A stretch of 60,227 bases of DNA, filler included, from 9 parts of 9 records of this genome joined end to end with filler, not necessarily neighbours in it; one strand, 5' to 3'; positions 1-60,227 are shown, counted from the first letter of the whole stretch. Numbers and translations: made by a program. Notes: generated by a model from the sequence alone, not told the origin.

Positions 1-67
1 GAAAAATCAAAATTACAGAGAAAAGGACTTATTTTCACACGCTCAACGCCGGAATCGCAACTGCGGA

Positions 68-1342
68 CTACCACGAAATTTTTACGCGGGTACCTTCTCC
101 CCGGCTGCTGTCGATGGTCAACTTCCAGCCGAATCGGTGACAAAGTCGGCTGACAATACTTAGCCCCAGACCAAATCCTTGGCTTTTGCTTCCTTTGATG
201 TGAGATTGGGTCACCAAATGGAGCGTTTCATTTTCAATTCCCGGTCCGGTGTCCTGAATTTCTATGAAGTCATTTCGAATGATAATGGTGACAGCTCCCT
301 TGACGGTGAAATAAAATGCATTTCGAATTAGGTTGGTGACAGTAATATAGAGAATTTCCTCTTTTACGTTGACGGATTTATCCGACTCGCCATCCACATG
401 AAGCACAATATCTTTTCCTTCAATGAGATACCGGCAATCCTCAATCGCCTTTTCAACCATTGGTTTCACCAGACAGTGCTCCTCCGGACCATCTTCTTCC
501 CTGGCCAGCCAGAGAAAGGTCTCTACGGTGGTTTCCATATCTTTAATTGACCGTGAAATCCGCGACAACGGTTTTTTCAGAAGCGGGTTATCGTCCAACT
601 CAGGTTGCTGCTCCATGATCTCCACCGCCCCTTTGATGATTGTGATCGGTGTTCTGAGCTCATGGCTGGCATCCCTCGTAAATTGCTTTTCCCGCTGAAT
701 GAAGTCCTTGATTCGATGCATTGTATTTTCAATGGTTTGTGCCAATATTCCGATTTCATTGGAGGACGTATTGCTTGAGAAACGGGCCGGTATGTTGTCC
801 GGATCCAGACGTCTGATCTGCTCCATGAGGGACTCCACCGGCGCATAGAGCATCTTTGAGATGAAATACCCGATGATGATTCCGGGAATCAAAAGCACGA
901 TCAGGGAAATCAATAAAAAATCATGGGGGTGGGCCATTGAATTGTCATCAAAGAATTCACGGCCGTGGAAAATCAAATAATATGGCTCTGTCGTATCAGG
1001 TAATTCTACCATTCCAACATGGATGGGGGGTCTGTCAGATCGGTGGCGAATCGAATGGACACCGGGGTTGAGATCTTTTATTGCCTCTCTGAATTTTCCC
1101 GGAACCCCTTTGATTCCCTTATACATGTTGATGTATTTGGAATGGGGCAGGGGGGTTGTATGATCCTTCTCGTATTTATAAACAAACGTAGCTACTTCCG
1201 TATCGATGAGGTTGTCGATCATTCGCGACATGCTTTTCCCCATAATATACATGAGGATGCCGGTATAAAGCGTCAGTAGCAAGGTGGCAAATAGAAGGGT
1301 GCCCACAACGATTCTAAAGCGGATGCTATGATAGAATTTCAT
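68..1342 (-). CDS. Two-component sensor histidine kinase (2 TM, HAMP, HisKA, HATPase)
   Basis: H-box FTRDASHELRTP, N-box NLIRNA, DTGPGI, GFGLGLSIV; start placed at MKFYHSIRF (ATG 1342), not the longer ORF start at 1489. Confidence 0.92.
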   Translation of the reverse strand: MKFYHSIRFRIVVGTLLFATLLLTLYTGILMYIMGKSMSRMIDNLIDTEVATFVYKYEKDHTTPLPHSKYINMYKGIKGVPGKFREAIKDLNPGVHSIRHRSDRPPIHVGMVELPDTTEPYYLIFHGREFFDDNSMAHPHDFLLISLIVLLIPGIIIGYFISKMLYAPVESLMEQIRRLDPDNIPARFSSNTSSNEIGILAQTIENTMHRIKDFIQREKQFTRDASHELRTPITIIKGAVEIMEQQPELDDNPLLKKPLSRISRSIKDMETTVETFLWLAREEDGPEEHCLVKPMVEKAIEDCRYLIEGKDIVLHVDGESDKSVNVKEEILYITVTNLIRNAFYFTVKGAVTIIIRNDFIEIQDTGPGIENETLHLVTQSHIKGSKSQGFGLGLSIVSRLCHRFGWKLTIDSSRGEGTRVKISW

Positions 1343-1469
1343 TGGATTTCCCTGTTGGAATTTTGTTCCGGAGCGGTTAGACGGTTGACTCTCTTGAAAC
1401 TGATTTTTTTTGGATGTCAGGTGATTTTCTGGAAATCGTTTTACCCCTTTAAAGGGGAATGCGTTGACA

Positions 1470-2144
1470 CTACCTGAGTCTGAAACCAATGCCGTGGACC
1501 GTCTCTATCATGGCATGGTCAAAAGGTTTGTCGATTTTTTTGCGGAGCCCATAGAGATGACTTCGCAATACGTCGCTTCCCGGCGGGGTATCCCCCCAGA
1601 GGTTGTGTTCCATCTCCTTTCTCGACACCACATTGGGGGATGCCTCCATCAGTTGCTTTAAAATGGTGATACAGGCATTGTTCAACTCAATCTGTTTGTC
1701 ACGTCGTGTCACTTCAAAGGTTCCCAAATCCATTTTCAGATCTCCCACCTGAAGCACTCTATTCACTGAAATGCGCCGTTTGGCAAGCGCTTTAATTCTG
1801 GCCTCCAGCTCTTTCAAGGCGTAAGGTTTGACCAGGTAGTCGTCAGCGCCTGATTCAAAGCCCAAAAGTTTGTCTTCCAGGGTATCCCGGGCTGTGAGCA
1901 TCAGCACCGGTACCTGTTTGTCCGCCTCTTGTCTCAATTTTTGACAGAGGGTGATCCCGTCCATGCCGGGCAGCATCAGATCCAGAACGATGACATCGTA
2001 ATCCTGCGTCAGTGCCAGATGAAGGCCGCCGATGCCGTCCATGGCAAAATCGAGGATATAGCCCTTTGGTTCCAGAAAGTCGGTGATGTTCTCCACAATG
2101 GCCGGATTATCTTCCACGATGAGTAATCGGATGTTGGTTTTCAT
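1470..2144 (-). CDS. OmpR/PhoB-family response regulator
   Basis: REC (LLIVED, VLDLMLPGMDG, GADDYLVKP) plus winged helix ending IETVHGIGFRL; start at MKTNIRLL. Confidence 0.93.
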   Translation of the reverse strand: MKTNIRLLIVEDNPAIVENITDFLEPKGYILDFAMDGIGGLHLALTQDYDVIVLDLMLPGMDGITLCQKLRQEADKQVPVLMLTARDTLEDKLLGFESGADDYLVKPYALKELEARIKALAKRRISVNRVLQVGDLKMDLGTFEVTRRDKQIELNNACITILKQLMEASPNVVSRKEMEHNLWGDTPPGSDVLRSHLYGLRKKIDKPFDHAMIETVHGIGFRLR

Positions 2145-2209
2145 AAGTTGTTTCCACTCATCTATATCAAATCCCCTATTCTTTTGATCTATTTTAATAA
2201 AAGACCCAA

Positions 2210-3634
2210 TCACAAATTATAATTGCTGCCAGTATAGTAGGCATAGGACTCCATGGCAAGTTCAAGAGAGACTTTGGCAATGGCCAGCTCCCCCATGGCA
2301 CTGACCAGATTGTTCTGGGCTTCATTCAGCCGAACCAACGACGCCAGACCGGCGTTGTACTCTTTTTCCACCAGGTCGCGAGTGGTTTTCATGAGTGTTG
2401 TATTTTCCTCTTGAAGCGTCAGTTGCTGCCGGGTTGTCACAATATTTTGAGCCGCAGATCGGATATTGGATAGGGCCGTGATTTTAGCCTCTTTAAGATC
2501 GTTTTCCAGCTCTCTCTTATCAGACAGCGCTTTTCTCACTTTTGATTGCCTTGTTCCACCGGAAAAAAGATCGAAAGTGACATTGAGTCCCAGTGTCGCC
2601 CCCATGTCGTCGGTGTCCAACAGTGTGTCGCCGGATGAGCTGCCGTAGCTGCCGGTCAAAGAGATGGTGGGTAAATAGTCGGCCTTGGCCATATGGACCT
2701 CCGCCTCACTGTTTTCCACGGAAAGCGTTGCATGACGAATGTCCGGGCGCTGATCAATGAGCGATTCATCGATCCGACCCACCACCGGGTCCACTGGATC
2801 GAGAGGGCGATCGTCATCTTTTTGATACTCCTCTGACGTCCCCAAATCCAGAGGGGCGATGGTCATTCCATCGGGAAGACGCCCCTCTTCGGCACCCATC
2901 AGTGCCGCCAATCCGAAAACGGCTTCAGCAAAATCCTGTTTGGCGCTCAACAGCGTTGACTTTGCTGTATTGACCTTGGTTCTGAAGTTCAAAACATCGC
3001 TGTAGGAACCGGTTCCGACCTTCTCTTTTGCGACGGCTTCACGTTCCTGTTTCCGGTTGAACTCCATGTCCGATCGGGCGATGGTCATATTTTCTCTTGC
3101 CAACTGAATGTTGAGGTAGGTTTGCGCCACTGACCATCCAAGCAATCGTTGACTTTCATCTCTTGCGGCGTTACTCATCTCTTCACCATATCGGGCGGAA
3201 AGCGCCGCATATTTTCGATAAAACCCGTCGAACAGCACCTGAGTGGCGGAGATTCTACCATTATATTGCGTGTCATCACTGTCTGAAGCGATGCCGTTTT
3301 GACCGTCGTCGGTATCTTCGGTGTAGTCCCAACCGGCGGTTGCGGAAATGGTGGGAAGATAGGCGGCTTCGGCCTGAACCACGGCCTCCTTTGCCTGCTT
3401 GATCCGTTCCATGGCAGAGGCAATGCCGGGACTGTTTTCAAGGGCGATTTGTTTGGCTGCATTAAGAGTCAAAACCTGATTGAAAGCGTTGTTTTTTGGG
3501 GGATTGACATCTTGATTCGCAAATGTGAGACCACTCGACATTGAGAGGTAAATCACAAATGACAAGACGAGCATTTTTACCGGTTTGAAATGGTTGAGAA
3601 AACTCATATTGTTCATCATGGGTATGGTATTCAT
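2210..3634 (-). CDS. TolC-family outer membrane factor
   Basis: Signal peptide, two OEP repeats (AAYLPTIS, ADYLPTISL), adjacent to RND gene. Confidence 0.9.
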   Translation of the reverse strand: MNTIPMMNNMSFLNHFKPVKMLVLSFVIYLSMSSGLTFANQDVNPPKNNAFNQVLTLNAAKQIALENSPGIASAMERIKQAKEAVVQAEAAYLPTISATAGWDYTEDTDDGQNGIASDSDDTQYNGRISATQVLFDGFYRKYAALSARYGEEMSNAARDESQRLLGWSVAQTYLNIQLARENMTIARSDMEFNRKQEREAVAKEKVGTGSYSDVLNFRTKVNTAKSTLLSAKQDFAEAVFGLAALMGAEEGRLPDGMTIAPLDLGTSEEYQKDDDRPLDPVDPVVGRIDESLIDQRPDIRHATLSVENSEAEVHMAKADYLPTISLTGSYGSSSGDTLLDTDDMGATLGLNVTFDLFSGGTRQSKVRKALSDKRELENDLKEAKITALSNIRSAAQNIVTTRQQLTLQEENTTLMKTTRDLVEKEYNAGLASLVRLNEAQNNLVSAMGELAIAKVSLELAMESYAYYTGSNYNL

Positions 3635-3641
3635 GAGAGTA

Positions 3642-5260
3642 TTAAACTCCTTCGGTCATATGTTTCAATTTCGTTTCCGTGCGGGCAAATGCCGGTTCCA
3701 ATTCGCATCTGATGATCTCACGCCGGCCCGCCATCCATGCCAGACCGTATCTGAAATCATTGATGATGGTATAAAGACAAGGCAGCAGTATCAAAGTGAG
3801 AATTGTGGCAAACGCCACTCCGAATGCCAATGAAATCCCCATGGGAATCAACTGCCGGGCATGCTGACTGGTTTCAAGAATCAGTGGCGTCAGTCCGCCG
3901 ATGGTGCTGATGGAGGTGAGCATCACCGCTCGAAATCGACGAACACCGCCCTGAAACAGCGCTTCGAAAAAGGGCATGCCGTCCTCCAGATTCATGTTGA
4001 CCCGCTCGATGAGAACAATGGCATCGTTGACCACCACTCCGGTCAGAGCCACCATGCCGAATACCGACAACAATGAGAGCATATGCCCCATGACAAAGTG
4101 CCCCAGCACCGCTCCGACCAGTCCGAAGGGAATGGTACAGAGCACCAGCATGGGCTGGATGTATGATCGGAACATGGTGGCGATGATGGCGAACATCCCC
4201 ACAATGGATATGGGGATCCAGATAAAGAGGCTGCCGAAAGATTCGGATTGGCGTTTGGCATCCCCTTCCAGGACGATGCGGATATCAGGATATTGAGATT
4301 CAAGTGCCCTGAACAGACCGCCTTGCAAAGGCCTCAGCACCTCTCCGGCAACCACCTTTGCCGTATTGACCTTGGCAGATACTTTTACCTGTCGGTATCC
4401 ATCCTTTCGCGTAATGGTGGAATATCCCGGCGCGTAACTCATGTCGGCCACCGTCGACAGGGGAACCCATTGATCGTTGTCGGTTTTGATCTTGTAATCC
4501 CGGATGCTGGATCGGCTTTTTCGCTCCTGCTCCGTCAGACGGACATTGACCTCCACTTCGTCATTACCCCGCTGAATTTTAACCGCCTCCTTGCCGTAGA
4601 AAGCGCTGTACACCTGGGACGCCAGATCCGAAAGCGTTACACCAAGATATTCCGCCTCATCTTTGAGTGTGAATTTGAGTTCGTTCTTTCCCGGTGCATC
4701 GTCCGAATAGACCTGAGAAACCCCGTCAACGGTTTTCAGACGGGTCATGATCCCATCGGCAGCCGCTGTAATGTGATCCAGGTTTTCTCCCTGGATGCAG
4801 ATCTCGATGGGCGCACCCGGAGGGCCGCTGTTTGAGGCGCTGAAATCTAATGATTGCGTGCCTGAAATCGATCCGGTCGCTTTCTCCCATGCAGACACGA
4901 AATCATCGGAATGGACATGACTCTCCTCCGGGTCCAGCATGGTGACGCGAACACCACCGATGTTTGTCGAAGCCGATTTCTGATGTCCGGCGGTCTCCCC
5001 CGCGCTTTGGCCGATGGTGGCAAGGGTTGAGGTGACAAGGGACCGGTCCGATACATTGTCAACGGATTCAGCAGCGATCAGTGCCGCCGCTTCCAACTGT
5101 TCAACAGCATTTTCGGTCACACTGAAGGGCGTTCCTTCCGGAAACTCCACTGACGCCGTCACAATATTGGATGCTTGTTTGGGAAAGACGTTGAATTTAA
5201 TGACACCGCCCATCACAAGTCCTGAGCATAACATCAATCCTGCAATGCAAAGGCTCAAAA
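3642..5260 (-). CDS. RND (AcrB/AcrD/AcrF family) transporter, C-terminal half; 5' cut by contig end
   Basis: GVVVNDAIVL, RRFRAVMLTSISTIGGLTPL, terminal TM bundle. Confidence 0.92.
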
Positions 5261-5360
5261 NNNNNNNNNNNNNNNNNNNNNNNNNNNNNNNNNNNNNNNN
5301 NNNNTTAATTAATTAANNNNNNNNNNNNNNNNNNNNNNNNNNNNNNNNNNNNNNNNNNNN
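5261..5360. other. Artificial contig spacer
   Basis: N run with TTAATTAATTAA, 100 bp. Confidence 0.99.
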
Positions 5361-5436
5361 ATAGAACTGGCTTGCACAAATCGGACAAAGGCACAGCGTC
5401 ATCTCCTCAGGCCGCTCAGGTTCATCCCGAAAGGCA
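5361..5436 (-). pseudogene. Fragment of Cys-rich hypothetical protein resembling Firmicute ICE accessory genes
   Basis: EEMTLCLCPICASQFY at contig edge; resemblance recalled, not searched. Confidence 0.35.
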
Positions 5437-5553
5437 TCAGACAAGATAGCCGTTGACCTCCAAGAAACGCAGGGCGATGAAGCGGTTGAACCATGTGTAA
5501 GCCACTTCTTCCATGACCTGTTCGTAGCCATCATCCTTAATCTTTGTAATCAA
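5437..5553 (-). pseudogene. pglX: Internal fragment of BREX PglX-type adenine methyltransferase N-terminal region
   Basis: Unlisted frame reads [38 protein letters not shown], the [20 protein letters not shown] signature of PglX. Confidence 0.8.
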
Positions 5554-5797
5554 AGGCCCAAATGAACTGTTCTGCTGTCATGCCGTGGTAAGTGATAAAC
5601 CCCATGGTCGCAAATGGAGCCGCACCGAGTATGCACATCCAGGACACCGCTTCCATGCCGACAACCGGCTTCAGCAGCAAGTATAGTACCACTGCAATTG
5701 CTACAGCCAAGATCGAAAAAATGAACTGTCGCATAGACAGTCCAAAGAACATCGACTCGGTGTAGTTCCGAATCTCTCTGTTGATTTTTACTTCCAA
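5537..5797 (-). pseudogene. prgI: PrgI-family conjugation protein, apparently C-terminally truncated
   Basis: EVKINREIRNYTESMFFGLSMRQFIFS...[15 protein letters not shown] start after AGGAGG; ends where the PglX fragment begins. Confidence 0.82.
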
Positions 5798-5818
5798 TTT
5801 ATATCCTCCTGACATAGC

Positions 5819-5846
5819 AAAAGCGCCACGCGAAAGCGTGACGCCT
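5819..5846 (-). terminator. Hairpin / weak terminator upstream of prgI
   Basis: Minus strand GGCGTCACGC-TTTC-GCGTGGCGC then TTTT. Confidence 0.4.
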
Positions 5847-5870
5847 CTGAAAACTTAATTAATGAAAGTT

Positions 5871-6005
5871 TTACCGTTCTAAGCTCTGCGTAGACGGCGA
5901 TATATTTTCCCTCGTCAGCGTATCTGGGTTAATGATCATAATGTCCAGCCCTTTGCCTATCGCATAATCTACGGTGTATTTTGTACCACCCTTTGAACCG
6001 TTGTA
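5871..6005 (-). pseudogene. C-terminal fragment of YspA/DUF1273 (SLOG) protein
   Basis: Unlisted frame reads YNGSKGGTKYTVDYAIGKGLDIMIINPD...ER*, with the SLOG GGT..T..YA motif. Confidence 0.68.
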
Positions 6006-6081
6006 CCATTTTATTCAGTATTTTAAGTACAAATAAGATCGTATCATGCTCATGTCTCAAAATTTGCGTTACCTCTCCCAT
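6006..6081 (-). pseudogene. N-terminal fragment of hemerythrin-domain protein
   Basis: MGEVTQILRHEHDTILFVLKIL with GGAGG RBS; L..EH..I motif; joined out of frame to the SLOG fragment. Confidence 0.62.
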
Positions 6082-6190
6082 GGAAAAGAACCTCCAGTAA
6101 AATATTTCGTCACACATGGATTTGACTAGTCATATTATTTTGTTGCACTGTTCAAATCGAATTCTGATATTTTCATGGGTAGGCCAATGC

Positions 6191-6856
6191 TTATATCCCT
6201 TTTATCCTCACAGATTCGTCCAGTGATTTTCGTGAAGATGCGAAATGATTGCGAGGATCATCCGGCTTCTCGTAGCCAATGGCAATGCCGAGAACAATAT
6301 TAAAGCAATCCGGGATTGCGAGTTCTTTACGGATAAGTTCGGGATAAACTACTAGCATGGCTGCTTGCATTGTGTTTAACCCATAATGCTGTGCTGCCAG
6401 CATGAGACTTTGAGAATAGAGACCCAAGTCGTAGAACGACCAATTACTCAGTTCTTTGTGAAGGCACAGAAAAATAACAGCGGGAGCATCGAAACAATTC
6501 AGGTTATTTTCAATGTTTTCTGTTCTTTTTGCTTTAGCATCTCGGTCAATACCAAGATGCTCCAAATGGGCCGCACCAGTTGATTCGATATGTGTTTTAT
6601 ATGGTTCCGGCCATACCTTAACCATAGGAATATCAGGGTGTACTTTCACACCGGCACGAAACTCTTCCAAAAAGCCTGTTCGGAGTTTGTCCAGCGAATT
6701 GCCAGCGGCGACAAAAACCTCCCATGGTTGGCTATTTGCGTATGAAGGTGATTTGTTCGCCGCATCTAGAACCTTAAGTAGTAGCTCTTTTTCTACAGGT
6801 TTCTGCATAAAGGCGCGGGAACTGTGCCGTGACTGCAATGTATCAATAACATTCAT
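6191..6856 (-). CDS. Nitroreductase family protein
   Basis: SRHSSRAF, SPSYANSQPW, AIGY; start MNVIDTL after GGAGG. Confidence 0.92.
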   Translation of the reverse strand: MNVIDTLQSRHSSRAFMQKPVEKELLLKVLDAANKSPSYANSQPWEVFVAAGNSLDKLRTGFLEEFRAGVKVHPDIPMVKVWPEPYKTHIESTGAAHLEHLGIDRDAKAKRTENIENNLNCFDAPAVIFLCLHKELSNWSFYDLGLYSQSLMLAAQHYGLNTMQAAMLVVYPELIRKELAIPDCFNIVLGIAIGYEKPDDPRNHFASSRKSLDESVRIKGI

Positions 6857-6921
6857 TTCTATTCCTCCCCCATGGTTTATCCTCAAATGAGGCTTCGGGT
6901 TACTATACTCTCATTAACCCA

Positions 6922-6942
6922 CGTATAAGAAATCCTTATACG
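6922..6942. promoter_or_regulatory. Palindromic candidate operator upstream of nitroreductase
   Basis: CGTATAAG-N5-CTTATACG perfect 8-bp inverted repeat. Confidence 0.45.
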
Positions 6943-6948
6943 GCTTTG

Positions 6949-7557
6949 TTACTGAATTGTACGCCGTTCTGTCATGATCATATCCACAGGAACATCGTAA
7001 TCCAAGATTGGGATATGATCACGCACTTGAAAATCAAAGCATATGGCAACCTTTTGACAGTCCGACCGCAGATGTTTAAACATCGCATCATGAAAGCCTC
7101 CGCCATAGCCCAGTCTATTCTTCTGCACATCAAAGGCTAGCCCAGGGGTGACGAAAAAGTCTATTTCGGCCGGATCAACGAATCGTAGCCGTTCCGCCTT
7201 TGGTTCCAGGATGCCCATCGTACCACTCGCCAAATCTTCTTCAAAATCGAGAAGATGAGAGGCTTTCATAACCTTTGCACCATTTTCCTCTTTATAGATA
7301 ACCGGTACCAGTACGCGTTTTCCTAAACCGAGTGCATGCTTGATGATCAGTCTGGATTGGACTTCTTTTTTAAAGTCAACAAAACACATAATTGTTTTGC
7401 TTTCATTATACGCATCGAGATTGATGAGCTTATCGATAATTGTATTACTATCGAGTATGATCTTTTCTTCAGGGACACAGACTCGAGTGCGAAGAATCTC
7501 GGAACGTAGCGTCTTTTTCTCATCTAATATTTTGTCCACATTGTACCTCTCTATCAT
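6949..7557 (-). CDS. 5-formyltetrahydrofolate cyclo-ligase
   Basis: KKTLRSEI, GILEP, VTPGLAFD, RLGYGGGFHD, DVPVD. Confidence 0.93.
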   Translation of the reverse strand: MIERYNVDKILDEKKTLRSEILRTRVCVPEEKIILDSNTIIDKLINLDAYNESKTIMCFVDFKKEVQSRLIIKHALGLGKRVLVPVIYKEENGAKVMKASHLLDFEEDLASGTMGILEPKAERLRFVDPAEIDFFVTPGLAFDVQKNRLGYGGGFHDAMFKHLRSDCQKVAICFDFQVRDHIPILDYDVPVDMIMTERRTIQ

Positions 7558-7595
7558 TCATCAACCCTTGCAATACGCTTAAGATGCCTATCACA

Positions 7596-7638
7596 ATTTT
7601 ACATTAAAACAACGATAGGTCTGTTGTAATTCCAACAT
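7596..7638 (-). promoter_or_regulatory. Crp/Fnr-type site plus -10 element (class II activator geometry)
   Basis: CTGTTG-TAATTC-CAACAT at 7621-7638; minus-strand TAAAAT at 7601-7596, 28.5 bp from site centre. Confidence 0.55.
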
Positions 7639-7646
7639 CACCATAA

Positions 7647-7682
7647 AAATAGCATCTGAATTATCCAATTCAGATGCTATTT
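7647..7682 (-). terminator. Rho-independent terminator after DUF1858-DUF438
   Basis: AAATAGCATCTGAATT-ATCC-AATTCAGATGCTATTT, T-rich at the minus-strand 3' end. Confidence 0.75.
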
Positions 7683-7747
7683 CACGTTTTATTATCGACT
7701 TTGAACGACGATGATTTTCATAATATCCACTCATTATGCTCTGCTTA

Positions 7748-8971
7748 TTATTCAGACATCAGTCGCTTTTCTCCGGTTATATCCTGAATAGGCTTGATGT
7801 CCTGTGTGGTTTCCATGATGCCAAGGAATTCACCTTTTTCATTCCTCACCGCAAAGTAACGGATATAGACGTATTTGTCGCCCATTTTGATCCAGAAATC
7901 CTCATGATCTTTTTTCCCGAGTTTTAAATCCTCAGCGATTTGCTCCACGATGTGCACGCTAGCAGGGGGATGGCAGTTAGCGACCTGTCTGCCGATGATC
8001 GATGCCGGTCGCGCAAAAATCCGATCCTTTGTCTGTGAGAAGTATTTGACAGAACCGTCTTTGTCGACGAAGGTGAGATCAATAGGAAGCGTATTGAATA
8101 TGCCTTTTATTTCTTCGAGGGTTAGGAGCCCCGGCTCAAACCGGAGGTAGCCACTGTCAGTTGGCTTTTCACCCTGCTCCTGCATTTTCTCCTCGACATT
8201 CACATTTGTAGGTTTCCATAACTTGCTGGGCTGAATAAAGCTAAAACCGATTTCCGCACTGTCATCATGGATCTGGAGCCATTCTGACTCTGTGAGTGTC
8301 TCAAGGGCCATGGGGAACAAGATGTTTTCTTCCTTAAAGATCATCTCGCTTGCTTTCGTTACGGCTTCCTCAGCCTTAACGACAATCTGATCAATGTCTT
8401 TGTCTGCCTTTATGAGCCTGAGTGTTTCCTTAACGGCAGCCCGGATCTCATCGTCGACACCCCACATAACCTTCGGTGGCGCTGTTATACCGTACTTTTC
8501 CAAATAAGGGAACAGAAGATTCTCTTTTCTGGCATAATGTTTATCGAGTAATAGGAGTTCTTCAATGGCTACGGCCAGTTCTGTGAGATTCTTATGGTTC
8601 CCTGACTTAGTCTTATCAATTAAAGGCTGGATTTTATCATTGATCCGTTTTTCTATCTCTTTGTTTTCCTGCTTAAACGTATAAATGGGATGACCAGGAG
8701 TATCCTCAGGCCTGTGCTCTCGGTGTATTTCTTCGATGGAACCCTTAAATACCGATGCGTGTACATCGCAGAGGTTTTGAATCTCTGAAACTGGCATACC
8801 TTCTTTTATCAATGCCTGCTCCATTTCGGCTATTTCAGCGGCGGATACATCTTGTATAAGCTCTTCAAACCGCGCCTTGACCTCATCTACGGTTTTGCCG
8901 CTATGCAGTTCCAGAATGATTTCCTTAAGAGCCTTCTGACGGTATTCTCTGTTATTAATATATTCGCTCAT
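7748..8971 (-). CDS. DUF438 + hemerythrin + PAS domain protein
   Basis: N-terminal CDVHASVFKGS, hemerythrin HYARKENLLFP / MIFKEENILFP, PAS IGRQVANCHPP. Confidence 0.9.
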   Translation of the reverse strand: MSEYINNREYRQKALKEIILELHSGKTVDEVKARFEELIQDVSAAEIAEMEQALIKEGMPVSEIQNLCDVHASVFKGSIEEIHREHRPEDTPGHPIYTFKQENKEIEKRINDKIQPLIDKTKSGNHKNLTELAVAIEELLLLDKHYARKENLLFPYLEKYGITAPPKVMWGVDDEIRAAVKETLRLIKADKDIDQIVVKAEEAVTKASEMIFKEENILFPMALETLTESEWLQIHDDSAEIGFSFIQPSKLWKPTNVNVEEKMQEQGEKPTDSGYLRFEPGLLTLEEIKGIFNTLPIDLTFVDKDGSVKYFSQTKDRIFARPASIIGRQVANCHPPASVHIVEQIAEDLKLGKKDHEDFWIKMGDKYVYIRYFAVRNEKGEFLGIMETTQDIKPIQDITGEKRLMSE

Positions 8972-8986
8972 AAAATCCTCCTGTGT

Positions 8987-9223
8987 TTATTCTTGTATTT
9001 TGTACCCTTTCGCTTCAAATGCGTTTTTGACTGCTTCAAGGCTGATCCCCTTCATCGCGGCCCCCTTCGGCAGCGTCATGAAGCGACCGGCAGTGTTCAT
9101 CATGCCTGATTTTGTTATGTCCACGAATCCAAGATCTTGCATAATTTCTTTTATTTCGGGATATTCCTGCGTCAGATTAAATATGCTCTTCTTTAAATCT
9201 ATAGTCTTTACCAAAGCATCCAA
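8987..9223 (-). CDS. DUF1858 domain protein
   Basis: IDLKKSIFNLTQEYPEIKEIMQDLGF...GRFMTLPKGAAMKGI; usual DUF438 neighbour; true start may be TTG 9214. Confidence 0.85.
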   Translation of the reverse strand: MDALVKTIDLKKSIFNLTQEYPEIKEIMQDLGFVDITKSGMMNTAGRFMTLPKGAAMKGISLEAVKNAFEAKGYKIQE

Positions 9224-9409
9224 CCTCCGATGTCATTAGCCTATTGTAGACCGTTTCTGTTTCTCGTTATACCTAATGAGAAATAGTAGATTGTTAGGGT
9301 TCATAATAATCTTGTTTAGCCCTGTGTTAAATAACGTAAAACAGCCGTCTATTTACCATCGTGAACATATCAACTCTCGTTTTGAAATGGCACAGTATCG
9401 TATGAACAT

Positions 9410-9479
9410 ATTTTACCATCATACGCCAGACGTCGCTGTTGTAAAAACAACAGAATTCTTCCAATGATCGCCATATAAT
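9410..9479. promoter_or_regulatory. Perfect Crp/Fnr-type palindrome between two divergent -10 boxes
   Basis: CTGTTG-TAAAAA-CAACAG at 9436-9453; plus-strand TATAAT 9474-9479; minus-strand TGgTAAAAT 9418-9410; both hexamers 29.5 bp from centre. Confidence 0.7.
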
Positions 9480-9589
9480 AAAACCAATAGAAAATAGGCT
9501 TTTCAGGTGTAGCCCACAAAGGTTGCATGCCAAAAAAGCTGAGAACCTCTAAGTGATTAAAAAGAATTTATAGTATAGGAAGTGTATTT

Positions 9590-9811
9590 ATGATTGCGTT
9601 TCAAAATATGAGTAAATCCGAATTGGAAGCCAAGCTTTTGCAGCTTCAAGATCAGCTCGAGGAAGTTCTGGATGAAAAATCCTTGATAATTGGTCAGCAA
9701 AATGGTCATGTTTCCAGTAAATACATCTCGAAGCAGGCAGCTAAATTTGCAAAAGAAATTGAAGAACTCAACGAAAGCATTGCCAAGGTGCGACAACTTC
9801 TTGAGCCCTGA
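9590..9811 (+). CDS. Small coiled-coil hypothetical protein (73 aa)
   Basis: Purine-rich RBS-like AGGAAG, two amphipathic heptad helices. Confidence 0.7.
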   Translation: MIAFQNMSKSELEAKLLQLQDQLEEVLDEKSLIIGQQNGHVSSKYISKQAAKFAKEIEELNESIAKVRQLLEP

Positions 9812-9905
9812 CATTCAAGCAATTTGTAAGACATACGAACACCATTAGGATTAATAGAAGCTTTATCGTCCCAATCTTCTTTCGTATAAATACAGGTGCG
9901 TTTCA

Positions 9906-9934
9906 TTGTTTATTCAGACCGTTTGGGCTATAAT
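9906..9934 (+). promoter_or_regulatory. SigA-type promoter for fprA
   Basis: TTGTTT-N17-TATAAT. Confidence 0.5.
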
Positions 9935-9993
9935 ATTCGTAAGAAGCATTTGCTGCGCTCATGAGGCGTTTGTGTATGAGGAGGACAGCACCA

Positions 9994-11181
9994 ATGAGAA
10001 AAAAACTGAAAAGTAATGTTTATTGGGTCGGCAAGGTCGACTGGGAATTGCAGAGATTCCACGGAAATGAGTACTCCACGCATAACGGTTCAACGTATAA
10101 TTCCTATTTGATACAAGAAGAGAAAACCGTATTGATCGATTCGGTTTGGGCACCATACGCAGACGAATTCGTCAAGAACCTGAGTGATGAGATTGATTTA
10201 TCTGCCATTGATTATGTAATAGCAAATCATGGTGAAGTGGATCACAGCGGTGCACTTCCGGCGTTAATGAAGCATATACCCAATACGCCCGTTTATTGCA
10301 CAGCAAATGCCGTTAAATCACTGAAGGGGCAGTACCATCAGGATTGGGATTTCCATGTCATAAAAACAGGGGACAAGCTTGATATCGGCAACGGCAAGGA
10401 GCTTATATTTGTTGAGATGCCAATGCTCCATTGGCCAGACAGTATGGCGACCTATCTCACAAAAGACAATATACTGTTCAGTAACGATGCCTTCGGACAG
10501 CACATTGCGACAAATAGCTTATTTAATGATCTCGTTGATCAATGTGATTTAATGAACGAAGCGATGAAGTATTACGCTAATATTCTCACACCGTTCAGCA
10601 AGATATTGCAAAAGAAACTGGAAGAGGTCATTTCCTTTAACCTGCAGATTGATATGATCGCAACAAGTCATGGCGTCATCTGGCGTGATAACCCGATGCA
10701 GATTGTCGAAAAATACGCTCAATGGGCGAACGATTATCAGGAAAACCAGATCACGGTTGTTTATGACACAATGTGGAACGGCACCAGAGCCCTTGCCGAT
10801 AAGATAGCCGAAGGTATACGAGCAGCAGATCCAGATGTTGTGGTTAAGGTTTTTAATATCACGAAAACAGACGAAAACGACGTCATAACCGAGGTTTTTA
10901 AGTCAAAGACGATTGTCGTCGGCTCGCCCACAAACTCAAGAAGCATTTTGCATGCTCTCGCAGGCTTCATTCATTTGATAAAGGAACTTAAATTCCAGAA
11001 TAAGAAGGCTACCGCGTTCGGATGTTATGGCTGGAGCGGCGAAGCGGTTGGAGTTATAAACGGTATGCTCAAAGATGCTGGGTTTACAATTATAAACGAT
11101 GGCTTTAAAAGCCAATGGAATCCTGACGAGGAGGCAAAGCAACGCGCATTTGAATTTGGTAAAATAATTGCCGCTGAGTAA
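9994..11181 (+). CDS. fprA: Flavodiiron protein (FprA type; NO/O2 reductase)
   Basis: NHGEVDHSG, LHWPDS, SNDAFGQH, SHG diiron motifs; flavodoxin YDTMWNGT, FGCYGWSGEA; GAGGAGG RBS. Confidence 0.93.
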   Translation: MRKKLKSNVYWVGKVDWELQRFHGNEYSTHNGSTYNSYLIQEEKTVLIDSVWAPYADEFVKNLSDEIDLSAIDYVIANHGEVDHSGALPALMKHIPNTPVYCTANAVKSLKGQYHQDWDFHVIKTGDKLDIGNGKELIFVEMPMLHWPDSMATYLTKDNILFSNDAFGQHIATNSLFNDLVDQCDLMNEAMKYYANILTPFSKILQKKLEEVISFNLQIDMIATSHGVIWRDNPMQIVEKYAQWANDYQENQITVVYDTMWNGTRALADKIAEGIRAADPDVVVKVFNITKTDENDVITEVFKSKTIVVGSPTNSRSILHALAGFIHLIKELKFQNKKATAFGCYGWSGEAVGVINGMLKDAGFTIINDGFKSQWNPDEEAKQRAFEFGKIIAAE

Positions 11182-11226
11182 AATCGAAACTGACGATATC
11201 TATTGAATAATAATAAAAAATGAACA

Positions 11227-11264
11227 TCACCCCACCGGCGTGCGTTTTAATACCGGTGGGGTGA
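11227..11264. terminator. Inverted repeat between fprA and the RACo-like gene
   Basis: TCACCCCACCGG-N14-CCGGTGGGGTGA; no U tract on the plus strand. Confidence 0.45.
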
Positions 11265-11296
11265 AAAACTGATATTATCAAACAAAGGATCAAAAT

Positions 11297-12853
11297 ATGC
11301 TGAAATCCATATCCAGAAAGATATATATGGAACTCCACCCACCGGGAGATGGGGATATTGTTGCTGATAAAGATAGAATCGTCCGCGCACTGAAGAACGA
11401 TTTCGGAGATGTCGTCATAAGTCTGCATACCTTCAGAAGGCACTATTTGCTTCTAAGGGATTCTGACTGGAAGTTAACCGTCTCAATGGTTATGAAAGGA
11501 CACGAATGGGAAATCGTTCGGATTGAGGCGGGGGACACAAGAGATAGAAATTACGGATATGCTGTTGATCTCGGCAGCACGACCATTATCATGCAGCTTG
11601 TTGATCTGAACGACGGCAATATTCTCGGTCAGGAAAGTATGTTCAATGCACAGAAAAAATATGGCGACGAAATCCTCAGCCGAATATTCTACGTTAAGGA
11701 TCATCCAGAACGGTTGAGCGAAATACAGGATTGTACACTCGAAAATTTCAGGCAACTCATGGACAAACTTCATAAGCAAACAGGAGTAGATAAGACAGAG
11801 TGCGCTATTATGGCTGTTGCCGGAAATACGACGATGATTCATTTCTTGCTTGGTTTTGATCCCTGGTGCATCTTCCACACACCGTACGCACCGGCATTTA
11901 ACAGCTGCGGCTTTATACCGTCAGAGGCGCTGAAGCTGCCGTTTTACGGGCTGGTCTATTGTCTGCCGTCAGTCGCTAATTATGTCGGCGGCGATATTAT
12001 TGGTGGTCTTCTTGCTTCTGAGCTTTACCTTAATGATGAGATATCATTATTTATGGATATTGGCACTAACGGTGAAATGATACTAGGGAATAAAGATTTT
12101 TTGTTATCGGCGGCTGGTGCGGCGGGTCCAGCATTAGAGGGCGGTATCAGCAAGCAGGGAATGCAAGCGAAAAGCGGAGCTGTAGATTCTGTTAGCATTC
12201 ATGCCAACAAGCTCACTCTTACAACAATTGGTAGCACTCTTCCAATAGGTATCTGTGGCTCTGGAATAGTGGATCTACTTGCCGAAATGCTACTGGAGGG
12301 CTGGATTGATTCTTCGGGCGCCTTTCTGCCGGGTAAATCTGACCGAATTGTGAAACGTGAAGATGATTACGCCGTCGTCTATGCATGGCGTGAAGAGTCA
12401 GGCTCTGACGAGGAGCTGATATTCACACAAAGGGACATATTCAGCTATATGGACACAAAAGCTGCTGCGAATACTATGGTAACGTACTTATTCGAAGCGT
12501 CCGGCGTAGGTATCAATGACATCAAACACCTTTATCTGGCAGGTGCATTCGGGACGTATATAAACTTGGAATCAGCAATAACGATCGGGCTTTATCCAGA
12601 TCTGCCAAGGGACCGATTTGTGATTCTGGGTAATGGCTCCTTAAAAGGTGCATATCAGCTGCTCGTTAATGCTGAGCTTTACGGTACAGCTGAGAATATC
12701 ATTGAACGAATCGATTACTTATCACTCGGTGAAGCGCCTGATTTCCTTACAAAAATGTATGCAGCAAAATTCTTGCCGCATACAGACATCAAATTATACC
12801 CGTCTGTAGAGGAAAAATTAAGACAAAGGAGGATGACAACACGACCTAAATAG
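11297..12853 (+). CDS. ASKHA-type ATP-dependent corrinoid reductive activator (RACo/DUF4445 family) lacking the N-terminal [2Fe-2S] domain
   Basis: AVDLGSTT, AGNTTM, DIGTNGE, AAGPALEG, GICGSG, LAGAFG; no ferredoxin Cys motif at the N-terminus. Confidence 0.88.
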   Translation: MLKSISRKIYMELHPPGDGDIVADKDRIVRALKNDFGDVVISLHTFRRHYLLLRDSDWKLTVSMVMKGHEWEIVRIEAGDTRDRNYGYAVDLGSTTIIMQLVDLNDGNILGQESMFNAQKKYGDEILSRIFYVKDHPERLSEIQDCTLENFRQLMDKLHKQTGVDKTECAIMAVAGNTTMIHFLLGFDPWCIFHTPYAPAFNSCGFIPSEALKLPFYGLVYCLPSVANYVGGDIIGGLLASELYLNDEISLFMDIGTNGEMILGNKDFLLSAAGAAGPALEGGISKQGMQAKSGAVDSVSIHANKLTLTTIGSTLPIGICGSGIVDLLAEMLLEGWIDSSGAFLPGKSDRIVKREDDYAVVYAWREESGSDEELIFTQRDIFSYMDTKAAANTMVTYLFEASGVGINDIKHLYLAGAFGTYINLESAITIGLYPDLPRDRFVILGNGSLKGAYQLLVNAELYGTAENIIERIDYLSLGEAPDFLTKMYAAKFLPHTDIKLYPSVEEKLRQRRMTTRPK

Positions 12854-12927
12854 TGCTATATTGTACTTGTAGGAAGTCGTCGTTTTACTGCTGTTTATAT
12901 GCGCGTATATAAATGTTGGAGGCTTAT

Positions 12928-13092
12928 GTGAAAAAATACAGATGTGTTCCATGCGACTATATCTATGATCCGGCACATGGTGATCCTGAGGGTAATATTG
13001 ATCCCGGCACAGCGTTTGAGGATTTGCCGGACGATTGGGTTTGCCCTCTTTGCTACGTAGGTAAAGAAGAATTCGAACCTGTAGAAGAATAG
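12928..13092 (+). CDS. Rubredoxin (54 aa, below ORF-track cutoff)
   Basis: GTG start after [20 protein letters not shown]...[13 protein letters not shown]. Confidence 0.95.
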
Positions 13093-13107
13093 AAAAGGAG
13101 ACTAAAT

Positions 13108-13137
13108 ATGAGTATGTTTTGTTTTCAATGTCAGGAA
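13108..13137 (+). CDS. hcp: Hybrid cluster protein, first 10 codons only
   Basis: AAGGAG RBS; MSMFCFQCQE is the characteristic Hcp N-terminus. Confidence 0.8.
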
Positions 13138-13237
13138 NNNNNNNNNNNNNNNNNNNNNNNNNNNNNNNNNNNNNNNNNNNNTTAATTAATTAANNNNNNN
13201 NNNNNNNNNNNNNNNNNNNNNNNNNNNNNNNNNNNNN
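13138..13237. other. Artificial contig spacer
   Basis: N run with TTAATTAATTAA. Confidence 0.99.
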
Positions 13238-13245
13238 AGACCAAT

Positions 13246-13320
13246 TTAGAAAATCCGGTTGTTTTTTCGTAGATATTCCATAGGTGTCAGGTTGCCCAAA
13301 GACTCATGTGGTCTCTCTGA
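13246..13320 (-). mobile_element. IS3-family transposase C-terminal remnant
   Basis: SERPHESLGNLTPMEYLRKNNRIF*, the RPH.SLG..TP.EY motif. Confidence 0.75.
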
Positions 13321-13322
13321 CT

Positions 13323-13678
13323 TCAGTTAACGTATTGAATATATAGAAACTCAGGATGTTCGAATTGCCTGGTAATTCCCATGCTGACAGACAAGTCCAG
13401 AGGTCCAATAAATAAGACATCGATACCGTCGACAGAGACAATTTCTTCGATATTGCCCAGAGCCTCTACCGTTTCAATTTGGACAATGGTCAGGAGATTC
13501 TCATTTGCCAGGCGAAAATATTCATCGAAATTCTTTCCGGGGGATAGCGCATCGCCTTAGCAGCAAACCGAGCCTCTTCAGGCGTGTTCACATACGGTAC
13601 CATCACCCCAACCGCTCCAAGGTCGAGAACACGTTTAAAAAGCTATAGTTCATTCCATGCTATGCGAACCACTAAAAG
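13323..13678 (-). pseudogene. HpcH/HpaI aldolase family pseudogene fragment
   Basis: [37 protein letters not shown], frame change, then IVQIETVEALGNIEEIVSVDGIDVLFIGPLDLS; internal TAG and missing GxRG segment. Confidence 0.82.
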
Positions 13679-14308
13679 AATGTCACATTCTAGATTATCA
13701 AGAGATTTTATCTCTTTTGAAGTCAATTCTTTGGATCTTACGTTCTGCCTATGAATCATCAAAATTAAAACAATATTTAGAGTTAGAAGACCAAGGACGA
13801 TCAACGCATCACCCCATATGCCGAGACCAACTATTCCATGATAACCGTGAATCATTATTCTCTTTACTTGATCAGTTTGATAAGCAATCACTTATTGAGA
13901 TTCTGAATTGGAATTAACCAGAATTGTCTTCAAATAGGTCGTTTCTCTTATCCTTTAGGATGAGCGCCATAATTCTATCTGTTAATTCATATTGGGGCTG
14001 TTTGAGGTGAATCTTTTTCAATTCAGAAATTATGGGATTCTCCCCTGGGCTCAGTTTCTCCTCTTCATCGTTGCTAATTCCAGGTTAAAAACCGTTTTCA
14101 GGATCATGCATGTGCTAGCCCTCTATCGAGTAGAAATAACCAATGATCTGCAAGAGTGAGAATTCAGTAACTCCTTAACGTTCCACTTACTCCACCACCC
14201 CCTCCCGATGGCCTTGCCCCTTCAGGTCTCTTCATAGAGAAATTCAACAGCTCTGTGATTTGGGCAAGCTGGTCATCATTAAGAAAATCACCAACCTGCT
14301 CTATCGTT

Positions 14309-17300
14309 CTATCCCTGCCATCCTATTGAAGGTGTACCTTCCTGCTCCATCTGAGTTTGAGAAAAACTAAACACACGCAGCAGATTCCTTATATCGTCAG
14401 TAATCAGCACGAGACTGGGAATGAGAATCAGGATAATTACCGTGGAGAACAGGATGCCGAACCCGAGGGACAACGCCATGGGAATCATGAAGCGGGCCTG
14501 GATCGACGTTTCGAATATCATCGGCGCTAGACCGCCGAAGGTGGTCAGCGTGGTCAGTATGATGGGGCGAAACCGCCGTTTCGCGGCGCTGTGGATCGAT
14601 TCGTAAACACCAAGGCCTTTGGCCGTCTGCTTGTTGGCATAATCGATGAGTACGAGGGAGTCATTTACCAGTACACCGGACAGTGCGACGATTCCCATCA
14701 GGCTCGTCAAGCTCAAATTATACCCCATGACGAGATGGCCGAGTACCGCGCCGACAATGCCAAACGGTATCGCACTCATCACAATCAACGGTTGCACATA
14801 GCTTTTGAACGGTACCGCCAGCAGGAAGTAGATAATCAGCAACGCACCGATCAGCCCGATCATCAATTTCTGGACGCTTTCCTGAATATCCGCCTGCCGT
14901 CCCTGATATCCGTAGGTCAACCCGGGATATTTGTCCGCCAGTGCCGGCAGCAGTTCATTATCCAGCGCCGCCTTGACGATGCCGGTTTCACCGATGGGAT
15001 TTACGTCGGCACCCACCGTAACGGCCCGTCTGCCGTCTCTGCGCTGGATTTTCGAGTATGCCCGGCCCCGTTCCATATCGGCGACATAGCTCAGCGGTAC
15101 GTATTCTCCGCCGGGAGCCTGGATCAACATGCTTTCGACATCGTATTCGCTCAAGCGCTCGTCTTCGGGCAATCTGACCCGGACGGTGACTTCATTGCGG
15201 CCGCGCTGCTGCTTCAGGGCTTCAACACCCTGAAAATAATTACGCACCTGGGACGCAATGGAAGCGGACGTAAATCCGAGGCTCTTGCCTTCGGGCGTAA
15301 TACTGAAATCAAGCTGTTCCTTGCCGGGGTTGACTCCGTCGTCAACATCCGTGATCTGGCTGAATTCACTCAGTTGTCCGGCCAGATCGGCACTCGCCGT
15401 ATCCAGCGTATCGATATCCCGGTGAGACAGCTCCACGGAAAGCGATTTACCGCGTCCCGGCCCGCCAAAGTCGGATTCGAAGCGAAGCGACTCGACGCCC
15501 GTTAGCAGTCCGGTCTCCTTCCGCCATAAAGCGCTCACTTCACGGGTCGATATCGGCCGGATATCAGGATCGAAGAGAAAGGCCACCACCTGAACTTCGT
15601 TATCGTTTATGCGTGTAAAAACATCGGTTACCAGCTCCTGTTCTTCGAACCGGTCCATCACGCGCTTCAGCGATCCGACCAGTTTCTTCTCTACATCCTC
15701 CGTTTTTTCCATTGGAGTTCCATACGGCAGTGTAACGGTGGCCACCGCGAAATCAGATTCAACCCGCTCCATCAAAATCATGCCGATGCGGCCGCTGAAC
15801 ACATATCCGGCAATGGCCAGCAGTATCGCCAGCCCAGTCGCCACGGTCAAATAGCGATAATGCAGAATACGGTGCAGGATCGGCCCGTATATTTTATCGA
15901 TGAACACGGTCAGCCCCTTGCCGACGCGCTGTTGCTGCCGGCCCAGAAACCGTAAAATCGGGTTTCTCGTATCACCTTTTGAGTGAGCGAGGTGGGCGGG
16001 AAGGATAAACAGCGATTCGACCCACGAAACCAGGAACACGACGATGACCACGATCGAGACCACTCCCCAGACGCTGCCCATGGGCCCCGGAACCAGAAGA
16101 ATTGGGAAAAATGCTGCCACGTTGGTCAGGATTGAAAACGTTATCGGAACCGCTACATCCCGAGCCCCGTGGATCGCCGCATCGAGACGGTTCGGATATT
16201 TGCTGCGGAATTCATAGATATTTTCTCCGGCGATAATCGCATCATCGACAACGATACCAAGCGCAACGATGAACGCGAACATCGAAATCATGTTGATGGA
16301 AACATCATACCCCGGAAGCAGCAGCAGACATCCCATAAATGAAATCGGGATGCCAATGGTTACCCAGAAGGCGAGTTTGAATTCCAAGAAGAGACCGAGC
16401 AGAAGCAGAACCAGGGCGAGGCCGATCGTCGCATTCTTCAACAACAGATCGAGCCGCTGCTGATACGCCTCGGACTGATCCCTGCTGATTTTGTATTCGA
16501 TGCCGGGAGGCAGCTCCTCTTCCAGTTCAGCCATCGCCGCCCGCACCGCGGTCGAAACACCGACCGGGGTTTCGTCCCCGATACGGTAGACATCAAGTGA
16601 TATGGACGGTTTGCCGTTGAACGATACGGCCTGATCGCTGTCCTCGAACCCTTCGCTCACTACCGCAAGATCATCGAGATACAGGATCGTGCCGTCATCG
16701 CCTGATATAATCGGTATCATGGCAAACTCAGCAGCCCAGTCACGCCGGTCTTTGACCCTGAGCAGGATCTTTTTGCTGTCCGTCTTGATTTCTCCGCCGG
16801 GAATCTCAACCGACGCGTTCTTGATTGCAGCGGCCACGTCGGCAATACTCAAACCATGCGCACGCAGGCGATCCTGGCTGATCTCCACGTGGATCTCGAG
16901 ATTTTTTTCACCAACGATACTGACCTGGGAGACATCCTCCTGCAGAAGCAATCGGTCCCGCACCTGCTCGCCCAGCTCGCGCAGCACCAGATCGGACGCA
17001 TCGCCGTACAGACTGACCTGGAGTACATCTCGTTTTCTGGAGTTGAGTGACACAACAGGTTCCTCGGCATCGTCGGGAAATGTTTTGATTCGATCAATTT
17101 CCTGATTGATATCCTGCAGTACTTTCTGGGGATCCGCATCGTCGAGCAGTTCCGCGGTAACATTGCCGGACCCCTCGGAGGCGGTCGACGATATTTCATC
17201 GATTCCCTCGATGGACTTGATGGCCTCCTCAACAACTAGAACAATCCCCTGTTCAACTTCCTCGGGGCTTGAACCGGAATAGGATACGGAAATCGTAATC

Positions 17301-17455
17301 ATATTCATGTCGAATTCCGGAAACACTTCCTTTTTAATCGTATTGGCACTGTACAGCCCGCCAACCAGCAGAAACACCATAATCAGGTTAGCCGTAACCG
17401 GGTTGCGGGCCATCCACGCAATCGGCCCTTTTACGGATGCGATTTCGTTACTCAT
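14309..17455 (-). CDS. RND (AcrB family) efflux transporter
   Basis: Full length; GIVVDDAII, GVLVNDSLVL, RRFRPIILTTLTT; start MSNEIASV. Confidence 0.95.
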   Translation of the reverse strand: MSNEIASVKGPIAWMARNPVTANLIMVFLLVGGLYSANTIKKEVFPEFDMNMITISVSYSGSSPEEVEQGIVLVVEEAIKSIEGIDEISSTASEGSGNVTAELLDDADPQKVLQDINQEIDRIKTFPDDAEEPVVSLNSRKRDVLQVSLYGDASDLVLRELGEQVRDRLLLQEDVSQVSIVGEKNLEIHVEISQDRLRAHGLSIADVAAAIKNASVEIPGGEIKTDSKKILLRVKDRRDWAAEFAMIPIISGDDGTILYLDDLAVVSEGFEDSDQAVSFNGKPSISLDVYRIGDETPVGVSTAVRAAMAELEEELPPGIEYKISRDQSEAYQQRLDLLLKNATIGLALVLLLLGLFLEFKLAFWVTIGIPISFMGCLLLLPGYDVSINMISMFAFIVALGIVVDDAIIAGENIYEFRSKYPNRLDAAIHGARDVAVPITFSILTNVAAFFPILLVPGPMGSVWGVVSIVVIVVFLVSWVESLFILPAHLAHSKGDTRNPILRFLGRQQQRVGKGLTVFIDKIYGPILHRILHYRYLTVATGLAILLAIAGYVFSGRIGMILMERVESDFAVATVTLPYGTPMEKTEDVEKKLVGSLKRVMDRFEEQELVTDVFTRINDNEVQVVAFLFDPDIRPISTREVSALWRKETGLLTGVESLRFESDFGGPGRGKSLSVELSHRDIDTLDTASADLAGQLSEFSQITDVDDGVNPGKEQLDFSITPEGKSLGFTSASIASQVRNYFQGVEALKQQRGRNEVTVRVRLPEDERLSEYDVESMLIQAPGGEYVPLSYVADMERGRAYSKIQRRDGRRAVTVGADVNPIGETGIVKAALDNELLPALADKYPGLTYGYQGRQADIQESVQKLMIGLIGALLIIYFLLAVPFKSYVQPLIVMSAIPFGIVGAVLGHLVMGYNLSLTSLMGIVALSGVLVNDSLVLIDYANKQTAKGLGVYESIHSAAKRRFRPIILTTLTTFGGLAPMIFETSIQARFMIPMALSLGFGILFSTVIILILIPSLVLITDDIRNLLRVFSFSQTQMEQEGTPSIGWQG

Positions 17456-18797
17456 TGTCAGGTCCTCCGCCCATCGGGTGCTGCGGCCTCTTTCCATCTT
17501 TCATCGCAACTGCATTTTCCGGGCGCCCCTGCCTCATACCGCGATTGTCTCCACCGCTGTTCATGGTTTTCAGGGCCAATCCCTCGACCGGCGTGGAAAT
17601 ATCGGAGGTAACGATTTTGCCGCCGTCGTCGATTCCGGCTGTAACCAGTACATTGTCACGATTCCTGAAGCCGACCGTTACGTCGCGGATAGCCAGTTTA
17701 CCCGTTTCATCGTACACCCAGATCTGGTTGCCGTTGCGCAGGTATTCACGCGGCAGGGCGACGGCTTGTCCAATCGATTTGCCTTCGATCTCAACCCGTA
17801 CGTAGGAATCGATCATGACCTGCGGCCTGCTTTCATTTTCTGCGGTAAACGACAACGGATCATCCACCTCAATGAGCAGCCGGGCCATCCGTCCCTGGGT
17901 TTCCAGGCCCGGCAGCAGGCGGATCAGGCGTCCTTCGCGCCACGTATCTTCACCCCACGCCGCCGTGTTGAAAATCTTGACAGTACTACCTTGGTCTTCC
18001 GGTCCCGCCGGCACCTTCAACCACTGCAGTTGTTCCTCCGGGACGGATACTTCAACCCAGTAGGTGTCGGACCCGACCAGCGTTGCCAGTACAGACGAAG
18101 AGGAAACCCACGTACCGATGTTTACGTTTAAATCCTGTACAATCCCGTTGTACGGTGCACTGACCGTTGTTCTGGCAAGGTTGAGTTCGGCCTGCTCTTT
18201 TTTGGCCTGCGCGATGGAGAGTTTGGTCTGCAGCGTACTGAGCTGGGGCTGACGCAGCATCAACCGCTTTTCCGCCTCGCTCACCTGTTCGTTCAACAGG
18301 TCATATTCCCGTTTCACAACAAGCTGGTTACCCGTTTCGATATCCAGGTTGTTCTGCGCTTCAACCACCTCATTTTCCTGCTGTGCCAGCGTCAGGCGAT
18401 AATCGGATGGGTCCAGTTGAAGGAGCGTGTCGCCTTCCGCGAATTGACCGCCGGGAATAAGCTGATCGCTGATTGACAGAACCTGGCCGCTGACCTGCGG
18501 CTTTAATTCGATCGTTTGCGCTGGTTTGACGATTCCCATCGCCTGAATCACGGTTGGATGCGCTCCGTATTTCACTGTCGTCGTGTCGACCATAACCCCT
18601 TTTGTTTGCATCGGTCTCTGCCGTGCCTGCGGTCCTGTTTGAAGAAGGTGAATCGTGATAAGTATTCCGACCGCTAATGCGACAAAAGGCAAGATATAGC
18701 GCACAACGATATCGAGAGCAGCCTTGAGAATATGCCCCTTGTCGTGTGATCCCTGATTCATCGTCGGCATCATCTGGTTTTGTGATGTATTGCTCAT
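17448..18797 (-). CDS. RND periplasmic adaptor (MFP)
   Basis: N-terminal TM, LKPQVSGQV, LARTTVSAPYNG. Confidence 0.93.
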   Translation of the reverse strand: MSNTSQNQMMPTMNQGSHDKGHILKAALDIVVRYILPFVALAVGILITIHLLQTGPQARQRPMQTKGVMVDTTTVKYGAHPTVIQAMGIVKPAQTIELKPQVSGQVLSISDQLIPGGQFAEGDTLLQLDPSDYRLTLAQQENEVVEAQNNLDIETGNQLVVKREYDLLNEQVSEAEKRLMLRQPQLSTLQTKLSIAQAKKEQAELNLARTTVSAPYNGIVQDLNVNIGTWVSSSSVLATLVGSDTYWVEVSVPEEQLQWLKVPAGPEDQGSTVKIFNTAAWGEDTWREGRLIRLLPGLETQGRMARLLIEVDDPLSFTAENESRPQVMIDSYVRVEIEGKSIGQAVALPREYLRNGNQIWVYDETGKLAIRDVTVGFRNRDNVLVTAGIDDGGKIVTSDISTPVEGLALKTMNSGGDNRGMRQGRPENAVAMKDGKRPQHPMGGGPDNE

Positions 18798-18817
18798 GTT
18801 GGTTCTCTCCCCGATAA

Positions 18818-20236
18818 TTATGAACGGTATCCCGTATCTCCGTTATCAATAGTGCTGTATTCCCAACCGGTTCCTAGTGCCCGGCATAATTCGATGCGAT
18901 TGAGCAGCAGTTCCGCTTTGGCAGTGATCATTTTTTGCTGCAGCGACTGCAGGGACGTAAGCGCCGTCAGTACCCGCTGATAATTTTCAACCCCCTTCAG
19001 GTAGCGATCTTTTATCTGGGCCATAGTCTGCTCGGCAAGATCGAGCTGTCCCTGCAGGCTCTTGATGTATTCCTGCTGCTTCTGCTCCACCAGCAGCGCA
19101 TCTTCGACCTCGCCCACTGCCATGATAATCGCCTGCCCGTACTCGTTCAGGCTCTGCTCGACGACGGCCCTGGTACGTTCAACTTCGGCTTTTCTTAGCC
19201 CGCCGTCGAACAGCGGTGCGGTCAGTCCGGCTATGATCGAGCCCACATAGTCACTGAAAATCGTGGATGACGGATTGTTGAGCGTGTCCAGTGAAACGGA
19301 AAACCGGAGCGACGGATATTGATCGACAACCGCTGCTGCCGTACGTTTATCGGCTGCCTGCAGAGCCAGGAACGAACTGCGGATGTCCGGACGTACCAGG
19401 ATAACGTCAGCCGGAATACCGGTATCTGGCAACTCGGGCAGATCGGTGAGCTGGGCGGGAATATCAAAATCCTGCATTCCCGGCACCAGGCCGAGCAGTA
19501 TGGCCAATGTATGTTCGGTCTGTCCCTTGTCAGACAGTAATTGTACTTTGTCCCCCTGCTGACTTTCGATCAGCTGACGCTGCTGGAGCACATCAGCCAG
19601 CGGTACCTGCCCTGTGCGAAACTGGGTGCTGATTAAATCAAGGGCCTTCGTATTTGTTTCAATCTGCTGGTCGTACAATGCTAGCGTTGCATTCTGTCGG
19701 ATAAGCAGGTACCAGGTCCCGGCCACTTCTGCGGCCATCGTCATTGCGGCGGCATCGAGATCGGCTGCGGTGGCTTCCAGATCGAGCCGCGACGCTTCGA
19801 TTTCGGAGTCGATCCGTCCCCAAAGATCGACCTCGTATGAAGCGGAAAGACCGATCGCCACATTATCTGATTTTGTCGTAGATCCGTCGTTGTAATCGAT
19901 GGAGTGACTTGCACTTCCGTCTCCATCAATTGTCGGAAATAGCCCGGCCCGGCTCTTGTCATATATTGCCCCGGCCTGGCTTAGACGAGCCCAGCTGCTT
20001 TTGAGGTTGAAGTTGTCTTCCAGGGATTGCTCGACAAGATCGTTCAACTGTTCGTCTTCGAACGCCTGCCACCATTTACCGGACAGCTCCGTCATCCCCG
20101 ACTCTGAAAATGAATCCGGCAGCGTCAGCGACTCCTCGACACTCCGCTCGGTCGTGGCAACACACCCCGACACCATCAGGATCGCGCATGATGCAGGCAC
20201 GTAAATCAGCCTTTTTATGTTGATCATTTCTTTCAA
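18818..20236 (-). CDS. Outer membrane efflux lipoprotein (NodT/OprM type)
   Basis: Lipobox-like VSGC, WWQAFED.QL, YEVDLWGR, RPDI. Confidence 0.93.
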   Translation of the reverse strand: MKEMINIKRLIYVPASCAILMVSGCVATTERSVEESLTLPDSFSESGMTELSGKWWQAFEDEQLNDLVEQSLEDNFNLKSSWARLSQAGAIYDKSRAGLFPTIDGDGSASHSIDYNDGSTTKSDNVAIGLSASYEVDLWGRIDSEIEASRLDLEATAADLDAAAMTMAAEVAGTWYLLIRQNATLALYDQQIETNTKALDLISTQFRTGQVPLADVLQQRQLIESQQGDKVQLLSDKGQTEHTLAILLGLVPGMQDFDIPAQLTDLPELPDTGIPADVILVRPDIRSSFLALQAADKRTAAAVVDQYPSLRFSVSLDTLNNPSSTIFSDYVGSIIAGLTAPLFDGGLRKAEVERTRAVVEQSLNEYGQAIIMAVGEVEDALLVEQKQQEYIKSLQGQLDLAEQTMAQIKDRYLKGVENYQRVLTALTSLQSLQQKMITAKAELLLNRIELCRALGTGWEYSTIDNGDTGYRS

Positions 20237-20571
20237 ACCCGTTTTTTCTGATTCAGTTCATAACTGCGGGGGACATGCTACAGCGTGTCCCCTAATTGAG
20301 CCGACGACATATAAACTTCCCGCTGTCCTCATGCTGTCACAATAACCTGCAAATTTTGAAGAAATGAGGAAACAATGTGCAAAAAAGACACGGTGCTGAA
20401 TATTTATTGACAGGCTGTTACCGGACGTTGAAAGCCTGCCCGTTTACTTCATGGGGCAGCAGGCTTCCAACGCCGCGTTTATCGACGGAGGAGAGGGGAT
20501 AAGGGAGGGATAAAGGAATGCCGATAAACGGCTCTCTCTCAAAGAAGGGGGACGAGTAATCCCTCTACATG

Positions 20572-20605
20572 AAAAAAGGCATACCAAAACGTTTTGGTAT
20601 GCCTT
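20572..20605 (-). terminator. Terminator-like perfect palindrome at contig end
   Basis: AAGGCATACCAAAACGTTTTGGTATGCCTT (30 bp) with T tract on the minus strand. Confidence 0.6.
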
Positions 20606-20705
20606 NNNNNNNNNNNNNNNNNNNNNNNNNNNNNNNNNNNNNNNNNNNNTTAATTAATTAANNNNNNNNNNNNNNNNNNNNNNNNNNNNNNNNNNNNNNN
20701 NNNNN
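20606..20705. other. Artificial contig spacer
   Basis: N run with TTAATTAATTAA. Confidence 0.99.
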
Positions 20706-21658
20706 TCAACTATCCTCCTCTGAAACTGGATCCCGACATCGTGGACGACATCCACAACCTCGGCGGAACCATGCTCGGATCGTCCCGGGGCTATGGTGAT
20801 GTGGAGCCCATCGTCGATGCGTTGGAGCGCATGAATATCAATGTTCTCTTCACCATAGGCGGCGACGGAACCCAGCGCGGCAGTCTCGAAATCGCCGAAG
20901 AAATCGAGAAACGCGGTCTGAAGATCGCCTGTGTGGGGATTCCGAAGACCATCGATAACGACGTCATGTTCGTCCAGAAGTCCTTCGGGTTCGATACCGC
21001 CGTCGCCAAGGCCGTGGAAGCCGTCAGTGCCGCCCATGTGGAAGCCAAGAGCGCCCCGGACGGTATCGGCCTTGTGAAGGTGATGGGGCGTGATTCCGGC
21101 TTTATCGCCGCTCACACCACACTGTCCACCAGCGATGTGAATTTCTGCCTGATTCCTGAAATGTCCTTTGAACTCGAGGGAGAGAACGGTCTGTTGAACA
21201 GCCTTGAACAACGCCTCGACAGGCGCAAACATGCCGTCATTCTCGTCGCCGAAGGAGCCGGTCAGGAACTGCTCAATTCCGGCAAGGACGGCAAAGATGC
21301 GTCTGGAAATAAGTCCTACGGCGATATCGGTCTGTACCTCAAGGACAAAATCAAGGAATACCTCAAGCAAAGGGGCCGGGAGGCCAACATCAAATACATC
21401 GATCCGAGTTATATCATCCGGGCTGCGCCGGCGAACCCGGTGGACTCCCATTACTGCGCCCGCCTCGGTGCGAACGCCGTTCATGCGGCGATGTCTGGAC
21501 GGACCGGTTGCATCATCGGACAGTGGAACAACGCTCTCGTGCATGTGCCCATCCCGATGGCCACCTACAAGCGAAAGCAGATCGACAATGAAGGGCCTTT
21601 GTGGCGGGATGTCCTTGAATCCACCCGGCAGCCTATTACGATGGTTGTGAACAGGTAG
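20706..21658 (+). CDS. pfkA: 6-phosphofructokinase, probably ATP-dependent; 5' truncated
   Basis: GGTMLGSSRG, GGDGT, PKTIDND, MGRDSG, KYIDPSYIIR. Confidence 0.92.
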
Positions 21659-21711
21659 GCTCTGCCTTTTCCGTTGTACCGGCGGGCATTTGCCAACCGG
21701 TATGGCGGGAG

Positions 21712-22388
21712 CTATCTAGCGGCGTGCTCCCGGATCGTCATTCTGATCCATTCTTCCGACATTTCTGTGATTCTTTGCGCCGTTCGCCTCAGTCGTTCGC
21801 CTTTCTTGGCGACTTCCGAGGGAATGATGGGATCCCCGACGATCAGCGTCACTCGGGGTGGCCACCACACCGGCAGCAGGCCTTTTTTCTTGTAGAGAGC
21901 ACTTCGGCCACCGGAATCAGCGGCACGTCATTCCGGCAGGCGAACCAGGCGGCGCCGATGAAAAAACCGCCCGGTTCCTGATTCCGTTCTTTCAGGACGC
22001 CCTCGGGAAAGAAATGCACCAGTTCCCCTCTTGCCAGGGCCGCCGATACCGCCGGCGCGACATTCATGGGATTCTCGGAGGGTATGCCGATCACACCCAG
22101 CATCCAGTTGAACCAGCCGGCATCCCGGCGCTGCATATTGGCCTGTTCGGCAGTAAACCTGATGTATTGCGGACGCACTGCATGCCACAGGAAGAACCAT
22201 TCCACATAGATGCAGTGGTTCATCACCGAAATCGCCGGTCCCCGCAGGCGTTTCCTTCCTTCAATCCTAAGGCTGTAGAGAGGAACCATAATGGCAAAGA
22301 GGGCAGGATAAAACAGGAATCGTGAAACGGTGCGGAGGAGTTTCCTGAACCGCGATTCTTTAATCAGCGGACGATACGGCCTTTCCAA
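21712..22388 (-). CDS. PlsC-like acyltransferase with one frameshift near 21895
   Basis: NHCIYVE, FFPEG, VPLIPV; continues in another frame as YKKKGLLPVWWPPRVTLIVGDPI...AR*; start uncertain. Confidence 0.8.
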
Positions 22389-23494
22389 CTGTACCCCCGG
22401 CCTCTTTTTGAGAGGACAATGGACCGCACGGAAAGCCACGTGGTCCAGGCGAAATGGATCGGATAGAAGAACGCCGTGTACCAGGGAAGTTTCCGATCCA
22501 ACATGGTGACTAGCCAGGCGGCGAACACAAGGATGATGCTCAGGCCCAGTGGCAGTGCCGCCGGATGGCCGCCGATCAGTGCTATTGGGAACAGGGGAAT
22601 CGGAGCCAGCAGGCAGGTCAGCATAACCAATCCCATGAATATGAACGGATAGACCAGGTTGTCGAAGTATTCATAGACAACCCGCATGATTCCCATGCGG
22701 GCATGCTCCATCGAGTCGTACATGTTCCCCGACAGGTAGTCTTTCGCGTCCAGGAATACCTGGGAATATCCCTGTCCCTTCAGGAGGCGGGCCATCTGAA
22801 TATCTTCGTTGATCTTGTCCCTCACTGGTCTAAAACCGTCCGTCTCATCCATTACCGATGCCCGGACGCAGAAAAACTGTCCGATGGCATGGGAGAGCAT
22901 GTAGCTGCGGCTCTTTCGAAACAGCCAGAGGGGAAGCAGGAAGGATGTGGCCAGGTACATGACGGGAAACAGCAGATACTCAATTCTTTCCGGTGTGGTG
23001 TGTCGGGCGTAGCCGGAGAGAAAATCGACATTGTATCGGGAGAATTTGCTCACCGTCCATCGAATCAGGCCGGATTCAGGCCGCATATCCGCATCAATGA
23101 ACACCAGAATCTCACCCCGGGCTTCTGCGATCAGCTGTTGCATCGCATAGGGCTTCCCTTTCCAGCCGGACGGCAGGGCGCGGCCGCTGATGCAGCGGAA
23201 TCTCGGATCACCGGCCACCATTTCTTCGACGGTTGCCATCGTACCGTCTTCGGAATTGTCATCCAGGACAATCACCTCGAAATCCGGATAGTCCTGCTTC
23301 ATCAGGCCCTCCAGGGCCGGTTTGATGCGTAATGATTCATTTCTCGCCGGAATCAGCACTGAGACAGACGGTGTTCCGGAACTCTCTTCAGGTCCGGAAA
23401 CCCTTCGCAGGTAGATGATATTCGCCAGGGTGAACAAGATCATGTAGGTGCCGGCGGCAACGGCGAACCAGGCCAGTATCTGAGCCGGAATCAC
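22364..23494 (-). CDS. GT2 membrane glycosyltransferase (CrtQ/CruC-like)
   Basis: SVLIPARNE, DDNSEDGT, LPSGWKGKPYA, FIDAD, EDIQMAR, C-terminal YSWKGR; GTG overlaps the upstream stop. Confidence 0.85.
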   Translation of the reverse strand: MIPAQILAWFAVAAGTYMILFTLANIIYLRRVSGPEESSGTPSVSVLIPARNESLRIKPALEGLMKQDYPDFEVIVLDDNSEDGTMATVEEMVAGDPRFRCISGRALPSGWKGKPYAMQQLIAEARGEILVFIDADMRPESGLIRWTVSKFSRYNVDFLSGYARHTTPERIEYLLFPVMYLATSFLLPLWLFRKSRSYMLSHAIGQFFCVRASVMDETDGFRPVRDKINEDIQMARLLKGQGYSQVFLDAKDYLSGNMYDSMEHARMGIMRVVYEYFDNLVYPFIFMGLVMLTCLLAPIPLFPIALIGGHPAALPLGLSIILVFAAWLVTMLDRKLPWYTAFFYPIHFAWTTWLSVRSIVLSKRGRGYSWKGRIVR

Positions 23495-24354
23495 TCTGCC
23501 GTCTCCTTCAGGAAATCCGCCATGCCGGAAGCGAACACGTTCCCCGGATAGACCCCCAATGCCTCGTTGAACCAGGACAGGGCTTCGCTGTCGTCCTGCT
23601 CTGTAAACGCAGCCATGGCGAAGCATCCGTAGATATTGAACAGATCTTCGGTATCGCTGACCCCCTCTCTCATGATGGCCCTGAGCGCTTCCCTGGCTTC
23701 GTCTGGATTCCCGCCCCAGGACAGGGGCGTATACGCCAGGCGGGACGCTTCCTGGATCATTGCCTTCACCAGATGAGCATCCAGTTCCAGCGCCTTCCGG
23801 ACGTTTTTCTTCGCTTTGCCACCGATGGATAGGGCGTCACCGACGTCACCCAGGAACAATATCTGTCCGAGTACTTCTCCGTAGAGCCTGTAGGACTCGG
23901 CATCATCCGGACGCAATTCTAGTAGCTGTTCGCATTCACTGCGGGCGAGGACATAGGCCTCCATGGCCTGGTCTCTCTCGATGTAGAATTTCCTGAGCTT
24001 CAGCAGGTTGTCCTCTCGAAGTTCCCGGGCGTAAGCGACCATTTCCGAACGTGTTTTGATCGCCTGGTGCCAGCGGCCGATGTAATAATGGGCCAAGGCG
24101 CGGCCCCGGGTTGACTCGGCCGGATCGGACAGATTCTCTTTTATCCGTTCGAGGACATCGGTGCGGAGCCGGTAGAACTCCTCCGTGTCGAGTTCATGGT
24201 TGTAGACAGCGTCTCTGAGGTGCCGGGTGATGGTGTCGGCGTCGGCAGCCGTCTGTTCCTGCGCCCCGAGAAACGGGGCTATAAAACAGAATATCGCCGT
24301 GATAACCGATCCATATAGAACCCGGGGCAGGGTGAACATAGATTGTTGTCGCAT
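23491..24354 (-). CDS. Exported TPR-like helical-repeat protein
   Basis: Signal peptide; TPR-like helices (ALSWFNEALGVYPGN). Confidence 0.75.
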   Translation of the reverse strand: MRQQSMFTLPRVLYGSVITAIFCFIAPFLGAQEQTAADADTITRHLRDAVYNHELDTEEFYRLRTDVLERIKENLSDPAESTRGRALAHYYIGRWHQAIKTRSEMVAYARELREDNLLKLRKFYIERDQAMEAYVLARSECEQLLELRPDDAESYRLYGEVLGQILFLGDVGDALSIGGKAKKNVRKALELDAHLVKAMIQEASRLAYTPLSWGGNPDEAREALRAIMREGVSDTEDLFNIYGCFAMAAFTEQDDSEALSWFNEALGVYPGNVFASGMADFLKETAE

Positions 24355-24360
24355 GCAGTA

Positions 24361-25936
24361 TCAGTCGACTCCCAGTATCCGGGCGTAGGCTTTCAGGGCT
24401 CCGTCATCGGAGCTGCCCGACAGCAGTGATTTCGTCAGGATTTTCCGAGCTGCACTCCTTCCTGATCGAAGGAGTTCAGGTTCCAGCAAAAGCCCTGGAA
24501 CATCACCTTGTTCTCGAAATGCGCCAGAAGCGCGCCCAGGCTCCGGGCATCCAGCATGTTGCCGGCGATCAGGGTACTCGGGCGCATCCCGTCGAAGTTC
24601 CTGTTGGGATTCTCGTCGGCATTGCCCTTGGCGAAGGCGATGATCTGGGCCGCCAGATTCGCGTTCAGCTTCGTCTGACTGGTGGATCCGTCGGTTACCA
24701 TGTCCTCTCCGGCCTGGGATTTCCGGAATCCGATGAACTGGAGGGGAACGATATCCGTGCCCTGATGAAGCAGCTGATAGAAGGAATGCTGGCCGTTGGT
24801 TCCCGGTTCGCCGAATACGACCGGACCGGTGGGGTAGTCCACCGGCTCTCCCCGGCGGTTCACGCTTTTACCGTTGGATTCCATATCCAGCTGCTGCAGG
24901 TGAGCGGGGAACCGGGACAGTGCCTGGCTGTAGGGAAGAACCGCCGTGGACGGCAGACCCAGGATATTGCGGTTGAACACCCCGATCATGGCATCCATAA
25001 GAGCGGCGTTCTTCTTCAGGTCTTTTTCCCGGGCCAGACTGTCGGCTTCGTTCGCGCCGGCCAGCAGATCGGCGAATACATCCGGTCCGAGGGCCAGGGA
25101 CAGAACAACCCCGCCGACGGCACTGGTTGAGGAATAGCGACCTCCGATGTAGTCATCAATGTAGAATGACTCCAAAACGTCGGAGGAACCTGCCAGGGGC
25201 TGGTTCTGCTGGTGACTGCCAGCATATGTTTTGCCGGATCATAGCCGCTGATGCCCAGGGATTTCATTTTCTCAAGAATCAGGTCCCTGTTGGCCAGGGT
25301 CTCCTGAGTGGTGCCGCTCTTGGACACGATGATGAACAGGGTTGTCTCCGGATTGATCAACGAGACGATATCGGCCGCGTCGTCGGGATCCACATTGGAT
25401 ACGAAATAGGCCTTCATCTTCAGTTCATGAACCTGCCGCAGCGCCAGGAACAGAGCCCGGGGACCAAGGTCGGAACCGCCGATGCCGATCTGGACGACCG
25501 TGTCCAGTTTCTTTCCGGTGGATCCTGTGATACCACCGCGATGGACCTCTCCGGCGAAATCCCGAATCCTGGCCACCTGTTCCGAGTAGAACTCGCCGAT
25601 ATTGCCGCCGTCTTCAGCCACATCCGAACCGAGTTGGCCCCTCGTGAGTTGATGGAGCACTTTCCGGTCTTCACCGGTATTGATCCGTTCGCCGTTCAGC
25701 AGGCTGGCGTATTTCTCTACCAGCTGCTGCTCATCCGCCAGATTCTGAAGACGGGAGATATCTGTATCCGTGACCAGCGAAGCGCCGTAGTAGAAGTCCA
25801 GACCGCCGCCGGCGGGGCACTTCCAGTTGTTCACGCGCTGTTCATTCAATTCTTCTTTCAGGTTCACCAGCGTGTCCGTCTGCCGCAGTTTTCCGTAGGA
25901 ATCAGTTTTATCGAGGTTGTTCCATGCGATTGCCAT
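24361..25936 (-). CDS. pgi: Glucose-6-phosphate isomerase (two homopolymer frameshifts, near 25197 and 24443)
   Basis: QIGIGGSDLGP, SKSGTTQET, IGGRYS, QQLDMESNGK, GTNGQHSF, SFDQEGVQLGK; adding one base at each run restores one frame ending LGVD*. Confidence 0.92.
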
Positions 25937-26158
25937 ATCATTCTCCTGTAGGAGGCTTCGGCCTTTGAGTTTAGGCGACTGACCTTATGTGGGCAAGGAC
26001 TGTCCAGTGCTTCGCAGATTGGGGAAAGGCGAAGTTTGCCTTGAAATCACCATTCTCGTGGTCGTATAGAGCGGTTTGGAGCGACAGGCTCCCTCAACTA
26101 TCCTCTTTTCCCCAATCTGCGAAGCACTACGTACTTTTTTCGGGTACTGCAGGCATGA

Positions 26159-27616
<1,458 letters not shown>

Positions 27617-27716
27617 NNNNNNNNNNNNNNNNNNNNNNNNNNNNNNNNNNNNNNNNNNNNTTAATTAATTAANNNNNNNNNNNNNNNNNNNNNNNNNNNN
27701 NNNNNNNNNNNNNNNN
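27617..27716. other. Artificial contig spacer
   Basis: N run with TTAATTAATTAA. Confidence 0.99.
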
Positions 27717-27733
27717 AAAGAATTAAGGAGCGC

Positions 27734-29992
27734 ATGAAAATGATAAAGAAAGGATCTATGAACAAAGACTCTGCGTCCAAAGGAAAAGGCACAGGCACCG
27801 GTGGAGCGTGGCTGAAATTTCTGCTCTATTTTGTGGTGGTGGTACTTGTCAACGTGGTGGGAGTCACCCTCTTTTTCCGGATGGATCTCACCTCCAACGG
27901 CCTTTACTCCCTGTCCGACGCCAGTTATGAGGTGGTGGACAAGCTCTCCGAACCGCTGAGCATCAAGGTGTTTTTCACCAAAAATCTTCCCGCTCCCCAC
28001 AACAACACGGAGCGATACCTCCACGATCTGATGGAGGAGTATGCCGCCAAAGGCGGAAAACAATTTAACTATCGATTTTACGATGTAACGGCCGGTGAAG
28101 CGGGCATGACGGAGCAAACCAACGTCAACCGTCAGATGGCCGAGGATTACGGCATCTCTCCGGTGCAGATCCGCATCATCGAAAACGATGAGGTGAAATT
28201 CCAGCAGGCCTACATGGGACTTGTCATCATTCACGGAGATCTGATGGAAAAAATCCCGGCCATCACCTCCACCAACGGATTAGAGTACACGCTGACCACC
28301 GCCATCCAAAAGCTCAACAACAAAGTGAGCGCCCTGATGGCATTGGATGAAAAGGTGAAAATCACCCTTTACCTCTCATCTTCTTTGGAAAAAGTAGCCC
28401 CTCTCATGGGTCTGGATCAACTGTCCTCCATCCCGGATCGTGTGGAAAGTGTCGTAGAAAAACTCAATGTCAAGAGCTTGAATAAAATCGAATACAGCTA
28501 TGTCGATCCCACCAAACAGAACAACTTGAATGAGATCGCCGAAAAATACAATGTCATGGCCATGAAATGGCCTGCCATTCCCAAGAAAAACATCGAAGCC
28601 GGAGACGGCGGAGCCGGTATTGTCATGCAGTACAAAGACGAAATAAAAACCACACCGCTCATCTCCAGCATCAACCTGCCCATCATCGGAACCACTTATC
28701 AAATGGTGGATCCTGAAGCGTTGGAAGACCTCTTCACCGAGACCATGGAGACCATGATCGGCATCAATGAAAACATCGGCTATCTGTCAGATCACGGCAG
28801 CCTCTCCCTTATGGGCGGCGGCATGGGCATGATGCCCGGTCAGCAGGGCGGCACCATGAACGTATTCAATGAACTCATCTCCAAACGATACACCATTCAG
28901 GATATCAAATTGAAGGATAAGGGGATCCCGGAAGGGCTGAAAACCCTGATTATCGCCCGCCCCACGGAACCCTTCTCAGATTATGAGCTGTTCCAGATCG
29001 ATCAGGCCCTGATGAAAGGTACCAACATCGCTTTCTTCACCGATACCTTTAACGAGGTGATGCCGCAGCAACAGATGGGATTTGGCGGCGGTCCCCAGTA
29101 CCTGCCCCTCGATACGGGACTGGAAAAGCTTCTGAGCCACTACGGTGTCAAGATGGACAATTCATACATTCTGGACAAAAGCTGTTACAAACAGATGAAA
29201 TCGGCCCGTCAAGGTGGGGGGGAACAGGAAATTTTCTTTGCGCCCATCATCAAAGACGCTTACATCAACAACAGCCCGGATTTCATGAAAAACATCAAGG
29301 GGATTATCGCCATGAAGATCTCCCCCTTGACTTTGGATGACAAACAGCTGGAGCAGAGCGGCATCACAGCCACAAGACTCTTCTCATCATCGGATGAGTC
29401 CTGGCTGATGAAAGATCGCATCAACCTCAACCCGATGTTCATCCGGCCGCCGCAACAGGAATCCGAGATGGAATCCCATGCATTGGCTTACATGCTGAGC
29501 GGTGAGTTCAGCAGTTACTTTGCCGGAAAATCCATCCCTGAAAAAGAGGTGGCTGAGGAAAATACCGATGATGCGGATAAAGAGAAGAGCGATGATGCCG
29601 TAGAAAAGAAAACCGATGCGGATCTGGCAAAAATCGAAGTGGATAACACCATGATCACCAAAGGGAAACCCGGCAAGATTTTTGTCATGGCCTGCTCATC
29701 CATGCTCCAGGACAACATGCTGGATCCCGAGGGAAGAACCACCAATGCCACGTTCATCCTCAATGTGATCGATCATCTCAACGACCAGGATGAGATTGCC
29801 GGTATGAGAAGTAAAAACCAGACCCTGAATCCCCTTGCCGAAACCACACCGTTTGCCCGTGGTTTCATCAAGACCTTCAACATCGCCGGACTGCCGGTAC
29901 TGGTGATTCTGTTTGGATTCGGCGTCCTCTTGATGAGACGATCCAAAAAGAAAACCATCAAATTGATGTTCCACAACGGAAACAATGCATAA
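27734..29992 (+). CDS. GldG-like ABC transporter auxiliary protein
   Basis: N-terminal TM, RMDLTSNGLYSLS, IDQALMKG, N..FILNVIDHL, C-terminal TM. Confidence 0.85.
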   Translation: MKMIKKGSMNKDSASKGKGTGTGGAWLKFLLYFVVVVLVNVVGVTLFFRMDLTSNGLYSLSDASYEVVDKLSEPLSIKVFFTKNLPAPHNNTERYLHDLMEEYAAKGGKQFNYRFYDVTAGEAGMTEQTNVNRQMAEDYGISPVQIRIIENDEVKFQQAYMGLVIIHGDLMEKIPAITSTNGLEYTLTTAIQKLNNKVSALMALDEKVKITLYLSSSLEKVAPLMGLDQLSSIPDRVESVVEKLNVKSLNKIEYSYVDPTKQNNLNEIAEKYNVMAMKWPAIPKKNIEAGDGGAGIVMQYKDEIKTTPLISSINLPIIGTTYQMVDPEALEDLFTETMETMIGINENIGYLSDHGSLSLMGGGMGMMPGQQGGTMNVFNELISKRYTIQDIKLKDKGIPEGLKTLIIARPTEPFSDYELFQIDQALMKGTNIAFFTDTFNEVMPQQQMGFGGGPQYLPLDTGLEKLLSHYGVKMDNSYILDKSCYKQMKSARQGGGEQEIFFAPIIKDAYINNSPDFMKNIKGIIAMKISPLTLDDKQLEQSGITATRLFSSSDESWLMKDRINLNPMFIRPPQQESEMESHALAYMLSGEFSSYFAGKSIPEKEVAEENTDDADKEKSDDAVEKKTDADLAKIEVDNTMITKGKPGKIFVMACSSMLQDNMLDPEGRTTNATFILNVIDHLNDQDEIAGMRSKNQTLNPLAETTPFARGFIKTFNIAGLPVLVILFGFGVLLMRRSKKKTIKLMFHNGNNA

Positions 29993-30204
29993 TTATTCCA
30001 TTATATCTCAAACCGATCTGACGATCGATTCAACATTGTTGTAGATTGTAGAGCCAAGGTAAGTACCGAAGCACATTTCATTCTATATTTTTCCATAGAG
30101 ATTCTATCGAATTAATTATGCTCATGAGGTATTTATGCCTTGCCTCTCTCCGACAACAAATTGGGAAACAATCAATTATTTTCTTAGGAGGCGTAAGAGA
30201 TCGC

Positions 30205-31499
30205 ATGAAAAAGGAGTACATCATTCTGGGGCTGATCATTGTGCTGTTGTCAGCCTATCTTGCACTGCACAACCGGGATGGCAACAACTATGCCCTGCCC
30301 TATATTCCTGAAGTGAAAATAGCCGATATCAATGAAATTATTCTTGAAAAAGACGGGGATCCCATCACTATCACTAGAAAAGATGAAACCTGGAAAGTAA
30401 CGGACAAAAACTATCCGGCGGACTCTCAAATCATCACCAAAATGCTGGATGTCATCAAAGAGATGAAGGTCTCGGCACTCGTATCTGAAGCAGGGGAAAA
30501 CCTGCCCCGTTACGAGCTCGGTGCAGAAAATCGTATTGGTGTGACGGTTAAATCAAAGATCGAGACCGTCCGAAAGTTTGACATCGGCAAAGTGGCTCCT
30601 TCCTACCGTCACACTTTTATCCGCTTGGATGGAAATCCCAGTGTCTACCATGCCGCAAAAAGTTTCCGAAGGGATTTTGATAAATCAGTTGAAGATTTGA
30701 GAGATAAAGAAGCCCTCGCCTTCGAGAAAGATAAAATCAAGGAAATCTCCCTCGAAAAAGACGGTATCATCCAAACGCTGGCCTTGGAAGAAAGCGTGGC
30801 AAAAGCAGATGATAGTAAAGATGCGACGGAGGTTAATACATCCGAGACATCAAAGAGCTCAACGGATGCTGAATCAGATACCGCTTCACCGGCAGAAAGA
30901 GTAAAAGAATGGAAACTCAAAAAAGATGGAATGAGTGAACCCATTGCGTCTGAAGTTAAAGAGGCACTGGAAACCATTCTCTCCACGCTATCCACTCTGA
31001 AATGCTCGAAATATGCTGAAACCGACGCCAAGGATGAGGCATATAAAGCGCAATCCCCCCTTGCAAAGCTGACATTGAATGGCGACAAGTCCCACACCTT
31101 GGAACTTTTTGAAAAAAAGAGGATGGGGGCGATTTTCCGGCCCTTTCCACGGGAAATGCCTACCCGCTTTTCATCGGAAGCTATCAAGGGGATAATCTGT
31201 TGAAAAAGGTGAATACGGTTCTTGGCATCGAAGAGCAAAAGGAAGATGAAGAAAACCGGGATCAGAGTGTCGACACTCAAGAGAACGCCCAAGTGGTGGA
31301 TGCCGTTACCGAACAAGTGATTGGGAATGCCGTCAAGCAAGGCATTGAAAGTGCCTCATCCAATACGTCTCAATCAGATCCGTCAACACCGACAACACAA
31401 GAACCATCAAACGCATCAGATACAGACGCCCCGTCAAACGATGATGCTGACAAGCCCTCTTCAGATGCGACGAATTCCACAGAAGCAAAACCGGAATAG
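30205..31499 (+). CDS. DUF4340 domain protein with frameshift at A run 31112-31118 and acidic low-complexity tail
   Basis: N-terminal TM, YPAD, YELG, IGK, LRDK motifs; a -1 shift joins ORF 30118-31203 to ORF 31200-31499. Confidence 0.75.
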
Positions 31500-31527
31500 T
31501 TGATCCGAAACGAACTTGCCATACCCA

Positions 31528-31553
31528 TGCCCCCGGAAATCGTTTCGGGGGCA
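31528..31553. terminator. Hairpin between convergent genes
   Basis: TGCCCCCGGAA-ATCG-TTTCGGGGGCA. Confidence 0.55.
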
Positions 31554-31663
31554 ATCCTCTTTCCGAAATATATGGACACACGACGCCGAAAATTCACGGC
31601 CCATGCCTCATAGTTCAAAATTGTTCCAATTTACATTCTTTCATTTTGATATTGAATATCGAA

Positions 31664-32101
31664 TCATTCCACCCGTTTTTCAAGCATCAACTTGTTCCCG
31701 GTTTCATTATACCAATAGCGTGAGAAATACTGCTCCATGATCATGAGCCCTCGTCCATGATCTTCATCATCCCCAACCTCTACAACCTGAGCACTTCGCC
31801 AATCAAACCCCTCGCCTTGATCTTCAATCTCCACCAAAATAACCTGCTCTTTTTCAATTCTTACATTGCAAATTACCTGTTTGTCGATATCATGATTATT
31901 TCCGTGGCGGACGGCATTGGTCAACCCCTCCCGCAGGACAAGCTGAATGGAAAAAAGATGCTTTGTAATCCCCTGGATCCGACGCTTCAATGTGCCGCAA
32001 ATTTCATCACACGCCCTGTCGACATTTCCCATACTTGAGCTGAAAACAATAGAAATATCTTCCTGACTCTTTTTTATTTCAAATCGACCTTTATCCGGCA
32101 T
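31664..32101 (-). CDS. RsbW-like anti-sigma factor / Ser kinase
   Basis: EGLTNAVRHGN, EDQGEGFD, HGRGL, YNETGN. Confidence 0.88.
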   Translation of the reverse strand: MPDKGRFEIKKSQEDISIVFSSSMGNVDRACDEICGTLKRRIQGITKHLFSIQLVLREGLTNAVRHGNNHDIDKQVICNVRIEKEQVILVEIEDQGEGFDWRSAQVVEVGDDEDHGRGLMIMEQYFSRYWYNETGNKLMLEKRVE

Positions 32102-32103
32102 GA

Positions 32104-33225
32104 TCACACCTCCAGGCAAAGCACGACAATGTCATCATCGGGAAGGTTGTCTTCTCCAAAATGATGCGCCACCAGTCTTGCCGGTGCCTCGGTCACCGGA
32201 TAGTGTTTCACTTCGGAAAAATCCGAAAGGAAACGGGCCGCTCCGGAAACCCATGTAATGTTATCTTCCGCTGACTCTACCAACCCGTCACTGTATAGAA
32301 AGATGCGGTCTCCCTTTGCCACATCGATTCTGGAGATACCGAACCGCGCATCCTTGAACATCCCCAAAACATCACCATCCGATCGGATCAATTTGGGCGT
32401 GCCATCCAATGGAACATGAACCACCGGCGGATGCCCTGCGTTGATGACCGTCACTTTGGAGGTGATTCGATTCAACCGAACATAGACTGCAGTGAGATAT
32501 TTTCCATCCGGTAAAATCTCCACCAGCACATCGTTGATCATCTTCATACTCTCTGCCGGTGAATAAACCGGTGTGCAATTCTGAGCAAGAAGCGCCTTGA
32601 CCGATGCCGTCATGTAGCTGGTTTTAATGTCGTGCCCGGAAAAATCCGCCACAAAATAGCCTTTGATATACTGAGAGATATTGAGAATATCATAGAAGTC
32701 TCCGCCGGCTTCCTGCAACGCCTGATAGTAGACCCCGAAATCGGCATCGGGAAAATCTTCCGGAAGCGGCAGCATGGATTCCTGAGCTTCCGCAATTTGT
32801 TTGAGTTTATGGGCCTGTTCGGCAATGAGAGAGTTGGTGGCAATGGAGAGTTTTAAGTGAATCCGAACCCTGGCGATCACTTCCAATTTATGAAACGGCT
32901 TTGTGATGTAATCCACCGCCCCCAAATCAAACCCTTTGAGTTTGGAATTCACTTCACTGACACCGGTGAGAAAGATAACAGGAATTGTTGCGGTTTCCTG
33001 GGTATCTTTCAAGAATTGAATCACTGCAAATCCATCTTCACCCGGCATTTGAATATCCAATAGAATGAGGTCGGGTTGCTCTTTGACTGCAAGCGCTCTC
33101 CCCCGCGGACCATCCGAGGCGCACAACACCCGATAGCCCTCCTTGGAAAGGGCTTTTTCAATCAACTTCAAATTCATTGGATGATCATCCACGGCCAATA
33201 TTGTAAATGATTGCTCCATATTCAT
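32104..33225 (-). CDS. Response regulator with SpoIIE/PP2C phosphatase domain
   Basis: REC N-terminus; GGDFYD, ADFSGH, NAGHPP, YSDGL, DDI. Confidence 0.92.
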   Translation of the reverse strand: MNMEQSFTILAVDDHPMNLKLIEKALSKEGYRVLCASDGPRGRALAVKEQPDLILLDIQMPGEDGFAVIQFLKDTQETATIPVIFLTGVSEVNSKLKGFDLGAVDYITKPFHKLEVIARVRIHLKLSIATNSLIAEQAHKLKQIAEAQESMLPLPEDFPDADFGVYYQALQEAGGDFYDILNISQYIKGYFVADFSGHDIKTSYMTASVKALLAQNCTPVYSPAESMKMINDVLVEILPDGKYLTAVYVRLNRITSKVTVINAGHPPVVHVPLDGTPKLIRSDGDVLGMFKDARFGISRIDVAKGDRIFLYSDGLVESAEDNITWVSGAARFLSDFSEVKHYPVTEAPARLVAHHFGEDNLPDDDIVVLCLEV

Positions 33226-33284
33226 CTTTTATTCCCAATTCTCGAGAGTCATGCCCTCTCATTTTTCATACTTCATGGAGAAAA

Positions 33285-33384
33285 NNNNNNNNNNNNNNNN
33301 NNNNNNNNNNNNNNNNNNNNNNNNNNNNTTAATTAATTAANNNNNNNNNNNNNNNNNNNNNNNNNNNNNNNNNNNNNNNNNNNN
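33285..33384. other. Artificial contig spacer
   Basis: N run with TTAATTAATTAA. Confidence 0.99.
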
Positions 33385-33414
33385 CGTTGCTCTATCCAGC
33401 TGAGCTACGGGCGC
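33385..33414 (-). tRNA. tRNA 5' part, probably tRNA-Arg; anticodon lost at contig end
   Basis: GCGCCCGTAGCTCAGCTGGATAGAGCAACG: acceptor strand and D-arm typical of tRNA-Arg. Confidence 0.8.
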
Positions 33415-33515
33415 TTAGTGGTGATTTTATGTGGTGCGTGGGACGCGTATAATAATAGAACTCGGTGAAAAATCAAGTCTGATTGTTTTATCGGGTTTGA
33501 GATTACTCGGTGGCC

Positions 33516-35855
33516 CTACGCATCCTCTGTTTCATTCACCCGTTTCCAGATCGGGCCGTTGGCGGTGTCTATCACCGCGATGCCGCGCTCGGCCAGCTCG
33601 CTGCGGGCAGAGTCCGCCGTGTTCCAGTCTTTCTCTACCCTGGCCTTTTCGCGGAGCTGGATGAGCGCATCGATCTCCGGCTCCAGCGGGCAGCCCTCGA
33701 GCTTGAAGATTTTCAGCACCTGGTTAATCGTGCGCAGTTTTTCAATGATGTAGTCTTTCTGGTCACGGTCGAGGTGGTTGACCTGCAGGATCGGGTTCAC
33801 CTTCTTGATGAAGGTATAGATCGAGGCCATCGCGAGCGACACGTTGAGATCGTCGTCCATTGCGGTGAAGAACCGCTCTTCCATTGTCGACACATAGGCC
33901 GTCACTTCAGGGTGAGGCCGCCCCGGAGGCAGACACAGGAGCTTGCTCGTGAATTCGTCGAGCCGCCTGAGTGCGGTGCGGACGTTCTCGAGCCGCTTGA
34001 TGGAGAAGAGAACCGGCTTGCGATACTGGACCGAGAGCAGCAGAAAGCGCACTTCGCGACCGGTGAAACCCATGGCAAGCAGATCCTTGAGGGTCACGAC
34101 GTTGTCGTTCTCGCTGCTCATTTTCTTGCCGTCGACGAGCAGCAGCTCCGAATGCATCCAGTAGCGGGCAAGCGGCTTGCCGGTGAGCGACTCAGCGATG
34201 GCGATCTCGTTTTCATGATGCGGGAACATCAGGTCGCGGCTGGACGTATGGATATCCAAGGTCTCCCCCAGATAGCCGGTGGACATCGCAGAACACTCGA
34301 TATGCCAGCTCGGCCGCACGTTGCCCCAGTCCGTCTCGAAGAAGATGCCCTTCTTCAACTCGGCAAGCGTCGAGCGCTTGAGCAACGTAAAATCGCGGGG
34401 ATTGTCTTTTTCGTAGTCGTCGAGATCGACGGTCTTGCCAACCTGAATCTTGGAGAGATCGATACCGGAGAGCCGGCCATAGTTTTCAAACTTCGAGATA
34501 TCGAAATAGACCGAACCGTGTTTCTCGTACGCGTAGCCTTTATGTACCAGCTTGTGGCTGATTTCGATCATGTCCTGGACGTGCTCGGACGCTCGCGGGT
34601 AGCCGGTGGCATCCCGTACCCCGAGGGTGTGGATGTCGGAAAGAAACGAGTTGATGTACTGCTCCGTGAACGGCCCCAGCTCCATCCCGGCTTCCTCGGC
34701 ACCGCTTATCGTGTTGTCGTCAAGGTCAGTGAAATTCATGTAGGAGTTGACCGTGTAACCGCGCGACTCAAGGTAGCGCACGATGAGATCGGCAACGACG
34801 AACCGGCGGCACAGCGACAGATTTGCCGGCTCATAGGCGGTGGGTCCACAGGAGTAGAAGGTGACCTCCCCCTCCTTCTGGGACCTGAACACCTCCTTTT
34901 TCTTCGTCATTGTATTGAAAAAGCGGAGCCTCGACTTCTTTCCGCCACCGGTCGTCTCTTCCTGGGCAAACAACGGAGTGCTCAGGTAACGCTCTCCGCC
35001 GTCGGGCAGGATCGCGACCACCATCCCCTCTTCAAGCTCACGGGCATAGTCGAGTGCCGTGCACATGGCCGCGCCGCTACTCATCCCGACCAGCAGCCCT
35101 TCCTTCCGTGCCAGCTGCCGTGCCGTGTCGAAGGAGCGGTCGTCATCGACCTTGACGATCTCGTCCGGAACCGACTTATCGAAAATGCCCGGCTTATAGG
35201 ACTCCTTCATGTTCTTGAGCCCCTGCAGTTTGTGACCGAGATGCGGCTCCACCGCAATCACCCTCACGTGCGGCTGGAACTCGCTGAACCACGCGCACAG
35301 CCCCATGATGGTGCCGGAAGTACCGAGTGTCGCCACGAGGTGGGTGATTTTTCCGTCCGTCTGCTCCCAGATCTCCGGGGCCGTCTGGTGGTAGTGGGCC
35401 TGCCAGTTAGCGTCGTTGTTGTACTGGTCGGTCAGATAGTAGCGCTCCGGGAACTCGCGCACCAGCGAGTAAGCCTTCTCGATGGCGCCGTCCGTCGCCC
35501 GTGCCGCCGGGGTGAGCAGGATCTCCGCGCCGTAAGCCTGCATAATCCTGCGCCGCTCGATGGACGCCGATTCAGGCATTACCAGCATGCAGCGATACCC
35601 TTTGGCGGCGCACACCATCGCGAGACCGATCCCGGTGTTGCCGCTGGTTGCCTCAAGAACGATACTGTCTTTGTTCAGCTCGCCAGAACGTTCGCCGGCC
35701 TCGATCATCGACAGGGAAATGCGCTCCTTCACCGATCCGCCCGGATTACGTGACTCCAGCTTGCCGATCACCGTCACCTTCGAGTTGGTGTTGAGGCGGT
35801 TGATCGTTATCAGCGGGGTGTTGCCTATGGAATCGAGAACATCTTTATATATCAT
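33516..35855 (-). CDS. Fusion: PLP cysteine synthase (CysM/CysK-like) + cysteinyl-tRNA synthetase-like domain with degenerate ATP motifs
   Basis: NPGGSVKER, EATSGNTG, GTSGT; short linker; CGPT, DFTLLK, WHIECSAM, FPHHENE, anticodon domain; single uninterrupted 779-aa ORF. Confidence 0.92.
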   Translation of the reverse strand: MIYKDVLDSIGNTPLITINRLNTNSKVTVIGKLESRNPGGSVKERISLSMIEAGERSGELNKDSIVLEATSGNTGIGLAMVCAAKGYRCMLVMPESASIERRRIMQAYGAEILLTPAARATDGAIEKAYSLVREFPERYYLTDQYNNDANWQAHYHQTAPEIWEQTDGKITHLVATLGTSGTIMGLCAWFSEFQPHVRVIAVEPHLGHKLQGLKNMKESYKPGIFDKSVPDEIVKVDDDRSFDTARQLARKEGLLVGMSSGAAMCTALDYARELEEGMVVAILPDGGERYLSTPLFAQEETTGGGKKSRLRFFNTMTKKKEVFRSQKEGEVTFYSCGPTAYEPANLSLCRRFVVADLIVRYLESRGYTVNSYMNFTDLDDNTISGAEEAGMELGPFTEQYINSFLSDIHTLGVRDATGYPRASEHVQDMIEISHKLVHKGYAYEKHGSVYFDISKFENYGRLSGIDLSKIQVGKTVDLDDYEKDNPRDFTLLKRSTLAELKKGIFFETDWGNVRPSWHIECSAMSTGYLGETLDIHTSSRDLMFPHHENEIAIAESLTGKPLARYWMHSELLLVDGKKMSSENDNVVTLKDLLAMGFTGREVRFLLLSVQYRKPVLFSIKRLENVRTALRRLDEFTSKLLCLPPGRPHPEVTAYVSTMEERFFTAMDDDLNVSLAMASIYTFIKKVNPILQVNHLDRDQKDYIIEKLRTINQVLKIFKLEGCPLEPEIDALIQLREKARVEKDWNTADSARSELAERGIAVIDTANGPIWKRVNETEDA

Positions 35856-35971
35856 TGAATCACCGGCGTGCTGTCATTGAAGAAAGGGTACGGTGGTGGC
35901 TGCTTCAGGTGCGGACAATACCTCGTTTTGCGCTCCGGTCAAGCGGGTTTTTCAGCTACATTGTTTACCAC

Positions 35972-36448
35972 TCAGCGGTTGCCTCTGACGGTTTTGGACA
36001 CATACCAGAACCTGGTGAACGATTCCCGCACCTCATCATCCTCGATGAACTCGACCCGCTTCTCGAATGCTTCTATCTCCGAAGCCGTTGGAGGTGTCCG
36101 GCGCAACGGCTCCTCCGCGACCTCTTCTTCGGCATCCGTTTTTCTAACCGAAAATCTGATATCTGTAAAATAGGATACCCGGAGAAAATCGTTGAGCGCA
36201 TCGAGCAGTGCAACCTTCTGGAACTGCAGCTGCTGCATCCATGCCGAGTTGTCCACCTCCAGCCAGAGCACATCCCTGACCACCTTGTGCGGACGCGAGT
36301 GCGCCGCCGTATCACGGTCCACCAGTTCTTTCCACTTCACAAAGACGCGATGCTGGTCGTATTTCTGCTCCCAGTCGTTGTCTCTGATAATGGACGCGAA
36401 GGTTGCCGCCAGGGACTGGTCGCGGTATTTGTATGTTCGTTTTCTCAT
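35972..36448 (-). CDS. DUF721 / DciA-like protein
   Basis: WKELVD..TAAHSRP....VLWLEVDNSAWMQQLQFQK..LL..LN. Confidence 0.78.
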   Translation of the reverse strand: MRKRTYKYRDQSLAATFASIIRDNDWEQKYDQHRVFVKWKELVDRDTAAHSRPHKVVRDVLWLEVDNSAWMQQLQFQKVALLDALNDFLRVSYFTDIRFSVRKTDAEEEVAEEPLRRTPPTASEIEAFEKRVEFIEDDEVRESFTRFWYVSKTVRGNR

Positions 36449-36605
36449 CGGCGCGTTGAATTCCTGTTATCTGCTTTCAGACGTTTTAATTCGAAGTGCG
36501 CCATTTCGCAACCTATGCGGGTACCCGATACAGGAAAAGCCCGCGATGCCGGGTCGACATGCGAGCTTTTTCTGCCGGGACAATGCCCGGTATGGCAGAG
36601 CTTTT

Positions 36606-37933
36606 TTAGTAGATGCTCAGGTAATTATCGAGCTCCCACTCCGTTACTGCGCAGCGGTAATCGTCCCACTCGGCCTGCTTCAGCTCGATGTACTTCTCGA
36701 AGATGTGCGGTCCGAGGGTATCCTCTGCGATCGGGTTGGCCTTGAGTTCCTCGACAGCTTCAGCGAGGCTGCCGGGCAGGACGGTAATACCAGCCTCGTC
36801 CATTTCCTGGGCGGTCATCTCGAAGATGTCCTCGTCAACCGAATCCGGTACCGGAAGATCGTTCTTGATGCCGTCAAGACCGGAGTTAAGCATCAACGCC
36901 AGCGCCAGATAGGGGTTCGTGCTTGGATCCGGACAGCGGACCTCGGTACGGGTGGACATGCCGCGGGCAGCCGGGATACGAACCAGTGCGGAGCGGTTGG
37001 AAGCCGACCATGCCGCATAAACCGGAGCCTCATAACCGGGAACAAGGCGCTTGTAGGAGTTGACGAGCGGGTTCGTGACCGCTACAAATCCGCGAGCGTT
37101 CTTGAGGATACCTGCGATATACTGATAGGCGACCTTGGAAAGCTGGAGCTTGTCGGACTCGTCGAAAAATGCGTTAGTGCCGTCAAGGTTGAACAGGGAC
37201 TGGTTGGTGTGCATACCGGAACCGTTGATGCCGAAAATCGGTTTGGGCATGAAGGTCGCGTGCAGGCCGTACCTTGCAGCGATAGACTTGACAACCCACT
37301 TGAAGGTGATGGTGTTGTCCGCGCATTCCAGTGCATCGGCGTACTTGAAGTTGATCTCGTGCTGCCCCTCGGCCACCTCATGATGGGAAGCTTCGATCTC
37401 GTAGCCCATGCTCTCCAGGGTTTCGATGATCTCGCGGCGGCAGTCGTTTGCCATGTCGTCGGGGTCGGTGCTGAAGTAACCGGCAACGTCCTGAGTGATG
37501 GTGGTCGGCATGCCGTCTTCGTCTTTTTCGAACAGGAAGAACTCGGCCTCGGTGCCGACATTCATCGTGTAGCCCATTTCTTTGGCTTCCGCAAGAACGC
37601 GCTTGAGATTAACCCTCGGGCATCCCTCGAACGGAGTACCGTCACTCTTGTGGATGTCGCAGATGATACGGGCGGCGGCAATCCCTTCTTGTTCCTCCAG
37701 GGCAGGACAACAAAGGTATCATAGTCCGGCTTCAGGTACATATCCGACTCGTTGATACGTACAAACCCGTCGATGGAAGAGCCGTCGAACATCATCTTGC
37801 CATCGAGTGCTTTTTCAAGCTGGCTGCGCGGAATCGCGACGTTTTTCTGGAAACCGCAGATATCGACGAACTGAAGGCGGAAAAAGTGAATGTTTTCCTC
37901 TTCTACAATTTTTAATATTTCATCTCTAGTCAT
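36606..37933 (-). CDS. glnA: Glutamine synthetase type I (alpha-like), frameshift near 37690
   Basis: [58 protein letters not shown]; one added base joins the two ORFs. Confidence 0.93.
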
Positions 37934-38072
37934 CTCTCATTTCTCCTTGAACAAAGGTTGTTTCGATTCCTTTCCGACTATTCAACAAATAGTCAGGTCC
38001 CATTTACCAATTTGTTACATTTATTGCAAGTCAAAAAAATACATTTTTATTATTTGTCACATTTTTGTAATG

Positions 38073-39607
38073 TCAACCTTCTTTCTGATCCGCCCCGATC
38101 GCGTGCAGCAGCCCTCGCTCCACCTCGTCCAGAAACTCGCCCTTCTCGAGCTTGTTCCCACCACTGTCCAGGACATAGAACACATCGATCAACTGCCCCA
38201 CCTCGGTCGCAATAAAGGCCTTGTATATATTTATGTCGAAGTCCGCCACCGCCTGTGTAATCTTATAGAGCTGCCCCTCCGTGTCACCCGCATGGACCTC
38301 GATGATGGTGTAATCGTCCGAACCGCTGTTGTCGACCTCGACCCGGTACTCGTGGGTTCCGAGCAGCTCGCGTCGCCGCCCGAGACTGGCCTTGAACTTC
38401 TCGTACAACCGATAGCCAAGGCCGAGACGGTGAGTAATGGCCCGGTTCAGATCATCACCGAGCGCATCCCAGTCGCATTCTTCGAAGCTGAAATTTTCAG
38501 TGGGCTTCACATCGATCATATCGACCACCGTCCCGTCACTCCACGTGAAGATCTGAGCATTGACCACAGTAAGCTGATTGAGCGTCATCACGCCGCAGAT
38601 CTTTGCAAGCAGGCCGGGGCGGTCGGAAGACATCACCAGGACCGACCAGTGATCGCCCGCCTCCTCGGCCACCGTCAACGCCTGCTGCCGAATACGCGTA
38701 TAGTTGTCACGATGATACTGGAGATGGGAGAGGACGGTTTCCGGCGTGAAACTGGCAAGATAGTCGGCTGACAGATCATCCACCGACATCTTCAGCCCGT
38801 CTTCCGCCTCAGCCAGCTCAACCACCTGCTCACGAAGCCACGCGACCCCGTCATCGTAATACCTGTCGATGGCGGCCGGGCTGTGGGCCTGGGCAGCCGA
38901 CACCTCGAGATAGGCCTGAATCTTCAGGAACATGTCCTTCATCAACACCGCCTTCCAGTCACTCCACGCAGACGGCCCGGTGGCCCGGGAATCAGCGACC
39001 GACAGCAGGTAGAGCGCCGCCAGGCTGCCGACATCGGGAACGCTCTCCGCACAACGCTTGATAAACGCCTGATCCTCCAGATCACGCCGCAAGGCATTTT
39101 CAGGGATAAAGAGGTGGTAGCGGATCAAAAACTGAAGCAGCGAGATCTCGTCGTCATCGAGACAAAGCCGGACCCCGATATCCCGCGCGAGATCGGCCCC
39201 GTAGCTGGAGTGGTCCTGTCCGGAATTTTTCCCGATGTCGTGAAGCAGCGCAGCCAGGTAAAACGGCCTTGACAGGGGAACCAGCGCGGCTATGGTCGGC
39301 TCCTCGGCGACGACCCGGTGCAGTTCCACAACTGCCTGGAGCGAATGCCTGTCTACGGTGTAAATGTGATACACATCGTGCTGAGCAAGCGCATCAATGC
39401 GTGCAAACTCCGGGATATACATGCCAAGCAGGCCCGTCTCGAGCATTCCCCCGAGGACGGGGAGCACCTCCTCCGAATGACCGAGAATGGCGTGAAACGG
39501 CTTGGCCATCCGGGGAGACATTCTCACCTTGGAACTGACCAGCTCGAGACTGTCGGTCACCACCATTTTGGATCGGTGGTGAATCGGCACCCCGTGTCTG
39601 ACGGAGG
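38073..39607 (-). CDS. glnD: PII uridylyltransferase (HD + two ACT domains), 5' truncated
   Basis: QHDVYHIYTVDRHS, LLHDIGK, ADSRATGP..WSDWK, DRPGLL, DVFYV. Confidence 0.93.
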
Positions 39608-39707
39608 NNNNNNNNNNNNNNNNNNNNNNNNNNNNNNNNNNNNNNNNNNNNTTAATTAATTAANNNNNNNNNNNNNNNNNNNNNNNNNNNNNNNNNNNNN
39701 NNNNNNN
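39608..39707. other. Artificial contig spacer
   Basis: N run with TTAATTAATTAA. Confidence 0.99.
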
Positions 39708-40304
39708 ATTCGCAATAGCATAGGTTGTCAGCATCAGTGACAATCCCAGGAGAATCCCCGGAATATAACCGGCCAGAAACAGCTTTCCTATGGACAGTCC
39801 CCCTGCGGCAAGCGAGTAATAAATCATGTTCTGGGATGGGGGGATGATAACTCCCTGAACGGATGAGGTCACTGTTACGGCGACGCTGTAATCCTTGTCA
39901 TACCCTTCGTTTTCCATGGCGGGGATCAGAAAGGAGCCGACTGATGAAACATCTGCTACGGATGATCCGGAGATTCCTCCGAAGAACATGCTTGTGACGA
40001 CATTGACCATTGCTGTTCCGCCTCGTATCCGTCCAACCAGAACATTGGCAAAACTCATCAATTTATCACTGATCCCGCCTTCGATCATAATCTGCGCAGC
40101 CAGGATAAAAAACGGTACGGCGAGAAATGTAAAACTGTCCAGACCGTTTACCATCTTCTGAAAGATGAAGAGCAGAGGAATATCAAGGTAGAGGGAGGTG
40201 ATAACAGAAGTCAGGGCCAGAGAAAAAGCGATAGGAACTCTGAAAAACATCAGAAGAGCCAGAACTCCGAACAGAATGATTATTCCATTGACATCAACTA
40301 TCAT
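39708..40304 (-). CDS. dctM: TRAP transporter large permease, 3' truncated
   Basis: LAVPFFILA, FFGGISGSSVAD, IIPPS. Confidence 0.93.
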
Positions 40305-40779
40305 GCTGTACTCCAGTCTTTCTGAAAATCAGTTCGAATATATGCAGCCCGGAAAAAAGGGCCATCAGTATTCCGCCTGCCACTGATGTGGCATACAGGT
40401 ATCCTCTTCTTATCTGTGTGGCGGGCATTTTGTTCGCCCATCCCAGTTTAATCATCTGTACACCGTAAAATATCATCAGGATGGAAAGAGAAAAGATAAG
40501 GAAATGACGAAGGAAGTCCAAAATCATTTTTCCTTTCCGGTTCTGTTTGTCGTAGAAATATTCCAGAGCAATATGAGAGTCGTCCCGGACTCCCATAGCC
40601 ATAACGATAAAACCGAACCAGACCAGCAGGAAGAGAGTCAGCTCTTCCGACCATATGGTGGGGCTGTTGAAGACATACCGCAGGGTGACCTGAAGCACTG
40701 TCAGCCCCAGCATGACCGCCAGGATTGTTACCACAAGAACAGTTAATATCTGATCTATTTTTTTGAGAAAATTTTCCAC
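40294..40779 (-). CDS. dctQ: TRAP transporter small permease
   Basis: 4 TM, RYVFNSPTIWSEEL, HIALE. Confidence 0.9.
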   Translation of the reverse strand: MENFLKKIDQILTVLVVTILAVMLGLTVLQVTLRYVFNSPTIWSEELTLFLLVWFGFIVMAMGVRDDSHIALEYFYDKQNRKGKMILDFLRHFLIFSLSILMIFYGVQMIKLGWANKMPATQIRRGYLYATSVAGGILMALFSGLHIFELIFRKTGVQHDS

Positions 40780-40834
40780 AATGATCCTTTAATCGACGGG
40801 ATATCAACATGAATGATATCCCGCATTTGCTAGA

Positions 40835-41830
40835 TTATTTGACTTCTTTGATTCTGGAGATGATATCCTCGTACTGGGGATACTCATCATAGATGGGGGC
40901 GATGGCATTCTGAAATGGTTTTGTATCTACGGTGTATACGGTACAGCCGGCAGCTTCCACTTTTGCTCTGAACTCATCCTGTTTCTCATTCATGGCCTGG
41001 CGTTCAAAAAGCGTTGCTTCATGTGCTGCTTCCCGGACCGCTTCTTTCTGACTATCATTCAGAGAATCCCAGGCTTTCTGGCTCATGATAATAAGGGCGG
41101 GAGGACTCAGGTGACCGTCCATCGAGTAGTGTTTAGCCACTTCATAGTGTCCTGATGTGTAGTAGCTGACGAAATCATTTTCTGCGCCGTCTATAACACC
41201 GGTCTGAAGGGCTGTATAAACTTCTCCGTAGTTCATGGGAGTGGCGACAGCTCCGACAAGGTTTGCCATATCGATGGTGATTTTGGCCTTCTGGACCCTG
41301 ATTTTCTGTCCCTGCAGATCTTCAATGTCTTTTACCGGTTTTTCTACGGTATAGAAACTTCTCGATCCGGCTTCCAGGTATCCGAAACTGATCATGCCGT
41401 ATTTGGGGAAGGCATCCAGAACTTCCTGTCCGATCGGGCCGTCCAGGATTTTGTATTTAACTTCCTGGTCTGCAAAAATATAGGGGAGGGTGAAAACTCC
41501 GAGTTCAGGGACTGTCTGGGCCAGAGTTACCGAATTGACTCTTGCCAGATCCAGAATACCGGCTGCAACCTGCTCGATATTTTCAGTCTCCTGTCCCAGC
41601 TGGGCGCTGGCATAGAGATCCACCAATACTTCTCCGTTTGTTTTTTCCTTCACAAGATCGGCAAAAAGATGCATGGCTATGGTAACAGGATTATTTTCGG
41701 GCTGGTTTTCGGCCATTTTTAAAACAATCGGTTTGGATTGACCTTCCGATCCATTGCCTTCCTGGCTTCCGGAAGCAAAGAGACCGAATGTCACGATAGA
41801 TGAGAGAGCTAGTAATAAGATTTTTTTCAT
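40835..41830 (-). CDS. dctP: TRAP substrate-binding protein
   Basis: DLQGQKIRV, EVYTALQTGVIDGAEN; spirochete-style signal LFASGSQE. Confidence 0.92.
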   Translation of the reverse strand: MKKILLLALSSIVTFGLFASGSQEGNGSEGQSKPIVLKMAENQPENNPVTIAMHLFADLVKEKTNGEVLVDLYASAQLGQETENIEQVAAGILDLARVNSVTLAQTVPELGVFTLPYIFADQEVKYKILDGPIGQEVLDAFPKYGMISFGYLEAGSRSFYTVEKPVKDIEDLQGQKIRVQKAKITIDMANLVGAVATPMNYGEVYTALQTGVIDGAENDFVSYYTSGHYEVAKHYSMDGHLSPPALIIMSQKAWDSLNDSQKEAVREAAHEATLFERQAMNEKQDEFRAKVEAAGCTVYTVDTKPFQNAIAPIYDEYPQYEDIISRIKEVK

Positions 41831-42007
41831 GCTTATCTCCTTTCTCTCATTGTCAGAGGAGACTCTGTTTTTGTCAACATTTAAATAACATAATGTGTTT
41901 AAAAATATAAATCCTTAAATAGCTGATAAATAAGCTGTATAAGGATGGCAGTCAATGCCTTTTATGCCGATAAAATAACTATTCATGTTGGTAAACATTG
42001 AAAAAAA

Positions 42008-43167
42008 TTACCATCGGGCGGTCAGGTATCTTTCCAGGTTTTTACTCAATACAGAATTGGCTATCCCGATGATCTCTCCATTTTCGGAATACTCCAGTGA
42101 TTGGATTGAGGGGGATTTTTCTATGAAACCCGGGAGGGATTCCTTCAGTTCCGATTCCATGATCTCCGAAGTCTCCGGGGATACGAAGGGGCTGAGTATA
42201 AAAATTGTGTCGGGAAAAAATGTCAGGTACAGGTTTTTAATGACTCCCTGTATCATCTCTTTGATTTCCCTGAGTTTTTCCGGCGGGAAAAAACCGTTGC
42301 TGACGATATCGACAATAGCCCTTTCATCGATTGATTCATTCCAGTTGTTGTTATGCAGTATGCTGGGCAGTCCCGCCATAGCTTCCAGGGTCGAGGCTTC
42401 GGATTGACCCAGGTTCATATCCCAGTGTCCTATCTCTCCAAACAAACCGTTGGGTGATTGAAGGATCCGGCCCTCCATGGCGCAGGATACGGCAATCCCA
42501 TATCCCCAGTGGATCAGGAGTGTTGTGCCCTTTGCCGATTCAGGCTTGGTCAGCAGACAGTACTTCAGCAGGGAATCAATGTTCCTCTCGATGATTATCG
42601 CTTTCCCTTCTCCGCCCTCGATATTGGCTAGATCCAGTTGTTCCATCTTGGGAAACCGGGATACCATTCGCCAGACTTTCCCCTTCTTGTCGATCAATCC
42701 GGGTACGGCAAATCCGAATCCCAGTATCTCTGAGTTCACCGGTATCTTCCCGCGGAAAATATTCATGACTTTATTGATTTCCCGGAGCATCTTGTCAGAG
42801 TCGATATCCAAATCCAGTTTGATGGAGACCTCTTCAATCACGTCTCCTTTCAGATTGATGACTGCGGCCAGCAGGTTCATGGATATGATGGAAAATGAGA
42901 TACTCAAAAAGCGGTTGTAGTTTATTTCCAGAAAAACTCGGGACGCCCTCTCCCGATATTCGCTTTGTTCTGATCTTCTATCAGTATGCCGTCTTCAATC
43001 ATTTCTGCCACATCCCGGGAAACCGTTGACGGTCTGATGGACAGGGCCTGAATGATTTTTTTCCGGGTTGCTTCAGGTGTTTCGTAAATACTCTTCAGGA
43101 TCAGAGCTTTTTCTTTATCCTTTTCACGTGGCAGAGTTGAGTGTAGAGAGTCATAATCCAGAATCAT
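42008..43167 (-). CDS. ROK family transcriptional regulator, frameshift near 42934
   Basis: N-terminal HTH (IRPSTVSRDV, GRGRP), GFAVPGLID, GLFGEIGH; one added T joins the ORFs. Confidence 0.85.
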
Positions 43168-43275
43168 TGTTAAAGTCCTTCCACTTCCCCTCACCGGGGG
43201 GGCGATAAAGTATATAACTATAAACGCAAACCGGCAATTGAGGAAGTAAAGGCTGAATCAGGAGCGGGATCCGGT

Positions 43276-44139
43276 TTATATGGTTGCTGCAATTCCGCAG
43301 AGCTCTTCCGATATCTTCCAAATTCTGTCCATCGAGGCGGTGTCGAAGGTTCCCTTATCCGGTTTCAGAGGGCGGCAGTATTTGTAGTAGATCTCTTCAT
43401 GGGCGGTGACATCCGGATCAGTTGCCAGGAACACCGATGTGGCCGCTCCCTCTTCGGGAGTCCTACCCTTCTTTTTCCGCTGACTCCACACAAGCCGGGA
43501 CAGACCGTTGGTTCCCTTCAGCCCTATTTCCGTATTCACCAGCCCCGGATCGGCGGCGAAGGCCCGCACGGAGGTCCTGCCTTTCAGGCGGGAATCCAGA
43601 TACCGTGTCATAAGAACATTGCAGAACTTGGACTGCCTGTAGGCTGCCAGGTTGCTGTACCGTCTGGTCATCTGCAGATCCTTCCATCGTATGCGGGCTC
43701 CGAAATGGGAACTGGAGCTGAGTGTAATGATTCGTCCGTCGGAGCTCTTCTTCAGATCCGGCAGGAGCAGGTTTGTCAGAAGGAAGGGGGCCAGGTGGTT
43801 GACCGCAAACTGCAGTTCGATGCCGTCGGCCGTGGGGGTGAACCGGCTGGCAAAAGAGCCGGCATTGTTGATCAGAACATCCAGTGCATACTCATCCCCC
43901 AGCTGCTCCCTGATCGCATCCACCAGTCTGTGTATCTCTTTCCGGGAGGAGAGGTCTCCTTTCAGATAGCGGATATTATCCGACTGTCCCGTTTCCTCAA
44001 AGAGCGCAGCGGCCCGGGTGATGTTCCTGTCGGACCGCCCGATACCGATGACCCGGAAGTTGCGGGAAACAAGTGCCCGGGCGGTGGCCAGACCGATTCC
44101 TGAAGTAGCGCCTGTGACAACGGCTGTCTTTCTGTTCAT
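43276..44139 (-). CDS. SDR oxidoreductase (retinol dehydrogenase-like)
   Basis: TGATSGIG, NNAG, NHLAPF, YRQSK. Confidence 0.92.
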   Translation of the reverse strand: MNRKTAVVTGATSGIGLATARALVSRNFRVIGIGRSDRNITRAAALFEETGQSDNIRYLKGDLSSRKEIHRLVDAIREQLGDEYALDVLINNAGSFASRFTPTADGIELQFAVNHLAPFLLTNLLLPDLKKSSDGRIITLSSSSHFGARIRWKDLQMTRRYSNLAAYRQSKFCNVLMTRYLDSRLKGRTSVRAFAADPGLVNTEIGLKGTNGLSRLVWSQRKKKGRTPEEGAATSVFLATDPDVTAHEEIYYKYCRPLKPDKGTFDTASMDRIWKISEELCGIAATI

Positions 44140-44273
44140 ACCGGAATCCTAACACGGGGTGTACCGGTTGTCCATGAATGACCGTTGAAACTTGAAAGGC
44201 TGTTTAATTCTGGCGGCCGCCTTTTTTCCGTGGTATCATGCCCGGAAAAGGGATGTTTTTTTAAGGAGGCTGT

Positions 44274-45097
44274 ATGAAATCCTGCGTGTTTATTACCGGA
44301 GCGGCCGGAGGGCTGGGCCGCTGTTTTGTCGACGACGCCGCCCGCCGGGGCTGGGACCTTTTTCTGACGGACATTCCGGGAACCCCCTGGCGGAACTGGC
44401 GGAATCGACAGAGAGAACATACGGAGTGAATGTTCAGTATCAGGAAGGGGATCTGTCCAGCGAAATGAATCGGGATGATTTCTTCAGTGAACTCCGGCGG
44501 CGGGATGTTCAGTTTCATTTCCTCATCAATGTGGCGGGAATCGAGTTCGAAGGGGATTTCCTCTCTCTGCCTCTGAGCAGTATCCGGAGGGTCATGAGCG
44601 TCAATATGGATGCCACTCTTGAAGTGACCCATCAGGTGATGCAGAAACGGGACCCCTCCCGTACATTCCGGATCATCACCGTCTCCAGTCTCTCCTATTT
44701 CTACCCTATCCCTTCCAAAGCGATCTACTCCGCCTCCAAACGGTTCCTCTATAACTTCTTTCACGCCCTCCGGGAGGAGGTCCGATCTCTGGATGCCACG
44801 GTCACCATCCTCTGTCCCGCCGGGATGCCCACAAAAGAAGTGGTCCGGAAAAGGATCGAATCTCAGGGATTCATGGGCCGCATCACAACCCTGCCGCCGG
44901 ACCTGGTGGCCCGTAAGACCGTCGATCGTGCCTTGAAGGGCCGGGCGGAATTCATACCCGGACGGGTGAACCGGTTTCTGGTGGGAATCAGCTGGTTCAT
45001 GACCGAAGCCCGGCGGGCACGGGTTCTGAAAGTCCGGTGGGACAGGGCCAACAGCCGTCAGGCCGGAAGGTCCGAACCGGCTGGTAGAGCGGATTAG
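44274..45097 (+). CDS. SDR oxidoreductase, frameshift at C run near 44385
   Basis: AAGGAGG RBS, MKSCVFITGAAGGLG in one frame, then NVAG, YSASK, CPAG in the listed ORF. Confidence 0.85.
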
Positions 45098-45191
45098 GAG
45101 CAGCGGGCCAATTTACGGAATAAATTGCATGCAACAGTTGTGAAATTGAAAATCCTCTGTTACAATTTTTCTCAATGAAAGGTTGTGAAGT

Positions 45192-45818
45192 ATGAAGAAG
45201 ATTCTAATGGTATCCGCTGGATGGGGACACCCCCCTGTGCTGGGCCGGTTTGCATTGAGGACACTGTTGGCCCGTCTCCCGGATCATACAATTGACAGGG
45301 CCTCCTCCCTTGAGGAAGCCGGGAAGCGGGATCTGACCGTGTATGACGCGCTGGTCCTCTATTATCATCATAAAGATGCGGCGCTGACCGATCGGGAACT
45401 GGAGATCTTTTCCGGTTATGTGAGCAGCGGCGGCGGGGTTCTGGCGATCCATTCGGCTACCGCTTCCTATAAGAAGACTCCCGGGTATTTCTCTGTTCTG
45501 GGAGGCCGCTTTACGGGGCACGGCCCGGTGGAGCCCTTTGAGGTCCGGCCGCTGGAGGATGCCGATCCGGTTTTTGCCGGAATCGGCGTATTCCGGGTGA
45601 CCGACGAACTCTATCTTCATGAACTGGAGCCGGACATCCGCGTCCACTTCACAACCCTATATGAAGGGAAGCCGGTCCCTATGGTCTGGACACGGTCTCA
45701 TGGCCGCGGACAGGTCTGTTATATCGGTCCCGGTCACCGGACCGCCACTATGAGGCAGCCGGAAATGGCCGGGCTCATCCGGGCCGGGCTGAAGCTGGTT
45801 ACGGGAGGCGCTGCTTGA
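45192..45818 (+). CDS. ThuA-like domain protein
   Basis: GGGVLAIHSA, LGGRFTGH, DELY, GRGQVCYIGPGH. Confidence 0.85.
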   Translation: MKKILMVSAGWGHPPVLGRFALRTLLARLPDHTIDRASSLEEAGKRDLTVYDALVLYYHHKDAALTDRELEIFSGYVSSGGGVLAIHSATASYKKTPGYFSVLGGRFTGHGPVEPFEVRPLEDADPVFAGIGVFRVTDELYLHELEPDIRVHFTTLYEGKPVPMVWTRSHGRGQVCYIGPGHRTATMRQPEMAGLIRAGLKLVTGGAA

Positions 45819-45846
45819 AGAAACCCATGAGACCGGCGGCTGTCTG

Positions 45847-46994
45847 TCAGTCCTGAAGATACTCGGATATGGTTCTGATCTGTTCATTGATGGATAGGAA
45901 GGCGTCCAGGCAGTCGGGATCAAACTGGCTTCCCGACAGTTTCTTCAGCTCCGCTATCGCTTCTTCGTGGGTCCAGGGCTCCTTGTAGGGTCTCCGGGAC
46001 CGCAGGGCGTCATAGACATCCGCGATGGCGGTGATCCGGGCGCTCAGGGGAATCTCACGGCTTTTCAGTCCCTCGGGATAACCTGACCCGTCATACTTTT
46101 CATGGTGGCTGCCGGCGATCTCAGCCGCCATGGTCATGAGCTCCCTGTCCTTCAGCAGGTCGAAACCCTTGGTTGTATGGGTTTTCATCTCCTCAAACTC
46201 TTCGGGAGTGAGTTTCCGTTCCGCCAGCAGGATCCGGTCGGGTATTCCCACTTTTCCGATATCATGCATGGGGGCGAACCGTTCTATGTCTTCGCAGTAG
46301 CTGTAGGGCATGCCGATCTTTTCGGCCGTCCGGCGGCAGAACTGTCCCACCCGGAGGATGTGGTTTCCCGTTTCATTGTCTCTGAGTTCCGCCATATCCG
46401 TCAGGGTCCGGAACATTTCCAGCTGGTTATGAAGCTCTTCCGACTTCCTGTGTGAAATATCATGGGCGATGCTGATATAGTGGGAGACTTTTCCATCCCG
46501 GTCGAAAATGGCGTTGATCAGGAGTTCCACCCAGATGACCGTACCGTCCTTCTTCTGATTGGGGATCTCTCCGGACCAGCAGGCGATTTCCGGATCGGAA
46601 ATCACTCTCCAGAGGTCCGCGAACTTCCGGTTGTACTCCTCTTCCGGAACTCCGATGTTGAAGTAGTAGTTTTTTCCTGGATTCAGAACATCCGGCTTCA
46701 GGCCTTTCAGATCCTTTGACGTGTATCCGTAGAGCCGTTCGAACTCCGGATTGACGAACAGGATTTTCCCTTTGTTGTCGGTGATCAGAAGGGCCTGTCT
46801 CAGGCTGTGCAGGGAGGTCTCATACAGCTCCCTTTCCCGTGAAATGCGGACGATGTCTGTCACATCCGTAATGGTCATCATGCAGCGGTCGGTTCCGAAC
46901 AGAGGGGTGGATTTGAAATCGTAGATTCGGCCGTCCTCCTCGATCCGCCGGTTCTGCATATGCTTTTTCCCGCAGCTGGCGCAGACGGAGGCCT
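45847..46994 (-). CDS. PAS + HD-GYP phosphodiesterase, 5' truncated
   Basis: RDNETGNH, MHDIGKVG, HHEKYDGSGYP, ADVYDAL. Confidence 0.92.
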
Positions 46995-47094
46995 NNNNNN
47001 NNNNNNNNNNNNNNNNNNNNNNNNNNNNNNNNNNNNNNTTAATTAATTAANNNNNNNNNNNNNNNNNNNNNNNNNNNNNNNNNNNNNNNNNNNN
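46995..47094. other. Artificial contig spacer
   Basis: N run with TTAATTAATTAA. Confidence 0.99.
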
Positions 47095-47347
47095 GTACCG
47101 GGCAATACATATCTTTTGGTTCTATCAAGCTGGCGTAATAAGGAGTGATAGACATTCTAAAACGCTTGAGGCTACTTTTTATTCCTCTTAGTTCTTCATC
47201 GGAAAGCGGTATAACTTCCTGTAATTGTTTGGCATTTTTGATACTGTTTCGCATCTGCCATTTCCAGTCGAACCAATCTTCATCACTGACTGTTTTCCAG
47301 TAGCCTCTGCTTTTATTTACAATCTTTTTCCTGGTTTTTGTAGCCAT
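47095..47347 (-). CDS. kamA: Lysine 2,3-aminomutase, N-terminal part
   Basis: DWKWQMRNSI, FRMSITPYYASLI...CPV; follows kdd. Confidence 0.88.
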
Positions 47348-47364
47348 GATGTCACTCCTCTGTA

Positions 47365-48420
47365 TTAAAGGTAACGTTTCTCGAATTCAGCTCTCACAAA
47401 TTCGCTTTCTCGTAACAGATTTAGTGTATATTCGGCATGGTCTTTACCATATCCGTTACCAATTACCATATTAACATCTTTTCCGATTCCTTCTGCACCC
47501 AAAGCCGCTTTTGTAAAACTTGTTGCCATCGAGAAAAAGTATACAATTCCGCCATCTTTGCACGGAAGAATCGAACCCATCTCACAATCGGGTACGTTTA
47601 CACAGTTTATAACGACATCACAAAGCTGTCCATCTGTTACATCTTCTATTTTTTTCTGTAAATCCACAGGATTGCTTGCAGAGCCAAGAATGACTTCATC
47701 AACAAAAGGCGCATCATGAAGAACTTCAATACCTTTTTCCCTTGGTTTGATACCAATAACTTTGCCAGAAACACCGGCTCGTTTTTTGGCTTCATATGCA
47801 CATAACAAACCGGATTTACCGGCGGCACCGATTATTGCCACAGTATCACCGGGTTTGACCATTCTGGCAGTCTGGAGTGGCGCACCGGCAACATCCAAAA
47901 CAGCCAAGGCCAGCTTTTCCGGAATATCGTTTTCATCTGGCAATTTGGCATATATTCCACTTTCAAACAGAATAGCTTCAGCATTGACATCTACCTGATC
48001 TTTATCTTTATGCACTTCAAGGATTTCGTGAATTTTCAAAGGTGTAAGCGATAAAGAAACCAAAGAAGCAATTCGATCACCTTCTTTCAAATCAATTTTG
48101 TCCTTTATTTTTTCACCGAGTTTCTTTACACTTCCAACAAACATTCCTCCGGAACCTGTGACTGGATTTTTGTGTTTACCAAAGCGATCAATGATGTCAA
48201 ACATGATCTTTTTGATCTCTTCGATATCTCCATTTGCCTGTTCTTTTATCTGAGTAAAACTTGCAGCATCGACATTGAGCGTTCTCACATCGCAAAAAAT
48301 CTCATTGTCGTATAACATATTGAAATCATTACTGATTTTTTCGGCTGGTTGTGGTAAAGATCCGACAGGTTCAATAACTCTATGACAGCCGTAACGATCA
48401 CCTTTTAACTGCTTTGACAT
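47365..48420 (-). CDS. kdd: L-erythro-3,5-diaminohexanoate dehydrogenase
   Basis: YGCHRVIEP.GSLPQPA, NPVTGSGGM, SLVSLSLTPL, LDVAGAP, FFSMATSF. Confidence 0.92.
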   Translation of the reverse strand: MSKQLKGDRYGCHRVIEPVGSLPQPAEKISNDFNMLYDNEIFCDVRTLNVDAASFTQIKEQANGDIEEIKKIMFDIIDRFGKHKNPVTGSGGMFVGSVKKLGEKIKDKIDLKEGDRIASLVSLSLTPLKIHEILEVHKDKDQVDVNAEAILFESGIYAKLPDENDIPEKLALAVLDVAGAPLQTARMVKPGDTVAIIGAAGKSGLLCAYEAKKRAGVSGKVIGIKPREKGIEVLHDAPFVDEVILGSASNPVDLQKKIEDVTDGQLCDVVINCVNVPDCEMGSILPCKDGGIVYFFSMATSFTKAALGAEGIGKDVNMVIGNGYGKDHAEYTLNLLRESEFVRAEFEKRYL

Positions 48421-48699
48421 TTTTCGCTCCTTTAGCTAACAAACCATTTTCAATTACCAAACAGTCTCATATCTGGGATGAAACATAATAGCAAAAAAGG
48501 GTCAAGGAAATTCGTAATTAATCCGAATAGTTATTTAAGACTATTAAATCAATTTGTAATTATTTCATGGACTTGATGTAATAGTTTTAATATAATTAAA
48601 AGAATTATAGGGAAGCGAATTAACGCAAATACATCGTTTTAATGGATATTGGATTCTGTTTTATACTTGATTGTATAACCATCCAATCAGGGGGTTTTT

Positions 48700-50634
48700 A
48701 TGTTAAGTAAGATAAGTACCAAAATTATTCTGGCCTTTATCGTTGTAGTCACCTTGGTGGGTATGATAATTGGCTATATCTCATCTTCAAAACTGACTGA
48801 TTCCGGTGAAAAGTCAATTTCTGATTTTAGAAAAGAATCAGAAGCATCGGCTGAAACACGCTTGAAAAACCTGGTTGAATCTGCCGTTGCAATGGTTAAT
48901 GCCAAAGCTAAGCTGGTTTCAAAAGATGAAGGCTTGACAGGATTAACGGAAGAAGAAGCACAAAAACAGGCTAAAGAGCTTGTAGCCAGCATGAGATATG
49001 ATGGAGGGAAAGGATATTTTTGGATTCAATCCTTTAATCAGTCGAATCCCAGAGAAGTAACAATGATTATGCATCCAACTGTACCCAAATTAAATGGAAA
49101 GGACATCTCTGGTTATAGATATAGCAGCGGAGAAAAATCAGGACAGGTCGTTGTAGCAACATCCTATATGAAAGATGGTGAGCTAGTAAAAGATGAAAAC
49201 AATATTCCATTTTTCGTCAAAATGAATGAAGTTGTAGCTTCCTCCGGGCAAGGTGTGGTCGGATATGAATGGCCGAAACCAAGTTCAGGTGGACTCACTG
49301 AACATCGTCCTAAATGGAGCTATGTACAACTTTTCTCGAAATGGAATTGGGTAATTGGATCTGGCATTTATGTAGATGATATTGACGAAGCTGTTAATGT
49401 AAAAACAGAAGAAATGGATGAGTTTATGTCAGACACTCGTTCTTCTGTAATGCTCTGGATTATCATACTCATCGTCGTTTTCGCAGTTTTCGGTGTCTTT
49501 ATTGGACAATGGTTAAAAAGAAAAATCAATACTGTTACCGAAAGAATGGATGATATTTCCAAAGGAGAAGGAGATCTTACTGTAAGGCTGGAAATCAACG
49601 GCAAAGACGAAATGGCAATGCTATCCACTAGCTTTAATCTTTTCGTAGATAAACTTCAAGGATCAATCGGTACTGTCGCCGGTGAAACCTCCAACCTCTC
49701 GGAAAGCACAGAACAGGTAGCAAACGCAACAAATACCCTTGCCGTTTATCTCGAAGAAATGAGCGCACAGTCTACTGAGGTTGCTAAAAATTCAACTAAA
49801 GTGGCAGACAACGTAGGGAACGTAAATCAGGCAGCAGAAGGCATGTCACAAAGCGTAAATACAATTGCCGCAGCTTCCGAAGAAATGTCATCAAACGTTG
49901 AAACTGTTGCCACTGCAATAGAAGAATTAACTTCTTCTTTACAAGAAGTTTCCAAAAATACCGTTCGAGCAGCGCAAATTGCTGATGAGGTTTCACAAAA
50001 CGCGGTTCAAACCACAGAAGTTATGCAGGAACTCGATAAGGCTTCAACAGAAATCGGCAAAGTACTTGTTTTGATTAGTGATATTGCCGATCAGACAAAC
50101 CTGCTTGCATTAAATGCTACAATCGAAGCGGCAAGCGCCGGTGAAGCTGGTAAAGGTTTTGCTGTTGTCGCAAACGAAGTTAAAGAACTCGCCAAACAAA
50201 CGGCACAGGCAACCGGTGAAATTTCCCAGCAAATCGAGGATATGCAGAACAGAACGGAACAAGCGGTTTCAGCAATCCACAAGGTAAATGATATTACAGG
50301 AGAAATTTACAGCATCACAAACACAATCGCTACAGCCGTTGAAGAACAAACAGCTACGACCAATGAAATTGCACGATCTGTCACAGGTGCTGCAACCGGA
50401 GCTAACGAAGTATCCAAGAGTGTTCAGGATTTAAGCCAAAACATCGAGGATATTGTCGTTGTAGGTACAAGAGAAGCATCGACCAGAATTACGGAAGTTT
50501 CCGGTGCCATTACTGAAGTCGATACGGCAATCAAGGAAACAACCGTCACAGTTTCAGATAGCTCACAGGCAATTGACAGATTGAATGAACTTGCGCAAAA
50601 ATTGGATGCGGTTGTCCAGCAATTTAAGTATTAG
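48700..50634 (+). CDS. Methyl-accepting chemotaxis protein (single Cache sensor, HAMP)
   Basis: [61 protein letters not shown]. Confidence 0.95.
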
Positions 50635-52932
50635 TTATTTGACTTTGTAAAAGCTCAGATTAAGTCTATCCGGGTAAAAAGCAAAGTTTCTATAATCAAG
50701 ACCAAAAAGCCTGCTATCGTAGTCAATCGAAGAAACTACCTTGGCAGGCTTTTTCATTTTACAATCAAGCTCATTTATTTCGTTGCAGTCAAGTGAATGA
50801 TAAAAATACATACATTTATCACCTAGCTCAAATTGTTTTAGTACAGGATCGAGATTTGACAGCTTTTCAACCTTGAAATGTATTGGCTTTTTGACAGGCA
50901 AGCCAAAAACGGTAAAACCAAATGTAGTCGGTGAAAACTTCAAACTGAACTCATCTTCATGAGCAACAATCGGATTCATACCTTTGGTTTTTGTCACAAA
51001 TACGCATTCGGGATTTTTATCCACCATTTGATACAAATATCGAACTTCTATTTGCGGATTGCGTGTCAAGGCAATTGAACTAATGTTGAACATATCTGAC
51101 GAATCAGGATGATATTCATAACCTCTTGGATTTAGCTGATTTGTTGTCAATGGAATAAACGACAATAAAACCAGTAATATCAATATTTTACCATAATTAG
51201 ATTCTTTGTATGAAAGTACTTTTTTAAATCCAATTACAATGAAAAAAGCAGCAATCGGCATTGCGTAGGAAAGCAGGCGGAAATAAAAAACAAAGTCATT
51301 TCGTCCGGCTGTACTGTATAAAATCATAAGCGCAATAAAAGTAACAGGCAGAGCCATGTGCTTGAATTTGCTAGAAAAAGTAACGAACAAACCAATAGGC
51401 AAAAGAATAAACCATCCTATCGAACAAAATGTAAAAAGCTGCCCCAAAATATCCAGGCCGAAAATATCAAAACTTTCAAGAATCCAGATGAGTTTCGATT
51501 GAATTTCAGTATGCTCCAACTGCTTTCTTAAAGTGTGCATTATCAACAAGATTCCGATTACAGTCGCACCAAAAACAAGTGGATTTATCTTGCGAAAAAC
51601 AGTGATAATTTTATTGTAAAAGTATGTCATTTTTGTGTAGTCTTTTTGCCATACCTTGAGCGATAACATGGTCACTGGTAAGGCAACGACAAGCATAAAT
51701 TCTACTCGCACACTTACAAGAATTATCGCCCCAAAGACGATAATCAACCAATGCAAAAGTCCGGAAATATTCTTGTTTTCTTGTTTGAAAAAGGAACTAA
51801 ATACTAACACACCAATTAAAAAGATCAATGATATCAATTGTGTAGGAACTTCTGAAATTGCAGTGATTGTAAAAGCCGGATTTGTTATCCAGACCAACGT
51901 AATAAAAATTGCAGGTAAAATAGAACGTATAATTTTCAAAGAAACCACAAAAAATAAAATTGAATTCAGTCCGGTGAGCCAGATATTTGTTTTGACTATC
52001 GGCAAAATCGAAACAGCGTTTTCTCCGGCAAAAATTGACATAAAAGAGTAAAATCCGCTGCCAGTATGAACTCCCCTGCCATATAAATGCATGATATTAT
52101 TGAATGTTGAGCCATCTTGTAAAATCGTCACAAGCCCGATAGGAACAGACAAAAAGAATAAGCAGAATCCGCTCCAGCCAATCATTGCAAGAGTTGAAAA
52201 ACATATTGATTTTCGAGAGTTATTGCGGGAAAGAAATATTAAAAAAGTTTGTATTATCAGCAAGATAGCAAAAACCAGAAACACTGCGTAGAAAAGTTTT
52301 TGTCTTGTTGTCTCATCTGAAAATGAATCAGATAAATAGAAGCCGGAAAAATAATCCGCGCCTAGCATCAAAATTAAAATAGAAATAGCAAACAGGATTA
52401 TTCGATTATCGCCGAATCGCTTGCTAAATAGAACTTTTATCCATTGCAAAAACACAAAAACAATGAGAGCAATTATCAAAGATAAAGCAAGAGACATCAA
52501 ATAATTCGGATTTTGCTGCTTGTATTTTGCAAAAGGGATGCGCTGGGCGGCTACTTCGTTTTGCTTGACGAATTCAAGCACGCTGAAAAGTAGCGATCTC
52601 GGTGGATTTTCATTTGGTGCAGGTTGTATTCTGTAGTACTTGCTCGACCAAATATCGTTGTCTTTTTTACTAGTAATTTCAAGTACATAGCTTGATGTAG
52701 CATCACTAAATTCAACGTGCAAATACTCTGAATGTGGCTTGATCGAAACGACCTTCCAATTATCATCAAGTTGCAAATTTTCACTAAAAAGCTGACCAGT
52801 TTCAGCATAAGCAATGCTAGTGGATGTCCCGATGAGGTACATAAAAAGCACTAAAAAAGACCAACAAATGACCAAGAAATTCCTGCCAATTTTATGCGAT
52901 TTCGAGCTGTTCATTTTTGTAAAACCAATCAA
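50635..52932 (-). CDS. Large polytopic membrane protein, possibly GT-C-like; function unknown
   Basis: More than 12 hydrophobic segments, extracytoplasmic N- and C-terminal domains, C-terminal cysteines. Confidence 0.7.
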   Translation of the reverse strand: MIGFTKMNSSKSHKIGRNFLVICWSFLVLFMYLIGTSTSIAYAETGQLFSENLQLDDNWKVVSIKPHSEYLHVEFSDATSSYVLEITSKKDNDIWSSKYYRIQPAPNENPPRSLLFSVLEFVKQNEVAAQRIPFAKYKQQNPNYLMSLALSLIIALIVFVFLQWIKVLFSKRFGDNRIILFAISILILMLGADYFSGFYLSDSFSDETTRQKLFYAVFLVFAILLIIQTFLIFLSRNNSRKSICFSTLAMIGWSGFCLFFLSVPIGLVTILQDGSTFNNIMHLYGRGVHTGSGFYSFMSIFAGENAVSILPIVKTNIWLTGLNSILFFVVSLKIIRSILPAIFITLVWITNPAFTITAISEVPTQLISLIFLIGVLVFSSFFKQENKNISGLLHWLIIVFGAIILVSVRVEFMLVVALPVTMLSLKVWQKDYTKMTYFYNKIITVFRKINPLVFGATVIGILLIMHTLRKQLEHTEIQSKLIWILESFDIFGLDILGQLFTFCSIGWFILLPIGLFVTFSSKFKHMALPVTFIALMILYSTAGRNDFVFYFRLLSYAMPIAAFFIVIGFKKVLSYKESNYGKILILLVLLSFIPLTTNQLNPRGYEYHPDSSDMFNISSIALTRNPQIEVRYLYQMVDKNPECVFVTKTKGMNPIVAHEDEFSLKFSPTTFGFTVFGLPVKKPIHFKVEKLSNLDPVLKQFELGDKCMYFYHSLDCNEINELDCKMKKPAKVVSSIDYDSRLFGLDYRNFAFYPDRLNLSFYKVK

Positions 52933-53136
52933 CTTTTAGAGACTTTTAAGTTTCCGTTTCCATCATCATAATTTGTAAAAACAAAAGATCAAAACAAATA
53001 GTCGTTCAAGCTGTAATTTTGTTAAGCTCAATAATTATCACACCAAGTTTTTCTTGCCTTTGACGTACTGCATCGTTTATGCTACCACGTCTTATAGTGA
53101 GTATGTTTACTTATGGAAATTAATTGGGAGACACCG

Positions 53137-53880
53137 ATGGGCAAGACATATGACCCTGCGATAGTTGAGAAAAAATGGCGTGAAATTTGGGAAAAACGTG
53201 GTGATTACACCATCGATATGGAGAACGCTCCAAACCCTTATTACAATCTTATGATGTTCCCCTATCCTTCCGCAGAGGGTCTACACGTCGGTAATTGCTT
53301 CGCATTTATCGGTTCGGATATCTTCGGGCGATATATGAAACTAAAGGGACATACCGTTTTCGAGCCAATGGGATTTGATGCGTTTGGAATTCATTCTGAA
53401 AACTTCGCCCTAAAAATCGGTAAACATCCAGCAAAGCTGACTGCGGACAATGTAGAAAACTTCCGTGAAAACCAGCTTAAAAAGCTTGGAAATATGTTCG
53501 ACTGGTCACACTCACTAGACACAACCAAAGAAGATTACTACAAATGGACACAGTGGATTTTCCTGCAACTTTACAAAAACGGCTTGGCAGAGCGTAGAAC
53601 CGCTCCTGTAAACTGGTGCCCGGAATGCAAAACAGTTCTCGCCGATTCGCAAGTGGAAAACGGATACTGTGAACGCCATTCTGATGTAAAAGTTGAACAG
53701 CGTGAACTTTCACAATGGTTTTTCCTGATTACAAAATATGCAGAAAAGCTATTAAATAATCTTGATGTAATCGACTGGCCGGAAGTCGTTACTCGTGTTC
53801 AGCGAGAAAAAATCGGTCGTAGCGTTGGTGCGCATGTCGATTTCAAGCTGGAAGATGAAACCGAATTTACAGTCTTTACA
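53137..53880 (+). CDS. leuS: Leucyl-tRNA synthetase, 3' truncated
   Basis: MFPYPSAEGLHVGN, PMGFDAFG, YYKWTQW, VNWCP; start may be 53113. Confidence 0.95.
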
Positions 53881-53980
53881 NNNNNNNNNNNNNNNNNNNN
53901 NNNNNNNNNNNNNNNNNNNNNNNNTTAATTAATTAANNNNNNNNNNNNNNNNNNNNNNNNNNNNNNNNNNNNNNNNNNNN
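53881..53980. other. Artificial contig spacer
   Basis: N run with TTAATTAATTAA. Confidence 0.99.
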
Positions 53981-55241
53981 TGCGGATGATGGTGTTATGC
54001 CTCAGACCAAGGAAGCGATCAACCACTCCAAGGCTGCAGGCGTTCCGATCATTGTCGCTGTGAACAAGATCGATAAACCGGATTCAAGTCCGGATCGTGT
54101 CAAGCAGGAGCTGACGGAGTTTGAGCTGGTCCCTGAAGAGTGGGGTGGTGATACGATTTTTGTCGAGGTCTCTGCAAAACAGCACACCAACCTGGACACC
54201 CTTCTGGAAATGGTTCTTCTTCAGGCTGAAGTTCTTGAACTGCAGGCGAATCCGAGCAAGAGAGGCAGGGGCTCGATTGTCGAGGCGCGTCTTGACAAGG
54301 GGCGTGGTCCGGTCGCGACCGTTCTGGTTCAGGATGGCACTCTCAAGGTTGGTGATGCAATCGTTGCCGGGCTCCACTTTGGACGGGTCCGGTCGATGCT
54401 TACGGCAACCGGCAAACAGGTTAAAGAGGCTGGTCCCTCGTTCCCTGTCGAGGTGACAGGTCTGGGCGGTGTCCCGGATGCGGGTGAGACATTCCATGCA
54501 GTTGAAAGCGAAAAAGCGGCCAAGGAAGTTTCGCAGCACCGTCAATCCAAACAGCGTGAGATTGATCTCGCCAAGAGTAGTAAGGTTTCTCTTGACCAGC
54601 TGTTTGCGAAAATGCAGGAGGGTGTCGTTGAGGAACTGGCTGTCATTATCAAGGCGGATGTTCAGGGCTCTGTTGAGGCTGTCCGTGATGCCCTTGAAAA
54701 GCTGTCGACCGATTCCTGTCGCCTGAACGTCATTCATACGGGTGTTGGCGGAGTCTCCGAAAGTGATGTCACGCTGGCCACCGCTTCGAACGCGATCGTG
54801 CTCGGATTTAATGTCCGACCTGAGAATAAGGCTAAAATCCTGGCTGAAACCGAAAAAGTTGATATCCGTCTGTACAGTGTTATTTATGATGCTGTTAACG
54901 ATATCCGCGACGCGATGGAAGGCCTGCTGGCACCGACCCTTAAAGAGAAAGATCTCGGTCGGGTTGAGGTGCGTGAAACATTCCATGTGTCACGTGTTGG
55001 AACCATTGCCGGTTGTTATGTGCTAGACGGAAAGATCCTGCGTAACGCTCAAACGCGACTGGTACGTGACAATGTCGTTATCTGGGAGGGCAAGCTCAAC
55101 TCGCTGAAGCGCTTCAAGGATGATGTTAAAGAGGTCAACAGCGGCTATGAGTGTGGTATCGGTCTGGAGAACTATAATGACATCAAGGTCGGTGACATTA
55201 TCGAAGCCTATGAAATGGAAGAGATCAAGACGGCTCTCTAG
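53981..55241 (+). CDS. infB: Translation initiation factor IF-2, 5' truncated
   Basis: [36 protein letters not shown]. Confidence 0.97.
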
Positions 55242-55256
55242 GAGCTCTTAAGCTTT

Positions 55257-55559
55257 ATGATCATTGGTGCGGCACGGATCGATGTGCGCCTGTTCGATGT
55301 TCACTCATTGAAGCAGAAGAGGTCGCAGGTTAAGCGTTTGTTGCATCGATTACGATCAAATTTTCCGATATCTGCAGCTGAGGTCGCCTATCAGAACCAG
55401 CATCACCGGGCGATGATAGGGGTTTCGGTCTGCACAGAAAGTGAGCACCTCGCGCGGTCAGTTTTCAGTCATATGGAAGCTGACCTTGAGCGTTATGGTG
55501 CTGTCGAAATTGTTGCGATCGATTTCGATTATTTAAATTACGGTGAGGAATTTCATTGA
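55257..55559 (+). CDS. ylxP: DUF503 (YlxP) protein
   Basis: HSLKQKR...F.ISAAEV; conserved position between infB and rbfA. Confidence 0.85.
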   Translation: MIIGAARIDVRLFDVHSLKQKRSQVKRLLHRLRSNFPISAAEVAYQNQHHRAMIGVSVCTESEHLARSVFSHMEADLERYGAVEIVAIDFDYLNYGEEFH

Positions 55560-55927
55560 GTCGTTTCAGACCTGAAAAAATAGCAGAACAGATTCACAAA
55601 GAGGTCTGTCGACTGCTGATGTTCAATATTAAGGATCCGCGCGTTGCGACAGTCACGGTCACGGCTGTCAAAGTCAGCAAAGACATTGGTACGGCGCGGG
55701 TCTATTTTACCGTAACTGATGAGCAGGCTGATCGGGCTGAGGCTGAGCAGGGGCTGAAAAAGGCTGCGCCCTTTATTCGTAGGGAGTTGGGCCAGGTCAT
55801 GCGCTTGCGGTTTATCCCTGAGTTGCGTTTTCAATACGATGAGTCGGTCGGGTACGGTCGTAAAATTGATGCGTTATTGCAGCAGGTAAAGGGTGATTTG
55901 ACAGATGATCATTCAGAAGATCATTGA
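55556..55927 (+). CDS. rbfA: Ribosome-binding factor A
   Basis: KDPRV, SKDIGTARVY, LRFIPELRFQYDES. Confidence 0.95.
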   Translation: MSRFRPEKIAEQIHKEVCRLLMFNIKDPRVATVTVTAVKVSKDIGTARVYFTVTDEQADRAEAEQGLKKAAPFIRRELGQVMRLRFIPELRFQYDESVGYGRKIDALLQQVKGDLTDDHSEDH

Positions 55928-56852
55928 TTGTATTCACAGCAACAGCAGTTTTCTGATTGTTGCTCATGAAAATCCGGACGGCGATGCGATCGGATCTACG
56001 CTGGCTCTCGCTCTGGCGCTGAAAGAGATGGGGAAAGATGTTGTCGCGTTCAATGTTGATCCTCTTCCTGAATCGATGGCTTATCTGCCTGGCAGTGAAT
56101 GTCTCACTTCGTCACTGACAGATGACCGTTTTGATGTCGCTTTCGTCCTTGATGCTGGTGATGTGTCCCGTGCCGGAATCCCAGTGCGTGACCTGTGTCA
56201 CATCATGATTAATGTCGATCATCACCCGCATTCAGATTTCGGAGATCTCTGTTTCCTCGACACAGAAGCCAGCGCAACAGCGATTCTGGTGTATCGAATT
56301 CTTTCTACGGCCGGGCATGCGATCAGTCTGGATGTTGCCAAGGCGCTTTATCTTGGTTTACTGTCCGATACCGGTTCATTCCGCTATTCCAGCACCAATC
56401 CTGAAACGTTCAAAATTGCAGCTGAACTGATCGCGACAGGAATCGATCCGTGGGAAACGGCCAGCCACCTCTACGAAAGTTATGCTCCCGAACGGATGCG
56501 GTTACTCGGCCTCGTCCTTCCTTCTCTTGAAGTGTCTGACTGCGGACGCTATGCATCGATGTTTATGGAGAAGAAGCATCTGGAGCTTGCGGGTGCGCTT
56601 GAAGAACATGCGGATGGCTTCGTCAATTATCCTCGCGCCATACGCGGTGTTGAGGTGGCCCTGTTTTTCAATGAAATCGATCAGGAACGCTATAAAATCA
56701 GTATGCGTTCGCGGGGAACGATTGATGTTGGAGCACTGGCCCGTAAACTTGATGGCGGCGGACACCACAATGCGGCAGGCGCCCGAATTACTGGCAAGCG
56801 TCAGGACGTTATGAATCACATTTCCTCTCTCATGGATCAGATCCTCAGCTGA
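55905..56852 (+). CDS. nrnA: DHH/DHHA1 nanoRNase / pAp phosphatase
   Basis: HENPDGDAIGS, DHH, DTGSF, GGGHHNAAG. Confidence 0.92.
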   Translation: MIIQKIIDCIHSNSSFLIVAHENPDGDAIGSTLALALALKEMGKDVVAFNVDPLPESMAYLPGSECLTSSLTDDRFDVAFVLDAGDVSRAGIPVRDLCHIMINVDHHPHSDFGDLCFLDTEASATAILVYRILSTAGHAISLDVAKALYLGLLSDTGSFRYSSTNPETFKIAAELIATGIDPWETASHLYESYAPERMRLLGLVLPSLEVSDCGRYASMFMEKKHLELAGALEEHADGFVNYPRAIRGVEVALFFNEIDQERYKISMRSRGTIDVGALARKLDGGGHHNAAGARITGKRQDVMNHISSLMDQILS

Positions 56853-56854
56853 TT

Positions 56855-57764
56855 GTGCACGGTCTCTACCTAATCAATAAGCTCCGCTGGGATGACATCT
56901 CACGATGTCGTCCGCAGAATGCGCAAGATTTGTCGGACACGTAAGGTTGGACACGCCGGAACATTGGACCCCCTTGCGACCGGTGTTCTTCCTGTTGCAG
57001 TCGGACAGGGTACAAAAATCCTCCAATTTCTTCTTGCCGAAAACAAGAGCTATCGCGCGACAGTACAGTTCGGGGTGACAACAGACACTCTTGATCGTGA
57101 AGGGGAGGTCCTTTCCAGAAAAACGGTTCCTGACGAGTTATGTGAGTTGATGCATGATGTCTGTCAACGTTTCGTTGGCGAAATCGAACAGGTTCCGCCG
57201 ATGTATTCGGCCCTGAAGCAGAATGGGGTTCCTCTTTATAAACTGGCACGTGAAGGGAAAGAGGTTGAGCGGCAGGCTCGTAAGGTGTCCATCAGCCGTC
57301 TTGACATTCTGTCTGTTTCGTCAGACTGCGCCGTGATAGAGGTCGATTGCAGTAAAGGGACTTATATCCGCTCACTGGTCCACGATATTGGGGAACAGAT
57401 CGGTTGTGGCGCGCACCTGACGGAGTTGTGCCGCCTGCAGAGTGGTCCGTTCTCTCTGGATGAGTGTTCCACCCTGGATGATCTTGATAAGTGTAATGAC
57501 CCGAATTCATTACTTTATTCACCTGCACAGGCCCTGCGTGGCGTGCCTGCAGTGGAGCTGAATGAGTCAGCACAGTCTGCATTGTCGTTTGGAATCCCGC
57601 CATCACTGGAAACTGTGACGTTTGAGCAACCGTTGATGGCCGAGGGAGCTCTGGTCCGTTTGATGACATCTGATCAGCTGCTGGCTGTTGCTCGTTTTGC
57701 TCCTTCAAGGGCCAAGGAGGCACGCGGTGATTTCGAACTTGTCAGGGTCTTTGTAAGTCATTAA
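56855..57764 (+). CDS. truB: tRNA pseudouridine55 synthase (one extra base near 56882)
   Basis: GTG HGLYLINK then GMTSHD offset by one base; GHAGTLDPLATG, PPMYSA, SKGTYIRSL. Confidence 0.93.
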
Positions 57765-57881
57765 AAGAAAAGACAGTTTAATCTTTACACGACTATTTGA
57801 ACTGTGGTAGAAATCGCACCCTGAGTGATAAATTTAACAGCCACGCCACTGGCTTTATTTGAACATAAAAAGGAGACAACA

Positions 57882-58148
57882 GTGCTCGGCACAGAACGCA
57901 AACAAGAAATTATTGAAGAGTACAAAAGACACGAGGGTGACACTGGTTCCCCCGAGGTTCAGATCGCATTGCTGACAGAGCGGATCACCTATCTGACAGA
58001 TCACTTCAAGACCCACAAGAAGGACCATCATTCTCGACGTGGGCTGCTTAAGATGGTCGGTCAGCGGCGGCGATTACTCGACTACCTGATCAAACAGGAC
58101 ATCGAGCGTTATCGGGTGATTATCAAGTCTCTCGGCCTGCGTCGTTAG
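57882..58148 (+). CDS. rpsO: 30S ribosomal protein S15
   Basis: AAGGAG RBS, GTG start; [24 protein letters not shown]. Confidence 0.97.
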
Positions 58149-58152
58149 TCAT

Positions 58153-58186
58153 AAGCAGCATGTCCTTGTCGGGGCATGCTGCTTTT
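58153..58186 (+). terminator. Rho-independent terminator after rpsO
   Basis: AAGCAGCATGTCC-TTGTCG-GGGCATGCTGCTTTT. Confidence 0.8.
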
Positions 58187-58316
58187 ATCTTTTAACCGAC
58201 AGGCTGTTGGAGGCTGTCCGGAGAGAATATCCGATGATTCGGAGATTGTCTCAGGCCATCCTCCTGAAGCTGAATTATTATGTTGAGCTCAACAAGCTCA
58301 ATAAAGGAGTTTATTT

Positions 58317-60227
58317 ATGGCCTTTCAAAAGGTAGAGATTGAATTCAATGGGCAACCGTTGACTATTGAAACTGGTAAAGTCGCCCGTCAGGCTGACGGC
58401 GCCGTTATTGTTACATACGGTGAAACCAAGGTGCTCTGTACTGTGGTTTCCGCCCGAAAAATGCGCGAAGGGCAAGACTTCTTCCCGTTGACCGTTAACT
58501 ACGCAGAAAAATTCTACGCTGCCGGTAAAATTCCCGGTTCTTTTTTCCGCCGTGAGCGTGGTTCCACTGAGCGTGAGACCCTGATCTGTCGTCTCATTGA
58601 CCGTCCGATGCGCCCACTGTTCCCGAAGGGTTACATGTTCGAAACTCAGATCATGCCGTCGGTTATCTCTGCTGACATGGTCAACGATCCTGACACTCTG
58701 GCAATGGTTGCAGCGTCTGCTTCGGTTGCGGTCTCAGATATCCCGTTTGAAGGCCCAATTGCTGCTGTTCGCGTTTGCCGTGTAGAAGGTGAATTGGTTG
58801 CTAACCCAACCAACGAGCAGATTGAAGCGAGTGACCTCGAGATCGTTGTTTCCGGTTCCAAAGATGCTGTCATGATGGTTGAGGGGGAGTCAAACTTCGT
58901 CAGTGAGCAGGAGATGCTTGATGCTATTTTCTTCGGCCACCAAGCCCTGCAACCGCTGATCGCTGTGCAAGAAGAGCTGGCCAAACTGGTCGGCAAGGAG
59001 AAGCGTGAGTTTATCGTTCCGCAGGCTGATGAAGCTTTAGTCGCCAAGGTCACTGAGCTGGCTGAGCCGAAAGTAATCGACGCTGTGAAAATTCAGAGCA
59101 AGCAGGATCGCTATGCCGCTCTGGGTGATATCCGTGCTGAAGTCAAAGAGCAATTGGCAGAGACATACGAAGATCGTGAAGAGGAAATCTCTTCCGCTCT
59201 CGGCAAGGTCGAGAAGACAGTTGTTCGACGCATGGTCGCCAAAGATCGCATCCGGATCGATGGTCGTGACATGAGCACCATTCGTCCGATCAGCTGTGAA
59301 GTTGGTGTTCTGCCACGTGCTCACGGAAGTGCTCTGTTTACCCGTGGCGAGACCCAGGCATTGGTTACTTCAACTCTTGGTACTGGTACCGATGAGCAGC
59401 GGATGGACAACGTTCAGGGTATGGAATTCAAGAAGTTCCTGCTGCACTACAATTTCCCTCCATTCTGCGTTGGTGAAACCAGCATGCGCCTGTTCCCGGG
59501 GCGTCGCGAAATCGGTCACGGTTTCCTCGCTGAGCGGAGTGCTGCGCAGATTTTGCCGAAACACGAAGACTTCCCATACACCATCCGGGTTGTTTCTGAC
59601 GTTCTCGAGTCGAATGGTTCTTCGTCGATGGCATCAGTTTGTGGTGCTTCCCTGTCGCTGATGGATGCCGGTGTGCCGGTTTCTGAAGCGATTGCGGGTA
59701 TTGCTATGGGTCTGATCAAGGAAGGCGACGATGTTGCCGTTTTGTCCGACATCCTCGGTGATGAAGATCACCTTGGCGACATGGACTTCAAGGTGACCGG
59801 TTCTGCAAGGGGCATTACTGCATTGCAGATGGACATTAAGATCACCGGAGTCACTAAGGAGATCATGGAGCAGGCGCTGGATCAAGCTCGTGAAGGTCGT
59901 ATTCATATCCTCGGCGAAATGGCCAAGGCAATCGATGCTCCGCGCGCTGAGCTGTCTGAACATGCCCCTCAGATTACCAGTATCAAGGTAAAGTCTGATC
60001 AGGTCAGAACCGTCATCGGTTCAGGTGGTAAAAATATCCGTGGCATTATCGATGCGACGGGATGTGCTATCGACATCGAAGATGACGGAACCATTAAGAT
60101 TGCCTCTTCTGATGGCCTTGCAGCCAAGCAGGCAATTAAGATGATCCGTGATCTGACTCAGGAAGCTGAAGTCGACAAACTCTACATGGGAACGGTTAAA
60201 AAGGTCATGGAATTCGGTGCCTTTGTT
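58317..60227 (+). CDS. pnp: Polyribonucleotide nucleotidyltransferase, runs off window end
   Basis: [56 protein letters not shown] domain; absent from ORF track because there is no stop. Confidence 0.97.

Follow-up and report, generated by a model that had tools for sequence, protein, structure and literature searches.

A CysM-type cysteine synthase fused to a cysteinyl-tRNA synthetase-like body with degenerate ATP-side motifs: a candidate tRNA-Cys/cysteine-binding module

The stretch of DNA analysed here (the window; 60,227 nucleotides, filler included, joined from 9 parts of 9 records of one genome) carries at 33516..35855, on its minus strand, a gene of 779 codons plus stop with an ATG start, and all features located below lie within it on the same strand. 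Its product joins a cysteine synthase domain of the CysM (OASS-B) type (residues 1-298; 34962..35855) through the linker EETTGGGKKSR (residues 299-309; 34929..34961), none of whose 11 columns is conserved and which is predicted to be flexible, to a cysteinyl-tRNA synthetase (CysRS)-like body (residues 310-779; 33519..34928) with a Rossmann fold, a connective polypeptide (CP) domain, an SC fold, and helical and C-terminal anticodon-binding domains. Pfam places PALP at residues 7-285 (E 1.8e-71), the CysRS catalytic domain (tRNA-synt_1e) at 324-625 (E 4e-86), DALR_2 at 661-718 and CysS_C at 724-764. Among NCBIfam models, the protein passes the cut-offs of cysS (TIGR00435; 393.4 bits vs 340, model positions 1-465 covered) and cysKM (TIGR01136; 362.3 bits vs 344.15), stays below that of the cysM equivalog (TIGR01138; 353.1 bits vs 394.2) and far below that of the MshC model (180 bits vs 485). 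The first-pass annotation of this DNA had read the 779-residue frame as an intact-looking PLP-dependent synthase joined by a short linker to a full-length CysRS, and both the frame and this architecture are upheld by Pfam, NCBIfam and the alignments. The nucleotide coordinates of NLSL, KMSSE, SVKER, TSGNT, GTSGT and the linker were re-translated and all match. More than 100 full-length relatives share homology at E = 0, so chance likeness is of no concern.

Judged from its residues, the N-terminal half is an O-acetylserine sulfhydrylase of the CysM type with its catalytic apparatus intact. The PLP-binding lysine K43 lies in SVKER (35721..35735), which aligns with svKdr of a solved cysteine synthase; the TSGNT substrate (asparagine) loop (35634..35648) is identical to that of solved cysteine synthases; and the glycine-rich loop for the PLP phosphate, GTSGT (35310..35324), and the serine of SSGAA also align with the solved enzymes. 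All of these, including S71, G72, N73 and T74 of the substrate loop, are invariant in 36 fusions (alignment row L026, with a stop codon, was left out of the invariance counts), across which 125 of the 298 columns of the domain are at least 90% conserved. Residues 150-298 are best matched by CysM structures (gap-free, E 1.5e-34). The domain thus resembles CysM/OASS-B (2JC3, 2BHS, 2BHT, 2V03) in its PLP lysine, TSGNT loop, glycine loop and SSGAA motif and in the gap-free alignment of its C-terminal half, whereas it differs in its sub-threshold cysM equivalog score and in the C-terminal CysRS-like body of 480 residues that follows it.

The CysRS-like body was aligned residue by residue with the solved CysRS chains 8qhp, 3tqo and E. 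coli 1li5. HIGH is replaced by NLSL (34812..34823), KMSKS by KMSSE (34110..34124), DIHGGG by DIHTSS (in DIHTSS...FPHHENE, 34206..34256), RPGWH by RPSWH (in RPSWHIEC, 34293..34316) and DDKII by DDNTI, and the KIIK and KMSK lysine sites of CysRS read NTIS and KMSS. Retained are the cysteine of CGPT (C336, E. coli C28; 34839..34850, which also holds the G29 equivalent), the cysteine of HIEC (C521, E. coli C209), and the histidine and last glutamate of FPHHENE (H546 and E550). In NFTDLDDNTISG (34701..34736) the T68 equivalent, T376, is kept and the KIIK lysines are replaced, and RPSWHIEC contains W517, the W205 equivalent, so that the cysteine pocket (G29, T68 and W205 equivalents) is present in the window protein. 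At the C-terminus, the pattern R735-x3-R-x4-W-x3-D748-x2-R751 ... D763 (33567..33653) aligns through R735, R739, W744, D748, R751 and D763 with the 1li5 row; we take these to be base-contacting residues of a C-terminal domain that reads GCA. The equivalents of C28, W205, C209, H234 and E238, counted along the 1li5 row, are presumably the Zn/cysteine-site residues of CysRS. For C28 and C209 this is supported by PMC5660078. All substitutions listed in the first-pass annotation, the intact Zn-ligand positions and the anticodon-domain pattern are confirmed by these alignments.

This division between lost and kept residues extends through the fusion family. A canonical HIGH (H-x-G-H/N) or KMSKS occurs in 0/29 fusions vs 54/54 stand-alone CysRS, the second KMSKS lysine in 2/29 vs 53/54, and the DIHGGG glycines G538 and G539 in 4/29 and 5/29 fusions; the residues at the HIGH and KMSKS positions differ freely between orthologs. 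On the other side, all four Zn ligands (C336, C521, H546, E550) are present in 29/29 fusions, T376 in 27/29 and W517 in 25/29. R735, D748, R751 and D763 are found in 29/29, and they remain invariant in 36 fusions that include degenerate members, making the anticodon-domain residues the second best preserved feature family-wide. Stand-alone CysRS share 88 nearly invariant columns, of which the fusions keep 56, keep 20 in part and lose 12. Among the lost columns are the second KMSKS lysine, G538/G539 and one position of HIGH, whose other two conserved positions are retained only in part. A new invariant residue, R351 (R350-R351, 34803..34808), adjoins the former HIGH helix, at a position that reads T/A/S in 52/54 and P in 1/54 stand-alone enzymes among the rows listed. 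At the level of sequence, these counts show that the three ATP-side motifs (HIGH, the DIHGGG glycine pair and KMSKS) have been freed from constraint and that the Zn/cysteine pocket and anticodon-domain residues are strongly conserved; the selective loss proposed for a single protein is a property of the whole family. With canonical CysRS (CysS, EC 6.1.1.16; TIGR00435; 1LI5/1U0B, 8QHP, 3TQO) the fusion shares the complete order of domains, the Zn ligands, the W205 and T68 equivalents and the anticodon-domain residues, and it is 34-44% identical to stand-alone enzymes; it differs in its degenerate ATP-side motifs, its permanent attachment to a cysteine synthase and a remodelled CP domain that carries an insertion and new invariant residues.

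Degeneracy of the ATP-side motifs is a trait of this family and not decay, as the alignments and substitution rates indicate. Comparison with six relatives, at dS near saturation, gives dN/dS values of 0.05-0.11 across the synthase, catalytic and anticodon parts; those of the CysRS parts (0.05-0.09) are no higher than that of the synthase half. Full length is kept in 28/29 fusion loci from two phyla. Decay into a pseudogene is ruled out by both observations, and with it the possibility that homologs are canonical and this copy alone is eroding. In a phylogenetic tree, a fully supported branch (100%) sets the 34 bacterial fusions apart, showing a single origin of the bacterial fusions, and their CysRS half forms a clade separate from their hosts' own CysRS. 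In the basal member P0122 the motifs are still HLGN and KMSRS, so the ancestor of the fusions was probably active. At the other extreme, the very degenerate members P0127, P0128 and P0130, of a kind not foreseen in the first-pass annotation, have lost the Zn ligands too, and retain the synthase, the CP signature and the anticodon-domain residues. With the intermediate P0122, a shift of constraint to the CP domain and late forms without the amino-acid pocket, the family displays a synthetase becoming something else step by step.

Within the CysRS half of the fusions, conservation is highest in the CP domain (residues 440-519; 34299..34538) and not in the Zn pocket, a result that the first-pass annotation had not anticipated. 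In canonical CysRS this domain handles the acceptor arm. Its columns conserved at 90% or more number 39/80 in fusions vs 25/80 in stand-alone CysRS, while conserved columns of the C-terminal Rossmann half number 19/47 vs 28/47; 19/38 invariant columns of the CysRS half fall within it, and its identity is still 50-51% when the most degenerate members are compared. It contains a family signature, DFTLLKRSTLAELKKG (residues 488-503; 34347..34394), which includes an insertion absent from stand-alone CysRS. As read from these comparisons, the catalytic core of the fusions has lost constraint and a remodelled CP domain has gained it. Structure prediction returns both halves with confidence (mean pLDDT 84.9) around a disordered linker region (residues 291-308, pLDDT <50). 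Docking of the two halves is predicted with weak support, at a score of 0.45 vs 0.00 for the best control; the docking mark is reached by 58/80 solved complexes and 2/110 mismatches, and scores of 0.60 or under account for only 7 of those 80 complexes and for both mismatches. The docking runs share at least 89% of their contacts, with a partner pLDDT of at least 86. Because the whole-fusion prediction has a pTM of 0.57 and docking support is weak, the mutual arrangement of the modelled domains is uncertain.

The surroundings of the gene are conserved within orders, as glnD-like, glnA, dciA and fusion in Desulfobulbales, and as surE, an HD/OB protein, tmk, fusion and a 330-aa protein in Desulfobacterales. 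No sulfur, tRNA or mobile genes occur among the neighbours, which are housekeeping genes and thus give no functional hint. Neither Rfam matches, the 116-base leader included, nor tRNA genes were found in the window. In the full-text literature (main texts) no description of a CysM-CysRS fusion was found, and the sulfate-reducer annotations mentioned in the first pass do exist, with relatives named cysteine--tRNA ligase. This label misnames a protein whose ATP site is unconstrained, and in genome reconstructions it can hide a missing housekeeping cysS.

The loss of ATP motifs from a gene that is so strongly preserved probably points to tRNA-Cys/cysteine binding rather than ordinary charging. 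We therefore favour, at about an even chance, a reading of the CysRS half as a non-charging tRNA-Cys/cysteine-binding module that tunes, or is tuned by, the fused synthase. In the corresponding model, the gene product would be a neofunctionalised two-part protein whose CysRS half has abandoned the activation of cysteine by ATP. It would recognise tRNA-Cys through its GCA-reading C-terminal domain and, in the window's clade, bind cysteine through the Zn site, and the CP domain would couple this half mechanically to the synthase domain. In this way the amount of uncharged tRNA-Cys available, free cysteine or both would adjust cysteine synthesis by the CysM domain.

Such a sensor is plausible, and its logic would resemble that of HisZ with HisG and of the HisRS-like domain of GCN2. 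The latter belongs to a eukaryotic kinase that binds tRNAs broadly, and it is believed to sense uncharged tRNA and to switch its partner domain. Like the CysRS half, it is a degenerate synthetase domain joined to a catalytic domain, whereas the fusion keeps tRNA-Cys-specific residues and has a metabolic enzyme as partner. HisZ, like the CysRS half, is a synthetase paralog without catalytic motifs joined to the cognate biosynthetic enzyme; it lacks the anticodon-binding domain that the fusion keeps, and it is a separate subunit at the first pathway step, whereas the fusion is covalent and joined to the last. In PMC9437257, HisZ is described as a non-charging HisRS paralog that serves as regulatory subunit of the ATP phosphoribosyltransferase HisG and can in principle bind the amino acid of its own pathway, a property that the fusion would share. 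MshC and CysRS* of Desulfobacterales are, as the fusion, diverged CysRS copies beside a housekeeping enzyme, but they are ATP-using ligases and CysRS* is, according to that source, without an anticodon domain, whereas the fusion keeps this domain and loses the ATP motifs. A CysRS body is also linked with PLP chemistry on cysteine in the persulfide synthase activity of CysRS/CARS (CPERS), which needs PLP at K73, K76, K266 and K269 (PMC5660078). The fusion keeps the equivalent of K266 only and has its PLP in a separate fold-type II domain; since these lysines of KIIK and KMSK are otherwise not kept, a persulfide-synthase role of the CysRS half was rejected. If the sensor reading is true, a bacterial metabolic enzyme would be gated by the state of its cognate tRNA, and this in organisms living on sulfur chemistry. 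To our knowledge, gating of this kind is known from HisZ and GCN2 and is undescribed for cysteine or for a fused bacterial enzyme.

The CysRS half might instead be a working CysRS with a rewired ATP site, within a bifunctional protein that makes cysteine and loads it on tRNA-Cys and that would be the sole CysRS where cysS is absent. We regard this as unlikely, though a serious alternative. It accords with a score above the NCBI cysS cut-off and with an intact cysteine pocket, Zn ligands and anticodon domain; P0122 indicates a probably active ancestor, and the invariant R351 beside the HIGH helix could compensate. Loss of KMSKS is moreover no proof of inactivity, as E. coli CysRS with the KMSKS lysines changed to alanine (K266A/K269A) still supported cell-free protein synthesis, according to PMC5660078. 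However, if ATP were bound, one would not expect HIGH and KMSKS to vary freely among close orthologs or the glycine pair to be gone, and some relatives have lost even the Zn ligands.

The distribution of canonical cysS bears on the same question from both sides, its absences weighing against the favoured reading. A second, canonical cysS is present in 4/5 genomes first tested and is the best match in 108/121 genomes of the order (requested completeness at least 90%), 95 of which have at least two matches. It was not found in 10/121 genomes of this set, even at E 1e-15, where the control gene argS was missed in 1/121, nor in 10/13 genomes of the genus nearest the window or in 6/24 other fusion-bearing genomes; in G010 the canonical cysS is broken over three frames. 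Should one or more of these absences prove genuine, either the fusion must charge tRNA-Cys in the genomes concerned or another route exists, and SepRS (TIGR00470) was found in 0/10 genomes (two sets of five; controls matched). Against this, the ATP-side motifs are equally degenerate in genomes with and without detected canonical cysS, and genomes with Mb-scale contigs, including G001, G002 and the closed G076, whose fusion is 83% identical to the window protein, carry cysS, with G101 as the exception. In 6/6 window-clade assemblies with a locatable flank the contig ends at the cysS block or inside cysS, and none of these six has an intact junction without cysS; a second, degraded copy of the block in one relative is a plausible cause of the breaks. 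A hand count gives only a weak trend, contigs starting within 2.5 kb of canonical cysS in 21/109 listed matches vs 13/121 for argS. Other flank searches are silent on cysS deletion: the flanking MFS, Memo-like, 197-aa and DUF748 proteins were not found in G101 and G003, nor DUF748 in G151, nor DUF748 and the 197-aa protein in G152, and the farther flank shows no synteny. Pfam Memo matches are paralogs only (25-34% identity), and their rows were left out of the flank evidence; a 17-kb DNA query was swamped by a ~85-base repeat, with 40 of 50-112 candidates scored per genome (101 candidates in G101). The objection that the fusion may be the only CysRS of its hosts thus fails for most genomes of the order, including the closed one, and may stand for the 10/13 nearest-genus genomes in which no canonical cysS was found. 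It appears distinctly doubtful that certain Desulfobulbales lineages, perhaps that of the window among them, have no CysRS other than the fusion, and that it charges there without HIGH or KMSKS using cysteine made by its CysM domain. This would be the first demonstrated case of a class I synthetase that functions with neither signature, with the synthesis of an amino acid coupled directly to tRNA charging in one polypeptide, and a working CysRS of this kind would mean revising the textbook view that class I enzymes require their signature motifs.

It is quite improbable that the CysRS half uses charged Cys-tRNA-Cys as substrate or ligand and transfers, modifies or protects the tRNA-borne cysteine. 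Cyclodipeptide synthases are class I synthetase-like enzymes without ATP motifs, and similarly, Cys-tRNA-Cys would here be used without an ATP site. Retention of the amino-acid pocket and tRNA-reading domain with loss of the ATP site, and the remodelling of the CP domain into a new, highly conserved form, agree with such a role, but no new conserved nucleophile appears among the fusion-specific residues, genes for an acceptor substrate were not found nearby, and degenerate members lack the cysteine pocket.

An RNA-binding regulator, in which the anticodon domain binds tRNA-like mRNA elements and the synthase domain senses O-acetylserine or sulfide, is very unlikely. ThrRS binds a tRNA-like element in its own mRNA leader, regulatory moonlighting is known for CysK-type proteins, and family-wide the residues of the anticodon domain are well kept; however, the window, leader included, gave no RNA family match, a candidate operator was not found, and the synthase active site is fully conserved, as in a working enzyme.

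Scarcely credible is tRNA-dependent cysteine synthesis, in which the PLP domain would convert phosphoserine or acetylserine esterified to tRNA-Cys on the CysRS half. The fusion does juxtapose a beta-replacement enzyme and a tRNA-Cys binder, but SepRS was found in none of the ten genomes searched, we know of no enzyme that loads such a precursor on tRNA-Cys, the linker is short and the domain arrangement uncertain, and the TSGNT loop, which in cysteine synthases holds the free substrate carboxylate, is unchanged. The first-pass suggestion of a scaffold that offers precursor-charged tRNA-Cys to the PLP domain is accordingly not borne out. That the CysRS half is a decaying relic without a function of its own has a close to negligible chance in spite of its degenerate catalytic motifs, given its low dN/dS, the 56/88 canonical invariant columns kept, full length in nearly all loci of two phyla and the rise of new invariant residues.

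Outside the bacterial family, P0125 of Nanoarchaeota (768 aa; source name cysteine--tRNA ligase) has the same domain order and a similar length. It is the lone fusion with canonical motifs (HIGN, DIHTGG, KMSKS) and, unlike the window family, has a canonical CP motif; it nests among stand-alone DPANN enzymes, which indicates an independent fusion event, and by its motifs it is probably truly bifunctional. As to other genes for cysteine metabolism in the genomes compared, a stand-alone cysK lies beside a cysE-like gene in 5/5 genomes, and a third CysRS paralog in G010 and G034, with HIGN and KMSKS and altered Zn ligands, may be CysRS*.

The gene at 33516..35855 on the minus strand is a single ORF of 779 codons, in which a PLP-dependent PALP domain (residues 7-285; Pfam E 1.8e-71) precedes a CysRS catalytic domain (residues 324-625; Pfam E 4e-86) with the Pfam domain DALR_2 and then the C-terminal anticodon domain of CysRS behind it. 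The protein belongs to the CysK/CysM family and exceeds two curated NCBIfam cut-offs, those of cysKM (362 vs 344) and cysS (393 vs 340). Its synthase half stays below the cysM equivalog cut-off of NCBI and is termed here CysM-type because the best structural matches of residues 150-298 are CysM proteins, with 146 residues aligned gap-free. According to the first-pass annotation, this half looks intact while the CysRS half has lost its ATP-binding motifs and kept its cysteine/zinc and anticodon residues, and alignment bears this out. The PLP lysine (SVKER), TSGNT, GTSGT and SSGAA are all present in the synthase, and alignment to solved CysRS chains verified each of the substitutions HIGH to NLSL, KMSKS to KMSSE, DIHGGG to DIHTSS, RPGWH to RPSWH and DDKII to DDNTI, as well as retention of the Cys in CGPT and in HIEC, of the His and final Glu in FPHHENE, and of the pattern R-x3-R-x4-W-x3-D-x2-R...D at the C-terminal end (all motif coordinates were checked by re-translation). 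Judged as a CysRS, the protein has the fold and the score and lacks two defining motifs, and plain cysteine--tRNA ligase is not the right label for it. An ORF of 747 aa lies antisense to the gene (33510-35753, plus strand) and is most likely not a gene but a shadow frame arising from G+C-rich coding sequence.

Selective loss of the ATP-side motifs is a family trait, as seen when 29 fusions (that of the window and 28 further loci) are compared with 54 stand-alone CysRS: H-x-G-H/N or KMSKS occurs in 0/29 fusions and in 54/54 stand-alone enzymes. The residues at the HIGH/KMSKS positions vary even among close orthologs (e.g., NLSL, NLSM, NLSH, NLAH, HLAH, TLDH and HLGE). Of 88 columns that are near-invariant in stand-alone CysRS, the fusions keep 56, partly keep 20 and have lost 12. 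The losses include one HIGH position (the remaining two conserved ones being only partly kept), both glycines after DIH, the second KMSKS lysine, three residues after HHENE, and five residues in or near the CP domain (T115, R168, W184, W194 and G201 in E. coli numbering, counted along the alignment row). Each of the four Zn ligands is retained in 29/29 fusions, as are R735, D748, R751 and D763. Other residues are invariant in the fusions only, namely R351, immediately after the old HIGH helix, and T475, P486, T490, R494, L497 (inserted), L500, K501 and G503 of the CP domain, which produce the fusion signature DFTLLKRxTLxELKxG.

Constraint has shifted from the catalytic core to the CP domain, which in the fusions is remodelled and highly constrained. 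This 80-residue domain holds 19 of the 38 columns that are invariant in the CysRS half across 36 aligned fusions. Columns conserved at 90% or more number 39/80 in the CP domain of fusions vs 25/80 in stand-alone CysRS, and conserved columns of the C-terminal Rossmann half 19/47 vs 28/47; as the two sets are unequal in breadth, only the change of rank among domains is meaningful. For the degenerate members, identity to the window protein is 50-51% over the CP region, falling to 31-37% over the C-terminal domain and 17-25% over the Rossmann parts. Compared with six relatives, the synthase, the catalytic part and the anticodon part all show dN/dS of 0.05-0.11 (dS near saturation), and mere decay is rejected; the CysRS half is hence strongly selected but not for the old ATP site.

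The word-indexed search returned at least 120 full-length relatives (775-808 aa, 73-92% identity) from Desulfofustis, Desulfocapsaceae, Desulfobulbaceae, Desulforhopalus and Desulfoprunum, labelled cysteine--tRNA ligase wherever a name exists. Species-representative genomes of Desulfobulbales, Desulfobacterales and two Planctomycetota contain 28 intact fusion loci and a broken one (L073), whose gene is spread across three frames at 8001-10266 in an uncultured deltaproteobacterial genome. More distant fusions came from an exhaustive search. One of them, P0122 (60% identity), retains HLGN and KMSRS and is a basal intermediate with near-canonical motifs. In four others (P0123, P0127, P0128 and P0130) Zn ligands are gone too, and even so P0127 (a Desulfovibrio ferrophilus protein named 'cysteine synthase'), P0128 and P0130 retain the CP-domain signature. 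In P0125, a Nanoarchaeota archaeon fusion, every motif is canonical. When the CysRS parts are arranged in a tree, a branch with 100% support sets the 34 bacterial fusions on one side, the hosts' own CysRS form a separate clade, and P0125 nests inside the stand-alone DPANN enzymes, which makes it an independent fusion; the bacterial fusions have a single origin. Ten Desulfobacterales loci (L016, 10311-11303, and nine others) encode, immediately after the fusion and in its orientation, a conserved protein of ~330 aa without any Pfam match.

The first-pass annotation had regarded a fusion that is its genome's only CysRS as evidence against a pseudo-synthetase, and on this point the result, which comes entirely from relatives' genomes, is mixed: a canonical cysS is also present in most genomes, whereas none is detectable in some. 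Four of five genomes encode one in addition to the fusion, scoring 451-591 bits vs 347-415 for the fusion, and all five have a stand-alone cysK adjoining a cysE-like gene. Both the fusion and canonical cysS are encoded on the single contig of 4,232,141 bases of genome G076, from a cultured relative, whose fusion is P0027 letter for letter (83% identity to the window protein). In the order, 108/121 genomes give a canonical-type best match, 95 of these with at least two matches; canonical cysS is broken or partial in three further genomes and was not found in 10/121 even at E 1e-15, and the argS control was missed in 1/121 only. Canonical cysS was found in only 3/13 genomes of the genus nearest the window, and was not found in 6/24 further fusion-bearing genomes or in about 25/151 genomes of the taxonomic family (hand count, without completeness filter). 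Fusions of genomes without a canonical cysS are no less degenerate. Genome G010 carries an intact fusion and a canonical cysS lying over three reading frames (C6:94436-95884; L110/L113/L114), either a pseudogene or a sequencing error.

Contig breaks bear on this excess of genomes without detectable cysS. In G155, G157, G076 and G001 the cysS block is syntenic: DUF748 and a 197-aa gene come first, then MFS transporter, cysS, Memo-like protein and tRNA-Gln(CTG). In the window's clade the contig ends at this block in 6/6 assemblies with a locatable flank: inside or just past DUF748 (G149, G153), at the 197-aa gene (G126), 1.7 kb beyond it (G148) or after the first 64 residues of cysS (G140), while in G150 the contig starts 190 bases ahead of tRNA-Gln. 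Searches for all four flank proteins found nothing in G101 or G003, and neither did those for DUF748 in G151 (the sole flank protein searched) or for DUF748 and the 197-aa protein in G152 (the two searched); these four genomes count neither for nor against a loss of cysS. An intact junction without cysS was seen in no assembly examined, and most absences are probably assembly gaps. Genome G156 has the MFS transporter-cysS-Memo-like block twice (C3:324598-328600 and C6:9537-13545), the C3 copy being degraded by frameshifts and a stop codon; such a duplication would break short-read assemblies. A repeat of ~85-135 bases (L125, 11357-11490), which G101 and G153 carry in dozens of copies and relatives in several, is a likely cause of fragmented assemblies.

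The fusions combine an intact CysM-type active site with unconstrained ATP motifs, a Zn/cysteine pocket conserved in the window's clade and anticodon-domain residues conserved family-wide. We infer that the CysRS body no longer makes Cys-AMP, that it binds tRNA-Cys and, in the window's clade, cysteine, and that its coupling to the synthase runs through the CP domain. By analogy, the fusion would putatively work most like a pseudo-synthetase of the HisZ or GCN2 type, and its logic is most likely that of HisZ/HisG and GCN2, in which a disabled synthetase would read the amino acid, its uncharged tRNA or both, and would set the activity of the attached enzyme accordingly. Two features distinguish the fusion from HisZ and GCN2 alike: it is joined covalently to the pathway's last enzyme, and it retains a tRNA-specific anticodon domain. 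AlphaFold2 folds both halves confidently (mean pLDDT 84.9), with a disordered linker (291-308) and an uncertain mutual arrangement of the halves (pTM 0.57). Docking weakly suggests that the halves could associate, scoring 0.45 vs 0.00 for the best control, on a mark reached by 58/80 solved complexes and 2/110 mismatches, of which just seven complexes and both mismatches reach it at 0.60 or under; contacts agree across runs by at least 89% and partner pLDDT is at least 86.

That the fusion is instead an unconventional but working CysRS seems unlikely, and is kept in consideration because, as PMC5660078 reports, an E. coli CysRS with both KMSKS lysines mutated to alanine still supports cell-free protein synthesis, because R351 could stand in for the lost positive charge, and because the basal P0122 has near-canonical motifs. 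The suggestion that a precursor-charged tRNA is passed to the PLP domain did not hold up, since no loader enzyme was found (SepRS in 0/10 genomes searched) and the TSGNT loop is unchanged. Either leading reading, if true, would be of interest to specialists.

Full-text literature searches turned up no description of the fusion in main texts, and the table of a 2022 review (PMC9437257) has CysRS* and MshC as the only CysRS paralogs. On its sequence, the fusion probably belongs with the pseudo-synthetases attached to metabolic enzymes. A third type of CysRS paralog, at L107 (G010:C3) and L108 (G034:C106), has HIGN/HLGN and KMSKS intact, altered Zn-site residues (WNIQD, RHHDYN) and nothing that matches the C-terminal anticodon domain; this type is possibly the CysRS* reported from Desulfobacterales. 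The G010 copy (L107) contains three TAA codons.

Elsewhere in the window, immediately downstream of the fusion (31664-33225, minus strand), a response-regulator/SpoIIE (PP2C) phosphatase and a HATPase_c_2 kinase-like protein of small size look like a partner-switching pair; other genomes show no synteny between these two and the fusion. Glutamine synthetase (36606-37933, minus strand) occupies two ORFs that overlap and differ in frame, with its N domain at 37562-37933 and its catalytic domain at 36606-37577; relatives have both parts in one frame, and the split reflects a frameshift that is either genuine or introduced by assembly. The TRAP transporter DctM ORF at 39660-40304 (minus strand; 214 aa, profile positions 1-191 of 413) looks truncated. 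The stretches 6000-14000 and 48000-54000, with 37-43% G+C vs 45-58% elsewhere in the window, may be islands.
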